Shown here: positions 1 through 64,000 of the stretch, one piece after another
Numbering within the stretch: position 1 is the stretch's first letter
Layout of the letters: the number at the start of each line of letters is the position of its first letter
DNA from: Anaerolineales bacterium
GTDB taxonomy: Bacteria > Chloroflexota > Anaerolineae > Anaerolineales > UBA11858
Direction of reading: 5' to 3'
Length of the DNA stretch: 64,000 bases
NCBI GenBank assembly: GCA_016783125.1
Contig: JADHXE010000001.1
Span: 124 to 64,123 of the forward strand
The notes under the pieces: model-generated
Told to the model about the DNA's origin: nothing
What the model saw: only the letters and a program-made list of their open reading frames with translations
The model's database searches: none
Translations under genes and position numbers: made by a program

Positions 1-852
1 GTTCCACTGCTTGATGGAGTAGGGCGGGTTAGCCAGAATCACATCGAACGTCATCAAACGGTCACGCTCGGTGAAGGTGGGCCGCTCCAGGGTATCCCCA
101 CGGGCGATGTAAAAATCTTCCACGCCATGCAGCACCAGGTTCATGCGGGCAATGGCGGCGGTCAGGTGGTTGCGCTCCTGACCGTAAAGTCCCAGGGTCC
201 GATGCTCGCGTCCGCCGCGCTTGACCTGATCGAGAGCCGAGATCAACGTGCCGCAGGTGGGGTCATAGATGCGTTCACCGGGCTGCGGGTCGAGCATTTG
301 CACCATCAGATGCACCACGGTGCGGTTGGTGTAGAATTCCTGGGCGGTGCGACCGCTGTCATCGGCGAACTGCTTGATTAGGTACTCGTAAGCGTTGCCA
401 AGTTCATCTTCGGGCACATTGATCAGCGAGAGCCTATGCTTCGAGAAATGCTCCAGCAGGTTCTTGAGCGTGTGGTCGGGCAGGCGCTCCTTGTTGGTCC
501 AGGCGGCATCGCCGAAGATACCATCCAGCCGGCCCGGATTAGCAGCTTCGATGGCTCGTAAAGCATTGCGGATGGTCTGACCGACATCCTTGGGAATCTC
601 GCGCGCATCACCCCAGTGCGCGCCCGTGGGGATGATGAAGCGTTCGTCAGCCATGGAGCGGGCGTAGTCGCTATCTTCTGTGTCTGCATAGGCATCAGTG
701 TATTCCTCATCCCATACATCCGAGAGCCGTTTGTAGAATAGCAGCGGGAAGATGTACTGCTTGTAATCACCCGCATCCACCAGTCCGCGCAGGATATTAG
801 CCGCGCCCCACAGGTAAGATTCGAGTTCGGATTGGGTCAGGCGGTCAGTCAT
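1..852 (-). CDS. hsdM: Type I R-M N6-adenine DNA methyltransferase subunit (HsdM-like), 5' part; continues past the left window edge
   Basis: The frame is open from ATG at 852-850 to position 1, checked triplet by triplet. It is absent from the ORF track because it runs off the edge. The translation MTDRLTQSELESYLWGAANILRG...EFYTNRTVVHLMVQMLDP...ARMNLVLHGVEDF...ILANPPYSIKQWN shows an HsdM N-domain and NPPY motif IV. Motif I reads DPTCGTLISAL, so it lacks the GG present in the upstream paralog (DPACGTGGMLL). The start overlaps the upstream stop (ATGACTGA). Confidence 0.85.
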   Translation of the reverse strand, partial: MTDRLTQSELESYLWGAANILRGLVDAGDYKQYIFPLLFYKRLSDVWDEEYTDAYADTEDSDYARSMADERFIIPTGAHWGDAREIPKDVGQTIRNALRAIEAANPGRLDGIFGDAAWTNKERLPDHTLKNLLEHFSKHRLSLINVPEDELGNAYEYLIKQFADDSGRTAQEFYTNRTVVHLMVQMLDPQPGERIYDPTCGTLISALDQVKRGGREHRTLGLYGQERNHLTAAIARMNLVLHGVEDFYIARGDTLERPTFTERDRLMTFDVILANPPYSIKQWN

Positions 853-2334
853 CGAGCCAACCCCCTTCGATCATCACGGTACGGAGATGTTCTTCCGCAT
901 CTCGCACCCGGGATAGTGCAGATTTGAAATCAGAGATGGCTTCATCCAACGGGGGGATATCTTCGCCGATGGGCGGCAAGACGTACCTGGAAATATTGAG
1001 GTTCCAGTCTTCCTCCTGGATTTCATCCAGCCCGACGACGCGCGCCCGATCTTTGACATCTGCGAAGGTCTGCACCCAACCCAGGATTTCGGCAGCATGC
1101 TCGAGATCGAGAAAGTTTTGGGCGCGTCCTTTTCGAAATAGCTCAGATGCGTCCACGATCAGCACTTTCTCTTTCCGTTCTAGCGCTTTGCGCCGCCGTA
1201 GAATTAAGATGCAGCCAGCCCCGTGCCATAAAACAAATTATGGGCCAGGCCGATTACGGTCTCGATGAAATCGTGCTCCAGTAAATATTTGCGGATATTG
1301 CCTTCCACGCCCCCACGGAAGAGAGCGCCCTGCGGCAGCACAACCGCCATGCGTCCGCTGCCAAAGGCCATCGAAGAGACCATGTGCTGCACCCAGGCAA
1401 AGTCACCGCTTCTGTCGGTAGGCAATCCAGCGAAAGCCCGTCCCCAGGGGTCGCTCTCCCAAATCTCACGGCCCCACTGTTTTAGCGAGAAGGGCGGATT
1501 GGCGATCACATAATCGAAGGTGGCTAATCCTCCGGTGGCAGGATCGGTGAATATCGGGCTACGGAGCGTATCGCCGCGCTCGATGGAAAAGTCTTCGATG
1601 CCGTGAAGGAGCAAGTTCATGCGCGCCACGGAGGCCGCGGTCAGGTTCCTTTCTTGGCCAAACAATTTCCCGAAAAAGGTACGCGGATCACCGCATGTAT
1701 CTTGCACATGCTGGACGGCGCCCAGCAGCATCCCACCGGTGCCGCAGGCCGGATCATAGATGGTTTCCCCTTCCTTGGGATCAAGGATCTCGACCATCAA
1801 GCGCACCACACTGCGCGGCGTATAGAACTCGCCAGCTTTTTTATTGGTGGCGTCGGCGAACTGTTTGATCAGGTACTCGTAGGCATCGCCGATGATATCG
1901 CTCTTGACCTGATTGTTACCCAATTTCAAGGCCGAGAAATGCTCGATCAAGTCTTTGAGCAGCGCATCCGGCAAACGGTCTTTATTGGTCCATTGGGCAT
2001 CGCCGAAGACCCCATACAGATGCCGCTGGTTGGCAGTTTCGATTCCACGCAAGGCGTTCTGTAACGCGGTGCCGACGTTGACGGGAGTCTCGCGCACGTC
2101 GCACCAATGATTGCCTTTTGGGATTTAGAAACGATGCTCATCAGCAAAATCCTCGCCATAAGTCTCCACCATCTCTTGATATTCTTCATCCCAGACATCA
2201 CAGATGCGTTTGAAGAATAGTAGCGGCAGGATGTAGCTCTTCCAGTCGGTACGGTCCACTGGACTGCCGCGCAGGATGTTGGCGGCTTCCCAGAGATGGG
2301 ATTCGAGGGTGGAAATGTCGAGGGTGGTGGTCAA
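845..2334 (-). pseudogene. hsdM: HsdM-like type I methyltransferase disrupted by an in-frame TAA and a frameshift
   Basis: Three collinear ORFs (2334-2125, 2097-1204, 1165-845) together spell one HsdM: 'LWEAANILRGSPVDRTDWKSYILPLLFFKRICDVWDEE', 'DPACGTGGML', 'IANPPFSLKQW', 'EEDWNLNISRYV'. Positions 2125-2127 are an in-frame TAA (..EHRF*IPKGNHWCDV..; the paralog has ERFIIPTGAHWGD). The frame slips by 1 nt near 1204-1216 (FYGTGLAAS* versus ..CILILRRRKALERKEKVLIVDASE). Confidence 0.85.
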
Positions 2335-2410
2335 TATTGGTTTTCCCTGGTCTTCGTTTTGGATGGAGAAGGATGGTTGGTAGGGAGGCTTGAGGGTAAT
2401 TGCCAGAGTA

Positions 2411-2489
2411 CAGAAAAACCGCTCATACCCGCAGGGTACACCCGAAACATCCTGGTAAGGAGTGCGGGGGCTTCCTCTAGTATGAGCGG
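2411..2489 (-). terminator. Branched stem-loop followed by a U-run on the minus strand (terminator-like)
   Basis: The outer stem is CCGCTCATAC (2419-2428) / GTATGAGCGG (2480-2489). The inner stem is CCCGCA/TGCGGG, with two small hairpins inside. On the minus strand it is followed by TTTTTCT (2412-2418). Confidence 0.35.
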
Positions 2490-2753
2490 CACCGTTGTGT
2501 TATTATCTCGTTGCCACGCACCCACCTGCGTGTGCCATCGCCGGGAGTGTTACGTTACTGCCCGGCTTTTGAATTTATATACCCACTAATCTTAGCATAT
2601 CCACTATCACTATGCAACCGGAGCACAAACTGATGGGGTCAGAAAAAGTGCCGCGCCATTCTCTGACTGTCGGAGAAATTCTTACACCGGCATATCTGCG
2701 TCACATACATAACCCCTACCCCTCACATTCACAATCCACTTCTCACTTTGCCT

Positions 2754-3831
2754 TCATCTTTTCCCATAACAAGTGTCAAAATTCCCTCCGGGTTCCCAAA
2801 AGGTCCAATTCCCCACTACTTCAAATTTTTCATTCACCAGCTCTACATCATCAATCAAAATTCGCACTTGCCATGTTCCTGAGTGCAATCCATCAGGTTC
2901 AGATATTGTCACTTGAGTTTCCGTGCCACTGCTAGCCCCTGTCCAAATACAAGTGTATCGGGCCCATTCCCTCCCCTCCATACTCCATATTCTTTCGTAC
3001 TTGGCTCCATAAGGGATATTTTCATAATCCCATCGCACATCGATTACTTTTATGGCCTCGGCAAATTCTCTAGTCGCATTCGACCCATTGCATGAGCCAG
3101 GACAAGCAGAAAAATTATCTATTCTAACGGTTATTGGCGTCAGAGTTGCAGAGGGAATGGCAGTAAAGGTAGCAATTGGTTCAGTTGCGGGAATGCTTGT
3201 TTCAATGGGGGTAATTACTTGCTCTGCGGGTGTGGAAGTAATAACAACAATTTGCGTTTGAATCTGTGGACGGAGATTTATCCCGTTTTTTGTCCACCAA
3301 TTCCGTAACAAATGCATCAATCGTTTCTTTCCCCCCTTGTTCGATCCTGGTAGCTAACATTCTCAGGGCATCAACAAGTTCTTGTGATGTATGAAAGCGA
3401 TCGGCGCGGTCTTTGGCCAAACCTTTATCGATGATTTTTTGTGTTGTGGCTGGCAAATCGGCGCGTTTCTCCGCAATATGGGGAATCGGATCTTGAATAT
3501 GTGCAACAACCATTCCTACAGGCGTATCTGCTTTATAGGGTTGTTCCCCCGTAAGCATTTCAAATAGAATAACAACCAAAGAATAAATATCACTCCGCCC
3601 ATCGAGATCCTTCTCTGTACGTGCTTGTTCTAGGCTCATATATGCAGGCGTGCCGATCGTATCAGCTGTGCCAGTGAGGGTAGTATCTGCATGAGTTAGC
3701 TTCACAATACCAAAATCCGACAAATAGGGATTACCATCTTCATCAAAAAGAATATTCGCTGGTTTGATGTCACGATGGATTATTCCCTCTGTATGCGCTT
3801 TGTCCAATGCCGGTGCCAAGCGAGCCAGCAT
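2754..3831 (-). pseudogene. Ser/Thr protein kinase remnant (N-lobe missing, frameshifted C-terminal region)
   Basis: ORF 3831-3202 begins inside the kinase at 'ALDKAHTEGIIHRDIKPANILF..DFGIVKL..GTPAYMSLEQ'. No GxGxxG/VAIK lobe is present, and only ~110 nt separate it from the preceding gene. The C-terminal part continues in another frame (3320-2754), with the shift near the A6/G6 runs at ~3290-3336. Confidence 0.75.
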
Positions 3832-3942
3832 ATCGGTAACATGTTGAAGAGATAAAGCACAATTAGATTGTTATAGATACGAAACAAGATGCGCGAGAGA
3901 TGTACTCTCATTGCCCCTTCGACGTTATTGGGGCAGCAGAAG

Positions 3943-6543
3943 CTAAGATTCAGATTCGATCTGGACAATGCCCCATATTTCGAGGGTTGGAACTGTGATG
4001 GTAATAACATCATTTTCCCATTCATACTCGAGGAAAATTTTCTCATTAAAGTCAGGAGAGATATAGTATGCTTGATCAGGCTCGAATCCATTAGGTATCC
4101 TGATCGAAAAGGTGATGTCCTGGTTTGGCACTACAGAGTCTGTTTCAAACTGGTAGTCAAAATTCACCAGATGGATGATAAGTGTCTCGTTCACAAGATA
4201 AGGCTGTATACCAACCTGAAGTGATAGATTGCCTTCGATCAGCATCTCAGGGAATATTTCCTTGAGCATGGGTTTCACTTCATCACGTATTTGTACGGCC
4301 CTATCCTCAGAAACGCGGTTTTCAGGCGCTTCCCCAAATTGTGTCACAACGGGATGATAGGCAACATAACGATAATACTCATCTCCAATGGAGCTCTCAG
4401 GGAACCAATATACTCCTGGCGAATCCTGCCAGGACGCTTCGGACAATGCCGTGCGATTGACGGGTAATTGGTTCTCGTCTACTTCACCTAATGGCCCATA
4501 GGCAACTAGTGCCCCGCCTGCTTCCAGATATTCCACAATGGCTATCTCCTGATTCTCGGTGAGTGCAAGAGCGTGCGAAAGAATAACCAGCGAATAACGG
4601 CTTAGCGCATCGGAAGTTACTGTATCATTGATGTGAATCCCATCTCCAAAGAAAATTACTTCATAGGGCATATGCAAGTGTGCCAGGAGGTTGGCGATAC
4701 CTTCCCAGGAATTGATATGCGTAAGCTTGTCGTAGGACAAGGATGGAAGCGAATAAACCAGCGCAATGTCCGCCAGCGCTTGTGTGGATTCGCTGTCAAA
4801 CCATAATGCATTCTCGCGCAGGAAAGCCGAGTATTCGCGCAACGTCTCAGGATATAGATCGAAAGCAAACTCAATCTCGTTTTCGATACTCCCCCAGTCC
4901 GGATTGCTAAGGGACGACTTGGGGCTTATGCTGCCCTGGCTGGCTACAGCTTCTGCAAATCGAAGCTTGATCAAATTTTGGGCGTTATAGTCAAGCAACG
5001 GCATGATTTCGGGGTCAGTGTCTTGTGGCCCTAATGCAGCTGGCTTTTGGGATGCAGCATAGAGCATCTTGTACCAGTGCGTGGATCTTCCCAGAGGTGG
5101 AAACCCACCTCGCCAGGCTCGGAAAGAAATTGGCGTCACGAAATCATAGAGTTCAAATTGGGCGTAATTCGATGGTACTAATATATCCAACGGGAATCCG
5201 GTGAACAGGATTTCTCTGCCGCGAGTCTCAATGGCGTAATTCTTGACTTCAAGAATCAGGTGCTCTAGAAATTGAAAAGTGCTCTGATTCTGGAATTCCT
5301 GAAAGTCAATAAAGAGGGGGATGTCGATTGGATTGTATCCCTCTCCGATCCATTGTTGCCTGATTTGGTCGGCGATATAAGCTTTGGTGAACCCGTTATT
5401 TATCAGGTACTGTCGATAGTCAAAGGCGTCGATATCAGGAATATTAAGTTGAGCGAGTTCATCTGGCGAGTAACGTGACTTCAAGAATTCTCTAAAAGAT
5501 TGCATTGAAACTTCGCTAAATACGCCTGCATATCCTTCAAGTGGATTATTGGACCACCAACCATTTCCTTCATTATCGTCAATAAAGACCGCGTCAACTC
5601 CAACATCTACGGCTTCTTTTAGTTTTTTTAGGAGGAATTCCTGCCATTGTGGATGATTAGTATCATATATATAACCGGAGCTCCACGCGATAATGGGTTT
5701 GCCGTCAATATCTATTGCAACCGCGTCAGCAAGCTCGGGTTCAAGCGACAGCCTTTCACTCCATTCAATGTCATTTAAGGATATGAAGATGCCGAGTTTA
5801 AGCCCGGCGGTATGTGCTAGCCGGGTTGCGAAAAGCATGTCTTGGGATGCTAATTTGTCATACCACGCAATGTCTGCACCGCTATCAATCGCGTCGAGAA
5901 TGTTGGGAGTCATGAGGAAGAAGTTAGGATGATTCTCCCAATCATCGTAGATCATCTCAGTCACAACTGTCGGCATCAAAGAAACGGTGTAGACAAAGAT
6001 TAGTGGTTCGTCTGGATTTTCTTCAGTCACAATTACCTGACCGCTAAATAGAAGCATGGCATCGTTGGTAATCATTGATAACCGGTATGGGCTTGTCTCA
6101 TCGACCACCTCTGGATCCACCCAGAAACCGATATCGCACAGAGGTTCAGCAAAATTACCAAAGATTCCGCCCTCGTCTTCGTCTATTTCTAAAAAATTGA
6201 TCGTGCCAGCCACGATGATCTCTTGTCCAACCATGTCTTTCGAAATTGTGCACGGGGTTTGAATACCAAGCTCCGAATAGGAGTAATGTTCAACCGGCAG
6301 CTTGAAAACAGGCGACTCCGGTGCCGCTGTCTCCGTCACATCAATCACAACAGGGGTGGGTGGTTGACTCTCCTCAATAAGTGTTTCGGTTTCCTCAGCG
6401 GAAGCTTTGCTCTCCTCAACGGGCATTTTGGTTGGGACGCTTGAAGGTGTCTGTGGTGCATCGGATGTGCATCCTGTGATAACCAGTAACGCGCTTAGGA
6501 CAACTAAAACGATCAATAATATAGGTTTTCGAACGAATATCAT
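3943..6543 (-). CDS. Secreted lipoprotein, putative glycoside-hydrolase-like TIM-barrel protein with a GH42-trimerisation/GATase-like C-terminal module
   Basis: The likely start is ATG 6543, preceded by AGGAGGAG. The signal peptide plus lipobox is 'LLVITGC'. 'GVDAVFIDDNEGNGWW' and 'AGLKLGIFISLND' look like a GH-like barrel. 'LVILSHALALTENQEIAIVEYLEAGGALVAYGPLG' looks like a GATase1-like domain. The function is tentative. Confidence 0.6.
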   Translation of the reverse strand: MIFVRKPILLIVLVVLSALLVITGCTSDAPQTPSSVPTKMPVEESKASAEETETLIEESQPPTPVVIDVTETAAPESPVFKLPVEHYSYSELGIQTPCTISKDMVGQEIIVAGTINFLEIDEDEGGIFGNFAEPLCDIGFWVDPEVVDETSPYRLSMITNDAMLLFSGQVIVTEENPDEPLIFVYTVSLMPTVVTEMIYDDWENHPNFFLMTPNILDAIDSGADIAWYDKLASQDMLFATRLAHTAGLKLGIFISLNDIEWSERLSLEPELADAVAIDIDGKPIIAWSSGYIYDTNHPQWQEFLLKKLKEAVDVGVDAVFIDDNEGNGWWSNNPLEGYAGVFSEVSMQSFREFLKSRYSPDELAQLNIPDIDAFDYRQYLINNGFTKAYIADQIRQQWIGEGYNPIDIPLFIDFQEFQNQSTFQFLEHLILEVKNYAIETRGREILFTGFPLDILVPSNYAQFELYDFVTPISFRAWRGGFPPLGRSTHWYKMLYAASQKPAALGPQDTDPEIMPLLDYNAQNLIKLRFAEAVASQGSISPKSSLSNPDWGSIENEIEFAFDLYPETLREYSAFLRENALWFDSESTQALADIALVYSLPSLSYDKLTHINSWEGIANLLAHLHMPYEVIFFGDGIHINDTVTSDALSRYSLVILSHALALTENQEIAIVEYLEAGGALVAYGPLGEVDENQLPVNRTALSEASWQDSPGVYWFPESSIGDEYYRYVAYHPVVTQFGEAPENRVSEDRAVQIRDEVKPMLKEIFPEMLIEGNLSLQVGIQPYLVNETLIIHLVNFDYQFETDSVVPNQDITFSIRIPNGFEPDQAYYISPDFNEKIFLEYEWENDVITITVPTLEIWGIVQIESES

Positions 6544-6730
6544 GCTACTCCTCCTAATGGATGTGGGTCGCGCCCAACATGGGCGTAACCTGCCTGCGTT
6601 TTGGCTCAGAATGCTGCTCATTTAGAGCCAAAGTTTACTTTTAGCGCCCGGTCCTCCGCTGCGAAGCAGGTCTGGTTAACGCGGGGTTGGCCTGCTCTTC
6701 GTCTGAAACCACCTTTTGTCGCACAAAAGC

Positions 6731-7804
6731 CTATGCTTCTGAAGGATGAACATGGCGATGGTGGATATCTGGCATGTGATGATGTTCGTGTTCATGACAA
6801 TTATGCTCGTGCCAGTGAGAATGTGACCGGGCATACTCATTGGTCTCATGATTATGTATATGGTGTTCATCATCATGCCTGTGCCGATGCTCATGAACTG
6901 TCGCTTCATGAACATGATTGTGCTTATGCTCTTCATAAACTAATAAGATTGCTCCGACAACCATCAGAGGAAGGGCAACCAGAAACATAGTATTAACCGA
7001 CTCTTGTAACAACCAAAGCGATAAAGCTATACCAGCAAGAGGCGCAGTTCCGAATAACGCACTTGTTCGAGCTGCTCCAAGTCCGCGCATTGCCCGAATA
7101 AATAGTGTGATGCTCAAACCATAACTAAGACTCCCTAAAACCATAACTTTTATTACAATACCTAAATTGGGTATCCGATTCCCCAAAATCGTCGCCAGGA
7201 TGAGAGAAAAACTACCTGCAACCAAGCCCTTTACCATCACAATACTTATTGGGTCTTTCGCAGAAATATTTCGAGTGAAATTATTATCTATCCCCCATAA
7301 TAAACATGCCGTCAGAATACCCATAGCTCCCCAAGATACTCCCCATTCGTCATTTAGATTGACTGACAGTAGAATGCTTGCGGTGGTTATCACCAGGATT
7401 GCCCACCACGCACGGCGACTAACGGATTCTTTGAATACCATCGCCGCAATCAAAGTTGTTGCTACGCCTTCAAAAGTGAGCAATAATGATGCTGTCGCTC
7501 CGGGAGTATCACGCAAACCAAAAAGTAAGATAATCGGGGCGGTAATCCCGCCTGCAATGATTGCTCCTGCTAACCAACCAATATCAGTTCTTTTTAATGA
7601 CGCTTCAGTGCTTTCTATCTTGTTTCCATTACGTTGAAATATTCGAAGGACAAGTAACCCAAAACCGCTTCCAAGATATAGAAATGCCGCTAAAGAAATT
7701 GGCTCGATTTCACCCAATAACAACTTGGCTATTGGGGCACTTGCTCCGAATAGCAGGGCTGCGAGCATAGCCTGGATAATGGGGTAAATATTGTTTCGAT
7801 TCAT
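6731..7804 (-). CDS. EamA/DMT-superfamily permease with a ~55-aa histidine-rich C-terminal tail
   Basis: About ten hydrophobic segments form two EamA-like halves. The tail is 'HKHNHVHEATVHEHRHRHDDEHHIHNHETNEYARSHSHWHEHNCHEHEHHHMPDIHHRHVHPSEA' (about 6731-6900). Confidence 0.8.
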   Translation of the reverse strand: MNRNNIYPIIQAMLAALLFGASAPIAKLLLGEIEPISLAAFLYLGSGFGLLVLRIFQRNGNKIESTEASLKRTDIGWLAGAIIAGGITAPIILLFGLRDTPGATASLLLTFEGVATTLIAAMVFKESVSRRAWWAILVITTASILLSVNLNDEWGVSWGAMGILTACLLWGIDNNFTRNISAKDPISIVMVKGLVAGSFSLILATILGNRIPNLGIVIKVMVLGSLSYGLSITLFIRAMRGLGAARTSALFGTAPLAGIALSLWLLQESVNTMFLVALPLMVVGAILLVYEEHKHNHVHEATVHEHRHRHDDEHHIHNHETNEYARSHSHWHEHNCHEHEHHHMPDIHHRHVHPSEA

Positions 7805-8039
7805 GCGGCAATAATATCATCCTTCAGGAATTTTTAGTATTGCATTAAGCAGGCCAACCTATGACTTGGGGCACATGACCATAAGCACAGCTATTCCCGT
7901 TGTTTACCCTCAGGTGATCATAAATACCTTATCGGATACAAACAAAAACCGCCCGCAATTTGTGCGAGCAACCCTATGTGTGTTATCACTTGCTCACCAC
8001 GCACCCTATTACATTAGTACTCAGTCATGATTTACAATC

Positions 8040-9221
8040 CTGCTATTTTTTTTGCAATCTCATCATAGCATAACTGCAATGCTGATTCAACTAGGCCAGG
8101 GGGAAATTTATATCCCTCTTTCAAAATATCTAATCTCAGTTTCACACTTCCCCTGAGCCTGTTCCCGTCTTCCACGGTGAACGCTCTAATCCCCTTTCAG
8201 CCGCCAGCCGCTTTCATGTTTGCCTTGTTTCCAAACATATTCCACCCACCCTGGAATCGCAAACTCCCCGCTGCGCGCAGTCTTCCTGACACGGGGAGCT
8301 ATCATCAAATAAGGATTATCGAGACTGTCAAAAGCATTCCAGATCATCCGTTCTGCCCTGTCAAGTTCTGACCAACCCCTTCACCCAACCCAAACACGCT
8401 TCGCGCGCCTTTCCGCTCATGCTTTGCACGCCCCCGGCGCCAGGCTAGATCACGGGTGCGCTGCTCACTCTCGGGGCGTTTGCAGCATATTGCCCACACC
8501 ACAGACAGCGCTAAGCTACCGGTTGGGAATCGCTGTGCGAGCCTTTGGCCAGACGCTGGGCCGCTTTGTCTCCACGTGCCACAGTCGGCCCGCACATCTC
8601 CATCGTCGGCAGACCAGAAAGAGTGTCGAGTGTCCCCATAAGCGGCATCTATAAGAGAATCGGGGGAGATATCGTGGCTTTGTACTGATCCGAATTGACT
8701 GGCAGATCGATTCCTTTGAGCTTGTGATATGGCCCCAAAACCCCACCCAAAGTGAGGGGGGCACCCTGGGCAGGGCATCTTCATTAATGGCAGAAATCCA
8801 TAAATATTTCAAAGATGACGGTCATGTTGTTTCATCCACCCTGTTTCGGTGCGCAGAAAATAAGCTGCAGACAAGATCAAATCCAGTTGTTGTTTTGAAT
8901 TGCTCGGTGTCCATATAGAGTCCGATCCCTTGAGCTTCCAGATCGCTGATAATACTCATGAGTTTATTTGTGCTGCGCGTAATACGGTCAAAGTTGGTCA
9001 CGACCACAACATCAAACAACCCCTGGTGTGCATCATGAAGCATTTGTTGCAAGCCAGTATGATCAACCTTAAGTCCATTCCCAACATCCTGGTAGATTGA
9101 GACCAACTCCCATCCGTTTTCGCGAAGGACACCTCTGGCGGTTTCAATCTGTTGGTCCAAGACATCTGGCCGGGTCGAATATAGCTGTGCGTGCATAAAT
9201 GACGGCTCGTTTGGTATTCAT
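8040..9221 (-). pseudogene. Degenerate serine recombinase (resolvase catalytic domain plus decayed downstream part)
   Basis: 'MNTKRAVIYAR' (ATG 9221) is in a different frame from the rest of the resolvase domain (9196-8822: 'GLFDVVVVTNFDRITRSTNKLMSIISDLEAQGIGLY'). Downstream, 8040-8820 shows coding-like stretches in all three frames (e.g. '..GIRAFTVEDGNRLRGSVKLRLDILKEGYKFPPGLVESALQLCYDEIAKKIAGL*') and locally higher GC. Confidence 0.5.
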
Positions 9222-9655
9222 GATGTCTCCTCGTAGATTACATAAAGATTCTGGGTAATAAGTACCCTTCTCGCTTCGTTTTTCCAGCCACCCAGCTGCT
9301 CTTTTAGCCCCATCAACCCCACGTTTGCTCCTTTTTTCCCCTTTTTACGCTCCTCTCGCTTCGAATCCCCCATATTTTTTGTGACCACTCCCCCCTTTCT
9401 TTCTTCCTTACTCCCCCTCCTCATTCTGTAAAGCAACTATCCCTTCATTATGTATTGGCTGTCCGTGGGGCATTCCAATAATCTATTCCAAAATTATCAT
9501 CACCAATATTCCCCTGATATTTGGTATTCTGCGAACTCATTTTAGACCCAACTTACTTGCCCGCGCCCTTTTCGCCGTAAATCGATCATTTTGTAGTATT
9601 TGTATCGTACAGGTTGAAACCATTCATTTTTTCAACCGTATTGTGGGAGATTTTA

Positions 9656-11929
<2,274 letters not shown>

Positions 11930-11976
11930 CTAATTTGACGGCGGATAACTTGGTGGGCGTCACTTGAAAGTATTGC

Positions 11977-12093
11977 TCAGATGGAGCGGCGTGAAGCGGC
12001 AGAGCATAATTGCCAGGCGCACCAGTGCAATGTGCCGCCGATCTGTTGGTAAACACGCTCAAAGCGATGGCGATATTGCTGGGTCACTTCCAT
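11977..12093 (-). CDS. Hypothetical 38-aa small ORF
   Basis: ATG 12093 is preceded by AGGAGA with a 7-nt spacer. The product is 'MEVTQQYRHRFERVYQQIGGTLHWCAWQLCSAASRRSI'. I recognise no family. It lies between the URO-D paralog and galT-galK on the same strand. Confidence 0.2.
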   Translation of the reverse strand: MEVTQQYRHRFERVYQQIGGTLHWCAWQLCSAASRRSI

Positions 12094-12157
12094 GCAGAAA
12101 TCTCCTACTGATGTTATGAGGGCTGCTGCGCATTCTGGATTGCACCGCTCTGGCAGT

Positions 12158-13246
12158 TTACCAGGTGCTGTAAGGAGTCTTTGTAATCGTGTTCACCATT
12201 GCCCAGAAGTTTTCCAGCGGCGTATCAAGCTGAACGTGATGCGTGGGGGCTAAGATTAAACCACCGCCTTTGCCAATGGTCTGTAAGCGCTGAATAACTT
12301 CTGTTTTTACATCATCTGGCGTGCCAAACGGCAAGGTATGTTGTTCATCAATCGTCCCCCAAAAACAGAGTTTATCACCAAATTGTCGCTTGATTTCGGC
12401 AGGATCCATGCTGGCCGGTTGAATCGGATTGAGCACATCAATACCAATTTCAATCAATTCTGCAATCACAGGTAAGACATTTCCATCGGTATGGTAAGCG
12501 ATCACTATTTTGGGGTTTATTGCTTGGAGTTCAGCAATGAAATTAGCCATGCGGGGCTTGAAATACTGCCGCCACATTTTCGGTGAGATCAGCATTTTAT
12601 TTTGGGCGCCGATATCATCCCCGGTCCAGATCATATCCACACCAAGTTCTGTTAATTTTTTTGCTGCTGCGAGATGGTATTGGTATGGAATTTCCAAAAT
12701 CTGATTGGCTAAATCTGGATCAAGGGCCATATCCACCATTAATTGCTCCAGGCCTCGCAAAGCCCAGGCGGCTTCGAAAATGGTGGTCACTGTCACTCCG
12801 GCGATCCAATACTCATCTTTGAAATCGCGGATCATCTGTTCGGAAGCGGTATAAAGCCCAGGGCGGGTTGGATCAGGGGGAATATACGTATCGAAGTATC
12901 TATTATCTGCCAGTGGGTGACTGGATATCTCTGTATAACTGCCGATTCCAAACGGGGTTTCATAGGCCTGAATATCCCAACCTACCCCCCATTCGTCGGT
13001 ATAGGGTTTATCATCCATGTAATAGGAATTGGCCCAGCCTACCGAAGTCAGTAAGATATCCTCATCGAGGGCGCGTTCTAATTCATAGGTGTTGCCCCCG
13101 CCATGTGGGTTATGCGCATCCCCCGCAGTCAAGCCCATGTCCCTTCGCAAACGAGCAGCAAACTCAGGGGTAAAGCTGATTTGCATGGGACATCGATCTG
13201 GAACTTCACGGTTTAGTGCCATGAGGACACGGTCTCGATGTTTCAT
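12158..13246 (-). CDS. URO-D (uroporphyrinogen decarboxylase) superfamily protein, MtaA-like methyltransferase candidate (paralog 1)
   Basis: 362 aa. It starts with 'HRDRVLMALNREVPDRCPM' and contains 'DMIWTGDDIGAQNKMLISP', 'IAYHTDGNVLPVIAELIEIGIDVLNPIQP' and 'GGGLILAPTHHV'. It is paralogous to 20804-21925 and 25720-26997. Confidence 0.8.
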   Translation of the reverse strand: MKHRDRVLMALNREVPDRCPMQISFTPEFAARLRRDMGLTAGDAHNPHGGGNTYELERALDEDILLTSVGWANSYYMDDKPYTDEWGVGWDIQAYETPFGIGSYTEISSHPLADNRYFDTYIPPDPTRPGLYTASEQMIRDFKDEYWIAGVTVTTIFEAAWALRGLEQLMVDMALDPDLANQILEIPYQYHLAAAKKLTELGVDMIWTGDDIGAQNKMLISPKMWRQYFKPRMANFIAELQAINPKIVIAYHTDGNVLPVIAELIEIGIDVLNPIQPASMDPAEIKRQFGDKLCFWGTIDEQHTLPFGTPDDVKTEVIQRLQTIGKGGGLILAPTHHVQLDTPLENFWAMVNTITKTPYSTW

Positions 13247-13313
13247 TTCGTTTTATTTCCTCAAGCCAAGATTGCTTCGACGATCTCCAGTTCCTCGCTA
13301 TTGAAATCCAAGT

Positions 13314-13465
13314 GGTAACTACTCAGGCTATGATCGGATGAGCTAAAATGGAACACGGATTACGCTGATTTGGCTGATTTGCACGGATTTTTTTGATTTT
13401 AATCTGCGAAAATCTGCCTGATTCGCGTCATCCGCGTTCTATGCCAACAATGGCTGAGTAGTTAC
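13314..13465. repeat. MITE-like palindromic intergenic element with terminal inverted repeats
   Basis: The termini are GGTAACTACTCAGGC (13314-13328) and GGCTGAGTAGTTAC (13452-13465). The inner imperfect palindrome is GGAACACGGATTACGCTGA...TGATTCGCGTCATCCGCGTTC. The termini and the 'ATGGAAC(A)CGGATT' motif recur at 17487-17605. Confidence 0.6.
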
Positions 13466-13543
13466 TCTAAGTTGTTCAATGCGGCTGCAACGCTCTCGAT
13501 TTGGCTGACATTGCTGGCTTCACACGAGAACCTATGAGTCAAT

Positions 13544-14560
13544 TCACACGGGCAGCAATTCTGACAACCGCTCCGACTCAATCTGAGCGTTCTGGTCAAA
13601 TAGATAACAAGATGCCGCCTGAAGGTCGCTCATAAGGTACAACGGCGGGGGTGTTTTGCATTTTTTGGTTGCGAAGGGGCAGCGACTGAGAAATTTGCAG
13701 CCCCCATTGTTTTCACCCAATTCGGCTTCTTCAGCCTTGATTTCCGTTTCACCCCAGCGGCGGTTGAGATCGGGCCACGGGATCGAGTCGATTAGGAGAC
13801 GCGTATAAGGGTGTTGGGGAGCATTGATGACAGTATCTACATCCCCGGCTTCCATGACCGTGCCGCGATATAGCACAATGATCGATTTGGAAATATGGTA
13901 TGCCGTGGTCAGATCGTGGGTAATATATATGATCGTCACCCCGTAATCCTTCTTTAAGCTGCTCAATACTTCCAGAATATTAGCTCGCAGCGAAGCATCT
14001 ACCATTGAGACTGGCTCATCGGCCACTAAAATTTTCGGGCGCAGCAGCAGGGCGCGGGCCACATTTATGCGCTGGCGCTGCCCACCGGAGAGTTGGTGAG
14101 GGAACCGACCAAGAATATCCTGCGGATGCAGACCAACTGCCGAGAGCGCTTCGAACATCTTTTCGCGCATTTCTTTCTTTGAGTGTGCCAGTTTAAAACG
14201 TTTTATTGGCACACTCAGCAAGTGATCCACATGGTAAAAAGGGTTAAAAACGGCAAAGGGATCCTGAAAAACAGCCTGTACCTCACGGCGGAATATCATC
14301 CGTTCTGCACCCTTCAAGGAATTAATATCTTTACCGCGGTATAAGATCTGGCCTGAAGTGGGGGTAATAAAGCCCAGCAATAACATTGCCAGCGTGGTCT
14401 TTCCGCTGCCGCTCTCACCAGCTACTGTCAAAATTGTCGAGTTGCTCTCGTTAACTTTTAATGACAGATTGTTCAGTGCAGTTGTGCCCGGTTGTGTAGT
14501 GAACCATCCGCGGCGAAAAAAGGTTTTTGTGACGTTTCTAAATTCGAGTAATTCTGGCAT
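13544..14560 (-). CDS. ABC transporter ATP-binding protein (OppF/DppF type)
   Basis: Walker A 'GESGSGKTT', signature 'LSGGQRQR', Walker B 'ILVADEP', and a C-terminal Cys-containing oligopeptide-type extension. The start at 14560 lies 2 nt after the upstream stop. Confidence 0.9.
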   Translation of the reverse strand: MPELLEFRNVTKTFFRRGWFTTQPGTTALNNLSLKVNESNSTILTVAGESGSGKTTLAMLLLGFITPTSGQILYRGKDINSLKGAERMIFRREVQAVFQDPFAVFNPFYHVDHLLSVPIKRFKLAHSKKEMREKMFEALSAVGLHPQDILGRFPHQLSGGQRQRINVARALLLRPKILVADEPVSMVDASLRANILEVLSSLKKDYGVTIIYITHDLTTAYHISKSIIVLYRGTVMEAGDVDTVINAPQHPYTRLLIDSIPWPDLNRRWGETEIKAEEAELGENNGGCKFLSRCPFATKKCKTPPPLYLMSDLQAASCYLFDQNAQIESERLSELLPV

Positions 14561-14562
14561 AG

Positions 14563-15537
14563 CTATACCTGCTCTGTGTAAAGATGGCATGCGACCATTC
14601 TTCCGCCTTCCATTTGCTCAAGACGCGGCAGCATGGTTGTGCATATTTCTGTTGTATGCTGGCAACGAGGATGGAACGCGCAGCCCGAAGGCAAGCGCAG
14701 CAATGCGGGCGCTAAACCCGGAATGCCCTGAAAAACCCCCTTGTTATCCAGACTCGGCAAACTGCTGATCAATGCCTGAGCATAGGGATGTTGAGGATTA
14801 GTGAACATCTCGCGCACCGTACTCAATTCCATTAACCTTCCAGTGTACATTACGGCTACTTTATCAACAAATTGGGCCATCAAACCCATATCGTGGCCGA
14901 TCAGAATGATGGCCGCTCCCAGTGTTTCTTGCACACGGTCAATGGTTTCCATTACTTGGCGCTGCGTGACCACATCCAGGGCCGAGGTTGGTTCGTCCGC
15001 AATGATGACTTGCGGCTTGAGCAGGATACCGATGGCAATACAAACCCGCTGCTTCATACCCCCACTGAGTTCATGTGGATACATTTTGAAAACGCTGCGG
15101 TCCAAGTCGACTGATTCGAGAGAATCCATACTCATTTCAGCCATTTCAGCTTTCGAGGGGCTTTTGTAGTGCGCCTTGATCGCATCGACCATTTGCGCGC
15201 CAATGCGCATCACCGGATTGAGCGAATTCATGGCGCCCTGTGGGATATAGGTGATTTTTTCCAACCTGGCTTTGAGCATCTCTTCTTTTGTGAGGGTTGT
15301 CAGGTCTGTATCACCGACAATCACTTGTCCCTCTTCGATGCGGCCGGGCGGTTTGATCATGTGCATCATTGCCAGCGCCATTGTGCTCTTACCCGATCCG
15401 GATTCGCCTACTAAACCGAGTTTCTCGCCAGCGTTCAGGGTCAAGCTTACACCATCCAATGCCCGAGCGCGCCCGGCGTCGGTATAGTAGGTAACTTGTA
15501 GATTATTTATTCTCAGTACTGGTTCCATAACGCTCAA
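14563..15537 (-). CDS. ABC transporter ATP-binding protein (OppD/DppD type)
   Basis: 'GESGSGKST', 'LSGGMKQR', 'VIIADEPTSALD', and the C-terminal 'CAFHPRCQHTTEIC'. Confidence 0.9.
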   Translation of the reverse strand: MSVMEPVLRINNLQVTYYTDAGRARALDGVSLTLNAGEKLGLVGESGSGKSTMALAMMHMIKPPGRIEEGQVIVGDTDLTTLTKEEMLKARLEKITYIPQGAMNSLNPVMRIGAQMVDAIKAHYKSPSKAEMAEMSMDSLESVDLDRSVFKMYPHELSGGMKQRVCIAIGILLKPQVIIADEPTSALDVVTQRQVMETIDRVQETLGAAIILIGHDMGLMAQFVDKVAVMYTGRLMELSTVREMFTNPQHPYAQALISSLPSLDNKGVFQGIPGLAPALLRLPSGCAFHPRCQHTTEICTTMLPRLEQMEGGRMVACHLYTEQV

Positions 15538-16437
15538 TTACTCCGTCCTGCGAACACGCGGGTTGGCCAATTCATCCAGCCCCATGTTGATCAACGCCAA
15601 TGAGGTTAAAATTAATACCATCGCAATCGCGGGTAACAACGGCCACCACCACCAGCCATTAAAGAACGCGCCCTGCGACTGGGCTGCCCAGATGGTATTG
15701 CCCAGCAACGGCTCGCGTAGCGGACCCAAACCGACGACTGCCAGGTAGAAGGATGCGAAAACGGCAGAAAATACTGACCAAACAAAAGATGCAGCAATGA
15801 ATGGCAGCAGGTTTGGCATAATTTCGGCGAAGATGATTTCGAAGTCGCCCATCCCCGATAGTTTTGCCACGGAGACAAACTGACGCTCCTTCATGGAGAG
15901 CACCTGTGAGCGGATAACGATAGTGGGCCACATCCAGGCTAATAGAACCACGATCAACGCCATGGTGTAGATGGTGACATCGCGCTTGTCTAAGGACCCC
16001 GCGATCACGACTTGGATCAAGAAAACCGGAATGGGCAGCAAAATCTGGCACGTGCCTTTGATGATGCTGTCGAGCCGGCCCCCAAAATAAGCCGATATAA
16101 AACCTAAAGTAACGCCGATCAATGTGCCTATCGCCCCGGCCAGCACACCAATCAGGGCGGTTTGCCACATGCCTACAACCATGGCGGCCAGCAGATCGCG
16201 CCCGTAAAAATCAGTTCCGAATGGGTATTCCAAGCTGGGGGGTTGTTTGGGCTTAACAGACAGCGGGTATGCATCACTTGAATCTATGGTCAGTACGCCA
16301 ATTACGGTGAACAAAATCAGCCCGATGAGGATGAAAAATCCAATAAACAAGCCGGGGTTGCGGCGTAAATAACGGAAAAACAGCATTACCCGGCTGGGTT
16401 GCTGAAATTCTTGTTGAGAGATTGTCACGGTTGCCAT
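15538..16437 (-). CDS. ABC transporter permease (OppC/DppC type)
   Basis: A multi-TM protein that abuts the ATPase gene. It has the BPD_transp_1-like loop 'SQVLSMKERQFVSVAKLSG'. Confidence 0.85.
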   Translation of the reverse strand: MATVTISQQEFQQPSRVMLFFRYLRRNPGLFIGFFILIGLILFTVIGVLTIDSSDAYPLSVKPKQPPSLEYPFGTDFYGRDLLAAMVVGMWQTALIGVLAGAIGTLIGVTLGFISAYFGGRLDSIIKGTCQILLPIPVFLIQVVIAGSLDKRDVTIYTMALIVVLLAWMWPTIVIRSQVLSMKERQFVSVAKLSGMGDFEIIFAEIMPNLLPFIAASFVWSVFSAVFASFYLAVVGLGPLREPLLGNTIWAAQSQGAFFNGWWWWPLLPAIAMVLILTSLALINMGLDELANPRVRRTE

Positions 16438-16449
16438 TGATATTTTCCT

Positions 16450-17445
16450 CTATTCACGAATGCGCGGGTCAATCAGTGGGTAAAGCAGCTCTACCATCAC
16501 CATTAGAGTGGCAATCGCAATTGTGATGAATAACACCACACCATAGATCACCAGGTAATCATTGGCTTTGATGGCATTGTATAACACCGTGCCGATGCCA
16601 GGCAAGCCGAACAATTGCTCGATAACGATCCCTGAAGTTACCATATTGCCTAATGCCAGTGCGAATCCGGTAACCTGCGGTAAGAGCGCATTGCGCAGGT
16701 AGTAATCCCGGAAAATTGTAAATCCACTGAGACCCTTATGTTCCGCAAAGAGCACATAGTCTTCCCCTTGGATGGTGACGCCCATACCGCGCATCGATAG
16801 CACCCAGCCGCCCACGGTACCAAAGATGAGCGCCAGAGCAGGCAGCAGTTGGTGACGCAGTACATCCAGGTAAAACTCCAACGATTGGTCGGGTATGACA
16901 CCGATGGAATAGGCCCCGCCCAATGGCAATGCTTTCAGCCGAAAGGCGACGAAGAATAACAAAAACACGGCTAACAGCACCGGAGGTACGCCCATAAATA
17001 AGATAAAAGGTGTCGCAATGCTGCGCAGCCAACGAGGAGCACGCGGCCAGGCAGCCACTGCGCCGAGGGAATTGCCAATGATGAAAGATAATATCGTGCT
17101 GACGACCAACAGACCTAACGTCCAGGGTATCGCTTCCTGAATAAGTTCCAAGACTGTCTTGGGGTATTGGTACAACGAAACACCCAGGTCCAGGCGTGCA
17201 ATACCGCCTATATAATCCGCATATTGCTCCCAAAGTGGCTTATCCAGACCGAACTTTTGACTATATGATTCGATGATGATCTCCAACTCATCGGGAGAAA
17301 AACCACCCGTCCGGGCCAGTTGCCCAAATCGCTCGCGGATGGGATTGCGTTTTGATATTCGCGGAATAAAAAAGGTGATCGTAGACGCAGTCCAGATCAC
17401 CACGACAAGAAAGAGTAGACGCTCGATAACCTTTCGAATACTCAC
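16450..17445 (-). CDS. ABC transporter permease (OppB/DppB type)
   Basis: A multi-TM protein with 'RGMGVTIQGEDYVLFAEHKGLS' (EAA-type loop). It ends 'LIDPRIRE', which is typical of DppB-like permeases. Confidence 0.85.
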   Translation of the reverse strand: MSIRKVIERLLFLVVVIWTASTITFFIPRISKRNPIRERFGQLARTGGFSPDELEIIIESYSQKFGLDKPLWEQYADYIGGIARLDLGVSLYQYPKTVLELIQEAIPWTLGLLVVSTILSFIIGNSLGAVAAWPRAPRWLRSIATPFILFMGVPPVLLAVFLLFFVAFRLKALPLGGAYSIGVIPDQSLEFYLDVLRHQLLPALALIFGTVGGWVLSMRGMGVTIQGEDYVLFAEHKGLSGFTIFRDYYLRNALLPQVTGFALALGNMVTSGIVIEQLFGLPGIGTVLYNAIKANDYLVIYGVVLFITIAIATLMVMVELLYPLIDPRIRE

Positions 17446-17486
17446 ATTGTCTCTCCTTAGATATATATTTATCCAATAACTATGCT

Positions 17487-17605
17487 GGTAACTGATCAGC
17501 CATGGAACGGATTGCCCCGAAAAAAGGGTGTGCGCAGGGGGGCTGCCGCTTTGCGCCTGCGCACACCCTTTTTTTTTGAGCTTCCCTGTTTGGTTGAGTA
17601 GTTAC
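17487..17605. repeat. Second copy of the TIR-bearing palindromic element, carrying a GGGTGTGCG hairpin core
   Basis: The termini are GGTAACTGATCAGCC (17487-17501) and GGTTGAGTAGTTAC (17592-17605). The core is a 19-bp stem AAAAAAGGGTGTGCGCAGG / CCTGCGCACACCCTTTTTT (17520-17577) with A/T runs on both sides, which looks like a bidirectional terminator. Confidence 0.6.
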
Positions 17606-17631
17606 GTATGCTGTTACAGAAGATTTGATAC

Positions 17632-17660
17632 TTGAGTGGCGCGTTGGACGCGCCACTCAA
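17632..17660 (-). other. Perfect 12-bp stem-loop 12 nt downstream of the binding-protein gene (possible mRNA stabiliser/attenuator)
   Basis: TTGAGTGGCGCG-ttgga-CGCGCCACTCAA. No U-run follows on either strand. Confidence 0.4.
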
Positions 17661-17672
17661 ATATTATAGTAC

Positions 17673-19556
17673 TTATTTGGTGCTTTGCAGGTTGGTTACC
17701 ACAAGCTGACCAGTGTGTGCCCAGAAGGCACCATTGGAACCGGCAGCCAGGTTATCAACCGTTGGCCAGTTGACCCAGTAGGTCTGGTTGTAAGCAATGC
17801 GGTGCAGCCACTGGATAACGGGGATGTCAATCACATCGCGCCAGTAGATCTCCATTGCCTGAGCAGCCAGCTCATGGAAGCGGGGATCATCTGAAGCTAA
17901 CGGGGCCATCTCATCGAGGATAGCATCGTACTCAGGGTTGCTGTAGCGTGACCAGCGGTTGGTGCCAGCGGTGGTGCCGAGATCGGCACTGTAGCGGCCA
18001 TGGTACAGCTCAAAAGCGGCATAGGGATCCTTAAGGCTTGCGCCGTGACCCCACATGTACATGCCAGCTTCTCCGTCAACCATGTTTTGGAAGGCATTGT
18101 CGCCAAAGTTCACCGAGCCGTCGAAGCCGCAGTTGATGAACATCTCTACGAGAACGGGAACGATATCGCTGTGGATACCTTCGAAGCCATTGATCACGGC
18201 GGAAACGGTTTCTCCATCACGCTCCCACATACCATCACCGTTCAAAACAAACCCGGCATCGGTCATCAGGGCAGCAGCCTCGTCTGGATCGAACTTGCGA
18301 GGTTCGTATTGTTCGATCAAAGCCTGAACCTCGGGAGAGTCGACGAAGGCCTGCAAACCTGGGTAGAGCGGGAAGGGGTAGACGTCGGCGATCTCGGCTC
18401 CTTCGTAGACGATTTCGTTGATGGTATCGCGGTCGACACAACGGTTCATAGCCTGGCGTACGCGCACATCATCGTAGGGCGGCAGTTGGGTGTTGACCCA
18501 CAGTGAGTTAGGCCACCAGTCCAGATAACCGTAAGGCGGGTTGTCGCCGGCGTGGGTGGTGATATCGGAATTCTGCGCCAGGATGCTCTTGATCAAATCG
18601 CTGCGCATGTCCAGGGCTGAGTCCATCTCGTTGTTGACAATACGTTGCGCAACAACATCCATGTTTTGGCCGATCTGTCCGCCCAGGTTGAACATAACGA
18701 TGCGCTTGACATCTGGGGTATCGATCAGGCCAGCTTCCACGGCCCACCAATCTTCACGCAGGTCGAGGATCTTCTGGTTGTTGTCCCAGCTCACGATGGT
18801 GTAGGGGCCGGAGTGGGGCATATCCAGGTCACCGGGGAAGTCGTTCCAACTGTCCAGTTCACCCAGTACATGAGCCGGAACAATGGGGATACCGGTGTCG
18901 AATTTGAGCATCAAGACTTCGAACTTGAAGCGCGGGGCAGGCTGTTTGAAGGCTACAACAACGGTCAGCTCGTCTGCAGCTTCAACGGATTCAACAAACT
19001 GGTCGAATTGGCCGTGGTAAGGCAGCTTCTCGTCATTCATCTGGCCTTCGAAGGTGAAAACCACATCTGCCGCTGTTACAGGGACACCATCGCTCCACTT
19101 GGCCATCGGGTTCATCTTGATGGTCAGCTCAGTGAAGTCTTCTTTGGTGTACTCCATGCTCTCTGCCAGCCAGGGGATTTCCTCGTCGGCAAAGATGCCA
19201 AACCAGTAGAGCGGTTCCCACAAGAAAGTGTTGCCTTCTTGGTGGGTGTAACCGGGAACTGCCCAGGGATTGGTCACCCCGATGGGGGATGCAATACTCC
19301 AGCCCAGCACAAGCGTATCTTCGCGAGCAACTTCGGCGATACCACCGGTAGCTTCCTCAGCTTCTTCTACTTTCTCGGCCTCAGCTTCTTCGGCTTCTTC
19401 GGCCTCTTCGGCTGCCGCAGCTTCTTCAGCTTCGGGAGCTTCTTCGGCTTCCTCGGCAGCCGCAGGGGCTTCGGGAGCTTCTGAAGGGCTACACGCTGAT
19501 AGCACAAAGCTGAAGACTACCAGAATGGACAACAAAGTCAGTAACCATTTTTTCAT
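17673..19556 (-). CDS. ABC transporter substrate-binding lipoprotein, family 5 (peptide/oligosaccharide type)
   Basis: The signal plus lipobox is 'FVLSAC'. A ~45-aa Glu/Ala-rich tether follows ('EAPAAAEEAEEAPEAEEAAAAEEAEEAEEAEAEKVEEAEEA'), then an SBP_bac_5-like body. Confidence 0.85.
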   Translation of the reverse strand: MKKWLLTLLSILVVFSFVLSACSPSEAPEAPAAAEEAEEAPEAEEAAAAEEAEEAEEAEAEKVEEAEEATGGIAEVAREDTLVLGWSIASPIGVTNPWAVPGYTHQEGNTFLWEPLYWFGIFADEEIPWLAESMEYTKEDFTELTIKMNPMAKWSDGVPVTAADVVFTFEGQMNDEKLPYHGQFDQFVESVEAADELTVVVAFKQPAPRFKFEVLMLKFDTGIPIVPAHVLGELDSWNDFPGDLDMPHSGPYTIVSWDNNQKILDLREDWWAVEAGLIDTPDVKRIVMFNLGGQIGQNMDVVAQRIVNNEMDSALDMRSDLIKSILAQNSDITTHAGDNPPYGYLDWWPNSLWVNTQLPPYDDVRVRQAMNRCVDRDTINEIVYEGAEIADVYPFPLYPGLQAFVDSPEVQALIEQYEPRKFDPDEAAALMTDAGFVLNGDGMWERDGETVSAVINGFEGIHSDIVPVLVEMFINCGFDGSVNFGDNAFQNMVDGEAGMYMWGHGASLKDPYAAFELYHGRYSADLGTTAGTNRWSRYSNPEYDAILDEMAPLASDDPRFHELAAQAMEIYWRDVIDIPVIQWLHRIAYNQTYWVNWPTVDNLAAGSNGAFWAHTGQLVVTNLQSTK

Positions 19557-19643
19557 GATATTTTCTCCTCATATTTTTTGTAAGGTAAATTTGACATTAT
19601 GTTTTTGAAAAAGCAAAGTGTATTTTATGTCTACCACCTCCTT

Positions 19644-20663
19644 TCATAATTGTGGCGGTGCGCAGGAACTACGTTTTATAAGCTGAGCATTGAGACGCAC
19701 CTGTTTTGGAATATATTTTGGGTTTTGTACGGCTTCAATGAGAAGTTGTGCTCCATGACGACCAAACTCGTCCATGGGTTGCTGGATTGTTGTGAGGGGG
19801 GGATCAAAATAAGAAGCAAGTGGGATGTCATCGTAGCCGATGATTGAGATGTCTTGCGGAATACGTAGCCCCGTTTCTCGCAAGGCGCGGATTGCGCCCA
19901 CAGCCATCCTGTCATTCTGTGCAAATATTGCCGAAAAAGATTGTTTGGTTTCCAATAATTGTTGGACCGCGTATTCCCCGGACTTCGCTGTCCAGTCACC
20001 AACGGCAACCATTTTTTTTTCTGGCTCAATACCTGCCTCTTTCAATGCCTGGCGGTATCCTTCCAGCCGGTCTAACGTGCATTCCTCGTTCTCTGGACCG
20101 AGGATTGTAGCAATAGAAGTATGACCTAACCCCACCAAAAAGTGAACAGCCTGGTATCCGCCATTTTTATCATCACAGACAACCGATGATACCGCTTCAC
20201 CGATAGGAGAGTTTTTCAGATAGACTAAAGGGATACCTTCTTTCACCAGTGGCAGCAAATAGCGATAACGTTCATCGTCTCGAGGGTTGAGTACAAGTAA
20301 CCCATCCACGCGCCGGTTCAACATCTCGTCGAGTAATGGTTGTATCTCATCAACGGTGGGGGCACTGCCCGTAAGAACAAAAAAGCCCTGGCGGCGAGCT
20401 TCTACCTGGGCACTTTCGATAATGCTGGCAAAACTATAATCTGTAAAATTGGGGGAGATACAACCCAGGGTGTGGGTATGTCCCTTGGCCATCGAACGCG
20501 CAATCGCGTTGGGACGATAGCCGAGTTCTTTGATCGCTTTTTCAACCCGCGTGCGGGTACCGGGGGTGACACGCTCGCTGTTATTGATCACGCGCGAGAC
20601 CGTTTGGTGGGAAACCCCAGCCAGAGCTGCAACATCTCTTATGGTCACGCGGGGACGAGACAA
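19644..20663 (-). CDS. LacI-family transcriptional regulator
   Basis: The N-terminal HTH is 'VTIRDVAALAGVSHQTVSRVINN', followed by a periplasmic-binding-protein-like sugar domain. Confidence 0.9.
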   Translation of the reverse strand: MSRPRVTIRDVAALAGVSHQTVSRVINNSERVTPGTRTRVEKAIKELGYRPNAIARSMAKGHTHTLGCISPNFTDYSFASIIESAQVEARRQGFFVLTGSAPTVDEIQPLLDEMLNRRVDGLLVLNPRDDERYRYLLPLVKEGIPLVYLKNSPIGEAVSSVVCDDKNGGYQAVHFLVGLGHTSIATILGPENEECTLDRLEGYRQALKEAGIEPEKKMVAVGDWTAKSGEYAVQQLLETKQSFSAIFAQNDRMAVGAIRALRETGLRIPQDISIIGYDDIPLASYFDPPLTTIQQPMDEFGRHGAQLLIEAVQNPKYIPKQVRLNAQLIKRSSCAPPQL

Positions 20664-20708
20664 ATCTTTTCCTCGAGATTGATCAAATTGAGTAAGTACG
20701 AGAAGTAA

Positions 20709-20734
20709 TGTTACCGGTCACGTGACCGGTAACA
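20709..20734. promoter_or_regulatory. Perfect 26-bp palindrome upstream of lacI-family gene (candidate operator)
   Basis: TGTTACCGGTCAC|GTGACCGGTAACA lies 46-71 nt upstream of the LacI start. A related half-site, GACGTGACCAA, lies at 20755-20765. Confidence 0.45.
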
Positions 20735-20803
20735 AAAGAATAACTCAATTTATTGACGTGACCAATAGATTTTTATGCTAAATAATGGAGAATCCTGCGA
20801 TTC

Positions 20804-21925
20804 TCAGGTGTCGAAGCGATATTCACGCGCAACCTCGAACAGAGCCACCACATTCTCAGGAGGAATATCGATCATGTGGTTGCATGAGGCCAATACATAA
20901 CCACCCCCACGCCCCAGGGTTTGAATCTTCTCTTTGACCTCGGCAACCAGCTCATCTTTCGCGTGTTCCATTTTCTCAATGGCACCATGAAAAGTGACTT
21001 GATCGCCGTATGCGGCTTTTAATCGTTCCGCACCCATACCTGTTGTGGATGTTTGTGTGGGGTTTAACACGTTGACGCCAGCCTCAACCAGATCAGGAAT
21101 AATCTGAAAGACATTGCCGTCGGTATGATGGAATAGAAAAGCGTTGGGTGCTTTTTCATGAATTAGAGAATACAACTCAACCTGGGCCGGTTTGATCAAC
21201 TGGCGGTACATTTTGGGGGAAATTAATAGGTTCTGCTGCCCGCCTAAATCGTCTGCAGCCTCTACCATGTGTACATATGGGCCAACCGCATCGAGAAACA
21301 TGCTGTAAACACCTTTGTGGATTTCAAGGATGTGCTCAATAATCCTGGCCGCAACTTCTGGTTTCAGGGCCATTAGCATCATAAATTCGGCAATGCCCAC
21401 CAGCCAACATGAGCGATCCAGGAAGCCCGGCGACAGGGGGTTGCGGGCAACGATGGCGTAATCGGTTTCCTCATATAATCGCTTGACTTGCTCGGAAACG
21501 CCTTCCACGGAATATAAATCCTCTGCGCTGGGCCAGGGAAAAGCTTCGACATCTTCTAGGCTCTCAACATACTTGAGCGGATTATCGAGAATATTCACAA
21601 AAATGCCTTGTTGTTTAGAACGAATCCCCCAGACATCTGTAAAAGAACCATCATCATGGTAAACTAGTTTATTGCCGGGGGCTTTATTCAAGAACACGCG
21701 TCGAAAGTCGATATCAAAATATTCAAGGATGCGCTCGTCGTAATAGTTTGCACTTGTACCGGAGCGAACCGGCTCAATAGGAGAAAGACCCAAGTAATCC
21801 CTCAATTTGAGATAGGTTTCATCCAGCAACATAGTTGCATTACCCATCATGTCCAGCGGCACACGATCTGGCTGTTGATGGTTTATGCTCATGATGACGC
21901 GTTCCCGATGAGATAAAGTAGCCAT
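20804..21925 (-). CDS. URO-D superfamily protein, MtaA-like methyltransferase candidate (paralog 2)
   Basis: 373 aa. It starts with 'SHRERVIMSINHQQPDRVPLD' and contains 'FHHTDGNVFQIIPDLVEAGVNVLNPTQT' and 'GGGYVLASCNHM'. Its start overlaps the stop of the upstream kinase-like gene by 1 nt. Confidence 0.8.
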   Translation of the reverse strand: MATLSHRERVIMSINHQQPDRVPLDMMGNATMLLDETYLKLRDYLGLSPIEPVRSGTSANYYDERILEYFDIDFRRVFLNKAPGNKLVYHDDGSFTDVWGIRSKQQGIFVNILDNPLKYVESLEDVEAFPWPSAEDLYSVEGVSEQVKRLYEETDYAIVARNPLSPGFLDRSCWLVGIAEFMMLMALKPEVAARIIEHILEIHKGVYSMFLDAVGPYVHMVEAADDLGGQQNLLISPKMYRQLIKPAQVELYSLIHEKAPNAFLFHHTDGNVFQIIPDLVEAGVNVLNPTQTSTTGMGAERLKAAYGDQVTFHGAIEKMEHAKDELVAEVKEKIQTLGRGGGYVLASCNHMIDIPPENVVALFEVAREYRFDT

Positions 21926-22917
21926 TATTCGTCCTTTTGGATTTTGCCAGCGCTGAGATGTAGCGCGTCTATGACAGATTGTTTGAGCGGAATTTCGAGA
22001 ATGTTCAGACCAAGCAAGCAGGCCCCCAACTCCGGGGGTAGTTCAGGATATTGAACCTTGCAATTGGGCAAACGCTTTGTCACAGCCTGCTTTAGGGGTG
22101 CCACAAAAGTCTCTTTGGCATTCATCAAGCCACCGACCAATACCAACTCACAAGCGTCGAGCATATTAATGTATTTTGCTACGGCAAGAACACAATCAAC
22201 AAGATCATCAACGGCTTGTTGAATGAACTGTTGAGCGACTTGATCGCCTGCTCTGGCAGCTTCAATCACGATCGTAGCAAGTTTGGCAATTTCGGGGCGT
22301 GTCATTCCTTTGCTGTAGAGATGATGCATAATCTCGTTGATATGCTCCAATTTCAGCTGTTGCATCACCCGGTCGAACAATACAGTCGCTTTTCCCCGAC
22401 CATCGTAGGCCCGCACGGTCATGATCATGGCCTGAACACCGAGCCAGTAGCTGCTGCCCTCATCGCTAATCAACTCTCCCCAGCCACCAGAACGCCATCC
22501 ATCACCTTTTTCATTCATCCCAAAGCACGATGACCCTGTCCCGGCAATCAATACGATGCCCGGTCGGCCAGTCAATCCACCAGCTAATGCAACCCGGCAA
22601 TCGTGGTCAACGCCCACCTTATTGGGTGAGGCCAGCTTCAGATTCATAGCTATTTGATGGATAATCTGGCGGTCGGTTGGGGATACTACCCCCGCCACTC
22701 CCAGGAAAGCAGCCCCAAAGGGTTGTGGTCTGATCCCTGCGCTCTTCCACGCTGCTTCCACGGTTGCCCCGATATTTTTCTGCGCCACCTTTGCGCCGAT
22801 ATCATCATAATTCGATGGGCCGCCAATGCCCGTTCCCAGAAGATGACCCCCCTCGTCCAAAATCGCGGCGCGGGTTTTCGTTCCACCACCATCGATCCCA
22901 AGGATATATTTTTTCAT
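21925..22917 (-). CDS. BadF/BadG/BcrA/BcrD-type ASKHA ATPase, N-acetylglucosamine-kinase-like
   Basis: 'ILGIDGGGTKTR', 'LIAGTGSSCFG', 'GGWGELISDEGSSYW'. Confidence 0.8.
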   Translation of the reverse strand: MKKYILGIDGGGTKTRAAILDEGGHLLGTGIGGPSNYDDIGAKVAQKNIGATVEAAWKSAGIRPQPFGAAFLGVAGVVSPTDRQIIHQIAMNLKLASPNKVGVDHDCRVALAGGLTGRPGIVLIAGTGSSCFGMNEKGDGWRSGGWGELISDEGSSYWLGVQAMIMTVRAYDGRGKATVLFDRVMQQLKLEHINEIMHHLYSKGMTRPEIAKLATIVIEAARAGDQVAQQFIQQAVDDLVDCVLAVAKYINMLDACELVLVGGLMNAKETFVAPLKQAVTKRLPNCKVQYPELPPELGACLLGLNILEIPLKQSVIDALHLSAGKIQKDE

Positions 22918-23513
22918 GTTTCTTTTAGAGAGTCTACAAACGCTTGTCTTTTACTTAGTTCTGGCTCACCGTTTATCGAAACCAATATATGATCGAAGCC
23001 GCGTTCTTTTACGAAACCATAGTCATGACCCGCATTGGCAGGATAGATTCCAATATAGGTTAGTTTTTTAGTTCCTGTATTGATTGTGCGGTGTGCGGTG
23101 TGCCCGGGTACATAGATAATGGAGTTTTTTAAAAAAGGGATGAGTCTACTTTCCCTAGTAGCCTCATCTTCCAAGAGCATAAAACCTTCGCCACTGAGAC
23201 CAATATAGATCTCTGCTGCCTCTCGCCAACGATGCAAATGTCCTTTGGTTAGGTAGTACTCTGCGCCAACTTGCCCAGGCATCAAAACACCAATACCGTA
23301 ATTCAGATCACCTTCACCCTGGGTAGGGCTAATATTGTATACCTGATAAAGTATCGGATCATCTTTAGCCAACATTTCATAAAAAGCAGCTTCATCTGCA
23401 AAATAGCCCGCCATATCGCTCAAATAACGAGCACTGAGGGATGCGCCTGGTATGTTGGGGTTGTCGGGATCAAATTGGATAAGTTGTAAGGGCAGTGATA
23501 GAAAGGGGGACAT
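22914..23513 (-). CDS. Cupin-type glucose-6-phosphate isomerase family protein
   Basis: 'YYLTKGHLHRWREAAEIYIGLSGEGFMLL' and 'YVPGHTAHRTINTG' match the cupin PGI signature (TxGHxH ... HRxxN). It overlaps the next gene by 4 nt. Confidence 0.75.
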   Translation of the reverse strand: MSPFLSLPLQLIQFDPDNPNIPGASLSARYLSDMAGYFADEAAFYEMLAKDDPILYQVYNISPTQGEGDLNYGIGVLMPGQVGAEYYLTKGHLHRWREAAEIYIGLSGEGFMLLEDEATRESRLIPFLKNSIIYVPGHTAHRTINTGTKKLTYIGIYPANAGHDYGFVKERGFDHILVSINGEPELSKRQAFVDSLKET

Positions 23514-23573
23514 ATATGCCGTTCTATTAAGTGTTTTCGCTTAGTAATAACCATCATATTGTAACCCTTAAGC

Positions 23574-23610
23574 AACATTGGTCAACATGATAAACATCAT
23601 AATATAACAT
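23574..23610. promoter_or_regulatory. Four AACAT direct repeats in the divergent promoter region (candidate operator array)
   Basis: AACAT occurs at 23574, 23584, 23593 and 23606 (spacing 10/9/13 nt). ATGATaaacATCAT is embedded in the array. A TATAAT-like box follows at ~23630. Confidence 0.3.
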
Positions 23611-23716
23611 ATAGAACTTCAATTGTGGTATATAATACAGGCGAAAATACCCTTTTCCCGGAATTCTCTCTGCGAAGGCTTTAGTCTGAGCGGTAAAGGT
23701 TTTAGAGTGTCAAGTT

Positions 23717-24553
23717 ATGGATTCTTTGGATCAGAAACACCAAACCAAATTGCTGGCCGACCAACGCAGGCAGCGGATATTGACTTCAGTCTATGAGCAT
23801 GGCTCAGTAAATACAGATGAGTTGGCTGCCAGATTTGATGTTTCGTCTATGACGATCTGGCGTGATCTCAAAATTCTGGAAGATGCAGGCATGATTCGCC
23901 GAATTCGGGGCGGGGGAACCCTACCGGATGGGTTTACTGCAGCCGAGCCGATATTTCAAAAGAAACAAACCCTTAACCGAGAAAAGAAGGCCAGCATAGC
24001 AGCCTACGCAGCGCAGCACTTTGTCCAAGATAATCACATCATCATCCTGGAAGCCGGGACAACGGCCATGGCGATGGTCAAATACCTGAACCAGCGCAAC
24101 TTGACCGCCATCACCAATGGTCTGGGCACCCTAAATGAACTGGCCCACAGGTTGAATAATATCAACTTGCTTTCTTGCGGCGGTATGATGCGTGAGATCG
24201 GATATACATTTGTCGGCCCGCAAGCTGAGCAATTCTTCAAGAATATCCGCGCCAACACATTATTTTTAAGTGCTACCGGTTTGGCTTTGCCTGAGGGGAT
24301 TACCGATCCTAACCCGCTCGAGATTCAAATCAAACGAGCCATGGCTACCAGTGCAGAGCGAATCGTGCTGATAATGGATAGTACTAAATTTGGAGTTCGC
24401 TCTCTTGCTGAGATACTTCCGCTTGAAAAGGTCGCTGTGCTAATTACAGATAGTGGTGCTCCGGAGGACTTTGTCTCTGAGCTATGCCAAATGGGCCTGG
24501 ATGTGCATATTGCCAGTGCAGGGGAGAGGATCAATGAGGAATGTGACGAGTAA
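23717..24553 (+). CDS. DeoR-family transcriptional regulator
   Basis: The N-terminal HTH is 'RRQRILTSVYEHGSVNTDELAARFDVSSMTIWRDLKILE', followed by a DeoR C-terminal sugar-phosphate sensor domain. Confidence 0.9.
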   Translation: MDSLDQKHQTKLLADQRRQRILTSVYEHGSVNTDELAARFDVSSMTIWRDLKILEDAGMIRRIRGGGTLPDGFTAAEPIFQKKQTLNREKKASIAAYAAQHFVQDNHIIILEAGTTAMAMVKYLNQRNLTAITNGLGTLNELAHRLNNINLLSCGGMMREIGYTFVGPQAEQFFKNIRANTLFLSATGLALPEGITDPNPLEIQIKRAMATSAERIVLIMDSTKFGVRSLAEILPLEKVAVLITDSGAPEDFVSELCQMGLDVHIASAGERINEECDE

Positions 24554-24563
24554 GCTCGATACC

Positions 24564-25451
24564 ATGGCCACGATCAGAAAAAGAGAGGGCTTTGAGGGAC
24601 AGATCATGTACGTAATTCCCCGGCCTATGCTGAAGAAATTCGCACAGCATGTTTTGATTCACCAACTTATTGCAACGGATATTGGATGGTATCCCAAAGC
24701 TCGTTATCATTATCGCGAACGGCCTTCCGGAGCGCCGGAACACATTCTCATTTTGTGCATTGATGGTCAAGGGTGGTGTGAAATTGATGGCAAGCGGGAA
24801 GTTGTAGATGCAAATCAAGCGCTGGTGATCCCTCGAAATACGCCCCATATTTATGGAGCCAGTGATGATGCCCCCTGGTCTATCCATTGGGCACATTTTA
24901 TGGGGACAGTGTCGGACTACTTTCCCCATTTGCTTCCAGATGGTGTTTATACAATGGCAGTCGCTCCGGATACCATTGAAGTGCTTGAGCGACTTTTTCA
25001 TGAATGCTATGGGGCTTTTTTGGGTAGTTTCGCCTGGCAGAGGATGGTTCACGTCACACAGACATTGCATTGTCTATTGGGCAACCTGTTTTTCAACAAT
25101 AGCTTGTTTTCGCCAATATTACGAACCAGCCAATCTCGTAATCTTGATAGAACCCTGGATTATCTTAGTGATAACCTGGACCAACCGCTTTCTTTGCAAG
25201 ATATGGCCGACCAGGCAAACCTTTCAAAATCTCATTTCTCTCGCGTATTTAAGGATCAAATCGGTTTTTCGCCAACTGACTATTTTATCCATTTGAAGGT
25301 GCAACATGCCGCTATGTTGCTTAGTTTTACAGATAAAACGGTGCGCGAGATAAGTTTCGAAGTTGGTTATCAAGACCCATATTATTTTTCTCGCGTTTTT
25401 AAAAATATCATTGGGCTGTCACCGACAGATTTTCGCAAACACTCAGAATAA
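24564..25451 (+). CDS. AraC-family transcriptional regulator with N-terminal cupin sensor domain
   Basis: The cupin part is 'HILILCIDGQGWCEIDGKR..ALVIPRNTPHIY'. The C-terminal double HTH is 'LQDMADQANLSKSHFSRVFK..' and 'YQDPYYFSRVFKN'. The start is ambiguous (24534 or 24564). Confidence 0.85.
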   Translation: MATIRKREGFEGQIMYVIPRPMLKKFAQHVLIHQLIATDIGWYPKARYHYRERPSGAPEHILILCIDGQGWCEIDGKREVVDANQALVIPRNTPHIYGASDDAPWSIHWAHFMGTVSDYFPHLLPDGVYTMAVAPDTIEVLERLFHECYGAFLGSFAWQRMVHVTQTLHCLLGNLFFNNSLFSPILRTSQSRNLDRTLDYLSDNLDQPLSLQDMADQANLSKSHFSRVFKDQIGFSPTDYFIHLKVQHAAMLLSFTDKTVREISFEVGYQDPYYFSRVFKNIIGLSPTDFRKHSE

Positions 25452-25481
25452 TAGGATTTACGCAGTTCGTTGAAAAATATA

Positions 25482-25534
25482 CCGAAAAAAGGGGTGTGTG
25501 TGGTGCGGAGCACCCCACACACCCCTTTTTTCGG
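25482..25534. repeat. GGGGTGTG-type palindromic hairpin (bidirectional terminator-like)
   Basis: The 19-bp stem is CCGAAAAAAGGGGTGTGTG / CACACACCCCTTTTTTCGG. An outer inverted repeat flanks it: GGATTTACGC (25454-25463) ... GCGTAAGTCC (25552-25561). Confidence 0.6.
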
Positions 25535-25719
25535 ACTTTTTCCTTCGCGAGTGCGTAAGTCCTGAATAACTAATTTTTTCACAGGGGAATCCACTTCTGT
25601 AAGCTATCATAAGATTATCCATTATATAGTAAGCAAAGCTATTGTTTTGGTTGTTATATTATTTCATAATACTCAAAATACCATTTCGCCAGTTCTTCTA
25701 ACTCAACAGGAGATCAATC

Positions 25720-26997
25720 ATGAATTCACGAGAACGAGTAAGGCTTGCTCTTGAGCATAGAGAACCAGATCGCATTCCCCTTGACCTGGGAGCAGGATTT
25801 CAAACGGGAATGCACGTCAGTATGGTTTATGCCCTGCGCCAAGCCCTTGAACTGGATGATCCTGGGACGCCCATTAAAGTGATCGAGCCATACCAGATGT
25901 TAGGGGAAATTAAAATCGATTTACTCGATGCGCTTGGTGCTGACTTGGTGGGAGTAAACCCTCCAAAGACCATGTTTGGTTACAAGAATGAGGGATGGAA
26001 ACCCTGGACGACCTTTGACGGTACGCCTGTATTGGTATCAGAGTACTTCAATACACAAGTCGACCAGAACGGCGATCTATTGGCCTACCCCGAGGGAGAC
26101 AAATCTGTACCGCCAAGCGGTCGTATGCCTCAAGGTGGTTTTTATTTCGATTCAATTATTCGCCAGGAACCCATTGACGACGTTAATCTAAGCGTTGCTG
26201 ACAATCTTGAAGAATTCGGTTTGATCTCCGATGAGGATTTAGCTTTCTTCGGTCGTGAGGTGGATCGACTTTATATTGAGACTGACCGTGCTATCTACGC
26301 CAATTTTGGCGGCACAGCCATTGGGGATATTGCCCTGGTACCAGCCCCATGGCTAAAACATCCTAAGGGAATCCGTGATATTGAGGAGTGGTATATCAGC
26401 ACCCTTACCAGAAGAAACTATGTTTACCAAATCTTCGAGCAGCAGACCGAAATTTCCCTACAAAACCTGGCAAAGATCTTTGAAGTAGTCGGCAATAAAG
26501 TGCAAATCGTGTTCCTTACGGGGACTGATTTCGGCGCGCAAGATCGGGCCTTTATGTCCCCCAAAACTTACCGTGATTTGTATAAACCCTTCCATAAGGC
26601 GATTAACGATTGGGTGCACGAAAACACAACCTGGAAAACTTTCATGCACTCCGATGGCGCCATTTTGTCGTTGATCCCAGATATTATTGAAGCAGGTTTT
26701 GATATTCTCAATCCTATTCAGTGGACGGCAAAGGATATGGAGCTGAAGCTGCTGAAGGAGCGATTTGGCGACCAGCTCGTATTCTGGGGCGGTAGTGTTG
26801 ACTCTCAAGGGACTTTCCCCTTTGGGACACCAGAACAAGTAAGAGCAGAAGTATTGCAAAGTATTCGCGATTTGGCTCCCGGTGGAGGCTATATTTTCAA
26901 TTCCATACACAATATCCAACCGGGGACACCCATAGAGAATCTGCTGGCATTTTATGAGACGATCCAAGAGCACAGGCAGTATCCAATAGTGACATAG
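25720..26997 (+). CDS. URO-D superfamily protein, MtaA-like methyltransferase candidate (paralog 3, longest)
   Basis: 425 aa. It starts with 'NSRERVRLALEHREPDRIPLD' and contains 'FMHSDGAILSLIPDIIEAGFDILNPIQW' and 'GGGYIFNSIHNI'. An AGGAGA Shine-Dalgarno sequence lies upstream. Confidence 0.8.
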   Translation: MNSRERVRLALEHREPDRIPLDLGAGFQTGMHVSMVYALRQALELDDPGTPIKVIEPYQMLGEIKIDLLDALGADLVGVNPPKTMFGYKNEGWKPWTTFDGTPVLVSEYFNTQVDQNGDLLAYPEGDKSVPPSGRMPQGGFYFDSIIRQEPIDDVNLSVADNLEEFGLISDEDLAFFGREVDRLYIETDRAIYANFGGTAIGDIALVPAPWLKHPKGIRDIEEWYISTLTRRNYVYQIFEQQTEISLQNLAKIFEVVGNKVQIVFLTGTDFGAQDRAFMSPKTYRDLYKPFHKAINDWVHENTTWKTFMHSDGAILSLIPDIIEAGFDILNPIQWTAKDMELKLLKERFGDQLVFWGGSVDSQGTFPFGTPEQVRAEVLQSIRDLAPGGGYIFNSIHNIQPGTPIENLLAFYETIQEHRQYPIVT

Positions 26998-27007
26998 GAT
27001 AAGCCAG

Positions 27008-27916
27008 ATGAATATTGAAGTACTCAACTACAAAGGGTGGGCGAATTCTCTACGGCTTTCCAATCATTTGGTTGATCTCGTAATTCTGACAGAGATTGGA
27101 CCTCGGATTATTCGCTACGGATTTTTAGGAGAAGACAATCTCTTCGTTGAGCTTTCTGAGACCCTGGGTCATAAAGGAGGAAATACCTGGCATGTGTATG
27201 GGGGGCATCGCCTCTCTCATGCCCCACAGGCAGACCCACGTTCCCATTATCCCGACAATTTTCCTGTTGAGTATATAGAAAAAGATGGCTTTCTACAAGT
27301 GGTTCAATCTGTGGAACCCACCAACGGAATACAAAAAGAACTGGACATTTATTTAGATGCCCACTCCACGAAAGTCACCGTTGTGCATCGCTTATATAAT
27401 CGAAACCTTTGGCCTGTAGAACTGGCTCCCTGGGCGTTATCGGCAATGTCCCCAGGGGGGATGGCAGTTGCGCCCTTACCGCCGCGTGGCACGCATCATG
27501 ATGACTTGCAACCAACAGGATGTGTGTCGCTTTGGGCATATACTGATATGTCAGATTCCAAGTGGAAATGGGGGCGTGAATACATCTTTTTATCCCAAGA
27601 TACTAAGAATCAGGAACCTCAAAAAGCTGGATTTTGGGTGCCTGCTGGATGGACAGCTTATCATTGGGGTGATGTTTTGTTTATAAAACAATTTGAGATC
27701 AAGTCCGGCAAGTATTATCCAGATAAAAATGTAAATGTGGAATTCTACACAGATCACAGTCTACTTGAAGTAGAAACTTTAGGTCCTCTGACATGTGTAG
27801 AGCCAGATCAATTTGTTGAGCATGTGGAAACATGGTCACTTCATAAAGGGGTCCCCGCAATAGAAACTGAAAGCTCAGTACGCCACGCGGTTACTCCATT
27901 GTTATCAAACAAATAA
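27008..27916 (+). CDS. Conserved hypothetical protein, aldose-epimerase/DUF4380-like beta-sandwich (tentative)
   Basis: 302 aa. 'IGPRIIRYGF..NLF', 'GGHRLSHAPQ' and 'EVETLGPL' resemble mutarotase-like domains. It starts 10 nt after URO-D paralog 3. Confidence 0.45.
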   Translation: MNIEVLNYKGWANSLRLSNHLVDLVILTEIGPRIIRYGFLGEDNLFVELSETLGHKGGNTWHVYGGHRLSHAPQADPRSHYPDNFPVEYIEKDGFLQVVQSVEPTNGIQKELDIYLDAHSTKVTVVHRLYNRNLWPVELAPWALSAMSPGGMAVAPLPPRGTHHDDLQPTGCVSLWAYTDMSDSKWKWGREYIFLSQDTKNQEPQKAGFWVPAGWTAYHWGDVLFIKQFEIKSGKYYPDKNVNVEFYTDHSLLEVETLGPLTCVEPDQFVEHVETWSLHKGVPAIETESSVRHAVTPLLSNK

Positions 27917-27926
27917 GGAGAATATC

Positions 27927-28562
27927 ATGACAGAAAATATGACTACCATTTACAATAGCATCATCGAAGGCGCAAAGGACGAGACCCTGGTGAGTGTACA
28001 ACAAGCACTTGATGCTGGTCTCGACCCCGGCAAAGTGTTGAATGAAGGCATGATTTCAGCAATGAAAGAGGTAGGTAGGCTCTTCGAAGAAGGTGAATTC
28101 TTCGTTCCTGAAATGCTCATTGCTGCTCGTGCCATGCAAGCAGGCCTGGGGATACTGAGACCTTTACTCGTAGACTCTGGCATTGAGCCAGTAGGTAAGG
28201 TAGTCATCGGCACCGTCAAAGGTGATTTGCACGATATCGGCAAAAACCTTGTAGCTATGATGATGGAAGGGGCTGGATTCGAAGTGATTGATCTGGGGAC
28301 GGATGTATCACCAGAGCAATTCGTTGAAGCAGCCAAAGCCCATCAACCGGATATCATCGGTATGTCCGCACTGCTTACAACTACAATGCCCTCAATGGAA
28401 GCTACCATCAAAGCATTGCAAGAAGCCGGTGTGCGGAAGAGTATTAAGGTGCTGGTTGGTGGTGCACCAGTTACCGATGCATTTGCAGATAAAATCAAAG
28501 CTGATGGTTTCTCCCCTGATGCCAGTCGGGCGGCTAATTTAGCGAAATCACTCTTGACGTAA
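27927..28562 (+). CDS. Corrinoid (cobalamin-binding) methyl-carrier protein, MtaC/MtbC/MtsB type
   Basis: 211 aa with a helical cap plus a Rossmann domain. DxHxxG is 'GDLHDIGKN' (nt 28224-28241), SxL is 'MSALLTTT', and GG is 'KVLVGGAPV'. An AAGGAGA Shine-Dalgarno sequence lies upstream. Confidence 0.9.
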   Translation: MTENMTTIYNSIIEGAKDETLVSVQQALDAGLDPGKVLNEGMISAMKEVGRLFEEGEFFVPEMLIAARAMQAGLGILRPLLVDSGIEPVGKVVIGTVKGDLHDIGKNLVAMMMEGAGFEVIDLGTDVSPEQFVEAAKAHQPDIIGMSALLTTTMPSMEATIKALQEAGVRKSIKVLVGGAPVTDAFADKIKADGFSPDASRAANLAKSLLT

Positions 28563-28892
28563 AGATTGAATCCAACTCTTAAGTGTAATAAGTTGCTAAA
28601 AAACTGCATTTTGTGAACAATCCATTGCACTTGACAATTGAACCTTAATAGCTGATTGGGTTAGGCAAGTTGCATCGATAGCCCAGTAGTGCGCAAATAC
28701 TTCATCCCAAATATCTAGGCTTAGAAAAGCTGGGAGTTGGATATTCCATTCCGTATCTGCGAGAATGCGAACCAACATACTGAGTTCGGGCGAACTTTTT
28801 ACACGCTATAAGCTCATTCTACAAGCACATCATTCTGAGTCGAATTAAAACAAAAAAGCTCGGAGAGCAAAACTATCTCTCCGAACTTTCTG

Positions 28893-29327
28893 TCATGCCA
28901 AAATTACACAGGCGGTCCCGACGGGGAGTGAACCCATTTTGAAGTAAATTAGGGGGACAGAAATCAGTATCGGTGTTTGGCTGAGTGCCAGTCGGGAGAC
29001 TTCCAGCCCCAGCACAATACCGGCATTTCCCAGGCTGACCTCTGCCACCAGTTGTTGAAAGCCTGCTCGATCCACAGCCGTGGCGCCCGACTGGCCCAGG
29101 TCACAATCAATCACGTGCACGCGCTCTATGGGCCATCCCAGCGCCACCGCCTGCTGCTGGAGTGCATACTGGCGCTGAGTGCTCTCGGTGTTTTGCACCA
29201 CCTGGTGTAACGTTGACTGCCGCACATACAGAAAGGCAGCGCGCTGCAAGTGCGAAGCGGTCACTTTCGTGCCGCCCAGCTTTGATGCGTTGCCCAATAA
29301 ATTGATTGGGTTAGTCTGCTCGGTCAT
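28893..29327 (-). pseudogene. Serine recombinase, N-terminal catalytic fragment only
   Basis: 'AAFLYVRQSTLHQV' (catalytic Ser motif) through '..IVLGLEVSRLA' is recognisable. Homology then stops at ~28985 and the ORF runs into unrelated sequence. Confidence 0.7.
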
Positions 29328-30030
29328 CTTGCTCCTCCAGCCGGTCTCCCAAGACCAAAGCCGCCAGCGCCAGGATCAAATCGCAACCCGGGGTTTCGGT
29401 CTCGGCTATCTGTAAATCAGCCGAGCCAGCACCGGGCGGTGGGCAGGGCGGCACATACGCCATCCAGGCCGCCAACCCCCGACGCTCGATGAAGGCCAGT
29501 TCCAGTCCATTGCAAGTGGTTGTCTCCCCAGGCTCCAGGGCCTGGCGACGCAGGATTTCGTATTGCTTCTCACACTCGGCCATATTCCGAACGACCGTTG
29601 GATGTGAGGCCTCTGAGGCTGCATTGGCGGTCAGCCCTTTTTTTGGCGCCGCACCAGCGCCCTTTCGATACTGCGCAGATGCACTGAGATGCCAAACCGT
29701 TTGGCCACGCGCCATGGCAAGTCTGCTGTGCGCAGCTCGGGTTCGGCCTTTAGTGTATCCCAGATATAGGTCAAGACATCGTCGGTCAGCTTGTGAGCCC
29801 GCCGGGGGCCCTTGCGTTGAGGCAGCAGCCCAGCCAGCCCCTCGGCCTCGAAGCATTTGCAGCATTTCGTATTTGACTTGCACCAGATCGCGCGGGTCGA
29901 AGAAGGGGTGCACCCGAAACAGTCCATCGCTGACTTGTTCGGGATGCCGGTTCAGGGTGGCGTACTCGCACAGGCTGGCGCACTTGGAATCGGTCTGCGT
30001 CCGGATACGCATCATGGCCTCCAGATCCAA
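29311..30030 (-). pseudogene. Mobile-element HTH protein with two frame changes
   Basis: Protein-like flanks in one frame ('FFDPRDLVQVKYEML', 'ECEKQYEILRRQALEPG..AFIERRGLAAWMAY') bracket a middle part that reads sensibly only in another frame (29927-29631: 'LLPQRKGPRRAHKLTDDVLTYIWDTLKAEPELRTADLPWRVAKRFGISVHLRSIERALVRRQKKG'). One junction is at a T7 run, ~29637-29643. Confidence 0.45.
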
Positions 30031-30152
30031 ACTCGGTTGGGAATATCTCAGCCCAGATCGATAATCTCATTATGGGGCAGATTGGGTGATTGTCAACACC
30101 CCCTGCCCCATTTGGCGGCATAATACGCTTATCATAGGCGGCATAATACGCT

Positions 30153-30494
30153 TTACAGATCAGCCGGGCTTTGTGCATCGCACACCTCCTCAAGCTCTCC
30201 GGCCAGAAAAGCTACCAGCCGCGATAGTTCCAACAAATCCGTCACTCGAAAAGCCGATCGCCCGGCTGCCAGGCTCACAAAAGGGTCCACAGGAGCCAGA
30301 CTGGTCCACACCAGGGGCAACGAACACAGTGTCCCGTCTTCGTCATGGTGGTACACGCGCTCTTCTCCCCAGTTGCAACGACGCGTGACCAGCTCAATAA
30401 CCTTTCCGCTCAGAGGGTGAAATGGGTGGGTTACCTTAAAAGTTTCGGCCTCACCGTTCAATAACGGTGTAGTTGACGGTGTAGACCAATTCAT
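30153..30494 (-). CDS. Small conserved mobile-element-associated protein (unknown function)
   Basis: 113 aa, 'FKVTHPFHPLSGKVIELVTRRCNWGEERVYHHDEDGTLCSLPLVWT'. It is the first gene of the small-ORF/HTH/serine-recombinase string. Confidence 0.45.
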   Translation of the reverse strand: MNWSTPSTTPLLNGEAETFKVTHPFHPLSGKVIELVTRRCNWGEERVYHHDEDGTLCSLPLVWTSLAPVDPFVSLAAGRSAFRVTDLLELSRLVAFLAGELEEVCDAQSPADL

Positions 30495-30763
30495 TCTGTG
30501 AGCGCTTCATTGGCAGCCTGAGGCGTGAATGCCTGGACCACATGCTCATTCTCCATCGCCACCAACTGCATCGTATTGTGCAAGCTTATATCGAATACTA
30601 CAACTGCTCCAGACCACTTCAAGGCATCGGGCAGCAGATCCCGAATGACTTCGTCGAGAACAGCCCCTGGCCCATAGGCCAGCCTGGGGGAAGAATCACC
30701 TCTACACCCGTCCTGGGCGGACTCCACCACAGCTACGCTCGGACTGCTGTCAGTACGAACTGA
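30485..30763 (+). pseudogene. C-terminal fragment of an rve/integrase-core transposase
   Basis: 'NSFCERFIGSLRRECLDHMLILHRHQLHRIVQAYIEYYNCSRPLQGIGQQIP' is the typical tail of DDE integrase-core transposases. There is no upstream part; the frame opens just after a stop at 30482-30484. Confidence 0.7.
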
Positions 30764-31375
30764 CTGCAGTCCCATATTAGCAATTGCTCTCAGTCACAGG
30801 CCACCAACGAATTGTTGATGGCCTGTCTGTGTTTTGCTGGTTCCTGAAAATGTCCGCTTTTAGTGTTTTTCTGCGCTCCGCTTTTTACGCTTCGATCCAT
30901 TATTCGCTTGCGAACTCAGGATTTGGTTGGCCTGCTGGCAAAAACCAACCGAGAATCAATCTGAAACCCCGTGGATGAGTTATGTAGCCAGCACAGGACA
31001 GAAATCGGCGTCGGTGTGTAGGTCTTATTTTTCAGAAAGAAACCATTGAGTGTGCTTTCAAGCACACTTTTTTTGTTTTACAATGTGCACGCTTTCGTTT
31101 TTCAGTACTTTTCGCGTACTGAATGCATTTTATCTGAAGTCGTAAGAACGTAAGTCATATTTCGAGAAATCTACCTGTAAATATTGTTGCCCTCTTCGGG
31201 GGCGATATCATAGTTGGGATATGCAATTGCAAGTTCGGACTAACAAATACATCATCCTGAATAACCAGACCAGGAGTTTTGGCTTTCCAAATGCCCAATT
31301 AGTATGATTTTTGGCCGTTTATTTGCCAGAAGGGCTCGGATGAAGTTACGTACCCTACGAACCCCTAATCTATCA

Positions 31376-31732
31376 CTAAACAGGTTCTCGCTTACCAAGA
31401 CTCTCAGCCAAAAACGTTATTACTAAGGAATTCATGCTAATTCCCTCCCGTTTTGCTCGCACCGCTAAACGCGCATGAAGACTCTTGGGAACACGCTGTA
31501 TAAACTTTCCGCTATACCCACCCCCGCTCCCGGGTTCAGGAACATGAAATCCCATATCTTCTAACGCAGCAATTGTTTCTTGTAATGCATCAAAACCGTT
31601 TTGTATTGCTTCTTCGGGAGTTTCACCATCGGATATACATTCCGAGAAATCTGGAAATGAAATCAAGAAACCGCCACCATCTTCTTCACTCAATGGGCGT
31701 ACTTCAAAAGGATATTGACTTAATTCTCTCAT
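31376..31732 (-). CDS. hicB: HicB-family antitoxin
   Basis: 118 aa. The HicB N-domain is 'YPFEVRPLSEEDGGGFLISFPDF..CISDGETPEEA'. The C-terminal RHH-like part is 'FIQRVPKSLHARLAVRAKREGISMNSL'. Confidence 0.85.
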   Translation of the reverse strand: MRELSQYPFEVRPLSEEDGGGFLISFPDFSECISDGETPEEAIQNGFDALQETIAALEDMGFHVPEPGSGGGYSGKFIQRVPKSLHARLAVRAKREGISMNSLVITFLAESLGKREPV

Positions 31733-31735
31733 AGT

Positions 31736-31960
31736 TCACTCGGTTACAAATTCGACAAATTTCTTGATGAAAATCGGCTTGATGGGGCGACGTGCGGGAA
31801 CCGGTAATGTTCGCCCATCTGATCGGATAAATACAACATGGCTGGTGCCTTTTTGTCTCCATTCAATATCGTTTGCGCGTGCTATTGTTTTTAGATTATC
31901 AATCCGCCAATCTCGGGGATTGTTGCGCATCTTTTGTAAAAGTTTGTCTGATCTGCTCAC
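31736..31960 (-). CDS. hicA: HicA-family mRNA-interferase toxin
   Basis: 74 aa, 'WRQKGTSHVVFIRSDGRTLPVPARRPIKPIFIKKF'. It lies 3 nt upstream of hicB. Confidence 0.8.
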   Translation of the reverse strand: MSRSDKLLQKMRNNPRDWRIDNLKTIARANDIEWRQKGTSHVVFIRSDGRTLPVPARRPIKPIFIKKFVEFVTE

Positions 31961-32180
31961 GAAACAATGATACTATATATGATAGCAAAATGCAAGACAG
32001 CGGAAAGTCCCAAGTATTAGATTCTAGGCGTAATTATTGTGTGTGAAGTTTTTGTACCTAGGGGAATCGTAGCAGTACGAAGGTATCTGCGGGCCTTCCA
32101 GAAGCCTTCTAACAAATGAAGCAAAATCATCAACCCCAGATTTGATCCAAGATACTCTACATAAAGCATCTCGGACTATT

Positions 32181-32396
32181 CTAGACGATTTTACCCATTC
32201 TTTCGCTTCGAATCCCCCTTACGGGTTGATAGCGACGCTTTCCACAATTTCGGCGAACTTCCCGACTGATGGTTGATTTATGCACGCCGAGAACAATTGC
32301 TATTTCTGTTTGTGAATGTTCCATTTTCAACAACGTATATATCTGGTATCTTTGTGCTTGGGTAAGCTGAGTGTAGATCATGCCAAAGGCACGCAA
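32181..32396 (-). pseudogene. IS30-family transposase, N-terminal HTH fragment
   Basis: 'LTQAQRYQIYTLLKMEHSQTEIAIVLGVHKSTISREVRRN' is present. No DDE domain follows. Confidence 0.7.
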
Positions 32397-32529
32397 AGCG
32401 AGTGCTCCTTTGACTTTGGTCGGTCTTGGAGACTTATCCTACCTAAGCTTGCCTCTTTTGACCGCCTTGTCGTTGCACTTATGAGTTGAATCTAAGGACT
32501 AAATAAATGATGCTCCACATAGGAAATAT

Positions 32530-33819
32530 ATGACAAAGTTGAGCACGCATATGACAACTCTGAAATTTTGGCAGTGGCGTATTGTTGTTATGGGCTGGTT
32601 CACTTATGCTTCTTATTATTTGGGCCGAGTCAATTTATCCATTGCTATACCGGACCTTCGTGAGAGCCTCAACCTCTCCTCGCAGGAGGTCGGTTTGTTG
32701 GGCAGTGGGTTCTTTTTGTCCTATGCCTTTGGTCAATTAATTAGTGGCCATTTGGGTGATCGTATTAGCCCTCGCTTATTGGTGTTCGGTGGCATGCTTT
32801 TGTCAACCGTCATGAATTTGGTTTTTGGATCAGTTGCCATTTGGGGTCTAATGCTGGTTGTGTGGACGGCAAATGGCTTTTTCCAATCAACAGGCTGGGC
32901 GCCAATTTTAAAGGTCTTGGCTAATTGGCACTCTACAGAACAACGGAGAAAAGTTGCCGGCATCTATGCTACCAGCTTTGTTGCTGGTAATGCGCTAACT
33001 TGGTTTCTAACCGGTTGGTTGGTCGCCAATCTTGGTTGGCGGGCTGCCTTTTGGATCCCAGGGGCTCTGATGGGCGTGGTTGCTTTGGCTTGGTACCAAT
33101 TGATTAGGGACACACCACAGGATGCAGGTTTTATAAATCCACTGTGGTTTGCAAAAGAAACTAATAAATCGAGAATGCAAGAAGATCCACAACCTAACAT
33201 GCTGCATATTCTAAAATACTTTTGGCCTTTGGCGTTAGCGGCCGTTACTGGCGGAATGCTACTTTTCGCCCTTATTATATGGGGGCCAACTTACTTTGTC
33301 GACATGCATGGATTAGGAATCGGTACTGCCGCTAATATTTCGATACTTTTTCCTATTGCTGGAACAATTGGGACTCTTGCTATTAGCTGGCTTGTGGCAG
33401 GCCCCTTGTGCTGCAAGGAAATCTTTTTTGGGGCCGTTACCTTCCTTGTAGTTGGTGGCCTTTTGTTTCTGTTTCCGATAGTTTCTACTTCGCTCTTGAT
33501 GAGTGCGACACTATTAGTCTTGGTGGGCAGCATATTATATGGGGTGAATACCATCATTACCACTATTTTGCCTATGGTACTGAGTGATCGTCAGGAGGTC
33601 TCTACTGTAGCAGGGCTAATTGATTTTGCGTTTAACATAGGTGCAAGTTTGGCTGGAGTCGGCGTTGGTACTATTGTGGATAAGTTTTCATGGTCAGCCG
33701 TGTTCACTGTCCTTAGTATAGGGGCGATTTTGACCAGTTTTTTTCTCGCACTCTTTGCATTTTGGACAAATAGATTACGCGGTAGAAGTATTTTAAATTT
33801 CAAACAAAGAGTTCTATAG
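32530..33819 (+). CDS. MFS transporter (organophosphate/sugar-phosphate antiporter-like)
   Basis: 12 TM segments. 'GHLGDRISPR' is an MFS motif A, and 'YYLGRVNLSIAIP' is typical of UhpC/GlpT-like members. Confidence 0.8.
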   Translation: MTKLSTHMTTLKFWQWRIVVMGWFTYASYYLGRVNLSIAIPDLRESLNLSSQEVGLLGSGFFLSYAFGQLISGHLGDRISPRLLVFGGMLLSTVMNLVFGSVAIWGLMLVVWTANGFFQSTGWAPILKVLANWHSTEQRRKVAGIYATSFVAGNALTWFLTGWLVANLGWRAAFWIPGALMGVVALAWYQLIRDTPQDAGFINPLWFAKETNKSRMQEDPQPNMLHILKYFWPLALAAVTGGMLLFALIIWGPTYFVDMHGLGIGTAANISILFPIAGTIGTLAISWLVAGPLCCKEIFFGAVTFLVVGGLLFLFPIVSTSLLMSATLLVLVGSILYGVNTIITTILPMVLSDRQEVSTVAGLIDFAFNIGASLAGVGVGTIVDKFSWSAVFTVLSIGAILTSFFLALFAFWTNRLRGRSILNFKQRVL

Positions 33820-33861
33820 TTTGAATACTTCTATACTGCGCCCCAAATGCTGGAAACGAAA

Positions 33862-33913
33862 TTCAGTAGATCAAAAATGGCGAAACTGTGATCTACTGAA
33901 ATTGATGTTTTTT
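33862..33913 (+). terminator. Rho-independent terminator of the MFS gene
   Basis: The 11-bp stem is TTCAGTAGATC / GATCTACTGAA, followed by a T6 run. Confidence 0.6.
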
Positions 33914-34198
33914 AGTGAACAAATGAACCCCTTTTTTACCACAAATTGATTCGTTTATAGTTATTTGGACCATACGGGATACCCACCCAAAATGATGAGG
34001 CTACGGAAGGTATGGCAACCTGCCCTACAACTGGCTCACGTCGAACACAGATGACTTCAGGAAAGGAAATCCTCAAGCAATGCCAACAATACCGGGCATA
34101 ACTCATCAGCTCGAGCATCTTTCGAAGCACCTTGTGGCAGCCACGCCACCTTCCCGCAGGAATAGGCGAAATCGCAGAGAGTAGAAAAAGCATCGAGG

Positions 34199-35572
34199 TC
34201 AGGGATTCCCCCAAATCAAGAAATCATCCTCGACACATATCTCGCCATCCGCCAAGTGAGCAATACAAACAGAATATTGGATACTTGTTCCGTGTGGGGC
34301 GGATATCGGATCCAACTCAAAGAAAGCCTTACCATCTTCTCTTGTTGGTTCTGTTGAATAGATTTGCAAGTTCCCATCCGGCAATATCAAGGTGAGCACC
34401 AATTCGACATTTTCCATTGGCCGAAGCCCGTTATAAACAGCCACGCTAATCAGTTGAGGTTCATCTGGAGAGATTAGCGGATACCCTTCCCAAACTTCAA
34501 GAGTGATAGGCTGTGATGCGTCTGATATATCTGGTGCTGATACACTTGCCTGATAGTAGCGACTCTTGTAGAGATAACCCAAGAGAGTAGGTTTAACTTG
34601 CAACCCCTCGGGGCTATTGGGGTAATGATCCAGGCAAAGGTTTAGGAAACATTGTCGGAAGACATCATCACCTTGCCGTTCATACCCGGTAACCGCTGGG
34701 CCGGAGAATTCCAACCCGGAATTTTGATTTAGATACTCCATGAAGAATTCTGGAATATCAAATTCACCATCAGGCGAAACTTCCACCCCAAGCATGGCTG
34801 TGATCGGGCGTAATGCAATTTCTCCAGGTCGTTCGGGGGCTGCTATGATGACCATATTCTCAAAGATTTGTTCCAGTTGCCCATCAGGAGCAGTATGTGG
34901 TTCGGTAAGCGGCTTGCCAACAAACTGGGGGGGCAATCTTTGAACAGCCTGCGCGAAGGGGGTATCAACCACGCTGGATAGCATGACTGAATCTTCTTCA
35001 AGTGACTCATATGCACAAACATCCCCACACATCCAGGCCCCATAACCGAGGAGACGGATCTCACCGAGTGGGTCAGACTCTAATTGATAGAACCCTAAGT
35101 TCTCGAAATATTGCTCGACGCCTCCACGTTCAGGGTTGTAACGAACGTCAGTCAAGGGCAATCCCACAACCTGAGCACCACCGAGTTGTTCGTAGAAACC
35201 CTGAAAATCCGAAAAAATCGCATGCCCCCCGGGCGCGCCTGGATTTTTGGGAGGCTCGGCGATGCCTATTTCGACACCAATGGGCGCCAGTTGAAAACTC
35301 TGATCGCTCGTGGCTTGCGGGTCGCAAACCATAAGCGCAGCGGTAGTGTATTGGTATTCTCTGCCGTTTTGTGAAAATTTTGGGGAAATCGGGGGCCCTA
35401 AAACACCTTCTCCACCTAACAGATCATAAAAGTGGCTAAATCGCGTGTCTACCACCCTGCTGGTTTGGTTGGACTGATCAGGGTTATTGTACGCATCTTG
35501 ACCAGACTGACAGGCAGACGTCATGGTGACGAGAAACCCAAGCCAGATCAATCTAATAATTTGCATAAACAA
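34199..35572 (-). CDS. Secreted lipoprotein of unknown function (repeats reminiscent of LGFP-type modules)
   Basis: The signal plus lipobox is 'VTMTSAC'. Repeated 'F..FY..LGG..V.G.P.' segments are present. Confidence 0.6.
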   Translation of the reverse strand: MFMQIIRLIWLGFLVTMTSACQSGQDAYNNPDQSNQTSRVVDTRFSHFYDLLGGEGVLGPPISPKFSQNGREYQYTTAALMVCDPQATSDQSFQLAPIGVEIGIAEPPKNPGAPGGHAIFSDFQGFYEQLGGAQVVGLPLTDVRYNPERGGVEQYFENLGFYQLESDPLGEIRLLGYGAWMCGDVCAYESLEEDSVMLSSVVDTPFAQAVQRLPPQFVGKPLTEPHTAPDGQLEQIFENMVIIAAPERPGEIALRPITAMLGVEVSPDGEFDIPEFFMEYLNQNSGLEFSGPAVTGYERQGDDVFRQCFLNLCLDHYPNSPEGLQVKPTLLGYLYKSRYYQASVSAPDISDASQPITLEVWEGYPLISPDEPQLISVAVYNGLRPMENVELVLTLILPDGNLQIYSTEPTREDGKAFFELDPISAPHGTSIQYSVCIAHLADGEICVEDDFLIWGNP

Positions 35573-35625
35573 TTTCCTCCAAAATAACTAAAGTACTGCG
35601 CATAACTTGCTGCTTAGAAATCTGG

Positions 35626-36039
35626 TTATGAAAAATCATCGTAAATCCCACCATCATCCCTCAATACTGACAAGATGGCAGGAATCAGATCAGTGTACAG
35701 CTTATGTTTTAGCACACAAGCATCTGCGCCAGCATCTGCTGCCAGAGATTGATAAATCCCATCCTCGTGTATCGTCAGGAAAATGACAAGTGTATCTGGA
35801 AATAATATTTTGATATGCTTTGTGGTTTCAATGCCAGTCATATTGGGAAGAAAGATATCCATCAAGACAAGTTCAGGGGATTTTGATTGAAGGATATCTA
35901 AAGCTTCCTCACCACTACCAGCTTCGATGATCGTGAGTTTTGTAAATTGTTCAGACAGCCATTGGCGCAAGGTTTTGCGCATGAATTCGTTATCAATGAT
36001 CATTAGCATAGAAATAGGTTGAGAAATTGATCTTTTCAT
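35626..36039 (-). CDS. Single-domain response regulator (receiver)
   Basis: 'LMIIDNE', 'LVLMDIFLPNMTG' and 'IFLTIHED' are present. No output domain. Confidence 0.85.
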   Translation of the reverse strand: MKRSISQPISMLMIIDNEFMRKTLRQWLSEQFTKLTIIEAGSGEEALDILQSKSPELVLMDIFLPNMTGIETTKHIKILFPDTLVIFLTIHEDGIYQSLAADAGADACVLKHKLYTDLIPAILSVLRDDGGIYDDFS

Positions 36040-36045
36040 ATTCAG

Positions 36046-39000
36046 TTAGCCAGAAATGTTGTCTGACAACAGATCAAGAAAGGCTTCTACCACACGGGGA
36101 TCGAAGTGTTTTCCGGCTTGTTCCTGGATGTGTGTGATGATTTCCTCTTTGGGCCAGGCATCGCGATAGGGACGCTCAGAACTGAGCGCGTCCCAGACAT
36201 CTACAACGGCGAAGATGCGGGCGGGCGAGGGGATTTTCTCACCATCCAGACCGAACGGGTAACCAGTGCCGTCCCATTTCTCGTGGTGGTAATAGGGAAT
36301 ATCTAAAGCCGGGCGCAAATAACCGATGGATGACAAAAAGTTATATGCATAAACCGGATGCTGCCGCATGATTTCCCATTCTTTGTCGGTGAGTGGACCA
36401 GGTTTGTGCAAGATACTGTCTGGTACACCCATCTTCCCGATATCGTGCAACAAAGCGCCACGGCGAACATGCGCCAATTCTTTCTTGCTCATCCCCATGG
36501 CTTGCGCTAATTGCATGGTCATCTCGGTGACGCGCTGGCTGTGGCCATCGGTTTCCATATCGCGCATTTCTAAAGCCCGAGACCAACCTTCCAGGGTAGT
36601 GTCATATGCTATGGTAATTTCTGTGTTCGAGCGTTGTAGATCCATAAAGAGGGTGGCATTATCAATCGCAATAGCAGCCTGCCCCGCCAGCGTCTCCAGA
36701 AAATCCATCCAATCTTTGTCGGGGGCGAAGGGAGTGCGGTGAAAGATTTCCAGTACGCCTTTGATTGCTCCTTTAGCAACCAGCGGTACGCCAAAATAGA
36801 CCACAAACTTCTCTTGCTGTAGCAATGGAGAACGTAAAAAACCAGTCTCGCTATTCTGAAAATCAGGAATATGGACAATTCTTCGTTTCAGGGCAGCCTG
36901 GCCAGCATGGCTCTCACCTAATCGTAAGCTCGTATGCTTTAGCGCTTCTGTACGGAAGCCCCTCCCGGCAAAGTATTCCAGAGTTTGGATAGAGGCGTTG
37001 CATAGCAACACATTCGCAGCATCCACCGCCAACCGGGTTATAACCTGATCGAGTAACACATCCAGGGTAATGCGCAAATCCACACTGCCGGAGATGGCCT
37101 GATCGATTTTCCGTAGAGCCTCCAAATGTTGCAACTGGCGGCGAATGCGTTCTTCTGCCTGCTTGCGCCTGGAAATGTCTTCAATATTACCTTCGTAGTA
37201 GAGGAGCGCACCATGCGTGTCCAGTACAGCGCGGGCGTTCTCCGAAACCCACGTCACACTGCCATCCTTGCGGTATACCTGAAACTCAAACGTTGATATC
37301 TCACCTTGCTCATCCATCAAGCGCCTGAACTCTTCACACTGCTTAGGGTCAACATAAATTTGATGGGTGATGTCGTTGATGCTGGTGATCAGGTCATCAG
37401 GCGAGGCATAGCCTAAAATGCCAGCTAAAGCAGGATTGACCGTAATGAAGCGACCTTCGGGTGTGCTCTGGAAGATGCCTTCTAGGGAGTTCTCAAAGAT
37501 GTTGCGATATTTCTCTTCGGCCTGACGCACCGCCTGCTGCGCCAGCGCCCGCTTGGTGATGTCGCGATTGCTCCCTCGTCTTCCAAGAAATTCTCCATCG
37601 CTGCTGAAAACCGGCCGACAAATATGTTCAATCCAACGGGTTTCACCATCGCGAGTAACGATCCGAAATTCAAACGACACCGCTTCGTCGACACCAAACT
37701 CCTCACCAAAGTGTTGGTGGATGTGAGCCTGATCTTCGGGATGGATCAGTGAACCTAATAGCTCAGGGCTATTGTCAAATTCTTCTGGTTGATAGCCAGT
37801 GATACGCTCACATGCGGGAGAGATGTATTTGTAGTTTCCATCGGGATCGATCCAGTATTCCCAGTCGTGGGTAAAGTTCGCCACGGTTCGATATCGTTCT
37901 TCATTTTCCTGAAGAGCATTTTCTGCCAGCTTGCGCCGCATCACCTCTTCTAGCTGTGCGGTTACCGAGGATACCAACTCGATCACCTGATTATCCTCTT
38001 GGCGAGCTTCTGAAATATAGTAAACCAGAACCGCGATCACCTCCTCACCTACAATGAGGGGGACTCCGAAGGCGGTTTTCAAACCTGTTTCTGTTGCTTC
38101 CCTGGCACGGAGATAAACATCCTCCTGTGTTGCTGTTATGTCTGGAATCCATTCAGGCTGCCTGGAAGCCCACACTCTCCCAGGTAAGCCGACGTTGGGT
38201 TGAAATTTGATTTCCTCACTAATCTGCCTGAATTTCTGCACCTTTTCTGGATTGCTGCTGTACCAAACAGGGACACACTCAAGAGCGGAGCCATCATCGC
38301 CGGGTGTCCACGCCTCTCCATAATCCCATTTTGCAACTTCACCCACCCTGCGCAGCACAAACTCAATCGCGGAGTGAAAGTCAGGAGCTTCGCTGACCAC
38401 TCGCGTCAACTCAAATAAGAGGCGGAGTTCTTCCTCTCCCAGTTTACGCTCAGTGATATCTTCCGCAATTGAAAGCAATCTTTGTTTGCCTGCGACCGTA
38501 ATCACCTCTCCAAAGTACAGACAATAGAACGTTTCCCCAGATTTTTTTTGTAAAGCCAACTCCATTCCGTCAACTTTTCCCTCTGATAGTAATGTTTGCT
38601 TTAACTTCTCTCGATCTTCCTTAGCGATAAAACCCAAATCCACCGAAGTGGTACCGATAGACTCCTCTCTGCTGTATCCCGTAACACAAGCGAAGTTCTC
38701 GTTGACCTCGAGGTAAGTGCCATCCTCAATCTTGCTGATGGTCATAAGCAGAGGGCCGCTATGAAATGCTTTGGAAAACTGCTCTTCAGAAATAAGCAGC
38801 GTATTCTCCGCTCGTTTGCGCTCAATGGCGTAGCGCATGGATCGTTCCAGTTCATGAGTACTAAACTGACCCTTGACCAAATAATCAGCTGCCCCAGCAC
38901 TCATTGCAGCCACGTCGACCTCATGATCCCCCTGACCCGTTAGAATGATGATGGGTATCTGGCATCCCCTGGAGATGGCTTCCCCCAACAAATCCAGACC

Positions 39001-39201
39001 ATCCAGTTCCCCGAGGCGGTAGTCCACCAGGCAGACATCGTGCTGATCGGTTCCCAGCTTCTCTAAGCCAGCAGCGTAGGTGGCAACCCAGTCCAGGTTG
39101 TAGCTTGTGGTTTTTATCTCGTTCAGGTAATCGCGAGTGAGGATGTAATCATCATCATCATCCTCGATCAATAACACCTTTATTTGATCTTTCGATACCA
39201 T
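36046..39201 (-). CDS. Response regulator with PAS/GAF sensor array and HD-GYP phosphodiesterase output
   Basis: REC is 'VLLIEDDDDD..DVCLVDYRLGELDG'. PAS and GAF segments follow. HD-GYP is 'HDIGKMGVPDSIL' and 'HHEKWDGTGYPFGL'. Confidence 0.85.
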   Translation of the reverse strand: MVSKDQIKVLLIEDDDDDYILTRDYLNEIKTTSYNLDWVATYAAGLEKLGTDQHDVCLVDYRLGELDGLDLLGEAISRGCQIPIIILTGQGDHEVDVAAMSAGAADYLVKGQFSTHELERSMRYAIERKRAENTLLISEEQFSKAFHSGPLLMTISKIEDGTYLEVNENFACVTGYSREESIGTTSVDLGFIAKEDREKLKQTLLSEGKVDGMELALQKKSGETFYCLYFGEVITVAGKQRLLSIAEDITERKLGEEELRLLFELTRVVSEAPDFHSAIEFVLRRVGEVAKWDYGEAWTPGDDGSALECVPVWYSSNPEKVQKFRQISEEIKFQPNVGLPGRVWASRQPEWIPDITATQEDVYLRAREATETGLKTAFGVPLIVGEEVIAVLVYYISEARQEDNQVIELVSSVTAQLEEVMRRKLAENALQENEERYRTVANFTHDWEYWIDPDGNYKYISPACERITGYQPEEFDNSPELLGSLIHPEDQAHIHQHFGEEFGVDEAVSFEFRIVTRDGETRWIEHICRPVFSSDGEFLGRRGSNRDITKRALAQQAVRQAEEKYRNIFENSLEGIFQSTPEGRFITVNPALAGILGYASPDDLITSINDITHQIYVDPKQCEEFRRLMDEQGEISTFEFQVYRKDGSVTWVSENARAVLDTHGALLYYEGNIEDISRRKQAEERIRRQLQHLEALRKIDQAISGSVDLRITLDVLLDQVITRLAVDAANVLLCNASIQTLEYFAGRGFRTEALKHTSLRLGESHAGQAALKRRIVHIPDFQNSETGFLRSPLLQQEKFVVYFGVPLVAKGAIKGVLEIFHRTPFAPDKDWMDFLETLAGQAAIAIDNATLFMDLQRSNTEITIAYDTTLEGWSRALEMRDMETDGHSQRVTEMTMQLAQAMGMSKKELAHVRRGALLHDIGKMGVPDSILHKPGPLTDKEWEIMRQHPVYAYNFLSSIGYLRPALDIPYYHHEKWDGTGYPFGLDGEKIPSPARIFAVVDVWDALSSERPYRDAWPKEEIITHIQEQAGKHFDPRVVEAFLDLLSDNISG

Positions 39202-39308
39202 TTTCGACCTCCTCTCGATCAGCTTACAATCGAGCGGTAGTTTCTTACCTGCCGTTCCCGGCGGCTATGGTCCCACCGGGATGCTTCGCGAAAAGCCGCC
39301 CTACGTAT

Positions 39309-39758
39309 TTATGATGGCGGCAGTTCGACGATTTGGAACCAGTATCTGCCAATCGCTTTTATCACCTCGACCAATCCATCGAAGCTCACCGGCTTGGTGA
39401 CGAAGCCGCCCACGCCCAGGTCGTAGGATTTGAGGATGTCCTCCTCGGCTTTGGAGGTGGTCAGCACTACGATGGGGATGCGTCTCAAGTCGGGGTCAAC
39501 TTTGATCTCTGCCAGGGCCTCGCGACCGTCCATGCGGGGCATGTTCAAGTCGAGCAGGATCAGGCCAGGGCGCGGGGCAGTCTGAGGATTTGCATAGGCT
39601 CCGCGCTGGTGAAGATAATCCAGCAATTCGAGGCCGTCTTCCACAAAGTGAAGATCGTTGACCAGGCGGCTTTCAGCTAAAGCATCTTTGGTCAACAGGC
39701 GGTCATCCGGGTCGTCCTCGGCTATTAAAATCGTGACCGGTCGATATTTTTTGTTCAT
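39309..39758 (-). CDS. Single-domain response regulator (Rcp1-like), paralog B
   Basis: 'ILIAEDDPDDRLLTKDALAESRL', 'LILLDLNMPRMDGREAL', 'VVLTTSKAEEDI'. The likely start is at 39758. Confidence 0.85.
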   Translation of the reverse strand: MNKKYRPVTILIAEDDPDDRLLTKDALAESRLVNDLHFVEDGLELLDYLHQRGAYANPQTAPRPGLILLDLNMPRMDGREALAEIKVDPDLRRIPIVVLTTSKAEEDILKSYDLGVGGFVTKPVSFDGLVEVIKAIGRYWFQIVELPPS

Positions 39759-39763
39759 AAGCG

Positions 39764-40222
39764 TTACCTTCGTTTTCTCGGTGGCAGCTTGACGATCGAA
39801 AACCAATATTCTCCAACGATCCTCATGGCCTCGATCAGCCCGTCGAAGGTGATCGGCTTGGTGATAAATCCACTCACACCCAGGTCGTAGGATCTCAAGA
39901 CATCTTCCTCAGCTTTGGATGTGGTCAATACCACAATAGGGATACGGCGTAGTTTGGAGTCAGCTTTGATTGCCTCTAGCGCTTCGCGACCGTCCATGCG
40001 GGGCATGTTCAAGTCGAGTAGGATGATGTCGGGTTGGGGTGAATCAACCGAGCTGGCGTACTTACCACGCTGGTTGAGATAGTCCAGAAGCTCGATCCCA
40101 TCTTCCACAAAGTAAATGCCGTTAGTCAGGCGGCTTTCAGTCAAAGCTTCCTGGGTTAGAAGACGATCATCGGGGTCGTCTTCAGCCATCAGGATCGTGA
40201 TGGGTTGAAATGGATCATTCAT
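39764..40222 (-). CDS. Single-domain response regulator (Rcp1-like), paralog A
   Basis: 'ILMAEDDPDDRLLTQEALTESRL', 'IILLDLNMPRMDGREAL'. Its start overlaps the end of the kinase gene by 8 nt. Confidence 0.85.
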   Translation of the reverse strand: MNDPFQPITILMAEDDPDDRLLTQEALTESRLTNGIYFVEDGIELLDYLNQRGKYASSVDSPQPDIILLDLNMPRMDGREALEAIKADSKLRRIPIVVLTTSKAEEDVLRSYDLGVSGFITKPITFDGLIEAMRIVGEYWFSIVKLPPRKRR

Positions 40223-42638
40223 GTATGCTCATCTCCTTGGATTGCCTCACAGGCAGGGTGATGGTAAGGGTCGTTCCCTGTCCGGGAACACTGGTGGCGG
40301 TGATACTGCCGCCATGATGCTCGACAATGCGGCGACAAATAGACAAGCCCATCCCTGAGCCATCATATTCTCCACGCCGGTGCAGGCGCTGAAATGGCTT
40401 GAAGATGCGCTCGGAGAATAGCTGCTCGAAGCCGATGCCGTTGTCCTCTACAATGATCTGGCACATCTCGTTGGACAAGATGCCATCTTGTCCTACCAGG
40501 CTTCCGCGCAGTTTTACAACCGGCGGCAGCTCCTCTTGACAGAACTTGAGCGAATTGATGATCAGATGTCCTAGCAATTGGTGTATTTGAGCCGGGTCAG
40601 CCTCAATCGTTGGTAAGGTTTCGAATTCCACCCGCCCCCCGGTTTGTTGGAGTTGACTCTCCAGGTCAGCTACGGCCGCCTGGGCTATATCGGTCATATT
40701 TATCCGGGTCGGGGGTTGGGCCTGGGTGGAGACGCGCGAGTAAACCAGGAGATCATCGATCAGGTTTTGCAAACGCTGGGTGGCATTGTGCATTCAAGTC
40801 AGATAATCTCGACCGACATCATCGAAGGCTTGTTCGTATTTCGTGGCCAAGCGATCCCCAAAAGCCAGGATCTTGCGCAGTGGTTCCTGCAAGTCGTGGG
40901 AGGCGATGTAGGTAAATTCTTCCAGGTCCCGGTTGCTCTGCTCCAATTTAGCTGTGTAAGCCCTCAAGGCAATCTCTGCTCGAACGCGCTCGGCCAACTC
41001 TCCCTGAAGCTGTTCATACAGCCGTACGTTCTCCAGGGCAATGGTCGTCTGGTTGGCAAAGCCGGTTATAACCATCAGGTCGTCTTTCGTCAGGCTGTTG
41101 CCCGTAACCACCAGGATGCCAAATGGCTCATCGCCACAGATCAGCGGTGCCACGATGCCTTGTTTGATGCCCATCAGGGAGATAATCCGGGGAGCTATAG
41201 CTCTTATCGCATCGGGGACGGCTTCCATAATCGGCTCTATAAAAGGCTCGGTGAAGACAGCCTGCCCACCGTCGATCACGTCCTGGTAATACCCGTCTGG
41301 GTCCAGTGAAAAGCGGTAGTCTTGCGCTTCCAGGCCAGTTAGTTTTTCGACCGCTTTGAGCAAACTGGACTCGTAGCCAAGATAGGGTATGGTCAAGTGG
41401 CTTTTATCCTCACTCAAGACGAAAACCGCCGCACTATACCCAAGACGGTTGACTTCATCGCTGATGGTTTTGTATACATCTCCCAGGGACCGCGCTCTCA
41501 AAACCTGCTGAGCGATCTGGCTGAATGCCAGTAGCAGGCGTTGGCTTTGGGCGGTCACCCCCAATGATTCCTGCAGGTTGGCAGCCATCTCGTTGAAAGC
41601 CCTGGCCAACTTGCCAATTTCGTCTTTGGACTTCACCTCGATGCGATAATCCAGGTCACCTTTCCCGATAAATCCAACACCCCTCTCTAAATTCTGAAGC
41701 GGCCTGATCAGCCGGATGAGGGTATACCCAACGATTGCGATGGCCAGGAACAGGGTGATGCCCAGTGTGTAAGTCAACCCTCTGGTTATCATTCGAGAGG
41801 CAGCCAGCGCCTCCTCCACCGGTTGTTCTACGATGACGATCCAGCCCAGGTTTGGGGTGTCCGTTCCTACACCGATTACTTCAACACCATCGTGGCTGGT
41901 ATAAATATGCGCTTCATCGGTAGGTTCGCCTTTTTGAAAATGCTGAATGTGAGGTTGGTCGCTGAAGTCTTCGCCAGCTAATACCAGGCTGAAGTCCGGG
42001 TGGGCAATCACCTTCCCGCTGCCGTCCACGATGAATACATAACCGCTTTCTCCAATTTGCAGCTTGACGACCTCATCCAAAAGCCCCCTTAGCGAGACCT
42101 CAGCCATCAGCACACCTACCGTTCCATCGCGGGCTCGATTCCAGATAGGAACCGCAAGGGTAATCATAGGAATTCCCTCTCCAGTGGTATGTACGGGACC
42201 CACATACGCCTGGCCTCGGATGGCTTGTTGGAATTCTTCATCATCTAGCCTGGTTGTTAAATCCTCCGCCAGGAAGACCTTTTCGCGGGAGAACTTTACC
42301 TGTTCGTATCCACGTTCATTTACCACTGTGAGCGCTTTGACATCATGAAGTATGCGAGATAGCGATTGTAGGGAAAGTTCCTGGGTCTCGTATTCCATCC
42401 CGGAGAACTCTGGCGAATTGACAGCAATGGTTATATCCTCCTGTGTATCCGCGATTGTGGCTTCGATCAGCTCGACCACCCGGATCGCTACCGCCCGGTT
42501 TGCTCTTCCAACTTCGCGAGTCAGCGATTGGGTGCTCATGCGGGTGGCGAGGGTACCAAAAGCCAACAACGGGATAAGGGTTACCAACACAATGAGCGCT
42601 GGCATCCGAAAAATCAAACGATTCCACCAACGGTTCAT
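40215..42638 (-). pseudogene. Cache-HAMP-GAF sensor histidine kinase interrupted by an in-frame TGA (two ORFs 42638-40794 and 40793-40215)
   Basis: ..YIASHDLQEPLRKILAFGDRLATKYEQAFDDVGRDYLT-TGA-MHNATQRLQNLIDDLLVYSRV.. (TGA at 40794-40796, ATG at 40791-40793). The intact paralog at 43659-45983 reads ..GRDYLARMQKATRRMQNLINDLLAFSRV.. The HATPase part ('VEDNGIGF', 'GSGMGLSICRRIV') lies in the downstream ORF. Confidence 0.8.
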
Positions 42639-43654
42639 CGAGTACTACTCACTTCGATCTCGACCACCTCATCGGCCAGACCCAGCATTTCATCAGGGAT
42701 GGCGACTCCAATACGATTGGCGACGGAACGGTTGATGATAAATTCCAGCCTCTGCGGAGTTTCGATTGGGATATCGGCTGGTTTGACCCCGAGCAGGATC
42801 TTATCCACCAGCCGGGCTGCCTGGAAACCATTGGCATAACGAGAACCCGCATAACTGACAATCGCCCCCCTTTCTAAATCGTCCCGGTTTACACCGAAAA
42901 TGGGAATTCCCTGTTCGACGGACACCGGGTAGAGGACATCTTTCATCGCCTGCCAGACAGGAGCCAGAGGCAGGATCAACATGGCGTCGACTTCATCTCG
43001 CGAGATGTTGGCAGCTGCCTCTTGGATATCTTGTTCAGTCTCTACGGAGATAATGATCAATTCAAGACCCAGACCAGGGGCGATTTGCTCGGCAACTTGT
43101 GCTGATTTGACCCCAGGGGTGATGCTGGGGACCAGCAGGATGTGAACCTTCTTCGCCCCCGGCATGATCTGGGTGATCAACTCAAGCCGCTTGGCTGTCA
43201 ACTGCGTGTCGTTGGTTTCGATGCCGGCAAGATTATTCCCTGAACTCCTCAAACTTTCGACCAGGCCTCTATCAATAGCCGATGAGACGGACAGAAACAC
43301 CACCGGCAGGTCGCTGCCTTCCGTGGCAGCCTTTAGCGCGTCCGCCTCGATACCACCCCCGGCGATCGCCAGATCGGGTTGGCTGATCACAATCGCTTCG
43401 GCGAGTTCTGACAACTTTTGGCGATCTCCTTCTGCGTTCATAACTTCGAAAACTACGTGCTCCCCCTCAACGTAGCCCAGCGCTTCAAGGCCATCTTTCA
43501 GGCCTGCAAAAGGTTCAAGACGAATATCTCCTGAGAGGAGTACGCCAATACGATAGGGACTTTCTTGTTCCGATCGGTTGCAGCCAGCTAACAGGCCGAA
43601 CATCAGACACAGCAAAAGTAGAAAAGGGATGGAACGATTAGATAACATACTCAC
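42635..43654 (-). CDS. Periplasmic binding lipoprotein, ABC_sub_bind/BMP-like family
   Basis: The lipobox is 'LLAGC'. 'YRIGVLLSGDIRLEPFAGLKDGLEALGY' is present. Its stop overlaps the kinase start (ATGA at 42635-42638). No ABC permease or ATPase is nearby. Confidence 0.75.
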   Translation of the reverse strand: MSMLSNRSIPFLLLLCLMFGLLAGCNRSEQESPYRIGVLLSGDIRLEPFAGLKDGLEALGYVEGEHVVFEVMNAEGDRQKLSELAEAIVISQPDLAIAGGGIEADALKAATEGSDLPVVFLSVSSAIDRGLVESLRSSGNNLAGIETNDTQLTAKRLELITQIMPGAKKVHILLVPSITPGVKSAQVAEQIAPGLGLELIIISVETEQDIQEAAANISRDEVDAMLILPLAPVWQAMKDVLYPVSVEQGIPIFGVNRDDLERGAIVSYAGSRYANGFQAARLVDKILLGVKPADIPIETPQRLEFIINRSVANRIGVAIPDEMLGLADEVVEIEVSSTR

Positions 43655-43658
43655 ATCC

Positions 43659-45983
43659 TTAATCGAGTTCGTTGCCTACCTCAGGCTGCTTCAACGACAG
43701 GGTGACGACAAAAATCGCGCCCTCTCCAGGCTCACTCTCAGCTTTGATGCTCCCGCCATGACGCTCGGCGATACGGCGACAAATCGCCAACCCGATACCC
43801 GAACCTTCGTATTCACCCTGCCCGTGCAGACGCTGGAAGGACTGGAAGATGCGTTCAGTGAATTGCGGGTCGAAGCCAATGCCGTTATCCTCGACGGCGA
43901 TTTGACATGATTGATCACTTATCTGTTTGCCAGAAACTTTGACGACCGGTGCCTGGTCCGGCTTGTGGAACTTCAGGGCGTTGCCGATCAGATTCTGCAG
44001 CAATTGGCGCATCTGGGTCGGGTCAGCCTCGATCTCTGGCAATTCTCCAACCTCTACTTTTCCACTGGTCTGCTCAATGCGGCTCTCCAGGTCGGATAGA
44101 ACTTCTTGTGCCACATCTGTCAGATCTACCTGGATAAAGGATTCTCCTTTCGTTGTCACCCGCGAGAAGGCTAACAAATCGTTGATCAAGTTTTGCATAC
44201 GTCGGGTGGCTTTCTGCATGCGTGCCAGGTAATCGCGCCCAGTTTCATCAAGGGCTTCTCCGTATTTAGCGACCAACCGATCACCAAAGGCCGTCACTTT
44301 GCGCAGGGGTTCTTGCAGGTCGTGGGAGGCGATATAGGCGAAGTCTTGCAGGTCGCGGTTGCTGCGTTCTAACTTGTCAGCGTAGGATTGGATTTGTTCC
44401 ACGAAATGTTTGCGCTCGGTGATGTCACCGAAAACCAGAAGCAGATGGTGCTCACTCCCCAAAGTGAAACGCGCAAAGCAACAATCCAGCCAGACATCCA
44501 AGCCAAACGCGGTGGTAAGCTGCACTTCAAGGTGCCGGTTTTCTCCGCTGGCCAAAATCTCCTCAGCTGCCTCCAACAGCCCGGATGATTTCCAGGAAGC
44601 GTTCTGGCGAAAGTTCTGCCCCAAAACCTGCTCTCGGGTAGCACCAATGATGCTGGCTGAAGCTTCATTAGCAGATATGCACTGCCCTGAAGCGTTATAA
44701 GCGCTGATGCCGAAGGTACTGGAATCAATGAGTGTCTTATTGAAATCAAGCGCGTCGGCAATACGTTGTTGAGCCAGTTTGCGCTCGATAGCGGTAGTCA
44801 CCTGGGCCGAGACAAACTCCAGCATTTCAGTATCCGCATGAGCTAACCGAACGTTCTCTGTATAACTTTGCACGGCTATTACACCGAGAACCTTCGCGCC
44901 TACTTTCAATGGCACTCCCAGCCAGTCCACTGGTTCGGTGCCGATCAGTTCCACTTCACCCTGCTGTACCAGTTGTGTGAACTTCTGCGGGTCGGCCAGC
45001 AGTGGCCGACCGGTGCGCAGAACATATTCGGTCAGCCCGCGGCCCAGTTTCTTTGGCAAGGGGGTGTCATCAAGCTGATCCACAAAATATGGAAAACTGA
45101 TCCTGTCAGCGTCTGGGTCATATAACGCGATGTAGAAATTGTCCACTGGCATCAGGTCACCGAGGGCGCGATGGATGGCGAGATAAAGGTCTTCCAGGTT
45201 CTCGGCAGTTACCGCCGCCTGGGAGATGACATAAAGGGCTTCCTGCATCCGTTCCGCCTGCTTGCGCTCAGCAACTTGCTTTTTCAGGGACGCTGCCATC
45301 TCATTAAACGCATGGGCTAGATCACCAATCTCATCATGGCCTCCGACATCCACCTTGTAATCCAAATCTCCAGCCGCGATGATTTCAGTTCCCCGGTGGA
45401 GGTTCGCGATCCTAACCACAATATCATTGCTTACCAAACTGATGGTGGATACCATCAGTGTTAGTATTATCATGCCAGAAACCATCAGGAGAGAACTACC
45501 TCTTCTTTGAGCGCTCTCTGCCCTGGCACTGGCCGTCTCGGCCAATCGGAAAGTGTCGGCAACCGTCGTTTGGGACTTTACCGCCAGTTGGCTGGCTAAC
45601 CGCTGCTCCAATTCACTCAAGCCCTCGCCTTCGTAGCTTGTGACCAGTTGGGAAAATAGAGGCTGGAGTTCGGCATGGTTTTGAATGACCCGGTTCAATA
45701 TCTCTTCTTCGGGATATTTGGCTCCAACTTCTGTCAGAATCTGGGCTAGCGAACTATATCTCAATTGCCACTGTGCTTGCGCCCGTTCTTCGTGGTGCAG
45801 CAAATAGTCATTGGTGATGATGTTTAGCTCAAATACCCCCCTGACGATGTTGTTAACAGCCTTGTTTTGCTCAATGGCTTCACTCACTTGCCGGGATGTC
45901 CAGGCAAGTATCAAGCCAAAAACAAGCAAGGTGATCCCCCCGGTCACGAGGATGCCAAGTTGCAACCTCTTTCTGATACTCAC
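43659..45983 (-). CDS. Sensor histidine kinase (TM-HAMP-GAF-PAS-HisKA-HATPase)
   Basis: HAMP is 'GDLDYKVDVGGHDEIGDLAHAFNEMA'. The H-box is 'YIASHDLQEPLRK'. The G-boxes are 'VEDNGIGF' and 'GSGIGLAICRRIA'. Confidence 0.9.
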   Translation of the reverse strand: MSIRKRLQLGILVTGGITLLVFGLILAWTSRQVSEAIEQNKAVNNIVRGVFELNIITNDYLLHHEERAQAQWQLRYSSLAQILTEVGAKYPEEEILNRVIQNHAELQPLFSQLVTSYEGEGLSELEQRLASQLAVKSQTTVADTFRLAETASARAESAQRRGSSLLMVSGMIILTLMVSTISLVSNDIVVRIANLHRGTEIIAAGDLDYKVDVGGHDEIGDLAHAFNEMAASLKKQVAERKQAERMQEALYVISQAAVTAENLEDLYLAIHRALGDLMPVDNFYIALYDPDADRISFPYFVDQLDDTPLPKKLGRGLTEYVLRTGRPLLADPQKFTQLVQQGEVELIGTEPVDWLGVPLKVGAKVLGVIAVQSYTENVRLAHADTEMLEFVSAQVTTAIERKLAQQRIADALDFNKTLIDSSTFGISAYNASGQCISANEASASIIGATREQVLGQNFRQNASWKSSGLLEAAEEILASGENRHLEVQLTTAFGLDVWLDCCFARFTLGSEHHLLLVFGDITERKHFVEQIQSYADKLERSNRDLQDFAYIASHDLQEPLRKVTAFGDRLVAKYGEALDETGRDYLARMQKATRRMQNLINDLLAFSRVTTKGESFIQVDLTDVAQEVLSDLESRIEQTSGKVEVGELPEIEADPTQMRQLLQNLIGNALKFHKPDQAPVVKVSGKQISDQSCQIAVEDNGIGFDPQFTERIFQSFQRLHGQGEYEGSGIGLAICRRIAERHGGSIKAESEPGEGAIFVVTLSLKQPEVGNELD

Positions 45984-45995
45984 CAGGATCTCCTC

Positions 45996-47039
45996 CTATC
46001 GGATAATGGTCACGGCTTCCGGCTTCACTGCCAGGAGCGCGTCGATGTAGATAAAATCTAGGTAATTTGGCACCGTCGTTTTGTCAGTGAGCCTGTTTTC
46101 GATCCTCCACCGCGCCTGATCTTCAAACAGGATCAACATGGCCTGTTCAAGGATGATGGCATACTCCTGTTTTGGCCAACTGTAATCCATGTAATCCGAT
46201 TCATACTCAAATCTGTCCTTTATGGACTCTTTGGATTCTTCAGAATTGTCTTTAATATACTCCTCTGCCTCCAATAATGATTTCATAAAGCGCTTAACTG
46301 CTGCAGGATTTTTATCTAACCAATCTTCTTTTGTAAGCAACACAAAGTAAAAATCATCTCCCCCGTGCCAACTTATTGCATTTTCACCCAGTTCTTTCTT
46401 TATATTATAAAGATAAGGATCCCAGACAAAAACAGCATCTACATCACCATTTGAGATAGCTCCCATCATTTCTGGTGGTTTTAAATCAACAAGCTCTACA
46501 TCTTCTTGTGAAATACCGTTGAATGTTAAAAATACTCCAAGCTGAAACTCAGCACCGCTCTTTTTTGTGACTCCAATCTTTTTCCCTATTAAATCATTTA
46601 TTGTTGTAATTCCCTTATCTTTTCGGGCGACTAATTCCTTAACTTGTTTGGTAGCAATAGTTCCCAATACCCTAAAGTCTGCATGCTCAAAACTATAACT
46701 AACAAACACATTATCAGCTGAAGTAGAAATATCAGCTTCACCAGCTATAAGGGCATCAGCACATGCCTTACCAGATCCATAACCTTTTAAGGTCACCTCT
46801 AAACCATTTTCTTTAAAGTATCCCTGATCTTCAGCAAAATAAACAAGGGCTCCAATAAGATTCTCGGCTGCTGCCACAGTAATTTTCTCGACGGGTCCAG
46901 TATACTTTTCAGGCTTTTCTTGACTCAACCAAAGATAGCCACCAACTGCCAAACCCAAGGCTATAATAACTACCAAAATCCCGATCCATGATCTGGATCT
47001 TCTTTTTTCTTGTTTTTCTCTTGCCATTTTTACCTCCAA
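45996..47039 (-). CDS. Membrane-anchored periplasmic binding protein, NMT1/SsuA-like
   Basis: The N-terminal TM anchor is 'WIGILVVIIALGLAVGGYLWL'. 'GSGKACADALIAGEADISTS' and 'DAVFVWDPY' are present. It lies 12 nt upstream of the kinase gene. Confidence 0.75.
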   Translation of the reverse strand: MEVKMAREKQEKRRSRSWIGILVVIIALGLAVGGYLWLSQEKPEKYTGPVEKITVAAAENLIGALVYFAEDQGYFKENGLEVTLKGYGSGKACADALIAGEADISTSADNVFVSYSFEHADFRVLGTIATKQVKELVARKDKGITTINDLIGKKIGVTKKSGAEFQLGVFLTFNGISQEDVELVDLKPPEMMGAISNGDVDAVFVWDPYLYNIKKELGENAISWHGGDDFYFVLLTKEDWLDKNPAAVKRFMKSLLEAEEYIKDNSEESKESIKDRFEYESDYMDYSWPKQEYAIILEQAMLILFEDQARWRIENRLTDKTTVPNYLDFIYIDALLAVKPEAVTIIR

Positions 47040-47178
47040 TTATTCCTTCTGTAGCCAAGGAAATGAGGACAACCGGTTCTTTTTGTGTTTCTTGGTGTTC
47101 ATCTTGCTCATATCAAATTTTCTCCTGATGGCTCTGCCATTCCCGAAGGTGGCATAATTAATAATCCTTCGTTCTCAT

Positions 47179-47589
47179 TCATGTACACTCCCAGGTCGAA
47201 TATTCCAGTGACGTGCTCAAGCTCTGCTCGATAGCAGGGATGAGAGAATTGAATATGTCCCCTTTGAGAACATACCCTTTAGCCCCGGCAGCTTTGGCGT
47301 GTTGCCGGTAAATATCGATATCGTATATTGTCAGCATAATGATGCGCACTTCAGGCAATGCCTTGTGGAAGCGAGGGATCATCTCGATCCCGTTGGTATC
47401 TTCCATATGCACATCCAGCAAGATAACATCCGGTTTGAGCTGGCTTGCCAACCTGATGCCTTCATTTCCGCTTAGAGCATTACCAATGACGACATATTGA
47501 TCGTGATGCTTAAAAAAACCATTGATCAAGTCGTGAAATTGCAAGTTGTTATCCACTATTAGTAAACGAACCGGTTCCATGGAATTCAT
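47179..47589 (-). CDS. Single-domain response regulator
   Basis: The likely start is 'MNSMEPVRLLIVDNN'. 'VILLDVHMEDTNG' and 'IMLTIYD' are present. Confidence 0.8.
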   Translation of the reverse strand: MNSMEPVRLLIVDNNLQFHDLINGFFKHHDQYVVIGNALSGNEGIRLASQLKPDVILLDVHMEDTNGIEMIPRFHKALPEVRIIMLTIYDIDIYRQHAKAAGAKGYVLKGDIFNSLIPAIEQSLSTSLEYSTWECT

Positions 47590-47816
47590 ACCTGTAATAG
47601 GTTCATGGGTGGAAATCTCTGGTAAGGGATGTGTGATCAGGATAATGAAGTGGTAACGACTAACCCCCGCTCTCTGTAGCAAAAACAGATGCATGAAAGA
47701 GCGAACCAAATCTATATATTTTCTAATAGATTAGCAATTGAAAAACAATACGTAGAAGTACGTATGTGCATTACACAGCTACGCACCCTGGATTGACCCC
47801 CTTGTTGGCAAACAGT

Positions 47817-48467
47817 TTATTCTGGAGCTAAAATCCCCCGCTCGATAGAATAGCGCACCAACTCAGCCGTTGACTGCACCCCCAATTTGTGGAGTAAATT
47901 CGAGCGGTGCACTTCGATGGTGCGGACACTGATTCCCAGGCTTGTGGCGATTTGTTGGTTGGTCAGCCCTTCGGTGACCATATGCAAAACTTGTCGTTCA
48001 CGCGGGGTGAGAATCTTGTACGGAGAGCTTGATCTCCTATGAGCTGATTCCTGGTAATCGTTCAGAACTTCCCTCGAAATTGAAGGGCTGAGATATCGCA
48101 CCCCGGAAAGGGCCGCGGAAACAGCCTGGATCAACTCTTGTGGAACGGATTGTTTGTTGACATAACCCACCGCACCGGCATCGAGTGCGGCAGCAACGTA
48201 GCTCTCGTTCGTATATCTCGACAGGATGATGACCCGGGTTCCGAGCGCAAGACCTTTGATTTGACGGGTGATTTCGATACCGCCCAGGCCCGGCAATGAC
48301 AGGTCTAAGATCACCACGTCAGGCTTAAATTGTTGTACTAAGGGGACTACTTGCAACCCCTCGCCGATTTCCTCGACAACCCGGAATTCTGGTTGGCGTT
48401 CTAAGATACGTCGCACCCCCTCTCTGACAAGGGGGTGATCGTCAACTAACAGGATTCTAACGCTCAT
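47817..48467 (-). CDS. NarL/FixJ-family response regulator (REC + LuxR HTH)
   Basis: 'ILLVDDHPLVREG', 'VVILDLSLPGLGG', and HTH 'LTPRERQVLHMVTEGLTNQQIATSLGISVRTIEVHRSNL'. Confidence 0.9.
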   Translation of the reverse strand: MSVRILLVDDHPLVREGVRRILERQPEFRVVEEIGEGLQVVPLVQQFKPDVVILDLSLPGLGGIEITRQIKGLALGTRVIILSRYTNESYVAAALDAGAVGYVNKQSVPQELIQAVSAALSGVRYLSPSISREVLNDYQESAHRRSSSPYKILTPRERQVLHMVTEGLTNQQIATSLGISVRTIEVHRSNLLHKLGVQSTAELVRYSIERGILAPE

Positions 48468-51400
48468 GTATCCTCCGCTCTAATCTCCCTCCCAAAGGTA
48501 AGACTGCCATCACTGTGGTCCCTTCCCCAGGGGTAGAAATAATATCCAGGCTGCCTCCCAACAAGGTCGAGCGCTCGTTCATCCCCAACAAACCGGCTGA
48601 ATCTTGATTGGCCAATACGGCTGCTGTATCGAATCCCGCGCCTTGATCTTCAACCTGGATGTGGATCTCGTCCTGATCGGCCCATACCCGCACAATGACC
48701 TGATCCACATCCGCATAACGGACCACATTGGTGAGGGCTTCCTGGACAATGCGATAGGCAGCTAACTCTACGTTGGTGGGAAGGCGGCTTTCCAATCCAT
48801 GATGCTTGAAATCAACCTTGATGTTGGAATGCAAACCAAATCGATCGAAATGCCAGATCAACGTGGGCAGCAAACCCAAGTCGTCTAACATGGATGGTCG
48901 CAAATTCAAGGATAGATTTTGGACTGTACTGCTGATTTGATCCACCAGTTCCCCGGCCTCGTGTAACCAGGCTGCCTTTGTTTCCGCATCAGAAGAGATA
49001 TTGAGAGTGGAGTCGAGGAGTAACTTCAAAGCTGTGAGGTTTTGCCCAACCTCATCGTGCAATTCAAGAGCGATATTTCGGCGTTCGGTCTCCTGGATTT
49101 CCACTAATCTATGAGAAAGGGCTTGAAGATTCTCTCGTCCAGCGCGCACTTGCTCGAACAGACGAGCATTCTCTAGCGTGACACTTAGCTGGCTGGCAAA
49201 GGTCGAAAAAACCGGCAGATCAACCGCCTGCAAATCGCGACCCCATACCCATAAAACGCCCAACATGCGATCTTCGATGACCAACGGAAGAAAGATTGCC
49301 ACGATATCAGGCTGAACCCCAGCTAACTTCAGGATGCGGTTGATTACCGGCCGTGTGAAGTCCGGCAAGACCGCTGTGGCAAACGACACCACCTCCGAGC
49401 CTGAGGCGACGATGGCACGATGGTGTTCGAAAAGCTCTATATAGGGTGTTACTGTCTTCAGTGCCAGCTTGAAGCCAGAAATTGGCCGTTTCACGATCTT
49501 TTCAATTGCTGAAAGCGCTTTCGATCCAACGGATAAATGCCTTATCATCAACGACGAGTCCTCCGGATCGAACGAGGCAACCGTACAGGCCAGTTCTAGT
49601 TCTTTGAGTTCGGTACCCAAGGTTTCCATCACCGTTTCTGGATCAGGAGCCGCTTGTACACGGGCAGATATATGTACAAGCGCGGAAATGAGTTTATTGG
49701 TACGTTCCAGTTCAGCCCGTTGTCGCTGCTCGGCAGCGAACAGTTGGGCTTTTTCGATGGCGATTCCAGCCTGGTTTGTAAGACTTTGGAGAAAATCGAT
49801 TTCACGATCTGTGAATTCCCGGAGCGTTCGGCTATCCATAATCTCTGCCAACCCGATGACTTGATTGGATGCCCTGATGGGCATCATAAGTAAAGTTTTA
49901 ATCTCTGCCCGATCCAGATAGTCTCGCTCGAAAGTGGTAAGAACAGGATCATCGCTTTGTAGCTGGTCAGAACGTGTTTCCTCCAACACTCGTCTCGCCC
50001 GTTTATGTTCGGTCAAATCAAAGGGTTGGTACCATTCAGAACCAATTACCCAATCATCCGGTGCATGCTCCACGAGTAGTGTCACGGTATTGGCCTCACG
50101 ATCCCATTTCGAGATAGCGCATGCTTCAACGTGGATCGATTTGGTTATTTGCTCTGCTACCGTCCAGAGCACTTTCTCTAAATCCAGGGATGATGATATG
50201 ATCGATGTCGCGGCCAACAAAGCAGCCAATTCATTTGACCTTTGGGTTATACCTGCGAACAAGCGCGCATTTTCGATTGCAATGGCGGCCTGATTGGCGA
50301 AGGCCTGTAACTTGTGAGCGTGCTTATCCGTAAAGAAGCCTGGCGTAGCACTATCGAGGTTAAGAAAGCCGAATACTCGCTCTCCCCGGCAAATCGGTAT
50401 ACCCAGGTAAGAACGGACCCAATGGGTTCCTGCGAAGAGAGTCCAGTTCGGTTCTGCATGCGTATCGGAAACAACAACCGCCTGTCTGGCTTCCATCATC
50501 TGGCGATAAAGGGGAATTTCACAGACGTGCCTGGTTGTTCCTTTTCCTGGTTTTCCCAGATGAGCGTTCTGATATCCTTTGATTTGATGAATTTGCACGA
50601 TTTCCGATTTTTCATCCAGTAGATGGATATTCGTGCCCTGATGCGGGACAATCCGTTCCACATTGTTGAGGACTTTATCCAGCACTTCATCGAGGTGAAG
50701 CGTGCTTGTAAGAGTTTGAGATATTTCACTCAAAGCCTCAGCCAGCCTGCGCTGCTCTTGCTCGGCTTCGAACAGCTGGGCATTGTGGATCGCGATAGCC
50801 GCCTGGTTGGCAAATAGTGTCAGAAGTTCGATATCGGACTGGGTGAAACGTCGTCCTTTAACACTATCTAAAACATGGATCACCCCGCTCACCCGATCTT
50901 GCCAGATCAATGGCATGCTGAGTACGGCAGTGAAAGGCTGATCTTCCTCGTATACCTTGGCCCGCATAGGCCATGTACGATAGTCATCGATGGCCAGGGG
51001 CTGCCCGGTTAGGGCTACGGTGCCAGCCGAACCCTCGCCATATTTGAGCACTGTACCGGTATAATCGTTGAAGGTATTGTAACTTACCACACAGCGGACT
51101 TCTTCCTGGACCGGATCGCAAAGATACATCCCCCCTCCTGGGGCCTTCAACAGTGATGTCGCCCGTTCCACAATGGTTCGAAGTAAAGTGGATAAATCGT
51201 GCGGACTGGTGATTTCAAGTGTAGTTGCCTGCAGTGCGGCCAATTGTTCAACTCGCTGTTGCAGCGCTTCTTCGATCCGCTTGCGCTCGGTGATATCAGA
51301 AGCAAGCCCTTCAACAATGGTTTCGTCGCCATCCTTCCACTGACCAATGGGGCGGTCGCGAAACCAATGCAAGTTTTTATTCGCATCCCAGATACGGTAT

Positions 51401-53031
51401 TCGATATCAAATAATTTCCCTATTTTTAAACCTGCAATAGCCTGATCAACCAACGGTAAATCGTCTGGATGAATGCTATCATGCCACACTAAGGGATGTT
51501 CCAATAAATATGAAGGGGTATGGCCTAGCACAGTACGAACACGGTTCGAGTAGTATACTCCCCCGCGCTTGTCAGAAAAAGCGTAAAGGATATCCGGTGC
51601 ATTTTCAACCAGACGGCCGTATTGTTCTTCGCTTTTTTGTAATTTTTCCTCTGCCTGTTTTCGTTCAGCAATATCACGGACCACACTAATGACCTGAGAT
51701 AGCTGACCATTGGAGAACAAGAAAGCTGTATTGATTTCTGTCCACAATTGCTCGCCATTCTTGCGCAATAGAACTTGTTCCTGGCGAACTTGAGACTGTC
51801 CCTGATCCAAAGCATCCTTCAATGCCTGGCCAAAGGAATCGAACGACCCTTCATCTGGGTAGAACTGGCGCGTACTCTGGTCGATTAATTCCTCCGAATG
51901 ATACCCTAATAATTCATACACAGCCTGGTTTACGAATTCGATCTTTCTGGCTGGCATCTTGACCGTAAAAACGGCGTCTGCCATGCTATCCATCAGCGTG
52001 TTCAGATAATCCTTTGATTTCTGGAACGCCATCTCCATCTGCTTGCTGTCCGTGATATCCTGGCTAAAAACAGCAATCCTTGTGACTTGCCCTTGTTGAT
52101 TGAGTACTGGATTCAAACTATTGTAGATCACCCTTCCATCACGCTCGTCTTCAAATTCGATTGCATGCCTAGTCCGTGCAACTTTTTTGGTATAGGCTTT
52201 GCGAGATTTGGCGACAGAGGGTGGTAATAGATCGTATGAGCGCTTGTTAATAATTTCATCAGGCGAATAACCGATCGCGCGCGCGGCTATTTCATTGATG
52301 TTGAGAATTATGCCTTGTGTATCAATCAACAGAGCACTTCCAGGTATTGCATTCAAGAGCGCGCGAGCTGATTCTTCGCTCTGCTGTAAATATACCTCAA
52401 TCTGCTTGCATTTAGTGATTTCCTGGTGAAGTTGTTCATTTGCTTTAGATAGTTCAGCGGTTCGTACATTTACCAGTTCATTAAGGTGGTGGCTATGTCT
52501 TTTCAGTTCTTCTTCTACTTGTTTGCGTTCAGAAATATCATAATAATGTTCTACCCGTCCCCCGATATATAGTCCAGATCGAATGGGCTGGCTCCAATGT
52601 TCAAGCCAGCACTCTTCGCGCTCCTCACCAGGTAGCACGTGGCATTCAAAGTTCTCGACATAGGTATTGTCACCATATGTCGCCAATACTTTCTCGGAAA
52701 AGCTTCCTGGATTCTCGAAGATATCCATGATGCACTCGCGGATGAGGTGACGCTTATCCTTACCGATGATTTCATTCCTACAAAAACCAAAATATCGCTC
52801 AAGTGCCTGGTTCACCCAGACAATCCTGAAATCAGCATCGAGTAAAATGACACCGACCGCAGATGTGTCGAGGATATCATTGGTCAATGACCTGTACCAT
52901 TCATCGTTTGTCCACAAGGCATCTTTTGCTCCCCCCCGCAAAATTTCAGATGCTTCCATTTCTGATACATGTTGACGTAACTCAACTAATTCTTCGATCA
53001 GTTGGGCTTTGGTTTTATCTTTGTCTTTCAT
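48457..53031 (-). CDS. Giant (1524 aa) multi-PAS/multi-GAF sensor histidine kinase, HisKA_3 (NarX/DegS) type
   Basis: Several PAS blocks are followed by several GAF blocks. The H-box is 'ERRNIALELHDEVGQNLTAL', and the HATPase is 'VEDQGAGFD'. It overlaps the cognate NarL-type regulator gene by 11 nt. Confidence 0.9.
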   Translation of the reverse strand: MKDKDKTKAQLIEELVELRQHVSEMEASEILRGGAKDALWTNDEWYRSLTNDILDTSAVGVILLDADFRIVWVNQALERYFGFCRNEIIGKDKRHLIRECIMDIFENPGSFSEKVLATYGDNTYVENFECHVLPGEEREECWLEHWSQPIRSGLYIGGRVEHYYDISERKQVEEELKRHSHHLNELVNVRTAELSKANEQLHQEITKCKQIEVYLQQSEESARALLNAIPGSALLIDTQGIILNINEIAARAIGYSPDEIINKRSYDLLPPSVAKSRKAYTKKVARTRHAIEFEDERDGRVIYNSLNPVLNQQGQVTRIAVFSQDITDSKQMEMAFQKSKDYLNTLMDSMADAVFTVKMPARKIEFVNQAVYELLGYHSEELIDQSTRQFYPDEGSFDSFGQALKDALDQGQSQVRQEQVLLRKNGEQLWTEINTAFLFSNGQLSQVISVVRDIAERKQAEEKLQKSEEQYGRLVENAPDILYAFSDKRGGVYYSNRVRTVLGHTPSYLLEHPLVWHDSIHPDDLPLVDQAIAGLKIGKLFDIEYRIWDANKNLHWFRDRPIGQWKDGDETIVEGLASDITERKRIEEALQQRVEQLAALQATTLEITSPHDLSTLLRTIVERATSLLKAPGGGMYLCDPVQEEVRCVVSYNTFNDYTGTVLKYGEGSAGTVALTGQPLAIDDYRTWPMRAKVYEEDQPFTAVLSMPLIWQDRVSGVIHVLDSVKGRRFTQSDIELLTLFANQAAIAIHNAQLFEAEQEQRRLAEALSEISQTLTSTLHLDEVLDKVLNNVERIVPHQGTNIHLLDEKSEIVQIHQIKGYQNAHLGKPGKGTTRHVCEIPLYRQMMEARQAVVVSDTHAEPNWTLFAGTHWVRSYLGIPICRGERVFGFLNLDSATPGFFTDKHAHKLQAFANQAAIAIENARLFAGITQRSNELAALLAATSIISSSLDLEKVLWTVAEQITKSIHVEACAISKWDREANTVTLLVEHAPDDWVIGSEWYQPFDLTEHKRARRVLEETRSDQLQSDDPVLTTFERDYLDRAEIKTLLMMPIRASNQVIGLAEIMDSRTLREFTDREIDFLQSLTNQAGIAIEKAQLFAAEQRQRAELERTNKLISALVHISARVQAAPDPETVMETLGTELKELELACTVASFDPEDSSLMIRHLSVGSKALSAIEKIVKRPISGFKLALKTVTPYIELFEHHRAIVASGSEVVSFATAVLPDFTRPVINRILKLAGVQPDIVAIFLPLVIEDRMLGVLWVWGRDLQAVDLPVFSTFASQLSVTLENARLFEQVRAGRENLQALSHRLVEIQETERRNIALELHDEVGQNLTALKLLLDSTLNISSDAETKAAWLHEAGELVDQISSTVQNLSLNLRPSMLDDLGLLPTLIWHFDRFGLHSNIKVDFKHHGLESRLPTNVELAAYRIVQEALTNVVRYADVDQVIVRVWADQDEIHIQVEDQGAGFDTAAVLANQDSAGLLGMNERSTLLGGSLDIISTPGEGTTVMAVLPLGGRLERRIHER

Positions 53032-53152
53032 CTCGATTTATCCTGAGTTTCTCATGCTAAATACGCTGGTAAGATCAATGAAAAGCCATCGACAACCTAT
53101 CTAGTAAATACTTTATCGGAGTCTAACCTCTACTCGTCTAGCCAGTATTTAT

Positions 53153-54262
53153 CTACTCGATTCTTTTTATACAATTCCGCCCAGCTTGTTTTGCCAGATA
53201 CATCGCGGCATCCGCTTTGTCGATCAGGGCGGTTATGTTTTCGGTTTCATCTTTGATGCCGGAGACGCCTAAACTTATTGTCGTCGATATCTCCCCTTTA
53301 TCTGTCAATATCGATTGTTGTTCAATACACTGTCTCAAACGCTCTGCTGTTTGGAGTGCATCATCGATCGGGGTTTCTGGCATGAGAATCACAAATTCTT
53401 CACCACCATACCGTCCGATGATATCAACCTCGCGGATCTCCCTGCTACACAGCCGAGCAATTACCCTTAACACTTGGTCGCCAATCCTATGCCCATGTTT
53501 ATCGTTGATTTGCTTGAATAGATCTAAATCAAACAGGATTGCTGCAAGGTGATGCCTAAACCGGCGCGCACGGATAATCTCTCTTTCCCCTAAATGATAC
53601 AAACCACGACGATTGAACACGCCAGTAAGATCGTCGGTCACTGATAATCTTTGTACTTTTTCGTAGAGTTTCTGTAACTCCTTTGTCCTTTCAGCAACGA
53701 GCTGCTCAAGAGAAGATGCGTGGTTTTGTATGCTTTTATACAATCGGGCATTCTCGATCACGATGGCCGTGTAACCAGCTATTGTCATGAGTAGATCCTG
53801 ATCCCCCTTTGTAAAGAAACCTCCCCGTTTATTGATCGCCTCCAACACCCCGATTACTTTTTTTTCAACCAACAAGGGAACGGCTAATAGTGATCGAACA
53901 GGTCTGCCACTGTTTTGTTCGATTTTTGGATAATAATCTGGGTCGGTTGCTAAATCGTTGACCATTTGTGGGACACCAGTACGAAACACATTGGAGACAA
54001 TCCCTTCCCCCAAAGGAACGCGCATCCCAACGATTGGGTCAATTGCAGCGTGGAAGACCATATCTCCCGTTTCTTCGTCCGGCAAAAGAATAGAACAACT
54101 GCTTGTTGAAAGCAAGTCGGCGGCCTCATCTACGACAAACTGCAAAAGTTCGTCAATCTCCAGTTTTGAGGACATAGCCAGGCTTATTCGATGGATGGTT
54201 TCTAACGCAGCTATTTTCTCAGATAGTATGAATGTGTTTTCAGTATCTATTCGCGAGCCCAT
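53153..54262 (-). CDS. GAF-GGDEF diguanylate cyclase
   Basis: A GAF N-domain is followed by 'DDLTGVFNRRG', 'DLFKQINDKHGH' and 'RYGGEEFVILM'. Confidence 0.9.
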   Translation of the reverse strand: MGSRIDTENTFILSEKIAALETIHRISLAMSSKLEIDELLQFVVDEAADLLSTSSCSILLPDEETGDMVFHAAIDPIVGMRVPLGEGIVSNVFRTGVPQMVNDLATDPDYYPKIEQNSGRPVRSLLAVPLLVEKKVIGVLEAINKRGGFFTKGDQDLLMTIAGYTAIVIENARLYKSIQNHASSLEQLVAERTKELQKLYEKVQRLSVTDDLTGVFNRRGLYHLGEREIIRARRFRHHLAAILFDLDLFKQINDKHGHRIGDQVLRVIARLCSREIREVDIIGRYGGEEFVILMPETPIDDALQTAERLRQCIEQQSILTDKGEISTTISLGVSGIKDETENITALIDKADAAMYLAKQAGRNCIKRIE

Positions 54263-54783
54263 CTTTTGCCTCGGGTGGATGAAGTGATATTTCTGGAAAG
54301 TTGTCTGGTTATTTTATTGTATCGTAAATCCAACCTGACTCATCAATGAGATTGGCATTATAGCCTCTCCACTGGATTCACCCACAGTAGTCAGCCTCAG
54401 AGCCCCCAGAATGAATTATGTTATGATCGAGTACAGCGATGCCGGGAGTGCAAAGGGTCGTTGGTTTTACCTTGGCTTAATAGTCAGCGTATTGGGGAAG
54501 CGGTCATTGCCTTTCCTAATCAACACGTGCTTACAATGTTTTCAGTATGCTCCCGATTGCCCATGGACCATACCGAAACCCTGCCCAGGCTCGACGCGCT
54601 TCAGAATCTTCCAGCTCATTGGCTTGCAAGCTTGAAAGAAGGTTTCTAAAGCCCTCTTTTTGTATCATGCGTTCCATGACACGGCGTTGTGTTGTACCAG
54701 CTTTATGGCGGTCATCTTCAGGAAGGGATGCAGGGATATATCCACATAGAGTTGAATATTCGAATACAAGTTGAACGGGTTTG

Positions 54784-55389
54784 TTAGATGCAGTTTAGCT
54801 GAGATAAGACGGCGCTTTTTTCATATATCAGAACTTCACAAAGCGCGCCCGGTTGGAGCCGATAAGCCCAGAGCCAACGCAAGGGCGTCTGCAACAATGC
54901 GCACAAAAGCGCGTTAATCACGCCGCCATGGGCCACCATAAGTACAGTTTCAGACCCATGCTTACTTGATATCTCGTTGTATAAGTTTACGATTCTGTTG
55001 ACTACCTGGGGCAATATTTCTCCACCGGTTGGCCCTGACAGAACTGCATCAGCTTGCCAGGCAGCAAAGTCATCAGGAAAACGCTGCGTCGCTTCTTCAA
55101 ATGTCAAGCCTTCCCACCGTCCAAAATCTTGCTCTAACAAACGGTCGTCTACATGTAAGGGACAAGGGTGATGCAGTGCGATGGTTTTGGCTGTCTCAAA
55201 AGCTCGCCGGAGAGGGCTGGTATATATAGCCACAAGTGATTCCTCGACCATAACATCGGCTAAGGACCGCACCTGAACTTTGCCTCTGGCAGTAAGCGGC
55301 GAGTCGGTTCGGCCCAAAAATCTCCCATGACGATTGGACTCAGCCTCCCCATGCCTGACTAGTAGTAAGCGCAATCGCGGTGAATTCAT
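54784..55389 (-). CDS. Histidine-phosphatase superfamily protein (CobC/PGM-like)
   Basis: '[12 protein letters not shown]' (RHG motif) and '[10 protein letters not shown]' are present. Its start overlaps the ribH stop (ATGA at 55386-55389). Confidence 0.85.
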
Positions 55390-55859
55390 GCATCATCTAG
55401 TTGGCGCAGCAAATTGGCCATTTCGATGGCAGCGAGGGCAGCCTCCATGCCTTTGTTACCGGCTTTGCTACCAGCCCGCTCAATGGCCTGCTCCAAGGTA
55501 TCGCTTGTGATGACCCCAAACGTTACTGGGATGCCACTCTGTAGCCCAGCCTGGGCAATGCCCTTGGCGGTTTCTCCTGCTACATACTCAAAATGGGGGG
55601 TCGCTCCACGAATGACAACTCCTAAGCAAACCACCGCGTTGTAGCGGCCGCTGCTGGCCATTTTTTGCGCGGCCAGCGGCAGTTCAAAACTACCCGGCAC
55701 CATAGCTACGTCTATATCTTCCTCGTTGACACCGTGTCGGGTGAGGGCATCTTGGGCCCCTTCCAACAACTTACTGCCCATAAAATCATTCCAACGTGAA
55801 GATACGAGACCAATTTTTAGGCCGCTGCCAACAAGATTTCCTGAAAATAGTTGACTCAT
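55386..55859 (-). CDS. ribH: 6,7-dimethyl-8-ribityllumazine synthase
   Basis: '[12 protein letters not shown]', 'VPGSFELP', '[18 protein letters not shown]'. Confidence 0.95.
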
Positions 55860-55878
55860 AATTGACTCCTTTAATCTG

Positions 55879-57114
55879 TTACGATTGATGGGGTAATACT
55901 TCTGATACCAGTTGATGGTTCAATTTTTTGACTTTGGTTTGCAAATAACGTCGATTTTCGGGCCTGGCTTGAACCTGATGTGGGACACGTTCCACCACCC
56001 GGATTTGATTGGCTTCCAAATCGGCCACTTTGTGGGGGTTGTTGCTCATCAGGCGTACCGCTGCAATACCTTGGTCGCGCAGCATGGCTGCGGCCACAGC
56101 GTAGTCGCGCTGGTCTGGTGAAAATCCCAAACAGAGATTAGCCTCCACCGTGTCCAGCCCCTGATCTTGCAAGGCATAGGCTCGAATTTTGTTAGCCAGC
56201 CCAATGCCGCGCCCTTCTTGCCGCAAATAGAGCAGTATCCCCTGTCCTTCCTGGGCAATCCGGTGCAGCGCGTTTTGAAGCTGCTCCCCGCAGTCGCAGC
56301 GCAGAGAGCTAAGCACGTCACCGGTTAGGCACTCGGAGTGGAGGCGCACCAGGGGCGGCACGGTTAGCGCATCACCCAGGCTGAGCAAGAGATGCTCTTG
56401 ATTCTGCACATCGCGGTAAGCTGTCACCTTGAATTGCCCAAAACGAGTGGGTAGTTGGGCTGCGTCAACTCGCCTGATGGTTGGCAATGCATCTTGTTGA
56501 AGCCGGTATTTGACCAAGGCCTCGATGGAGATGATTTTCAGTTCGTGTTCAGCAGCAAACTGGCGAAGGGTGGGCAGGCGGGCCATCGTGCCATCCACGG
56601 CCAAGATTTCGCAGATCACTGCTGCCGGGGTCAAACCTGCCAGCCGGGTCAAAGCTACGCCAGCTTCAGTATGTCCTGGACGGGCCAGCACGCCGTTGGG
56701 GTGTGCCCTGAGCGGAAACATATGGCCGGGCATGGCAATATCGGCAGCGGTGCTGTTTGGGTTTATGAGTACCTGTACTGTTCTGGCTCGGTCGGGAGCC
56801 GAAATGCCAGTGGTGACACCGGTGCGAGCTTCGACCGAAATGGTGAAGGGGCTGCCAAAGCCGGAATTATTTTCATGTTCAGGCACCATCAATGGAATGC
56901 CCAACCAGTCAAGCATCGACCCGGTCATGGCGATGCAAATCAACCCTCGGGCCTTTTGGGTCATGAAGTTGATAAGGTCAGAGGTAGCAAATTGGGCGGC
57001 CACCAGCAGATCCCCCTCATTTTCCCGATTTTCATCATCAACGACAATAATCGGTTTGCTAGTCTGCAAGTCGTTTAGAGCTTCTTCCACGGTGTTCAAC
57101 TTTTGCTGGGTCAC
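55879..57114 (-). CDS. ribBA: Bifunctional 3,4-dihydroxy-2-butanone-4-phosphate synthase / GTP cyclohydrolase II
   Basis: '[11 protein letters not shown]' and 'RPGHTEA' mark RibB. '[21 protein letters not shown]' and 'GRGIGLANK' mark RibA. Confidence 0.95.
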
Positions 57115-57129
57115 AAATTGTCTCCTTGT

Positions 57130-57774
57130 CTATTGGTAGCCGTGATGGGTCAGAAATTCCAGGTTGATACCATCTGGTTGGTCCGATCGTTGGGCGATTA
57201 TTTTTTCGACGTATTTGCCCAATATATCAACCTCAATGTTTGCCTTGTATCCCACCTGCTGTTGGGGCAAAGTAATGTGCTGCTGAGTGTAGGCGACCAG
57301 GGTAATGGTGAAACTATCATCAAAAACATCTACCACGGTCAGGCTAACGCCATCCAGAGCAATAAAGCCTTTGGGCACAATGTAGCGCATCAGATCCGGT
57401 TTGGTTTGAACGGTGACCCACAATGCGTCTGCATCGGGGCGAAATTTGGTCAGGTTTCCTACGCCGTCAACATGGCCCTGCACAAAATGACCGCCCATGC
57501 GGGTGGTGGGGGTGAGGGCGCGTTCCAGATTTACCTGCTGCCCCTCCTTAAGGTATTCTAAATTCGTACGGGTGAGCGTTTCGGGGGAAAGGCCCACGGT
57601 GAAAGTCTCTGAGGTAAAATCAGTGACAGTAAGACATGTCCCATTGATGGCAATGCTATCGCCAGGTTTGACATCGGTCAGGACCGTTTTGGCCCGAATC
57701 GTGAGGTTGTAGCCTTGTCCCGTGCGCCAAAGCCGGGTGACAATGCCCATTTCTTCAACAATTCCTGTGAACAT
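57130..57774 (-). CDS. ribE: Riboflavin synthase alpha chain
   Basis: 'MFTGIVEEMG' starts at 57774. The duplicated lumazine-binding repeats are 'GDSIAINGTCLTV' and 'KGFIALDGVSLTV'. Confidence 0.95.
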   Translation of the reverse strand: MFTGIVEEMGIVTRLWRTGQGYNLTIRAKTVLTDVKPGDSIAINGTCLTVTDFTSETFTVGLSPETLTRTNLEYLKEGQQVNLERALTPTTRMGGHFVQGHVDGVGNLTKFRPDADALWVTVQTKPDLMRYIVPKGFIALDGVSLTVVDVFDDSFTITLVAYTQQHITLPQQQVGYKANIEVDILGKYVEKIIAQRSDQPDGINLEFLTHHGYQ

Positions 57775-57775
57775 C

Positions 57776-58903
57776 CTATGCCTCCATAAATTCCATTCTA
57801 CGTGGTGTGACCTGCCAGTTCTGAGGGATATCCCCTCGAATACACAGGTCACCATCCAGTGTTTCGATTTCTATATTGCCCAGACGCAGCGCCTGTACCA
57901 GTTTTTCCACACCAGGCCCTCCGATTGGAGTCGGAGCATCCTGCCCACCGATGATCAACGGGGCAACGAAAGCCCAAACCCGATCCACCAGACCCCCAGC
58001 AAAGAATGCGCCAAGCAGTTCACTTCCGCCCTCGACCAGCAGGGTGAGCAGACCATGCCGACCAAGCTCATTTAATAGTGCTGGCAAGCTGACCCGATGG
58101 TGAGTATCCGCGGGTAGCATCCATACATCCACACCACTCGCCTTGAGTTTTGCGCAATGTGCTGGGTCGACAGCCGCGGTAGTTGCCAATACGGTCTTGC
58201 CTGGCAAAGATGGTTCGAACAATTGTGCTGATCGTGGTACACGCCCGCGGCTGTCTGCCACAATGCGCAAAGGATGGTGCACATCAGGCCGATCGAGGCG
58301 GGTGGTTAATTGGGGGTCATCTGCCAGCACTGTTCCAGTGCCCACTAAAATAGCATCGACGACATCTCGTAATTCATGAACGCGCCGCCGCGAGGTTTCA
58401 TTGGTGAGCCAGAGTGATTCTCCGCTGCGGGTAGCGATCTTGCCATCCAGGCTCATGGCAAATTTAGCGGTGACAAATGGTCTTCTTTGCGTGATATATT
58501 TGTAGAAAGGCAAATTGAGCTTTCGCGCTGCCTCCTCCAAAAGCCCCCCATGGACACCAATCCCAGCGGCCTCCAGTTGTGTATGTCCTTTGCCATTCAC
58601 GAGCGGGTTGGGGTCGCCGACTGCGTAATGCACTTTGCATACTCCAGCCCCGATAAGAGCCTGAGTACAAGGTGGTGTGCGCCCATGATGTGCACAGGGT
58701 TCCAGGTTGACGTAAAGGGTTGCACCATGGGCTGCTTCGCCAGCTGCGCGCAAGGCTTCGATTTCAGCGTGGGGTGCGCCAGCCTGATGATGAAAACCTT
58801 CCCCCACGATGCGACCATCTTTTACGAGCACAGCGCCAACCATTGGATTTGGACTGGTGCGGCCTTCTGCCCTGCGAGCCAATTCCAAAGCGCGCTGCAT
58901 CAT
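57776..58903 (-). CDS. ribD: Bifunctional diaminohydroxyphosphoribosylaminopyrimidine deaminase / 5-amino-6-(5-phosphoribosylamino)uracil reductase
   Basis: The start 'MMQRALELA' is at 58903. 'HAEIEAL' and 'PCAHHGRTPPC' form the deaminase zinc site, followed by a reductase domain. The longer track ORF reads through the riboswitch. Confidence 0.95.
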   Translation of the reverse strand: MMQRALELARRAEGRTSPNPMVGAVLVKDGRIVGEGFHHQAGAPHAEIEALRAAGEAAHGATLYVNLEPCAHHGRTPPCTQALIGAGVCKVHYAVGDPNPLVNGKGHTQLEAAGIGVHGGLLEEAARKLNLPFYKYITQRRPFVTAKFAMSLDGKIATRSGESLWLTNETSRRRVHELRDVVDAILVGTGTVLADDPQLTTRLDRPDVHHPLRIVADSRGRVPRSAQLFEPSLPGKTVLATTAAVDPAHCAKLKASGVDVWMLPADTHHRVSLPALLNELGRHGLLTLLVEGGSELLGAFFAGGLVDRVWAFVAPLIIGGQDAPTPIGGPGVEKLVQALRLGNIEIETLDGDLCIRGDIPQNWQVTPRRMEFMEA

Positions 58904-58924
58904 GGTTTCATGAATGTCATTCAA

Positions 58925-59232
58925 ATAAAAAACTCCCAAAAGGTAAGCAAATAACCTTCGGGGAGCACAACAAGCCATAGAACAGATTATCACACTGATA
59001 ACCTGCCTGACAACAATACGCCCCGAAGAGTTGGTACTCTTCGGGGTACATGGCAGACAACCACCCTGCATGGGTAGTTGGAAAACCTTCTTCCATCCGG
59101 ACTGTACCGTCGGCCCCGGAGTTCCACCGGATCTGCTCATCACTAGAGATGGCGACTTGCTCGCGGGCTTTCACCGCCGGTAGGGAATTGTCTTATACAT
59201 TATACAAGACTCACCCTGCCCCGAAGGTTATC
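58925..59232 (-). promoter_or_regulatory. FMN riboswitch (RFN element) with terminator expression platform
   Basis: The minus strand reads CCUUCGGGGCAGGGUGA...AAUUCCCUACCGGCGGUGAAAGCCCGCGAGC...GAGCAGAUCCGGUGGAACUCCGGGGCCGACGGUACAGUCCGGAUGGAAGAAGG (about 59085-59230). A terminator follows: CTCCCCGAAGGT..ACCTTTTGGGAG plus TTTTTTATTT (58925-58968). Confidence 0.92.
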
Positions 59233-59338
59233 TATATAATTTTCGGTATTTTATCATATTCTTCGCCTCAGTGGCATCTGGTTTTCAACCACCACGGCAA
59301 ATCTCAAATGGGTGTGTTTCAAACGAGTTGAGAAGTTC

Positions 59339-59390
59339 CGGAAATTGGGGTGTGCGGGAGGCGTTCTCCCCCCGCACACCCCAATTTCCG
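59339..59390. repeat. GGGGTGTGCG-type palindromic hairpin
   Basis: The 20-bp perfect stem is CGGAAATTGGGGTGTGCGGG / CCCGCACACCCCAATTTCCG, with a 12-nt loop. Confidence 0.6.
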
Positions 59391-59516
59391 ATCTCTCTAT
59401 AACCGATAATAAACACATCCATCTCAAATAGCCTTTCTGCCGGGAAGGAAAATCATTGATAAAATAGGATGTAACGCTTTCTACATCATTTCGTCTTATA
59501 TATAGCAGGAACAGCA

Positions 59517-60080
59517 ATGCCAACTGGTGACCCAGCAGCTTCAGATGCCGAATTGATCGCACGTGCCGTTTGAGGCGATGCCGACGCGTTCGGTGATCTA
59601 TATGAACACTATCTGGATCAGATTTATCGGTACGTCTACTATAGCGTTGCTAACTCACTTGAGGCAGAGGACCTGACCGAGACAGTATTCCTCAAGGCCT
59701 GGGAGTCGCTGCCTGGGATGCGAACCAAAGTCAAAAGGTTAAACTTCCGGGCCTGGTTATATCGGATAGCCCACAATTTGGTGGTGGATCGCTATCGCAT
59801 GCACAAGCCAACCGTGTCCCTCGATCAAACCAACACATTGAGAGATCCTTCGCCAACGCCGGAAACCATTTTACAAGCCAAAGAAGAAGGACAGCGGTTG
59901 GCCTCAGCCATCAAGAAACTAGAGCCCCATTTGCAGCAGGTGCTGGTTTGCCGGTTTATCAACGGGTTGAGCCACGCGGAAACGGCCCAGATCATAGGGA
60001 TTTCCGAAGGATATGTGCGGGTTTTGCAGCACCGCGCCCTGAAGAAAATGGGCGCGGTGCTATCAGAGGAATTGAGCTGA
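59517..60080 (+). pseudogene. ECF-type sigma-70 factor interrupted by an in-frame TGA
   Basis: MPTGDPAASDAELIARAV-TGA(59571-59573)-GDADAFGDLYEHYLDQIYRYVYYSVANSLEAEDLTETVFLKAWESLPGMRTKV..; region 2 is 'FRAWLYRIAHNLVVDRYR' and region 4 is 'LSHAETAQIIGISEGYVRVLQHRALKKM'. ATG 59517 and the track ORF (59718) are in the same frame. Confidence 0.8.
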
Positions 60081-60081
60081 G

Positions 60082-61068
60082 ATGACAAAGACACATTCAG
60101 ATCTCCTGGCAACCTGTTTGGAAGCGATAGAACGGGGTGATATGACCTTGGAAGAAGCCCTGAAACGTTATCCCAAACAACGGGCGGAACTGGAGCCCCT
60201 GCTGAAAGCAGCTATTGATATGCAAAAGGCGCCGTCGGTATCCCCCCGCCCAGCCTTCCGCCGTGCAGCCCGGGTACGCTTGCTCAATCGTCTCTCTCCT
60301 CGCCAACCTGTAACGTTTTGGCCTCGATTTCGTCTTATATGGCAGACCACAAAACCAAACATATACAGGAGGTTTGCCATGACATGGATATTGATTTTGA
60401 CTGTACTAGCAACTTTGGTGGGCGGTGGGGGCGTGGCCTATGCATCAGGAGACGCCCTTCCGGGGGATGTGCTCTATCCGGTCAAGACCGGCATCGAAGA
60501 TGTGCGCCTGACGATCGCGGATAATGCCGGAGATGTGGGACTTTATGCCCAATTTGCCCAGGCGCGCGTGGAGGAAATCCAGGCGTTGGTGGCGGAGGGA
60601 AGGTATGCTGATATTCCACTCGCTGCACAGCGTTTCGAGAATCAAGTGGCGGAAGCAGCCCGTGCGCTGGCCAGCGCGGCCGCGGAGGACACCGCCCGTG
60701 CTGAAGCCCTGGCCGCCCTTTTGGGTGAGGCCCTGTCTGTTCATACACAGGTTTTGACTTCCCTGCTTGGCCAAGTGCCAGAACAAGCTAAACCTGCCAT
60801 CGAACATGCTGAGAACGTTTCAAGTATGGGGCAGACGGTGATCGAGCAGTTGATGCAGGGCGAGATCCCGTTTGGACCGCCCGATGAAGCTGGGCCGCCT
60901 GACGATGCCGGGCCGCCTGATGATGCCGGGCCTCCTGATGATGCTGGGCCGCCTGACGATGCCGGGCCCCCTGAAGGCGTTGGACCTCCTACGCTCACAC
61001 CCATAATCGCTAACCAGCCTGGGGGACCGCCTGCTGGGACACCTGGTGGAAGCGGTGGAAGGCCTTAA
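60082..61068 (+). CDS. Anti-sigma factor-like membrane protein (DUF5667-like ectodomain) with Gly/Pro/Asp repeat tail
   Basis: It starts 1 nt after the sigma stop. It has one TM segment, 'WILILTVLATLVGGGGVAY'. 'GDVLYPVKTGIEDVRL' is typical of DUF5667. A GPPDDA repeat forms the C-terminus. Confidence 0.7.
   Translation: MTKTHSDLLATCLEAIERGDMTLEEALKRYPKQRAELEPLLKAAIDMQKAPSVSPRPAFRRAARVRLLNRLSPRQPVTFWPRFRLIWQTTKPNIYRRFAMTWILILTVLATLVGGGGVAYASGDALPGDVLYPVKTGIEDVRLTIADNAGDVGLYAQFAQARVEEIQALVAEGRYADIPLAAQRFENQVAEAARALASAAAEDTARAEALAALLGEALSVHTQVLTSLLGQVPEQAKPAIEHAENVSSMGQTVIEQLMQGEIPFGPPDEAGPPDDAGPPDDAGPPDDAGPPDDAGPPEGVGPPTLTPIIANQPGGPPAGTPGGSGGRP
60874..60990 (+). repeat. 18-bp coding tandem repeat (about 6.5 units) encoding GPPD(D/E)A
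   Basis: GGnCCnCCnGAnGAnGCn units start at 60874, 60892, 60910, 60928, 60946 and 60964, with a partial unit at 60982. Confidence 0.9.
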
Positions 61069-61118
61069 TTCCTAGATGTCAAGAGTCTCAAAATATCTGA
61101 ACGAGAGATAAAACACAG

Positions 61119-61170
61119 AAGTTCCCCCCACGGTTTTCTAAAAGCCCAGAGGGGAACTTATCTTTTCTCA
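61119..61170 (+). terminator. Terminator-like hairpin downstream of the anti-sigma gene
   Basis: The stem is AAGTTCCCC / GGGGAACTT with a 23-nt loop, followed by ATCTTTTCTC. Confidence 0.45.
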
Positions 61171-61476
61171 GTGGTCATCCCATCTGCTTTAGAAACCTTG
61201 TCTTACAACAATTTTTACGTTGATTGTTCTAACATTCAACGTTCTAACAACTTGGATTCAACTCGCTAATTGCAACGGAACGCTCAAAGAATATCTTAAA
61301 GTGATTTGGAATCAAGGTATTTTCTTGGACGATGATTGAGTTTGTTCATGATCAGAATCAATTCTTCGTCTGAAACTGTATCAAGGTGTCGGTTCCTGGG
61401 AATGTATTGGCTGAAATATCAAACGGACTTTAGTTGCCCATCCAACAGGTAGTTTGAGCTTTTGAGATGAAAGATT

Positions 61477-61512
61477 AAATGCATTCCACATTTTCAGGCG
61501 TGGAATGCATTT
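61477..61512. terminator. 13-bp stem hairpin immediately downstream of cysE
   Basis: AAATGCATTCCAC-attttcaggc-GTGGAATGCATTT, starting 4 nt after the cysE stop. Confidence 0.5.
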
Positions 61513-61515
61513 AGC

Positions 61516-62280
61516 TTATATCGAAAAGTCTTCAACCTGCCAGGTACCGTTTTTCGAAATCTGGGTGACGGATTTGGCAGTTTTATATCCGCCAATTTGG
61601 TCTTCAAGCGTTTCAACCCGCTCAACCAATTGTTTCAGTGTTCCGCCAATGACATCAGGGAGTTTGGAGTGATTAAGATCGGGTATTGATCGCAATTGAG
61701 GGGATTTGCTGCGCGCGATGTTTTGTCCCGGCACACCCACAACTACCGAATTTACTGGCACTGATTTCACCACTACGGCATTAGTCCCGATACGAGTGTC
61801 ACCCCCAATAGTAATGGCACCCAAAACTTTTGCACCTGCACCAATCACAACTCGATCTCCAATCGTTGGGTGGCGCTTCTTCTTAACATTACTTGTTCCA
61901 CCCAATGTGACCCCGTGGTACAGGGTCACATCTTCCCCAATTTCAGAAGTCTCGCCGATGACCACCCCCATACCATGGTCAATGAATAGACCAGGACCGA
62001 GGGTAGCACCGGGATGGATTTCGATGCCAGTCAGGCTTCGGACGATTTGGGAAATCCACCGGCCTAACAGCTTGAGGTTGTGGATCCAAAACCAATGCGC
62101 CAATCTATGGCCCCACACTGCATGAAGGCCGGGATAACAGAGCAACACTTCAAGGATGCTGCGCACCGCCGGGTCTCGCTCAAAGGTGGACGCAATATCC
62201 CGGCGGATTGTGAGAAAAGCAGCAGCCACTGACTGGATCGGACAGATTCGTAATCTCTGGTGTAAGTTTTTAAGAGTCAT
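61516..62280 (-). CDS. cysE: Serine O-acetyltransferase
   Basis: 'ERDPAVRS', '[12 protein letters not shown]', '[11 protein letters not shown]' and '[15 protein letters not shown]' are present, with hexapeptide repeats. The C-terminus ends in ..DFSI; a C-terminal Ile is the CysK-docking residue in characterised CysE proteins. Confidence 0.9.
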
Positions 62281-62294
62281 TTTGAACGCCTAAG

Positions 62295-63227
62295 TTATTC
62301 GGCTAAATCCTGAAAGAGCGGGGTGCTCAGATATCGCTCACCAAATGAAGGAATGATGACGACGATCAATTTCCCGGCGTTTTCAGGGCGGCACGCCACC
62401 TGAAGGGCAGCCCAGGTCGCGGCTCCAGACGAGATGCCGACCAATAGCCCCTCCTGGACTGCCATATCTCGAGCGGTCTGCATAGCGTCCTCATCTTTGA
62501 CACGGATCACTTCGTCAAAGACCTGAGTATTGAGTACCCCGGGGACAAACCCCGCCCCGATTCCCTGAATACCGTGGGGACCTTTCTGCCCACCAGACAG
62601 GACTGGCGACCCATCTGGTTCGACAGCGACTACTTTGAAGGTTGGTTTGCGGGCTTTTAGTACCTCGCCAACCCCGGTTATCGTTCCCCCAGTACCAATT
62701 CCGGCCACCAAAATATCAGCCTGCCCGTCCGTATCCCGCCAGATCTCTTCAGCCGTGGTTCGGCGGTGAATTTCAGGATTGGCCGGATTCTGAAATTGTT
62801 GTGGAATGAAGTAACGCGAGTCAGTAGCGACCAATTCCTCAGCTGTGCTGATGGCACCTTCCATACCTTCACTACCAGGAGTGAGAATTAATTCAGCCCC
62901 ATAGGCACGCAACAGCATCCGGCGTTCCTGGCTCATCGTATCAGGCATAACCAACGCGCAGCGATACCCACGAGCCGCGCAAACCATGGCCAACGCGATC
63001 CCGGTATTGCCGCTGGTGGGTTCAAGGACGATAGTATCGGGTTGGATTAGCCTGGCTTTTTCGGCTGCATCGATCATGGCAACGCCGATGCGGTCCTTTA
63101 CGCTGTGAGCCGGATTGTAAAACTCAAGCTTCACAACAATTTTAGATTCAGTACCCTTACTAATCCGCTTTAGCCGGACAAGAGGGGTGTTTCCAACAAG
63201 TTCAGTGATATTGCTAGCGATATTCAT
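62295..63227 (-). CDS. cysK: Cysteine synthase A (O-acetylserine sulfhydrylase)
   Basis: '[11 protein letters not shown]' (PLP lysine), '[10 protein letters not shown]' and '[10 protein letters not shown]'. Confidence 0.95.
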
Positions 63228-63263
63228 TTCAGTATTTCCTTTAAATCAATACGACCAACTGAC

Positions 63264-63331
63264 AAAAAAAAGACGGCTTTCGAGCGCCATGCATATCAAG
63301 CTTGCATGCGGGGTCGTCTACCGTCTTTCAG
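63264..63331 (-). terminator. Intrinsic terminator inside the cysK leader (attenuator regions 3:4)
   Basis: On the minus strand, CUGAAAGACGG (63331-63321) ... CCGUCUUUUUUUU (63276-63264). It is enclosed by the outer stem ACGACCAACTG / CAGTTGGTCGT (63251-63343). The cysK Shine-Dalgarno sequence follows directly. Confidence 0.6.
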
Positions 63332-63365
63332 CCAGTTGGTCGTTTATATTTCTGAAGAGGCGGTA

Positions 63366-63431
63366 TTACGATCCCCGCCTCAGACACAGGCAAAATAACA
63401 TATATCGTTCTCCAGGTAAGTGAAATTTCAT
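63366..63431 (-). CDS. Candidate Cys-codon leader peptide of the cysK-cysE attenuator
   Basis: ATG 63401, preceded by GGAGA with a 7-nt spacer, gives MLFCLCLRRGS*. An in-frame ATG at 63431 lies only ~8 nt after the -10 box (possibly leaderless) and gives MKFHLPGERYMLFCLCLRRGS*. The stop UAA (63366-63368) sits in the loop of hairpin GAGGCGG/CCGCCUC. Confidence 0.45.
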   Translation of the reverse strand: MKFHLPGERYMLFCLCLRRGS

Positions 63432-63438
63432 AGCTTAT

Positions 63439-63466
63439 ATTGTATGGGGACTGAGGTTCTTGTCAA
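63439..63466 (-). promoter_or_regulatory. Sigma-70-type promoter of the cysK-cysE leader
   Basis: On the minus strand, TTGACA (63466-63461), a 16-nt spacer, then TACAAT (63444-63439). Confidence 0.55.
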
Positions 63467-63505
63467 GGGTTAGCCGGCACCGGCCAGGGCAATCGCATCA
63501 TATGT

Positions 63506-64000
63506 TCAGACAACTGAGGATAGTCCGGAGAGGATATCAAGCAAATAATCATCATTCCACCCAGCGATTAGGCGTTTGCCACGGATACTGCGTTTGCAAG
63601 AAGTCTCCATCCTGAGTAAGTTCAAAGCAATATGGCGCAGGATGGCGAAGTTCTCAGGGCCATGGTCTTTGCGAACTCTGCTACGGTCTTCGTCAAAAGA
63701 AATATCAAGCACCCAGTGTAGTCTGTTTTCAATGCCCCAGTGAGAGCGCACAGATTGCAGTATCCGTTTAGCGCCACAAATACTGGCAATATGGTAGCGG
63801 TATTCGGTGCTTTTCTTTTCGCCAATGATGCGCTGGGAGCGGATACGGGAAACCGTACGCAATTTCTTCCAATTGTCAAAGCCGCGTAAGTAGCGCAATA
63901 TTTCCGGATCGGAGATTGTCCAACATTCGCAGATTTCAATCCGACCGTGACCTTTATCCACGGTCTTCGTGTAATCATATTGTATAAGCAGAGTAGTTGC
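63506..64000 (-). mobile_element. ISAs1-family (IS4-like DDE) transposase, C-terminal part; gene continues past the right window edge
   Basis: 'KGHGRIEICECW' and 'RSHWGIENRLHWVLDISFDEDRSRVRKDHGPENFAILRHIALNLL' are present. The frame stays open upstream of the track start to nt 64000 (..ATTLLIQYDYTKTVDKGHG..). Confidence 0.85.

Follow-up and report, generated by a model that had tools for sequence, protein, structure and literature searches.

Three adjacent genes in the 64-kb stretch of Anaerolineales DNA analyzed here (the window) may encode the substrate-side half, namely a substrate:corrinoid methyltransferase (MT-I) and its carrier, of a corrinoid-dependent demethylase that supplies the Leloir pathway from O-methyl sugars. 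We regard this reading, which draws on gene identities, folds, motifs, synteny and purifying selection established here, as about evenly balanced between right and wrong.

Operon structure and gene products

The original prediction described three tightly spaced plus-strand genes, and ORF calling reproduces their coordinates and gaps exactly. The genes for URO-D3, a mutarotase and a corrinoid protein (CP) are intact ORFs separated by 10 nt in each case (Table 1). The "AGGAGA-type" Shine-Dalgarno sequences claimed for them are present ahead of the first gene (cAGGAGAtcaatcATG) and the third (aAGGAGAatatcATG), but not the second, where only tAGGATaagccagATG precedes the start. Values of dN/dS are 0.04-0.16 across the three genes (0.06 for CP; 0.11-0.16 for the mutarotase), i.e., they are under purifying selection. 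Because the arrangement and the downstream recombinase fragment recur on contigs that were assembled independently for several samples, the arrangement is not an assembly artefact. The start given for the upstream AraC-family gene agrees with the annotation of identical contigs, and its adjacency to URO-D3 is kept in relatives L090-L095. The hairpin that divides it from the operon is strong (RNA fold -43.6 kcal/mol; z = -9.7 versus shuffles). An intrinsic-terminator scan gave none 3' of the CP gene, and a repeat search around the mobile-element debris gave no convincing inverted or direct flanking repeats.

Table 1. Features of the window, in order of position.
Feature	Position	Strand	Basis or remark
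GalT-GalK fusion (Leloir pathway), 753 aa	9656..11917	-	Pfam GalP_UDP_transf N and C, GalKase_gal_bdg and GHMP kinase domains
URO-D1, 362-aa MtaA-like paralog (HTDG 252, THH 335)	12158..13246	-	Pfam URO-D 1e-27
Opp/Dpp-type ABC importer	13544..19556	-	Pfam SBP_bac_5, BPD_transp_1 twice, ABC_tran + oligo_HPY twice
Importer ATPases	13544-15537	-	
Importer permeases	15538-17445	-	
Importer SBP	17673-19556	-	
LacI-family sugar-responsive regulator	19644..20663	-	Pfam LacI + Peripla_BP_1/3
URO-D2, 373-aa paralog (HTDG 267, CNH 348)	20804..21925	-	Pfam URO-D 2.4e-18
BadF/NagK-type sugar kinase	21925-22917	-	Pfam BcrAD_BadFG
Cupin-type glucose-6-phosphate isomerase	22914-23513	-	Pfam GPI
AraC-family regulator, probable operon regulator	24534..25451	+	Pfam AraC_binding + HTH_AraC/HTH_18
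Hairpin with A-run and T-run flanks (bidirectional terminator)	25482..25534	.	RNA fold
URO-D3, 425-aa UroD-superfamily, predicted MT-I	25720..26997	+	Pfam URO-D, AF2 fold
TTE1925-family (DUF4380-like) aldose/galactose mutarotase, 302 aa	27008..27916	+	NCBIfam NF052227, AF2/Foldseek
Corrinoid (B12) methyl-carrier protein (CP), 211 aa	27927..28562	+	Pfam, PDB, TIGR02370, motifs
Mobile-element debris	28893..31960	-	Occupies the place of the partner genes in relatives
Truncated serine recombinase	28893-29327	-	Pfam Resolvase N-terminal fragment
DUF5372	30153-30494	-	Annotated on identical contigs
HicB (of HicAB debris)	31376-31732	-	Annotated on identical contigs
Small upstream ORF	31736-31960	-	Part of mobile-element debris

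URO-D3 is a cysteine-free protein whose Pfam URO-D match (1.9e-16) is limited to residues 219-418, and it belongs to a 424-aa family whose identity across phyla spans 61-90%, with 61-68% across many phyla. Its AF2 model (pLDDT 93.3) has MtaA (4ay7/4ay8) as the top PDB fold match, followed by UROD, with cobalamin-independent MetE as a distant match. Its length matches known MT-I enzymes of the UroD superfamily, among them CdmB (429 aa in the PDB) and MtoB (47-48 kDa; PMC13222342, PMC8630106), while sequence similarity to CdmB, the only solved UroD-type MT-I, is insignificant (E 0.08-0.23). A HemE identity is ruled out by the TIGR01464 score (17.8 bits; cut-off 302.95). For the MtaA/CmuA family TIGR01463 (cut-off 235.4 bits), URO-D3 reaches 35.5, URO-D1 82.9 and URO-D2 48.5 bits; these scores and the missing H-x-C ... 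C site rule out true MtaA for all three.

The MtaA zinc ligands align with an H-x-[D/C]-G motif and an invariant His in the URO-D3 family. In the window the putative metal triad is His310/Asp312/His397, whereas most homologs elsewhere have H-x-C plus His. All three paralogs have His/Asp/His (H-S/T-D-G and a His at the aligned positions) in place of the His/Cys/Cys zinc ligands, which leaves the earlier analogy to the methylthiol enzyme MtsA weak; the curated scores and motifs speak against an MtsA-like assignment.

The middle protein had been called mutarotase-like, and this holds. It matches NF052227 over nearly its full length (E 8.6e-87; residues 2-287 of 302 on model positions 2-284 of 298), but its score of 291 bits falls short of the equivalog threshold (550), which indicates a relative of the TTE1925 family rather than an equivalog. 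Pfam DUF4380 (PF14315) is sub-threshold (19 bits; gathering cut-off 29.4), and is carried by many homologs at about 50% identity. A fold search was needed because a PDB sequence search with this protein gave only a chance-level match. The AF2 model (pLDDT 91.5) has a galactose-mutarotase-like beta-sandwich fold, and Foldseek places it with Slr1438 (1.8e-10), YeaD (2e-09) and B. subtilis GalM (6e-09), at TM 0.55-0.62.

The third product consists of two B12 domains that fill its 211 aa (Pfam B12-binding_2, 3.5e-21; B12-binding, 8.4e-32). It has the B12-binding_2 cap, the Rossmann B12-binding domain and the DxHxxG...SxL...GG series, here DLHDIG (residue 100), SAL (147) and GG (178). The top PDB sequence matches are Moorella 1y80 (2.5e-62), MttC 7xcn and D. 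hafniense 4jgi, and the TIGR02370 score of 202.8 bits is just under the cut-off of 215.3. A role for this protein in B12-based sensing or regulation, in place of methyl carriage, is extremely improbable, as is the variant in which the system works biosynthetically and methylates a sugar. CarH-type B12 domains do match weakly (E 1e-5 to 1e-8), but methyltransferase carriers match far more strongly, there is no DNA-binding or output domain beyond the two B12 domains, and in relatives the gene keeps company with RACo, MT-II and MetF; all of the surroundings are catabolic. A CarH-type photoreceptor identity, specifically, is rejected by the lack of a MerR-type DNA-binding domain and a CarH score of 34 bits (cut-off 400).

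Partner enzymes in the window and in relatives

As the original prediction held, the 64 kb contain no MtaB/MttB, pterin-binding MT-II or RACo/RamA. The syntenic Chloroflexi locus L005 encodes, directly after CP, a pterin-binding MT-II, DUF1638, RACo, MetV and MetF. Used as tblastn queries against the window, these five gave nothing better than E 0.2, and Pfam scans of the other large window ORFs gave only transport, regulator, signalling, riboflavin and cysteine genes, with no Pterin_bind. Judged from its relatives, the operon is not intrinsically minimal. Of the two explanations offered earlier, paralogs that cover both half-reactions or partners encoded elsewhere, the evidence favors partners that are elsewhere or lost: L005 has them after CP, the window has debris there, and related Anaerolineae have stand-alone ISL3-Pterin_bind-DUF1638-RACo modules. 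By blastn, the stand-alone loci L087-L089 share no DNA with the window. The close matches to the L005 RACo included no entry from the MAG of the window, although few entries are named and this MAG is itself incomplete.

The MT-I role of URO-D3 is predicted from genomic context, because each complete module holds another MT-II candidate: a pterin-binding protein in L005 and L047, an MtaA-like protein with HICG...GC in Acidobacteriota, and MtaB plus an MtaA-like protein in L076. Among 80 genome loci with URO-D3 homologs, CP is the commonest immediate neighbor, and a CP 50-64% identical to that of the window is nearby in 17, 14 of which also have RACo and 12 DUF1638; RACo, DUF1638 and an MtaA-like protein are the usual companions at such loci. 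The locus counts, here and for URO-D1 below, rest on rough ORF prediction in short contigs. The absence of partners had been thought unusual, but a methyltransferase and CP without nearby MT-II or activase is the commonest layout of these families. Three-component clusters may be without an activase gene (PMC13222342, PMC8630106), and none is listed for the characterized cdmBCA cluster (PMC13222342).

Alternatively, the operon might be a decaying remnant that no longer supports methyl transfer, its MT-II and activase having been lost through mobile-element rearrangement, a reading that we consider very unlikely. The recombinase fragment, DUF5372 and HicAB do lie directly downstream, where L005 has its partners, and in the closest relative, the sister lineage L090, the CP gene is reduced to a 3' stub. 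The three intact ORFs and their dN/dS values argue against decay, as do the frequency of partner-less methyltransferase/CP pairs and the stand-alone modules, which could act in trans. Since L090 keeps URO-D3 and the mutarotase intact, URO-D3 may use a carrier in trans, or none, a case comparable to cobalamin-independent MetE.

The proposed link to sugars

A connection between methyl transfer and carbohydrate handling, as first proposed, is strongly backed by gene context, both here and in other phyla. GalK/GalT adjoin the operon in the window, in L005 (GalK and GalT as two genes beside URO-D3) and in L090 (GalT convergent to the mutarotase). The importer SBP is 80% identical in L005. URO-D2 shares an operon with the sugar kinase (137 bits against NCBIfam NagK_SO3507, under the cut-off) and the phosphohexose isomerase. 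URO-D3-mutarotase adjacency, with gaps of 10-16 nt, is kept even in lineages whose mutarotases are only 55% identical, and the URO-D3-mutarotase(-CP) arrangement under AraC is kept in five related lineages. In other phyla, URO-D3 adjoins LacI, CUT2/CUT1 ABC transporters, FGGY kinase, GFO/IDH/MocA and Sugar_tr genes.

Two features of the 80-locus survey count against the sugar-demethylase reading, namely that about 60 loci have no CP within 10 kb, and that the mutarotase is beside URO-D3 only in the marine Anaerolineales clade. As a leaving group, an alkyl methyl ether is also far inferior to the aryl ethers on which known O-demethylases act. This weighs against the same reading, as do the loss of CP in L090, the absence of MT-II and activase genes from the window, the insignificant similarity of URO-D3 to CdmB and the roughness of the locus counts.

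The operon could instead encode an MT-I/CP pair of a generic type whose methyl donors are methoxy-aromatics, methanol, or methylated thiols or amines, with the Leloir genes nearby merely through genome compactness. We find this quite unlikely. It would fit the variable, non-sugar neighbors at most URO-D3 loci, the homolog inside an MtaB-MtaC operon (L076), and the known UroD-superfamily MT-I enzymes, whose substrates are aryl methyl ethers and chloromethane (PMC13222342, PMC8630106). It does not fit the persistent URO-D3-mutarotase adjacency, the recurrence of sugar regulators, transporters and kinases by URO-D3 or URO-D1 in unrelated phyla, or the seven canonical aldose epimerases that adjoin URO-D1.

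The paralogs URO-D1 and URO-D2

The two additional paralogs are real by Pfam, and the idea that the paralogs share a carrier is supported by layouts in relatives. L097 has the order URO-D3-mutarotase-CP-URO-D1, with the URO-D1 ortholog directly after CP, and L165 and L167 have URO-D2-like-CP-URO-D1. URO-D1 is a probable second methyltransferase on the same carrier, and URO-D1 and URO-D2 probably use it for other methyl-sugars. In a survey of 80 metagenome loci, the URO-D1 family is beside the same CP subfamily in 21 and a LacI homolog is found in 27, several directly before URO-D1. The surroundings include CUT2/sugar ABC, Aldolase_II (10), Aldose_epim (7) and FGGY genes, fucose/arabinose isomerases, GalK, GH42 and alpha-galactosidase.

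These layouts also bear on whether the paralogs are self-sufficient, for example with URO-D3 or URO-D2 as MT-I and the MtaA-like URO-D1 as MT-II around one carrier, so that a pterin-binding MT-II is not needed. We judge this unlikely, even though the methyltransferase-CP-methyltransferase order occurs in relatives, URO-D1 is the paralog closest to MtaA (4ay7, E 3.8e-11, in addition to its TIGR01463 score), and a pterin-binding gene is found in just 2 of the 80 URO-D1 loci. Against it, L005, L047 and L130 do have a pterin-binding MT-II with these genes, URO-D1 is without the Cys ligands by which MtaA activates its thiol acceptor, the frequent LacI-URO-D1-CP pairs resemble a substrate-induced MT-I with its carrier, and an activase would still be required.

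Proposed pathway and significance

For the sugar-demethylase reading, we infer the direction of transfer, the substrate class, the metal and the sharing of the carrier. A methylated galactose-type sugar would be imported, probably via the neighboring Opp-type ABC transporter, and held by URO-D3, acting as MT-I, at the His310/Asp312/His397 metal site. The O-methyl group would be removed by the Co(I) corrinoid protein, which yields CH3-Co(III)-protein and leaves free galactose, whose anomers the TTE1925-type mutarotase would equilibrate so that the GalT-GalK fusion could run the Leloir pathway. A pterin-binding MT-II would pass the methyl group to tetrahydrofolate, and a RACo activase would repair oxidized Co(II). 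Because the MT-II and activase genes are absent from the 64 kb and the operon ends in mobile debris, they would act in trans or have been lost.

Sugar methyl ethers block glycolytic processing, and methylated sugars are constituents of porphyran from red algae, of pectin side chains, of the walls of mosses and algae, and of bacterial polysaccharides. Our literature search on methyl-sugar demethylation found no corrinoid-dependent case, and an O2-dependent cytochrome P450 as the only route; the operon suggests an unreported, oxygen-free one. More tentatively, URO-D3 and URO-D1 with their dedicated CP could be the first carbohydrate-specific MT-I enzymes. Together they would strip methyl groups from O-methylated galactose-, fucose- or arabinose-type sugars, or from methyl glycosides, in a B12-dependent reaction that needs no oxygen, and pass the methyl group to tetrahydrofolate without oxidizing it; such a system would occur widely among Chloroflexota, Acidobacteriota, Planctomycetota, Bacillota and Bathyarchaeia. 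If so, a corrinoid route would explain methyl-sugar use by anaerobes in sediments, peat and oxygen-minimum zones, anaerobic C1 metabolism would gain a new class of methyl donor, and a function would be assigned to two very large, highly conserved, unannotated families (URO-D3 type, more than 8000 relatives among the matches listed; URO-D1, at least 565). The comparison of loci also shows that "missing partner" layouts are normal in operons of this kind and that these layouts change quickly, through deletion and transposition.

Comparison with known systems

The closest parallels are MtvABC, Odm, MtoABCD and CdmBCA, which share a UroD-superfamily MT-I of about 425-430 aa and a DxHxxG corrinoid protein of about 210 aa with the operon, and a pterin-binding MT-II and ATP-dependent RACo-type activase with its relative L005. 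The operon differs from them in its His/Asp(Cys)/His putative triad, the lack of significant similarity to CdmB, the sugar transport and Leloir setting with a mutarotase within the operon, and the predicted donor, an alkyl (sugar) methyl ether instead of an aryl ether or halomethane. Type-1 mlp clusters (PMC10418091) were also noted. The Bathyarchaeia MT-I MtgB (about 300 aa) was rejected as a counterpart, as it is described as without homology to known methyltransferases (PMC10989822).

The methanol:CoM system of Methanosarcina (MtaA/MtaBC) provides the best structural match to URO-D3 (4ay7) and the best sequence match to URO-D1, and the metal-ligand positions align. Here, however, the scores are far under the family cut-offs, Asp and His replace the Cys ligands, and MtaB is absent from the window. 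Coenzyme M synthesis is not expected in bacteria of this lineage. The methylthiol:CoM system MtsA/MtsB likewise combines a URO-D-type enzyme with a corrinoid partner and has no separate MT-I family protein, but the expected thiol-activating His/Cys/Cys site is absent here, and relatives of the operon have a dedicated MT-II and activase.

A TTE1925 mutarotase is encoded in the gal operon of Thermoanaerobacter tengcongensis (Qian et al. 2009, as cited in PMC3608648). The middle protein shares with it the full-length NF052227 match, the mutarotase-like beta-sandwich and the company of GalK/GalT, and differs in its lower score and in the position of its gene between a methyltransferase and a corrinoid carrier. 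The cytochrome P450 6-O-methyl-D-galactose demethylase of marine Bacteroidota, which opens central metabolism to galactose by removing the methyl ether (PMC6292453, PMC10033563), has the same proposed job and belongs to an unrelated protein family. The P450 reaction is oxidative, requires O2 and releases formaldehyde, whereas the proposed system would work without oxygen and keep the methyl group, bound first to the corrinoid and then to tetrahydrofolate.

Operon Organization and Genomic Setting

ORF calling returned exactly the coordinates originally predicted for the three plus-strand genes (see table), and both intergenic gaps are 10 nt, as had been claimed. AGGAGA-type Shine-Dalgarno sequences, also part of the original prediction, were found for genes 1 and 3, and gene 2 has AGGAT only. 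A hairpin with A and T runs (-43.6 kcal/mol, z -9.7) lies between the AraC gene and the operon, and because this very stable structure parts the two, the operon should have its own promoter region. Two different sugar-type regulators (DeoR and AraC, whose genes overlap by 20 nt at 24534-24553) are in tandem upstream, in addition to LacI. Pfam assignments of the neighbouring ORFs show a sugar island, of which the operon makes up one arm. GalT and GalK, which are fused here, are separate genes in the syntenic Chloroflexi locus L005 (GalK and GalT) and in locus L090 (GalT). The window protein MBL7160977.1 (locus tag ISS57_00105) is from an Anaerolineales MAG.

Features of the operon, its sugar island and other ORFs of the window
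Feature	Position	Strand	Description
N6 DNA methylase ORF	1204-2097	-	first ~225 of 311 Pfam positions only; looks truncated
Ser/Thr kinase ORF	3202-3831	-	C-terminal part of kinase domain only; looks truncated
ORF	3943-6621	-	892 aa; zero Pfam matches
GalT-GalK fusion	9656-11917	-	sugar island; 753-aa single ORF, TTG start
URO-D1	12158-13246	-	sugar island
Opp-type ABC importer			sugar island
LacI	19644-20663		sugar island
URO-D2	20804-21925	-	sugar island; with BadF-type sugar kinase and cupin phosphoglucose isomerase
DeoR	23717-24553		sugar island
AraC	start 24534		sugar island
URO-D3 (gene 1)	25720-26997	+	425 aa; Pfam URO-D, residues 219-418 only
Middle protein (gene 2)	27008-27916	+	302 aa; Pfam DUF4380 below threshold
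Corrinoid protein (gene 3)	27927-28562	+	211 aa; Pfam B12-binding_2 and B12-binding
ORF	34199-35572	-	457 aa; zero Pfam matches

The same three-gene arrangement recurs on contigs assembled independently from several samples. Directly 3' of the corrinoid protein gene are a serine recombinase fragment, DUF5372, ORFs of unknown function and HicAB. That the operon is a decaying remnant is an unlikely reading; against it, dN/dS is 0.04-0.16 for the three operon genes versus their relatives (with dS often saturated).

The Three Proteins

The middle protein, originally described as mutarotase-like, is borne out as such by a full-length match to NCBIfam NF052227 (“TTE1925 family mutarotase”; E 8.6e-87), although its 291 bits fall below the equivalog cut-off of 550, and by a predicted-structure fold search, in which its confident AF2 model (pLDDT 91.5) matches Slr1438, YeaD and B. 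subtilis GalM. The family is named after locus tag TTE1925 of Thermoanaerobacter tengcongensis, which we take to belong to the gal operon of that organism. For this operon, PMC3608648 cites Qian et al. 2009.

The corrinoid protein has the motifs DLHDIG (residue 100), SAL (147) and GG (178), and its top matches are methyltransferase carriers, namely Moorella 1y80 (2.5e-62), MttC and D. hafniense 4jgi. Its TIGR02370 score falls narrowly short of the cut-off (202.8 versus 215.3 bits). It is improbable that the protein is a B12 sensor, or the system biosynthetic; Pfam detects no DNA-binding or other output domain in its 211 residues. We are quite confident that URO-D3 and the corrinoid protein form a methyltransferase/carrier pair.

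URO-D3 contains no cysteines. Its model (confident, pLDDT 93.3) is a UroD/MtaA barrel to which a large N-terminal elaboration is added, and for which MtaA (4ay7/4ay8) is the top PDB fold match; the sequence scores far under the MtaA/CmuA and HemE family cut-offs, and has no significant similarity to that of CdmB. In the alignment of URO-D1 with MtaA, H-T-D-G falls on H-I-C-G and T-H-H on G-C-G, positions that we take to be the MtaA zinc ligands, and H-x-D-G plus the later His are common to all three window paralogs. Within the URO-D3 family (loci L007-L086), the middle ligand (residue 312, window 26653-26655) is Cys in 67 of 73 sequences and Asp in 6, the latter in the window clade and a few Chloroflexia; homologs adjacent to a corrinoid protein outside the window clade all have Cys. 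Since the ligand positions align with those of MtaA, and the later His is invariant among the aligned family sequences, URO-D3 likely has a His/Asp(Cys)/His metal site.

Related Loci and the Partner Enzymes

The original prediction was correct that the 64 kb lack partner enzymes: tblastn with queries from the syntenic relative L005 found no pterin-binding methyl-corrinoid:acceptor methyltransferase (MT-II), DUF1638, reductive activase (RACo), MetV or MetF, and scanning the remaining large ORFs with Pfam revealed no MtaB/MttB/MtmB, pterin-binding or RACo/RamA proteins. These ORFs comprise ABC transport, regulatory and signalling genes, the GalT-GalK fusion, and genes for riboflavin and cysteine. 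The minimal layout, which had been considered a puzzle, is nevertheless ordinary. In L005 (URO-D3 81%, mutarotase 55% and solute-binding protein, SBP, 80% identical to the window proteins, as for all percentages of relatives), the order is SBP-LacI-URO-D-GalK-GalT-URO-D3-mutarotase-CP (CP, corrinoid protein), followed downstream by Pterin_bind-DUF1638-RACo-MetV-like-MTHFR. In addition, stand-alone ISL3-Pterin_bind-DUF1638-RACo modules occur in related Anaerolineae, which shows that MT-II and activase are often encoded away from the other half. The question of the missing partners thus appears largely answered by synteny. At L088 (12366-19640) and L089 (5603-12877), a diversity-generating retroelement (RVT_1 and bAvd) and its two NACHT/FGE-sulfatase-domain target proteins border the stand-alone module. 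The L005 contig, JAAENC010000680.1, probably also encodes P0258, a RACo paralog sharing 69% identity with the first, in which case the L005 genome would carry more than one corrinoid methyltransferase system.

Other relatives differ in arrangement: AraC-URO-D3-mutarotase-CP (L095; mutarotase 72%), URO-D3-mutarotase-CP-URO-D1 ortholog (L097; mutarotase 73%, URO-D1 66%), mutarotase-URO-D1 ortholog (L096; mutarotase 84%), and AraC-URO-D3-mutarotase facing GalT (L090-L094; mutarotase 83%). From these arrangements and that of L005, the URO-D3-mutarotase-CP trio is ancestral in this clade, with surroundings under quick remodelling. In L090 (3142-3290), and likewise in L091-L094, a 3' remnant of about 150 nt is left of the CP gene after the mutarotase; the remainder is deleted, and URO-D3 and mutarotase are intact.

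The URO-D3 and URO-D1 Families

More than 8000 proteins match URO-D3, the best 120 all being at least 65% identical to it, and relatives are encoded in at least 588 stretches of species-representative genome contigs. The best 80 of these loci are from Chloroflexota, Acidobacteriota, Planctomycetota, Armatimonadota, Hydrogenedentota, KSB1, Bacillota and Bathyarchaeia, and include a CP homolog in 17 (50-64% identical), RACo in 14 and DUF1638 in 12. The usual module order is DUF1638, short URO-D, RACo, CP, URO-D3, where the short URO-D bears the canonical MtaA motif HICG...GC. Among 145 immediate neighbours, B12-binding proteins are commonest (14), followed by URO-D, MFS, GFO/IDH/MocA and Sugar_tr. 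Neighbour counts are approximate lower bounds, based on a crude ORF caller and tblastn (E 1e-8, at least 50% coverage) for the 80 best-scoring loci, many on short contigs. At L047, Pterin_bind-DUF1638-RACo lie upstream of a group made up of LacI, a barrel of the xylose-isomerase-like type, a CUT2 ABC transporter, URO-D3 and another URO-D, CP and dehydrogenases. L075 combines a CUT2 ABC transporter, URO-D1 (68%), URO-D3, FGGY kinase, FmdE and FecCD. Its stretch 13111-16623, beside URO-D1-URO-D3-FGGY kinase, encodes an FmdE-like protein that carries a C4 zinc ribbon and then a FecCD-type ABC importer that might take up corrinoids; FmdE also recurs at other URO-D3 loci. In a KSB1 MAG (L076, 4483-10835), RACo, CP and a bona fide MtaB (Pfam 4e-162) are strung together with URO-D3 and an MtaA-like protein. 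Homocysteine S-methyltransferase-domain proteins in some URO-D/CP/RACo modules (L032, 1972-2847; L151, 12816-13673) hint at a split MetH-like route from methyl donor to methionine.

URO-D1 has at least 565 relatives in metagenomes, and in the best 80 (68-78% identical) CP is directly adjacent in 21 (56-68% identical), while 27 contain a LacI homolog, 2 Pterin_bind and 1 RACo. These loci often hold further URO-D paralogs, for instance in the order URO-D2-like-CP-URO-D1. A less likely reading is that the paralogs suffice alone, with URO-D1 as the MT-II. We assign URO-D3 as a putative substrate:corrinoid methyltransferase (MT-I), because each complete module has another MT-II-capable protein and its length is MT-I-like; MT-I enzymes of the UroD superfamily include CdmB (429 aa) and MtoB (47-48 kDa) (PMC13222342, PMC8630106). 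URO-D1 and URO-D2 probably share the same carrier. From the locus counts, pairs of methyltransferase and carrier lacking local MT-II or activase are the norm in both families.

Within 4.5 kb of URO-D1 at these 80 loci, Pfam identified CUT2 sugar ABC components (Peripla_BP_4 and BPD_transp_2, 15 each), class II aldolase (10), aldose 1-epimerase (7), FGGY kinase (4), fucose isomerase, GalK and GH42 (3 each), and arabinose isomerase and alpha-galactosidase (2 each). The counts for the two families tie them consistently to galactose/fucose/arabinose-type catabolism, and mutarotases recur beside these methyltransferases via two different families. A non-sugar donor, with the adjacency of Leloir genes coincidental, is less likely. 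The originally proposed coupling of methyl transfer to carbohydrate handling is backed, at the level of comparative genomics, by sugar genes in the window and at URO-D3 and URO-D1 loci, and we consider a sugar link for the pair probable.

Proposed Pathway and Comparison with Known Systems

In the pathway that we propose, a methylated galactose-type sugar would be imported, URO-D3 would present the methyl-sugar to the carrier in its Co(I) state, to which the methyl group moves, and the freed galactose would be handled by the mutarotase and GalT-GalK. These steps are encoded in the window. The remaining two are encoded in L005, not in the window: the methyl group would pass to THF via a pterin-binding MT-II, with MetF/MetV linking to C1 metabolism, and oxidised cobalt would be repaired by RACo. 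Substrate, direction of transfer and metal are all as we infer them for URO-D3, and O-methyl-galactose specifically is a tentative choice of substrate.

For methylated sugars, the sole demethylation route found in the literature was the oxidative P450 acting on 6-O-methyl-D-galactose (PMC6292453, PMC10033563). Full-text literature, chiefly from non-subscription journals, yielded no case in which a corrinoid system demethylates such sugars. As judged by comparative genomics, the tie between a corrinoid methyltransferase pair and sugar catabolism is real and widespread, and apparently uncharacterised. The operon shares the architecture of known corrinoid O-demethylase/dehalogenase systems; its proteins miss the curated MtaA/CmuA and HemE thresholds and are not significantly similar to CdmB.

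Follow-up and report, generated by a model that had tools for sequence, protein, structure and literature searches.

Two cysteine codons ahead of mutually exclusive RNA helices: a predicted cysteine-specific transcription attenuator upstream of cysK-cysE in Anaerolineae

How are the genes cysK and cysE controlled in a member of the Chloroflexota, a phylum that is abundant in wastewater, sediments and soils and whose gene regulation is almost unstudied by experiment? The question arises at contig JADHXE010000001.1 of an Anaerolineales bacterium, of which we analysed a stretch of 64,000 nucleotides (the window). A first-pass annotation had read the segment upstream of the two genes as a trp-style attenuator whose leader peptide contains Cys codons. 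This reading is supported as a whole: the comparative test was positive on each point, and the elements that had been listed are all found in their places on the minus strand. The architecture required refinement, as the antiterminator is longer (a 22-bp composite helix) and the terminator is nested in a longer hairpin. Three features go beyond the first annotation, namely an outer helix, an inner hairpin in the 44-nt 'loop' of the terminator and the extension of the alternative pairing to a CCCCGC box. We conclude that the cysK-cysE leader is very probably a cysteine-specific, ribosome-mediated transcription attenuator, which would most likely switch the two genes on when charged cysteine-tRNA runs short.

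The two genes, both called above curated NCBIfam cut-offs, and the 5′ part of the leader comprise the following features.

63439 to 63466, minus strand: sigma-70-type promoter, TTGACA (63466-63461), 16-nt spacer, TACAAT (63444-63439); 11 of 12 positions in a consensus scan
63429 to 63431, minus strand: distal in-frame ATG about 7-8 nt after the -10 box, a possible leaderless start giving the 21-aa form MKFHLPGERYMLFCLCLRRGS* (from sequence)
63409 to 63413, minus strand: Shine-Dalgarno (SD) sequence GGAGA, 7 nt before the proximal ATG (from sequence)
63366 to 63401, minus strand: leader short ORF MLFCLCLRRGS*, ATG at 63401 and UAA at 63368-63366; start, frame and stop conserved
63392 to 63390 and 63386 to 63384, minus strand: the Cys codons UGC and UGU (from sequence)
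62295 to 63227, minus strand: cysK (O-acetylserine sulfhydrylase), first gene, SD AGGA at 63240-63237; TIGR01139 with 464.1 bits (cut-off 350.95), Pfam PALP
61516 to 62280, minus strand: cysE (serine O-acetyltransferase), second gene; TIGR01172 with 244.3 bits (cut-off 210.65)
61513 to 61476: strong terminator-like hairpin after cysE with a 15-bp stem

The promoter, which had been called good, is near-consensus and is one of only two promoter-like sites which the consensus scan found within 61000-64000. Its position is conserved: 29/30 homologous leaders have a promoter of at least 9/12 at the equivalent relative position, mostly with a 16-nt spacer. The in-frame ATG just past the -10 box, first noted as the start of a possible leaderless 21-aa form, is indeed present at 63431. 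Among the 29 homologous leaders whose promoter is good, nine show an in-frame ATG 7-10 nt downstream of the -10 box, and five of these nine have no other in-frame ATG. Most homologues carry GGAG, GAGG or AGGA ahead of the proximal ATG.

Relatives had been proposed as the place to look for conserved Cys-containing short ORFs. The leader layout was found before cysK in about 30 genomes of Anaerolineae (31 leaders) and in at least 89 metagenomic loci. A chance origin of the layout is excluded on this comparative basis, because more than 100 independent loci conserve it. The full leader also folds far better than shuffled sequence (z = -5.2), none of 200 shuffles being as good. When cysK loci were compared across phyla, 32/37 Chloroflexota loci versus 5/43 loci of other phyla had a C-x(0-2)-C short ORF in the 330 nt before cysK. 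Two further candidates in the window, 11388(+) and 29245(+), matched a relaxed Cys-x-Cys/GCGG/CCGC regular expression and were rejected; both lack GGCGGGG and look like chance.

The leader is not confined to cysK. In the genomes, extra copies stand before the genes of a CBS-type enzyme and of a CysM-like enzyme with a JAMM protein, as well as before an operon of a membrane-protein/thioredoxin pair with cysK-cysE. In the metagenomic loci, close relatives of CysK account for 41 of the first downstream ORFs and more distant ones (CysM-like/CBS-type) for 29; at least 12 others are rhodanese-like and a single one resembles the sulfite reductase NirA. Thus, the leader appears to join CysK/CysE, CysM-like, CBS-type, rhodanese-like and sulfite-reductase-like operons into a cysteine regulon, and it predicts membership in cysteine metabolism for genes of unclear role such as the membrane-protein/thioredoxin pair.

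The short ORF MLFCLCLRRGS* with its UGC and UGU codons is as first annotated, and conservation extends to its start and frame, to the Cys-x-Cys motif, to the distance from the hairpin and to the place of the stop. Among the 31 Anaerolineae leaders, an upstream in-frame ATG without an intervening stop exists in the frame of the Cys codons in 30/31, compared with 1/31 and 3/31 for the other frames. The stop codon follows the first Cys codon (Cys1) at a median distance of 8 codons, and the gap between the second Cys codon (Cys2) and GCGG measures 5 nt in 30/31 leaders. In 26/31 the ORF ends 3-9 nt before the core of region 2, the 3′ arm of the first hairpin described below; in the other five it reads through region 2. 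The peptide pattern M-x(n)-C-x-C-x-[RGW]-R-G-x-* was seen in 31 genome leaders and 89 metagenome leaders. Only Cys-x-Cys is invariant in the peptide. The x codons vary freely, the N-terminal part ranges from 1 to more than 20 residues, and there are variants with extra Cys codons (MCCCSC... and ...CTCLCSCA*). With only two Cys codons, which are not adjacent, the ORF has fewer than most characterised attenuators. Cys1 is always UGC and Cys2 always UGU (31/31 leaders). Codon bias was rejected as the cause, as the long ORFs of the window use TGC (47%) and TGT (53%) almost equally. The invariant order points to an extra constraint at the level of the nucleotides or of decoding.

Conservation of C-x-C-x-[RG]-R-G as amino acids in about 120 loci would also be expected of a functional micropeptide, for instance a metal- or redox-active CxC peptide that is co-expressed with the cysteine genes without acting as a sensor. 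We consider such a function extremely improbable. The RRG residues follow from the GGCGGGG arm of a helix and would reflect a constraint on the RNA, because leader L032 shifts frame after UGU and so loses RRG, but nonetheless keeps the nucleotides GGCGGGG. The variable length of the N-terminus also speaks against a peptide function. Moreover, the C-terminus overlaps a covarying RNA strand, the position of the stop tracks the structure, and a peptide of 11 residues with two fixed ones is unlikely to be a folded product.

We therefore turn to the RNA itself, in which these elements are predicted downstream of the Cys codons.

63357 to 63381, minus strand: hairpin 1:2, region 1 GAGGCGG (63381-63375) with region 2 CCGCCUC (63363-63357); fold of -14.0 kcal/mol
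63352 to 63378, minus strand: 5′ strand of the antiterminator, GCGGGGAUCGUAAUACCGCCUCUUCAG, comprising region 1, the stop-codon loop, region 2 and 7 further nt; from duplex and covariation
63308 to 63331, minus strand: 3′ strand of the antiterminator, CUGAAAGACGGUAGACGACCCCGC, comprising region 3 and the conserved C-box CCCCGC (63313-63308); from duplex and covariation
63264 to 63327, minus strand: inner intrinsic terminator, GACGGU...GCCGUC (region 3:region 4) and U8 (63271-63264); fold of -18.6 kcal/mol
within the 44-nt terminator 'loop', minus strand: internal hairpin CGCAUGCA/UGCAUGGCG
63243 to 63343, minus strand: outer helix A:A′, ACGACCAACUGGC (63343-63331) with GUCAGUUGGUCGU (63263-63251), then the U-rich tail UAUUGAUUU; from the fold

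Hairpin 1:2 is present as it had been described, with the UAA in its loop 2 nt before region 2. Its GGCGG/CCGCC core is conserved in nearly all leaders, and the flanks covary weakly but significantly (z = -3.7, p = 3e-4, n = 83). The conservation of 1:2 is not fully explained, because a ribosome stalled at Cys1 would fall short of the hairpin.

The competing pairing of region 2 with region 3 had been given as 10 bp. The pairing itself is present and covaries; the extent was too short. Beyond the part first noted, in which region 2 and its flank (CCGCCUCUUCAG) pair with region 3 (CUGAAAGACGG, 63331-63321), it runs on through the 1:2 loop and region 1 to the CCCCGC box at 63313-63308. The complete duplex of 63378-63352 with 63331-63308 has 22 bp and -32.5 kcal/mol, and it uses the 5′ arm of the terminator. 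Covariation was assessed from the duplex energy of each strand with the partner from its own locus (cognate) and with those from other loci (non-cognate), using permutation. For region 2 with region 3 the means were -15.5 (cognate) versus -12.5 kcal/mol (non-cognate; p < 5e-5), and for the whole antiterminator strands -34.9 versus -30.0 kcal/mol (z = -14.2, p < 5e-5, n = 83). The proposal that the stems should covary in relatives is thereby borne out for the antiterminator, and the signal persists after removal of the conserved ends (z = -12.9). The C-box occurs in 30/31 genome leaders, and a test on the flanks only shows covariation of the nucleotides 5′ of the box with those 3′ of GCGGGG (p <= 5e-5). 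The evidence for covariation is this energy test and not a count of compensatory changes pair by pair: MAFFT with RNAalifold recovered only the six conserved end pairs from 83 A6-linked antiterminator strand pairs, because the bulges sit on different strands across the lineages.

Folding of the alternative structures, the other check that had been proposed, also agrees with the attenuation model when the window leader is folded under constraint. With a ribosome at the first or the second Cys codon the antiterminator is the MFE structure before region 4 is made (-36.0 and -23.2 kcal/mol, respectively). With the ribosome at the stop codon the antiterminator is unable to form.

A riboswitch or protein-binding RNA might choose between such conformers as well. 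A ligand (cysteine, O-acetylserine, sulfide) or a protein would then select the fold and the short ORF would be incidental. The RNA-level conservation of GGCGGGG, CCGCC and CCCCGC, the fixed third positions of UGC and UGU, and the folds in which both conformers exist and compete even without a ribosome are what such a reading would predict. Nevertheless, it is very improbable, since start, frame and stop of the ORF are conserved much more strongly than in the other frames, every leader has an SD or a leaderless ATG, the nucleotides of the x codons and the length of the N-terminal part vary freely, and variants add Cys codons. The two helices explain the conserved blocks except for unpaired Cs of the C-box, and no ligand pocket is evident. 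Nor does Rfam hold a matching riboswitch. Scans with release 15 at E <= 10, of 9 kb and then of 281 nt, found no family at threshold on the leader; the best match was DUF2815 RNA, mostly to the SD region, with 20.9 bits versus a gathering value of 41.2 (E = 0.11 in the 281 nt), and besides it nothing had E < 5. T-box, SAM and known amino-acid leader families were rejected, as no T-box or SAM model matched even at E <= 10, in agreement with the first-pass annotation, which had recognised no T-box or SAM signature.

In the terminator ahead of cysK, as had been proposed, region 3 pairs with region 4 (CCGUC, 63276-63272), and the U8 tract that follows lies 37 nt before the cysK ATG at 63227. The inner terminator, whose constrained fold has the tail UUUUUUUU, is also found in the MFE structure of the full leader, and in the completed window leader the terminator conformer is the MFE structure. 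A first round of folds covering all sequence past region 2 gave spurious long-range pairs with coding sequence and was replaced by folds ending at the U-run. A hairpin with a U-run is found in all 31 genome leaders and in 96/102 leaders of the larger set.

The inner terminator is enclosed by the outer helix A:A′. The full hairpin including this helix has roughly 90 nt and -43.0 kcal/mol, and it was detected as an inverted repeat, too. A second nested helix with a U-run is present in 58/102 leaders, and several homologues have their sole U-run on the outer helix. The window itself has a poor U-tail at this place. Pairing of the antiterminator leaves A:A′ and the second U-run free, since arm A is situated in the antiterminator loop. 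An inverted repeat of a mobile element (MITE/REP) was considered for this structure and rejected: even if up to 3 mismatches are allowed, the 64-kb window contains the 23-nt arm only once, and the helix covaries in homologues at the equivalent position upstream of cysK.

Control could be exerted elsewhere than at the U-run hairpin if the stalled ribosome unmasked the ribosome-binding site of cysK or blocked Rho. Such control has been proposed for actinobacterial Cys leader peptides: mycobacterial polycysteine short ORFs act by unmasking the ribosome-binding site (Canestrari et al. 2020, bioRxiv 10.1101/834739), and terminators are missing from the Cys leaders of Actinobacteria (Seliverstov et al. 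2005, PMC1262725). The poor outer U-tail of the window would fit. On the other hand, the SD of cysK (63240-63237) is unpaired with the leader helices in the predicted structures, the G+C-rich hairpin followed directly by a U-run is nearly universal in the leaders and has eight U in the window, and it is specifically the 5′ arm of the terminator hairpin for which the covarying alternative helix competes. Translational or Rho-dependent attenuation is thus very improbable.

For transcription attenuation the comparative evidence consists of the conserved ORF, the fixed spacing from codon to structure, the covarying and mutually exclusive helices, the terminators and the association with cysteine genes. 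From here on we infer how the short ORF is translated, how the ribosome stalls, how folding is timed and what the regulatory outcome would be. We suggest the following steps. A transcript starts at the strong promoter and a ribosome would translate the leader of 11 codons; the distal ATG, which gives the form of 21 codons, might be used as well as or in place of the proximal one. The 5′ strand of the antiterminator starts 5 nt past the second Cys codon and spans the last sense codons, the stop and region 2. If Cys-tRNA(Cys) is scarce, the ribosome would stall shortly before this strand, its A site occupied by UGC or UGU, and when stalled at UGU it would cover GGCGG, so that hairpin 1:2 melts. 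The freed 5′ strand could then pair with region 3 through the C-box as these emerge from transcription. Region 3 would thereby be taken from region 4, no terminator hairpin would form at U8, and RNA polymerase would read into cysK-cysE. If Cys-tRNA is plentiful, the ribosome would advance as far as the stop codon, halfway along the 5′ strand, and occlude this strand, and after its release 1:2 would re-form. Region 3 would pair with region 4, lengthened by the outer arms A:A′, and transcription would end at the U-tract.

It is possible that the default state of this leader is not the classical one. The mean energies are -35.7 kcal/mol for the antiterminator versus -14.9 kcal/mol for hairpin 1:2, and in 81/83 leaders the antiterminator is the MFE structure before region 4 is made, even without a ribosome. 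As the antiterminator is far more stable, the classical anti-antiterminator role of 1:2 may be weak. An untranslated leader may therefore read through rather than default to termination. The trp leader of E. coli, when untranslated, defaults to termination. A more far-reaching proposal would join such an inverted default, for an untranslated or slowly translated leader, with the outer U-run as a second checkpoint into a two-step kinetic proofreading attenuator. The inverted default is suggested by the roughly 20 kcal/mol by which the antiterminator exceeds 1:2 in stability, together with a single-stranded toehold, but we regard the proposal as tentative and rather unlikely. If it were true, termination would need a ribosome parked on, or passing through, the stop-codon region, the outer helix would be a time-delayed checkpoint about 20 nt later which samples the clearance of the Cys codons again, and the order of UGC before UGU would tune the two dwell times.

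As judged from the sequence comparison, the leader is a new family of a known mechanism, ribosome-mediated transcription attenuation, specific for cysteine and from the understudied phylum Chloroflexota. To our knowledge, records of leader-peptide attenuation come almost exclusively from Proteobacteria, Actinobacteria and a few Firmicutes. An origin of the amino-acid attenuator motifs in Gammaproteobacteria was suggested by a comparative survey (PMC3766115). We found no earlier description for Chloroflexi/Anaerolineae in the literature covered, a coverage which excluded most subscription journals. A well-supported family in Anaerolineae that is unrelated in sequence would widen the phylogenetic reach of leader-peptide attenuation. 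The layout can serve as a rule by which a short ORF and a regulatory RNA, so far missing from the annotation, are recognised in hundreds of metagenome-assembled genomes, and the leader set can be the seed for a new Rfam family. In addition, the very long antiterminator and the nested double terminator are a useful natural test case for models of co-transcriptional folding.

Among the known systems the trp-type attenuators of Proteobacteria (trp, his, leu, thr, phe, ilv; Rfam Trp_leader etc.) are the closest in logic. The leader has the features of this type: a leader ORF with cognate codons, an intrinsic terminator with U-run before the cognate biosynthetic operon, hairpin 1:2, a covarying and exclusive 2:3 antiterminator against the 3:4 terminator, and codons and stop so positioned that a terminating ribosome masks the antiterminator strand. 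Our case, however, differs in amino acid (cysteine) and phylum (Chloroflexota), and its regulatory codons, just two and arranged as C-x-C, precede region 1 instead of lying inside it. The 22-bp composite antiterminator consumes region 1 and the 1:2 loop and is about twice as stable as 1:2, the terminator is nested in a longer helix, often with a second U-run, and there is no similarity in sequence or to the covariance models.

In Firmicutes cysK and cysE are controlled by Cys-specific T-box leaders and S-box (SAM) riboswitches. These share with our leader the target genes and the choice between antiterminator and terminator, whereas their sensor is the RNA itself, which binds uncharged tRNA or SAM without a translated ORF.

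The uORFC-8-2 motif is a predicted attenuator upstream of cysS in Rhodobacterales, proposed to sense the charging of Cys-tRNA(Cys) (Brewer et al. 2021, PMC8632094). Ribosome-mediated attenuation, a conserved uORF with two conserved Cys codons and an intrinsic terminator are common to both. The published description sets uORFC-8-2 apart: it occurs only before the cysteinyl-tRNA synthetase gene in Alphaproteobacteria, it has two stems, and its adjacent Cys codons, mostly UGC, lie at about positions 14-15 inside the first stem (PMC8632094). In our leaders, which differ from it in sequence and structure, the genes are cysK, cysM-like and sulfur genes, the Cys codons have one codon between them and end 5 nt upstream of the first stem, and the terminator architecture is nested at three levels.

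Candidate Cys leader peptides have been reported before cys and cbs operons in Actinobacteria (Seliverstov et al. 2005, PMC1262725). These are likewise short ORFs with Cys codons near the stop and upstream of cysteine-synthesis operons; no terminator or alternative hairpins were found for them and Rho was suggested (PMC1262725), whereas here the RNA elements are present and covary. The mycobacterial short ORFs, to which the first-pass annotation had already referred as a precedent, are known as the 'Cys ribulon', in which leaderless polycysteine ORFs act on translation and a stalled ribosome opens a duplex that hides the ribosome-binding site (bioRxiv 10.1101/834739). As in our case, Cys short ORFs precede several cysteine-metabolism operons and form a regulon sensed by ribosomes, and some of the Chloroflexota leaders appear leaderless, too. 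The mycobacterial ORFs differ in having runs of consecutive Cys codons and no intrinsic terminator, while the leaders described here combine C-x-C with a terminator/antiterminator pair, a start led by an SD next to a possible leaderless one, and a cysK SD that is unsequestered in the predicted folds. The window leader thus belongs neither to the mycobacterial polycysteine translational attenuators nor, going by the published description, to uORFC-8-2. We suggest that the putative cysteine regulon of the Chloroflexota is analogous to the mycobacterial 'Cys ribulon', but operates at transcription termination.

On the minus strand at 63228-63466 we find all the features from which the first-pass annotation had read a Trp-style attenuator with Cys codons (regions 1-4 are the successive pairing segments of the leader).

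Elements of the cysK-cysE leader in the window
Promoter TTGACA-16-TACAAT, region 63228-63466, minus strand; 11/12 in the consensus scan
Short ORF MLFCLCLRRGS*, minus strand; ATG 63401 with GGAGA 7 nt upstream, UGC 63392 (Cys1), UGU 63386 (Cys2)
Distal in-frame ATG 63431 (codon 63429-63431), minus strand; begins 8 nt after the -10 box
Hairpin 1:2, GAGGCGG/CCGCCUC, minus strand; UAA stop within the loop
Alternative 2:3 pairing, minus strand; CCGCCUCUUCAG with CUGAAAGACGG
Terminator GACGG/CCGUC followed by eight U, minus strand; ends 37 nt before the cysK start

The interval 61000-64000 has only one promoter-like site besides this promoter. Downstream lie cysK and cysE as had been stated; both proteins exceed the curated NCBIfam cut-offs, and CysK also matches Pfam PALP. 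The leader of 209 nt folds into a structure far more stable than that of shuffled sequence (z = -5.2). In this minimum free energy (MFE) fold a hairpin of about 90 nt, missed in the first pass, has three levels: the outer helix ACGACCAACUGGC/GUCAGUUGGUCGU at its base, the terminator in the middle and the small hairpin CGCAUGCA/UGCAUGGCG at its top.

Relatives were retrieved by a CysK search of a species-representative genome collection, and the 330 nt upstream of cysK were read. The closest CysK relatives stem from Anaerolineae and other Chloroflexota, with identities of up to 82%. Upstream of cysK a motif recurs: Shine-Dalgarno sequence, ATG, a few codons, TGC-NNN-TGT, 5 nt, GCGGGG, stop, CCGCC and a long hairpin with T-runs. 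Searching all 80 loci with a pattern yielded 31 clear leaders. A short ORF with C-x(0-2)-C precedes cysK in 32 of 37 Chloroflexota loci versus 5 of 43 loci of other phyla; Cys-richer variants also occur (MCCCSC... in locus L006, ...CTCLCSCA* in L026). Metagenomes scanned with a single 23-base pattern over Cys-x-Cys, GGCGGGG, CCGCC and CCCGC gave at least 120 stretches, in at least 89 of which a short ORF of 9-27 codons begins with ATG and has the form M-x(n)-C-x-C-x-[RGW]-R-G-x-*. Several matches without a short ORF are chance occurrences in G+C-rich sequence.

The short ORF is conserved in the relatives with its frame, start, spacing and stop position. An in-frame ATG without intervening stop is present in the Cys frame of 30/31 leaders, compared with 1/31 and 3/31 for the other frames, and the stop codon follows a median of 8 codons past Cys1 (31 leaders). 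Cys1 is UGC and Cys2 is UGU in all 31 genome leaders; the search pattern allowed either codon, and the long ORFs of the window have no Cys codon bias (TGC 47%, TGT 53%). The x codons vary freely, and so does the length of the N-terminus. From UGU to GCGG the gap is 5 nt in 30/31 leaders. The stop lies 3-9 nt before the region 2 core in 26/31; the ORFs of the remaining five continue across region 2. At locus L032 the frame is shifted after UGU and GGCGGGG is nevertheless kept; thus the conserved 'RRG' reflects an RNA helix and not a requirement of the peptide. In the Roseilinea and Thermoflexales variant (L002, about 2779; L017, about 2794) the ORF ends with ...C-L-C-S-stop just before the GCGGG arm, so that the stop is upstream of region 1 and not in the hairpin loop.

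In 29/30 leaders a promoter with a score of 9/12 or more lies upstream. Nine of these 29, the window included, have an in-frame ATG 7-10 nt after the -10 box, which in five is the sole in-frame ATG (loci named for this feature: L003, L014, L036, L045, L066 and the window, 63429-63431). By our estimate, rather than from a computed control, about 4% per sequence would be expected by chance; it is therefore plausible that some family members translate the short ORF from leaderless transcripts.

The 2:3 pairing proposed earlier covaries. Using RNAduplex, region 2 pairs with the terminator 5' half of its own locus at a mean of -15.5 kcal/mol versus -12.5 for non-cognate partners from other loci (permutation p < 5e-5). 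The duplex output contains compensatory changes in L037 (CCGCCAGAG on the region 2 side, UUCUGGCGG on the region 3 side), L024 (CCGCCGUCC and GGACGGUGG) and L057 (GUCCG...GCUUU and AAAGC...CGGAC). The terminator further encloses a conserved CCCCGC (C-box). Its Cs stay single-stranded when the terminator is folded, and the box is complementary to GCGGGG of region 1. The flanks of both motifs covary, as in L004 (GCGGGGUUCG/CGAAUCCCGC), L014 (a 12-bp run) and L036 (GCGGGA.UGAU/AUCAUCCCGC), and cognate pairing differs from non-cognate pairing at p <= 5e-5, also without the conserved cores. As this pairing is nested around 2:3, the two merge into a single long helix. In the window this antiterminator joins GCGGGGAUCGUAAUACCGCCUCUUCAG (63378-63352) with CUGAAAGACGGUAGACGACCCCGC (63331-63308) over 22 bp at -32.5 kcal/mol. 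For the whole strands of 83 non-redundant leaders, cognate duplexes average -34.9 versus -30.0 kcal/mol for non-cognate ones (z = -14.2, p < 5e-5; z = -12.9 with the conserved ends stripped), the covariation being measured by these duplex energies and not by pair-by-pair compensatory counts. When the linked strands were aligned with MAFFT and folded with RNAalifold, the consensus contained the conserved end pairs and no others, as the bulges are placed differently from lineage to lineage. In hairpin 1:2 the core is conserved and covariation is weak (z = -3.7).

In every genome leader (31/31) a U-run follows a G+C-rich hairpin, and most leaders have two nested hairpin levels, each with its own U-run. 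In 96 of 102 leaders at least one U-run hairpin encloses the C-box, in 58 two. The antiterminator does not tie up the 5' arm of the outer terminator in base pairs; this arm falls within its apical loop. On kinetic grounds, if the inner helix is missing as a starting point for zippering, the outer arms would presumably pair only by nucleating as a long-range pseudoknot, and only during the short dwell of the polymerase on the U-run.

Folding of the window leader gave both the antiterminator and the terminator conformer. With a ribosome covering P-site -12 to +15 and the transcript ending just before region 4, the antiterminator is the MFE structure when UGC (-36.0 kcal/mol) or UGU (-23.2 kcal/mol) occupies the A site, in the latter case without its top six pairs since GGCGGG is covered. 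With the stop codon in the A site the 5' strand is wholly masked and the terminator side alone can fold. Once the leader is complete, the MFE structure is that of the terminator conformer (-48.1 kcal/mol to the U-run, -69.8 overall). These folds are consistent with classical attenuation. A ribosome stalled at the Cys codons would leave the antiterminator strand free and at UGU would also melt hairpin 1:2, for which Cys1 is too far upstream; translation to the stop would occlude the strand. In one point the switch may depart from the trp scheme: the modelled antiterminator is the MFE even without a ribosome (-42.3 kcal/mol before region 4). Across the family it averages -35.7 versus -14.9 kcal/mol for hairpin 1:2 and is the MFE in 81/83 truncated leaders. 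ORF conservation, the covarying antiterminator, the terminators and the footprint folds support the original reading with refinements: judged by sequence, conservation and folding, the element is very probably a cysteine-responsive, ribosome-mediated transcription attenuator.

The leader also occurs in extra copies before other genes: in L012 before a gene for a CBS-domain PLP enzyme, with cysK-cysE next in line; in L024 before a gene for a CysM-like enzyme and then one for a JAMM protein; and in L016, L045 and L066 before genes for a membrane protein and a thioredoxin-like protein, with cysK-cysE behind them. In the latter three (about 2000-3000) and in L158 the order leader, small membrane protein, thioredoxin-like protein (CxxC), cysK-cysE is kept; the small membrane protein has no NCBIfam match. 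Both proteins may be new components of the cysteine or sulfur metabolism of Anaerolineae. Among the metagenome matches listed, the first downstream ORF codes for a close CysK relative in 41 and a distant one (CysM-like/CBS-type) in 29; by eye, at least 12 further ones are rhodanese-type sulfurtransferases, and a NirA-like sulfite/nitrite reductase and the membrane protein described above occur once each.

Around the operon we note the following features.

63506-63961, minus strand, reaching the window end: truncated ORF of a DDE transposase with only the C-terminal portion of Pfam DDE_Tnp_1; its end lies about 40 nt before the -35 box of the leader promoter
61476-61513, minus strand: hairpin with a 15-bp stem (TAAATGCATTCCACG...) and a moderately T-rich tail, directly after the cysE stop codon
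60082-61068, plus strand: anti-sigma-like ORF with five tandem GPPDDA repeats near the C-terminus
59718-60080: ECF sigma-factor ORF, preceding the anti-sigma-like ORF
59334-59393: near-perfect inverted repeat, about 24 bp, flanked by the FMN riboswitch and the divergently oriented sigma-factor gene; weak, chance-level miRNA-model matches on both strands, no U-run noted
59081-59232, minus strand: FMN riboswitch RF00050 (102.4 bits, gathering score 66.2), directly upstream of the ribD-like ORF
57776-59143, minus strand: ribD-like deaminase/reductase ORF

The hairpin after cysE is probably the operon terminator. The transposase insertion seems to have left the leader promoter unaltered, as the CCCTTGACA context matches homologues such as L001, L008, L010, L038 and L052.

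No Rfam 15 model reaches threshold on the leader, in line with the earlier failure to recognize a T-box or SAM riboswitch. Cys-codon leader ORFs are known from Actinobacteria (PMC1262725), where they lack terminators, whereas the leader described here has a hairpin with U-run; in mycobacteria they unmask a downstream ribosome binding site (bioRxiv 10.1101/834739). For Rhodobacterales cysS an upstream Cys-Cys ORF with intrinsic terminator has been predicted (uORFC-8-2, PMC8632094). A survey of RNA regulons that included Chloroflexi has attenuator models for His, Leu, Thr and Trp only (PMC3766115), and we found no earlier description for Chloroflexi or Anaerolineae in the literature searched. 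The attenuator family and its cysteine regulon thus appear to be undescribed in Chloroflexota. From this comparison the Cys leader is a new family of a known kind and not a new mechanism; the principle is already known, and the family is clean and widely conserved in an understudied phylum.
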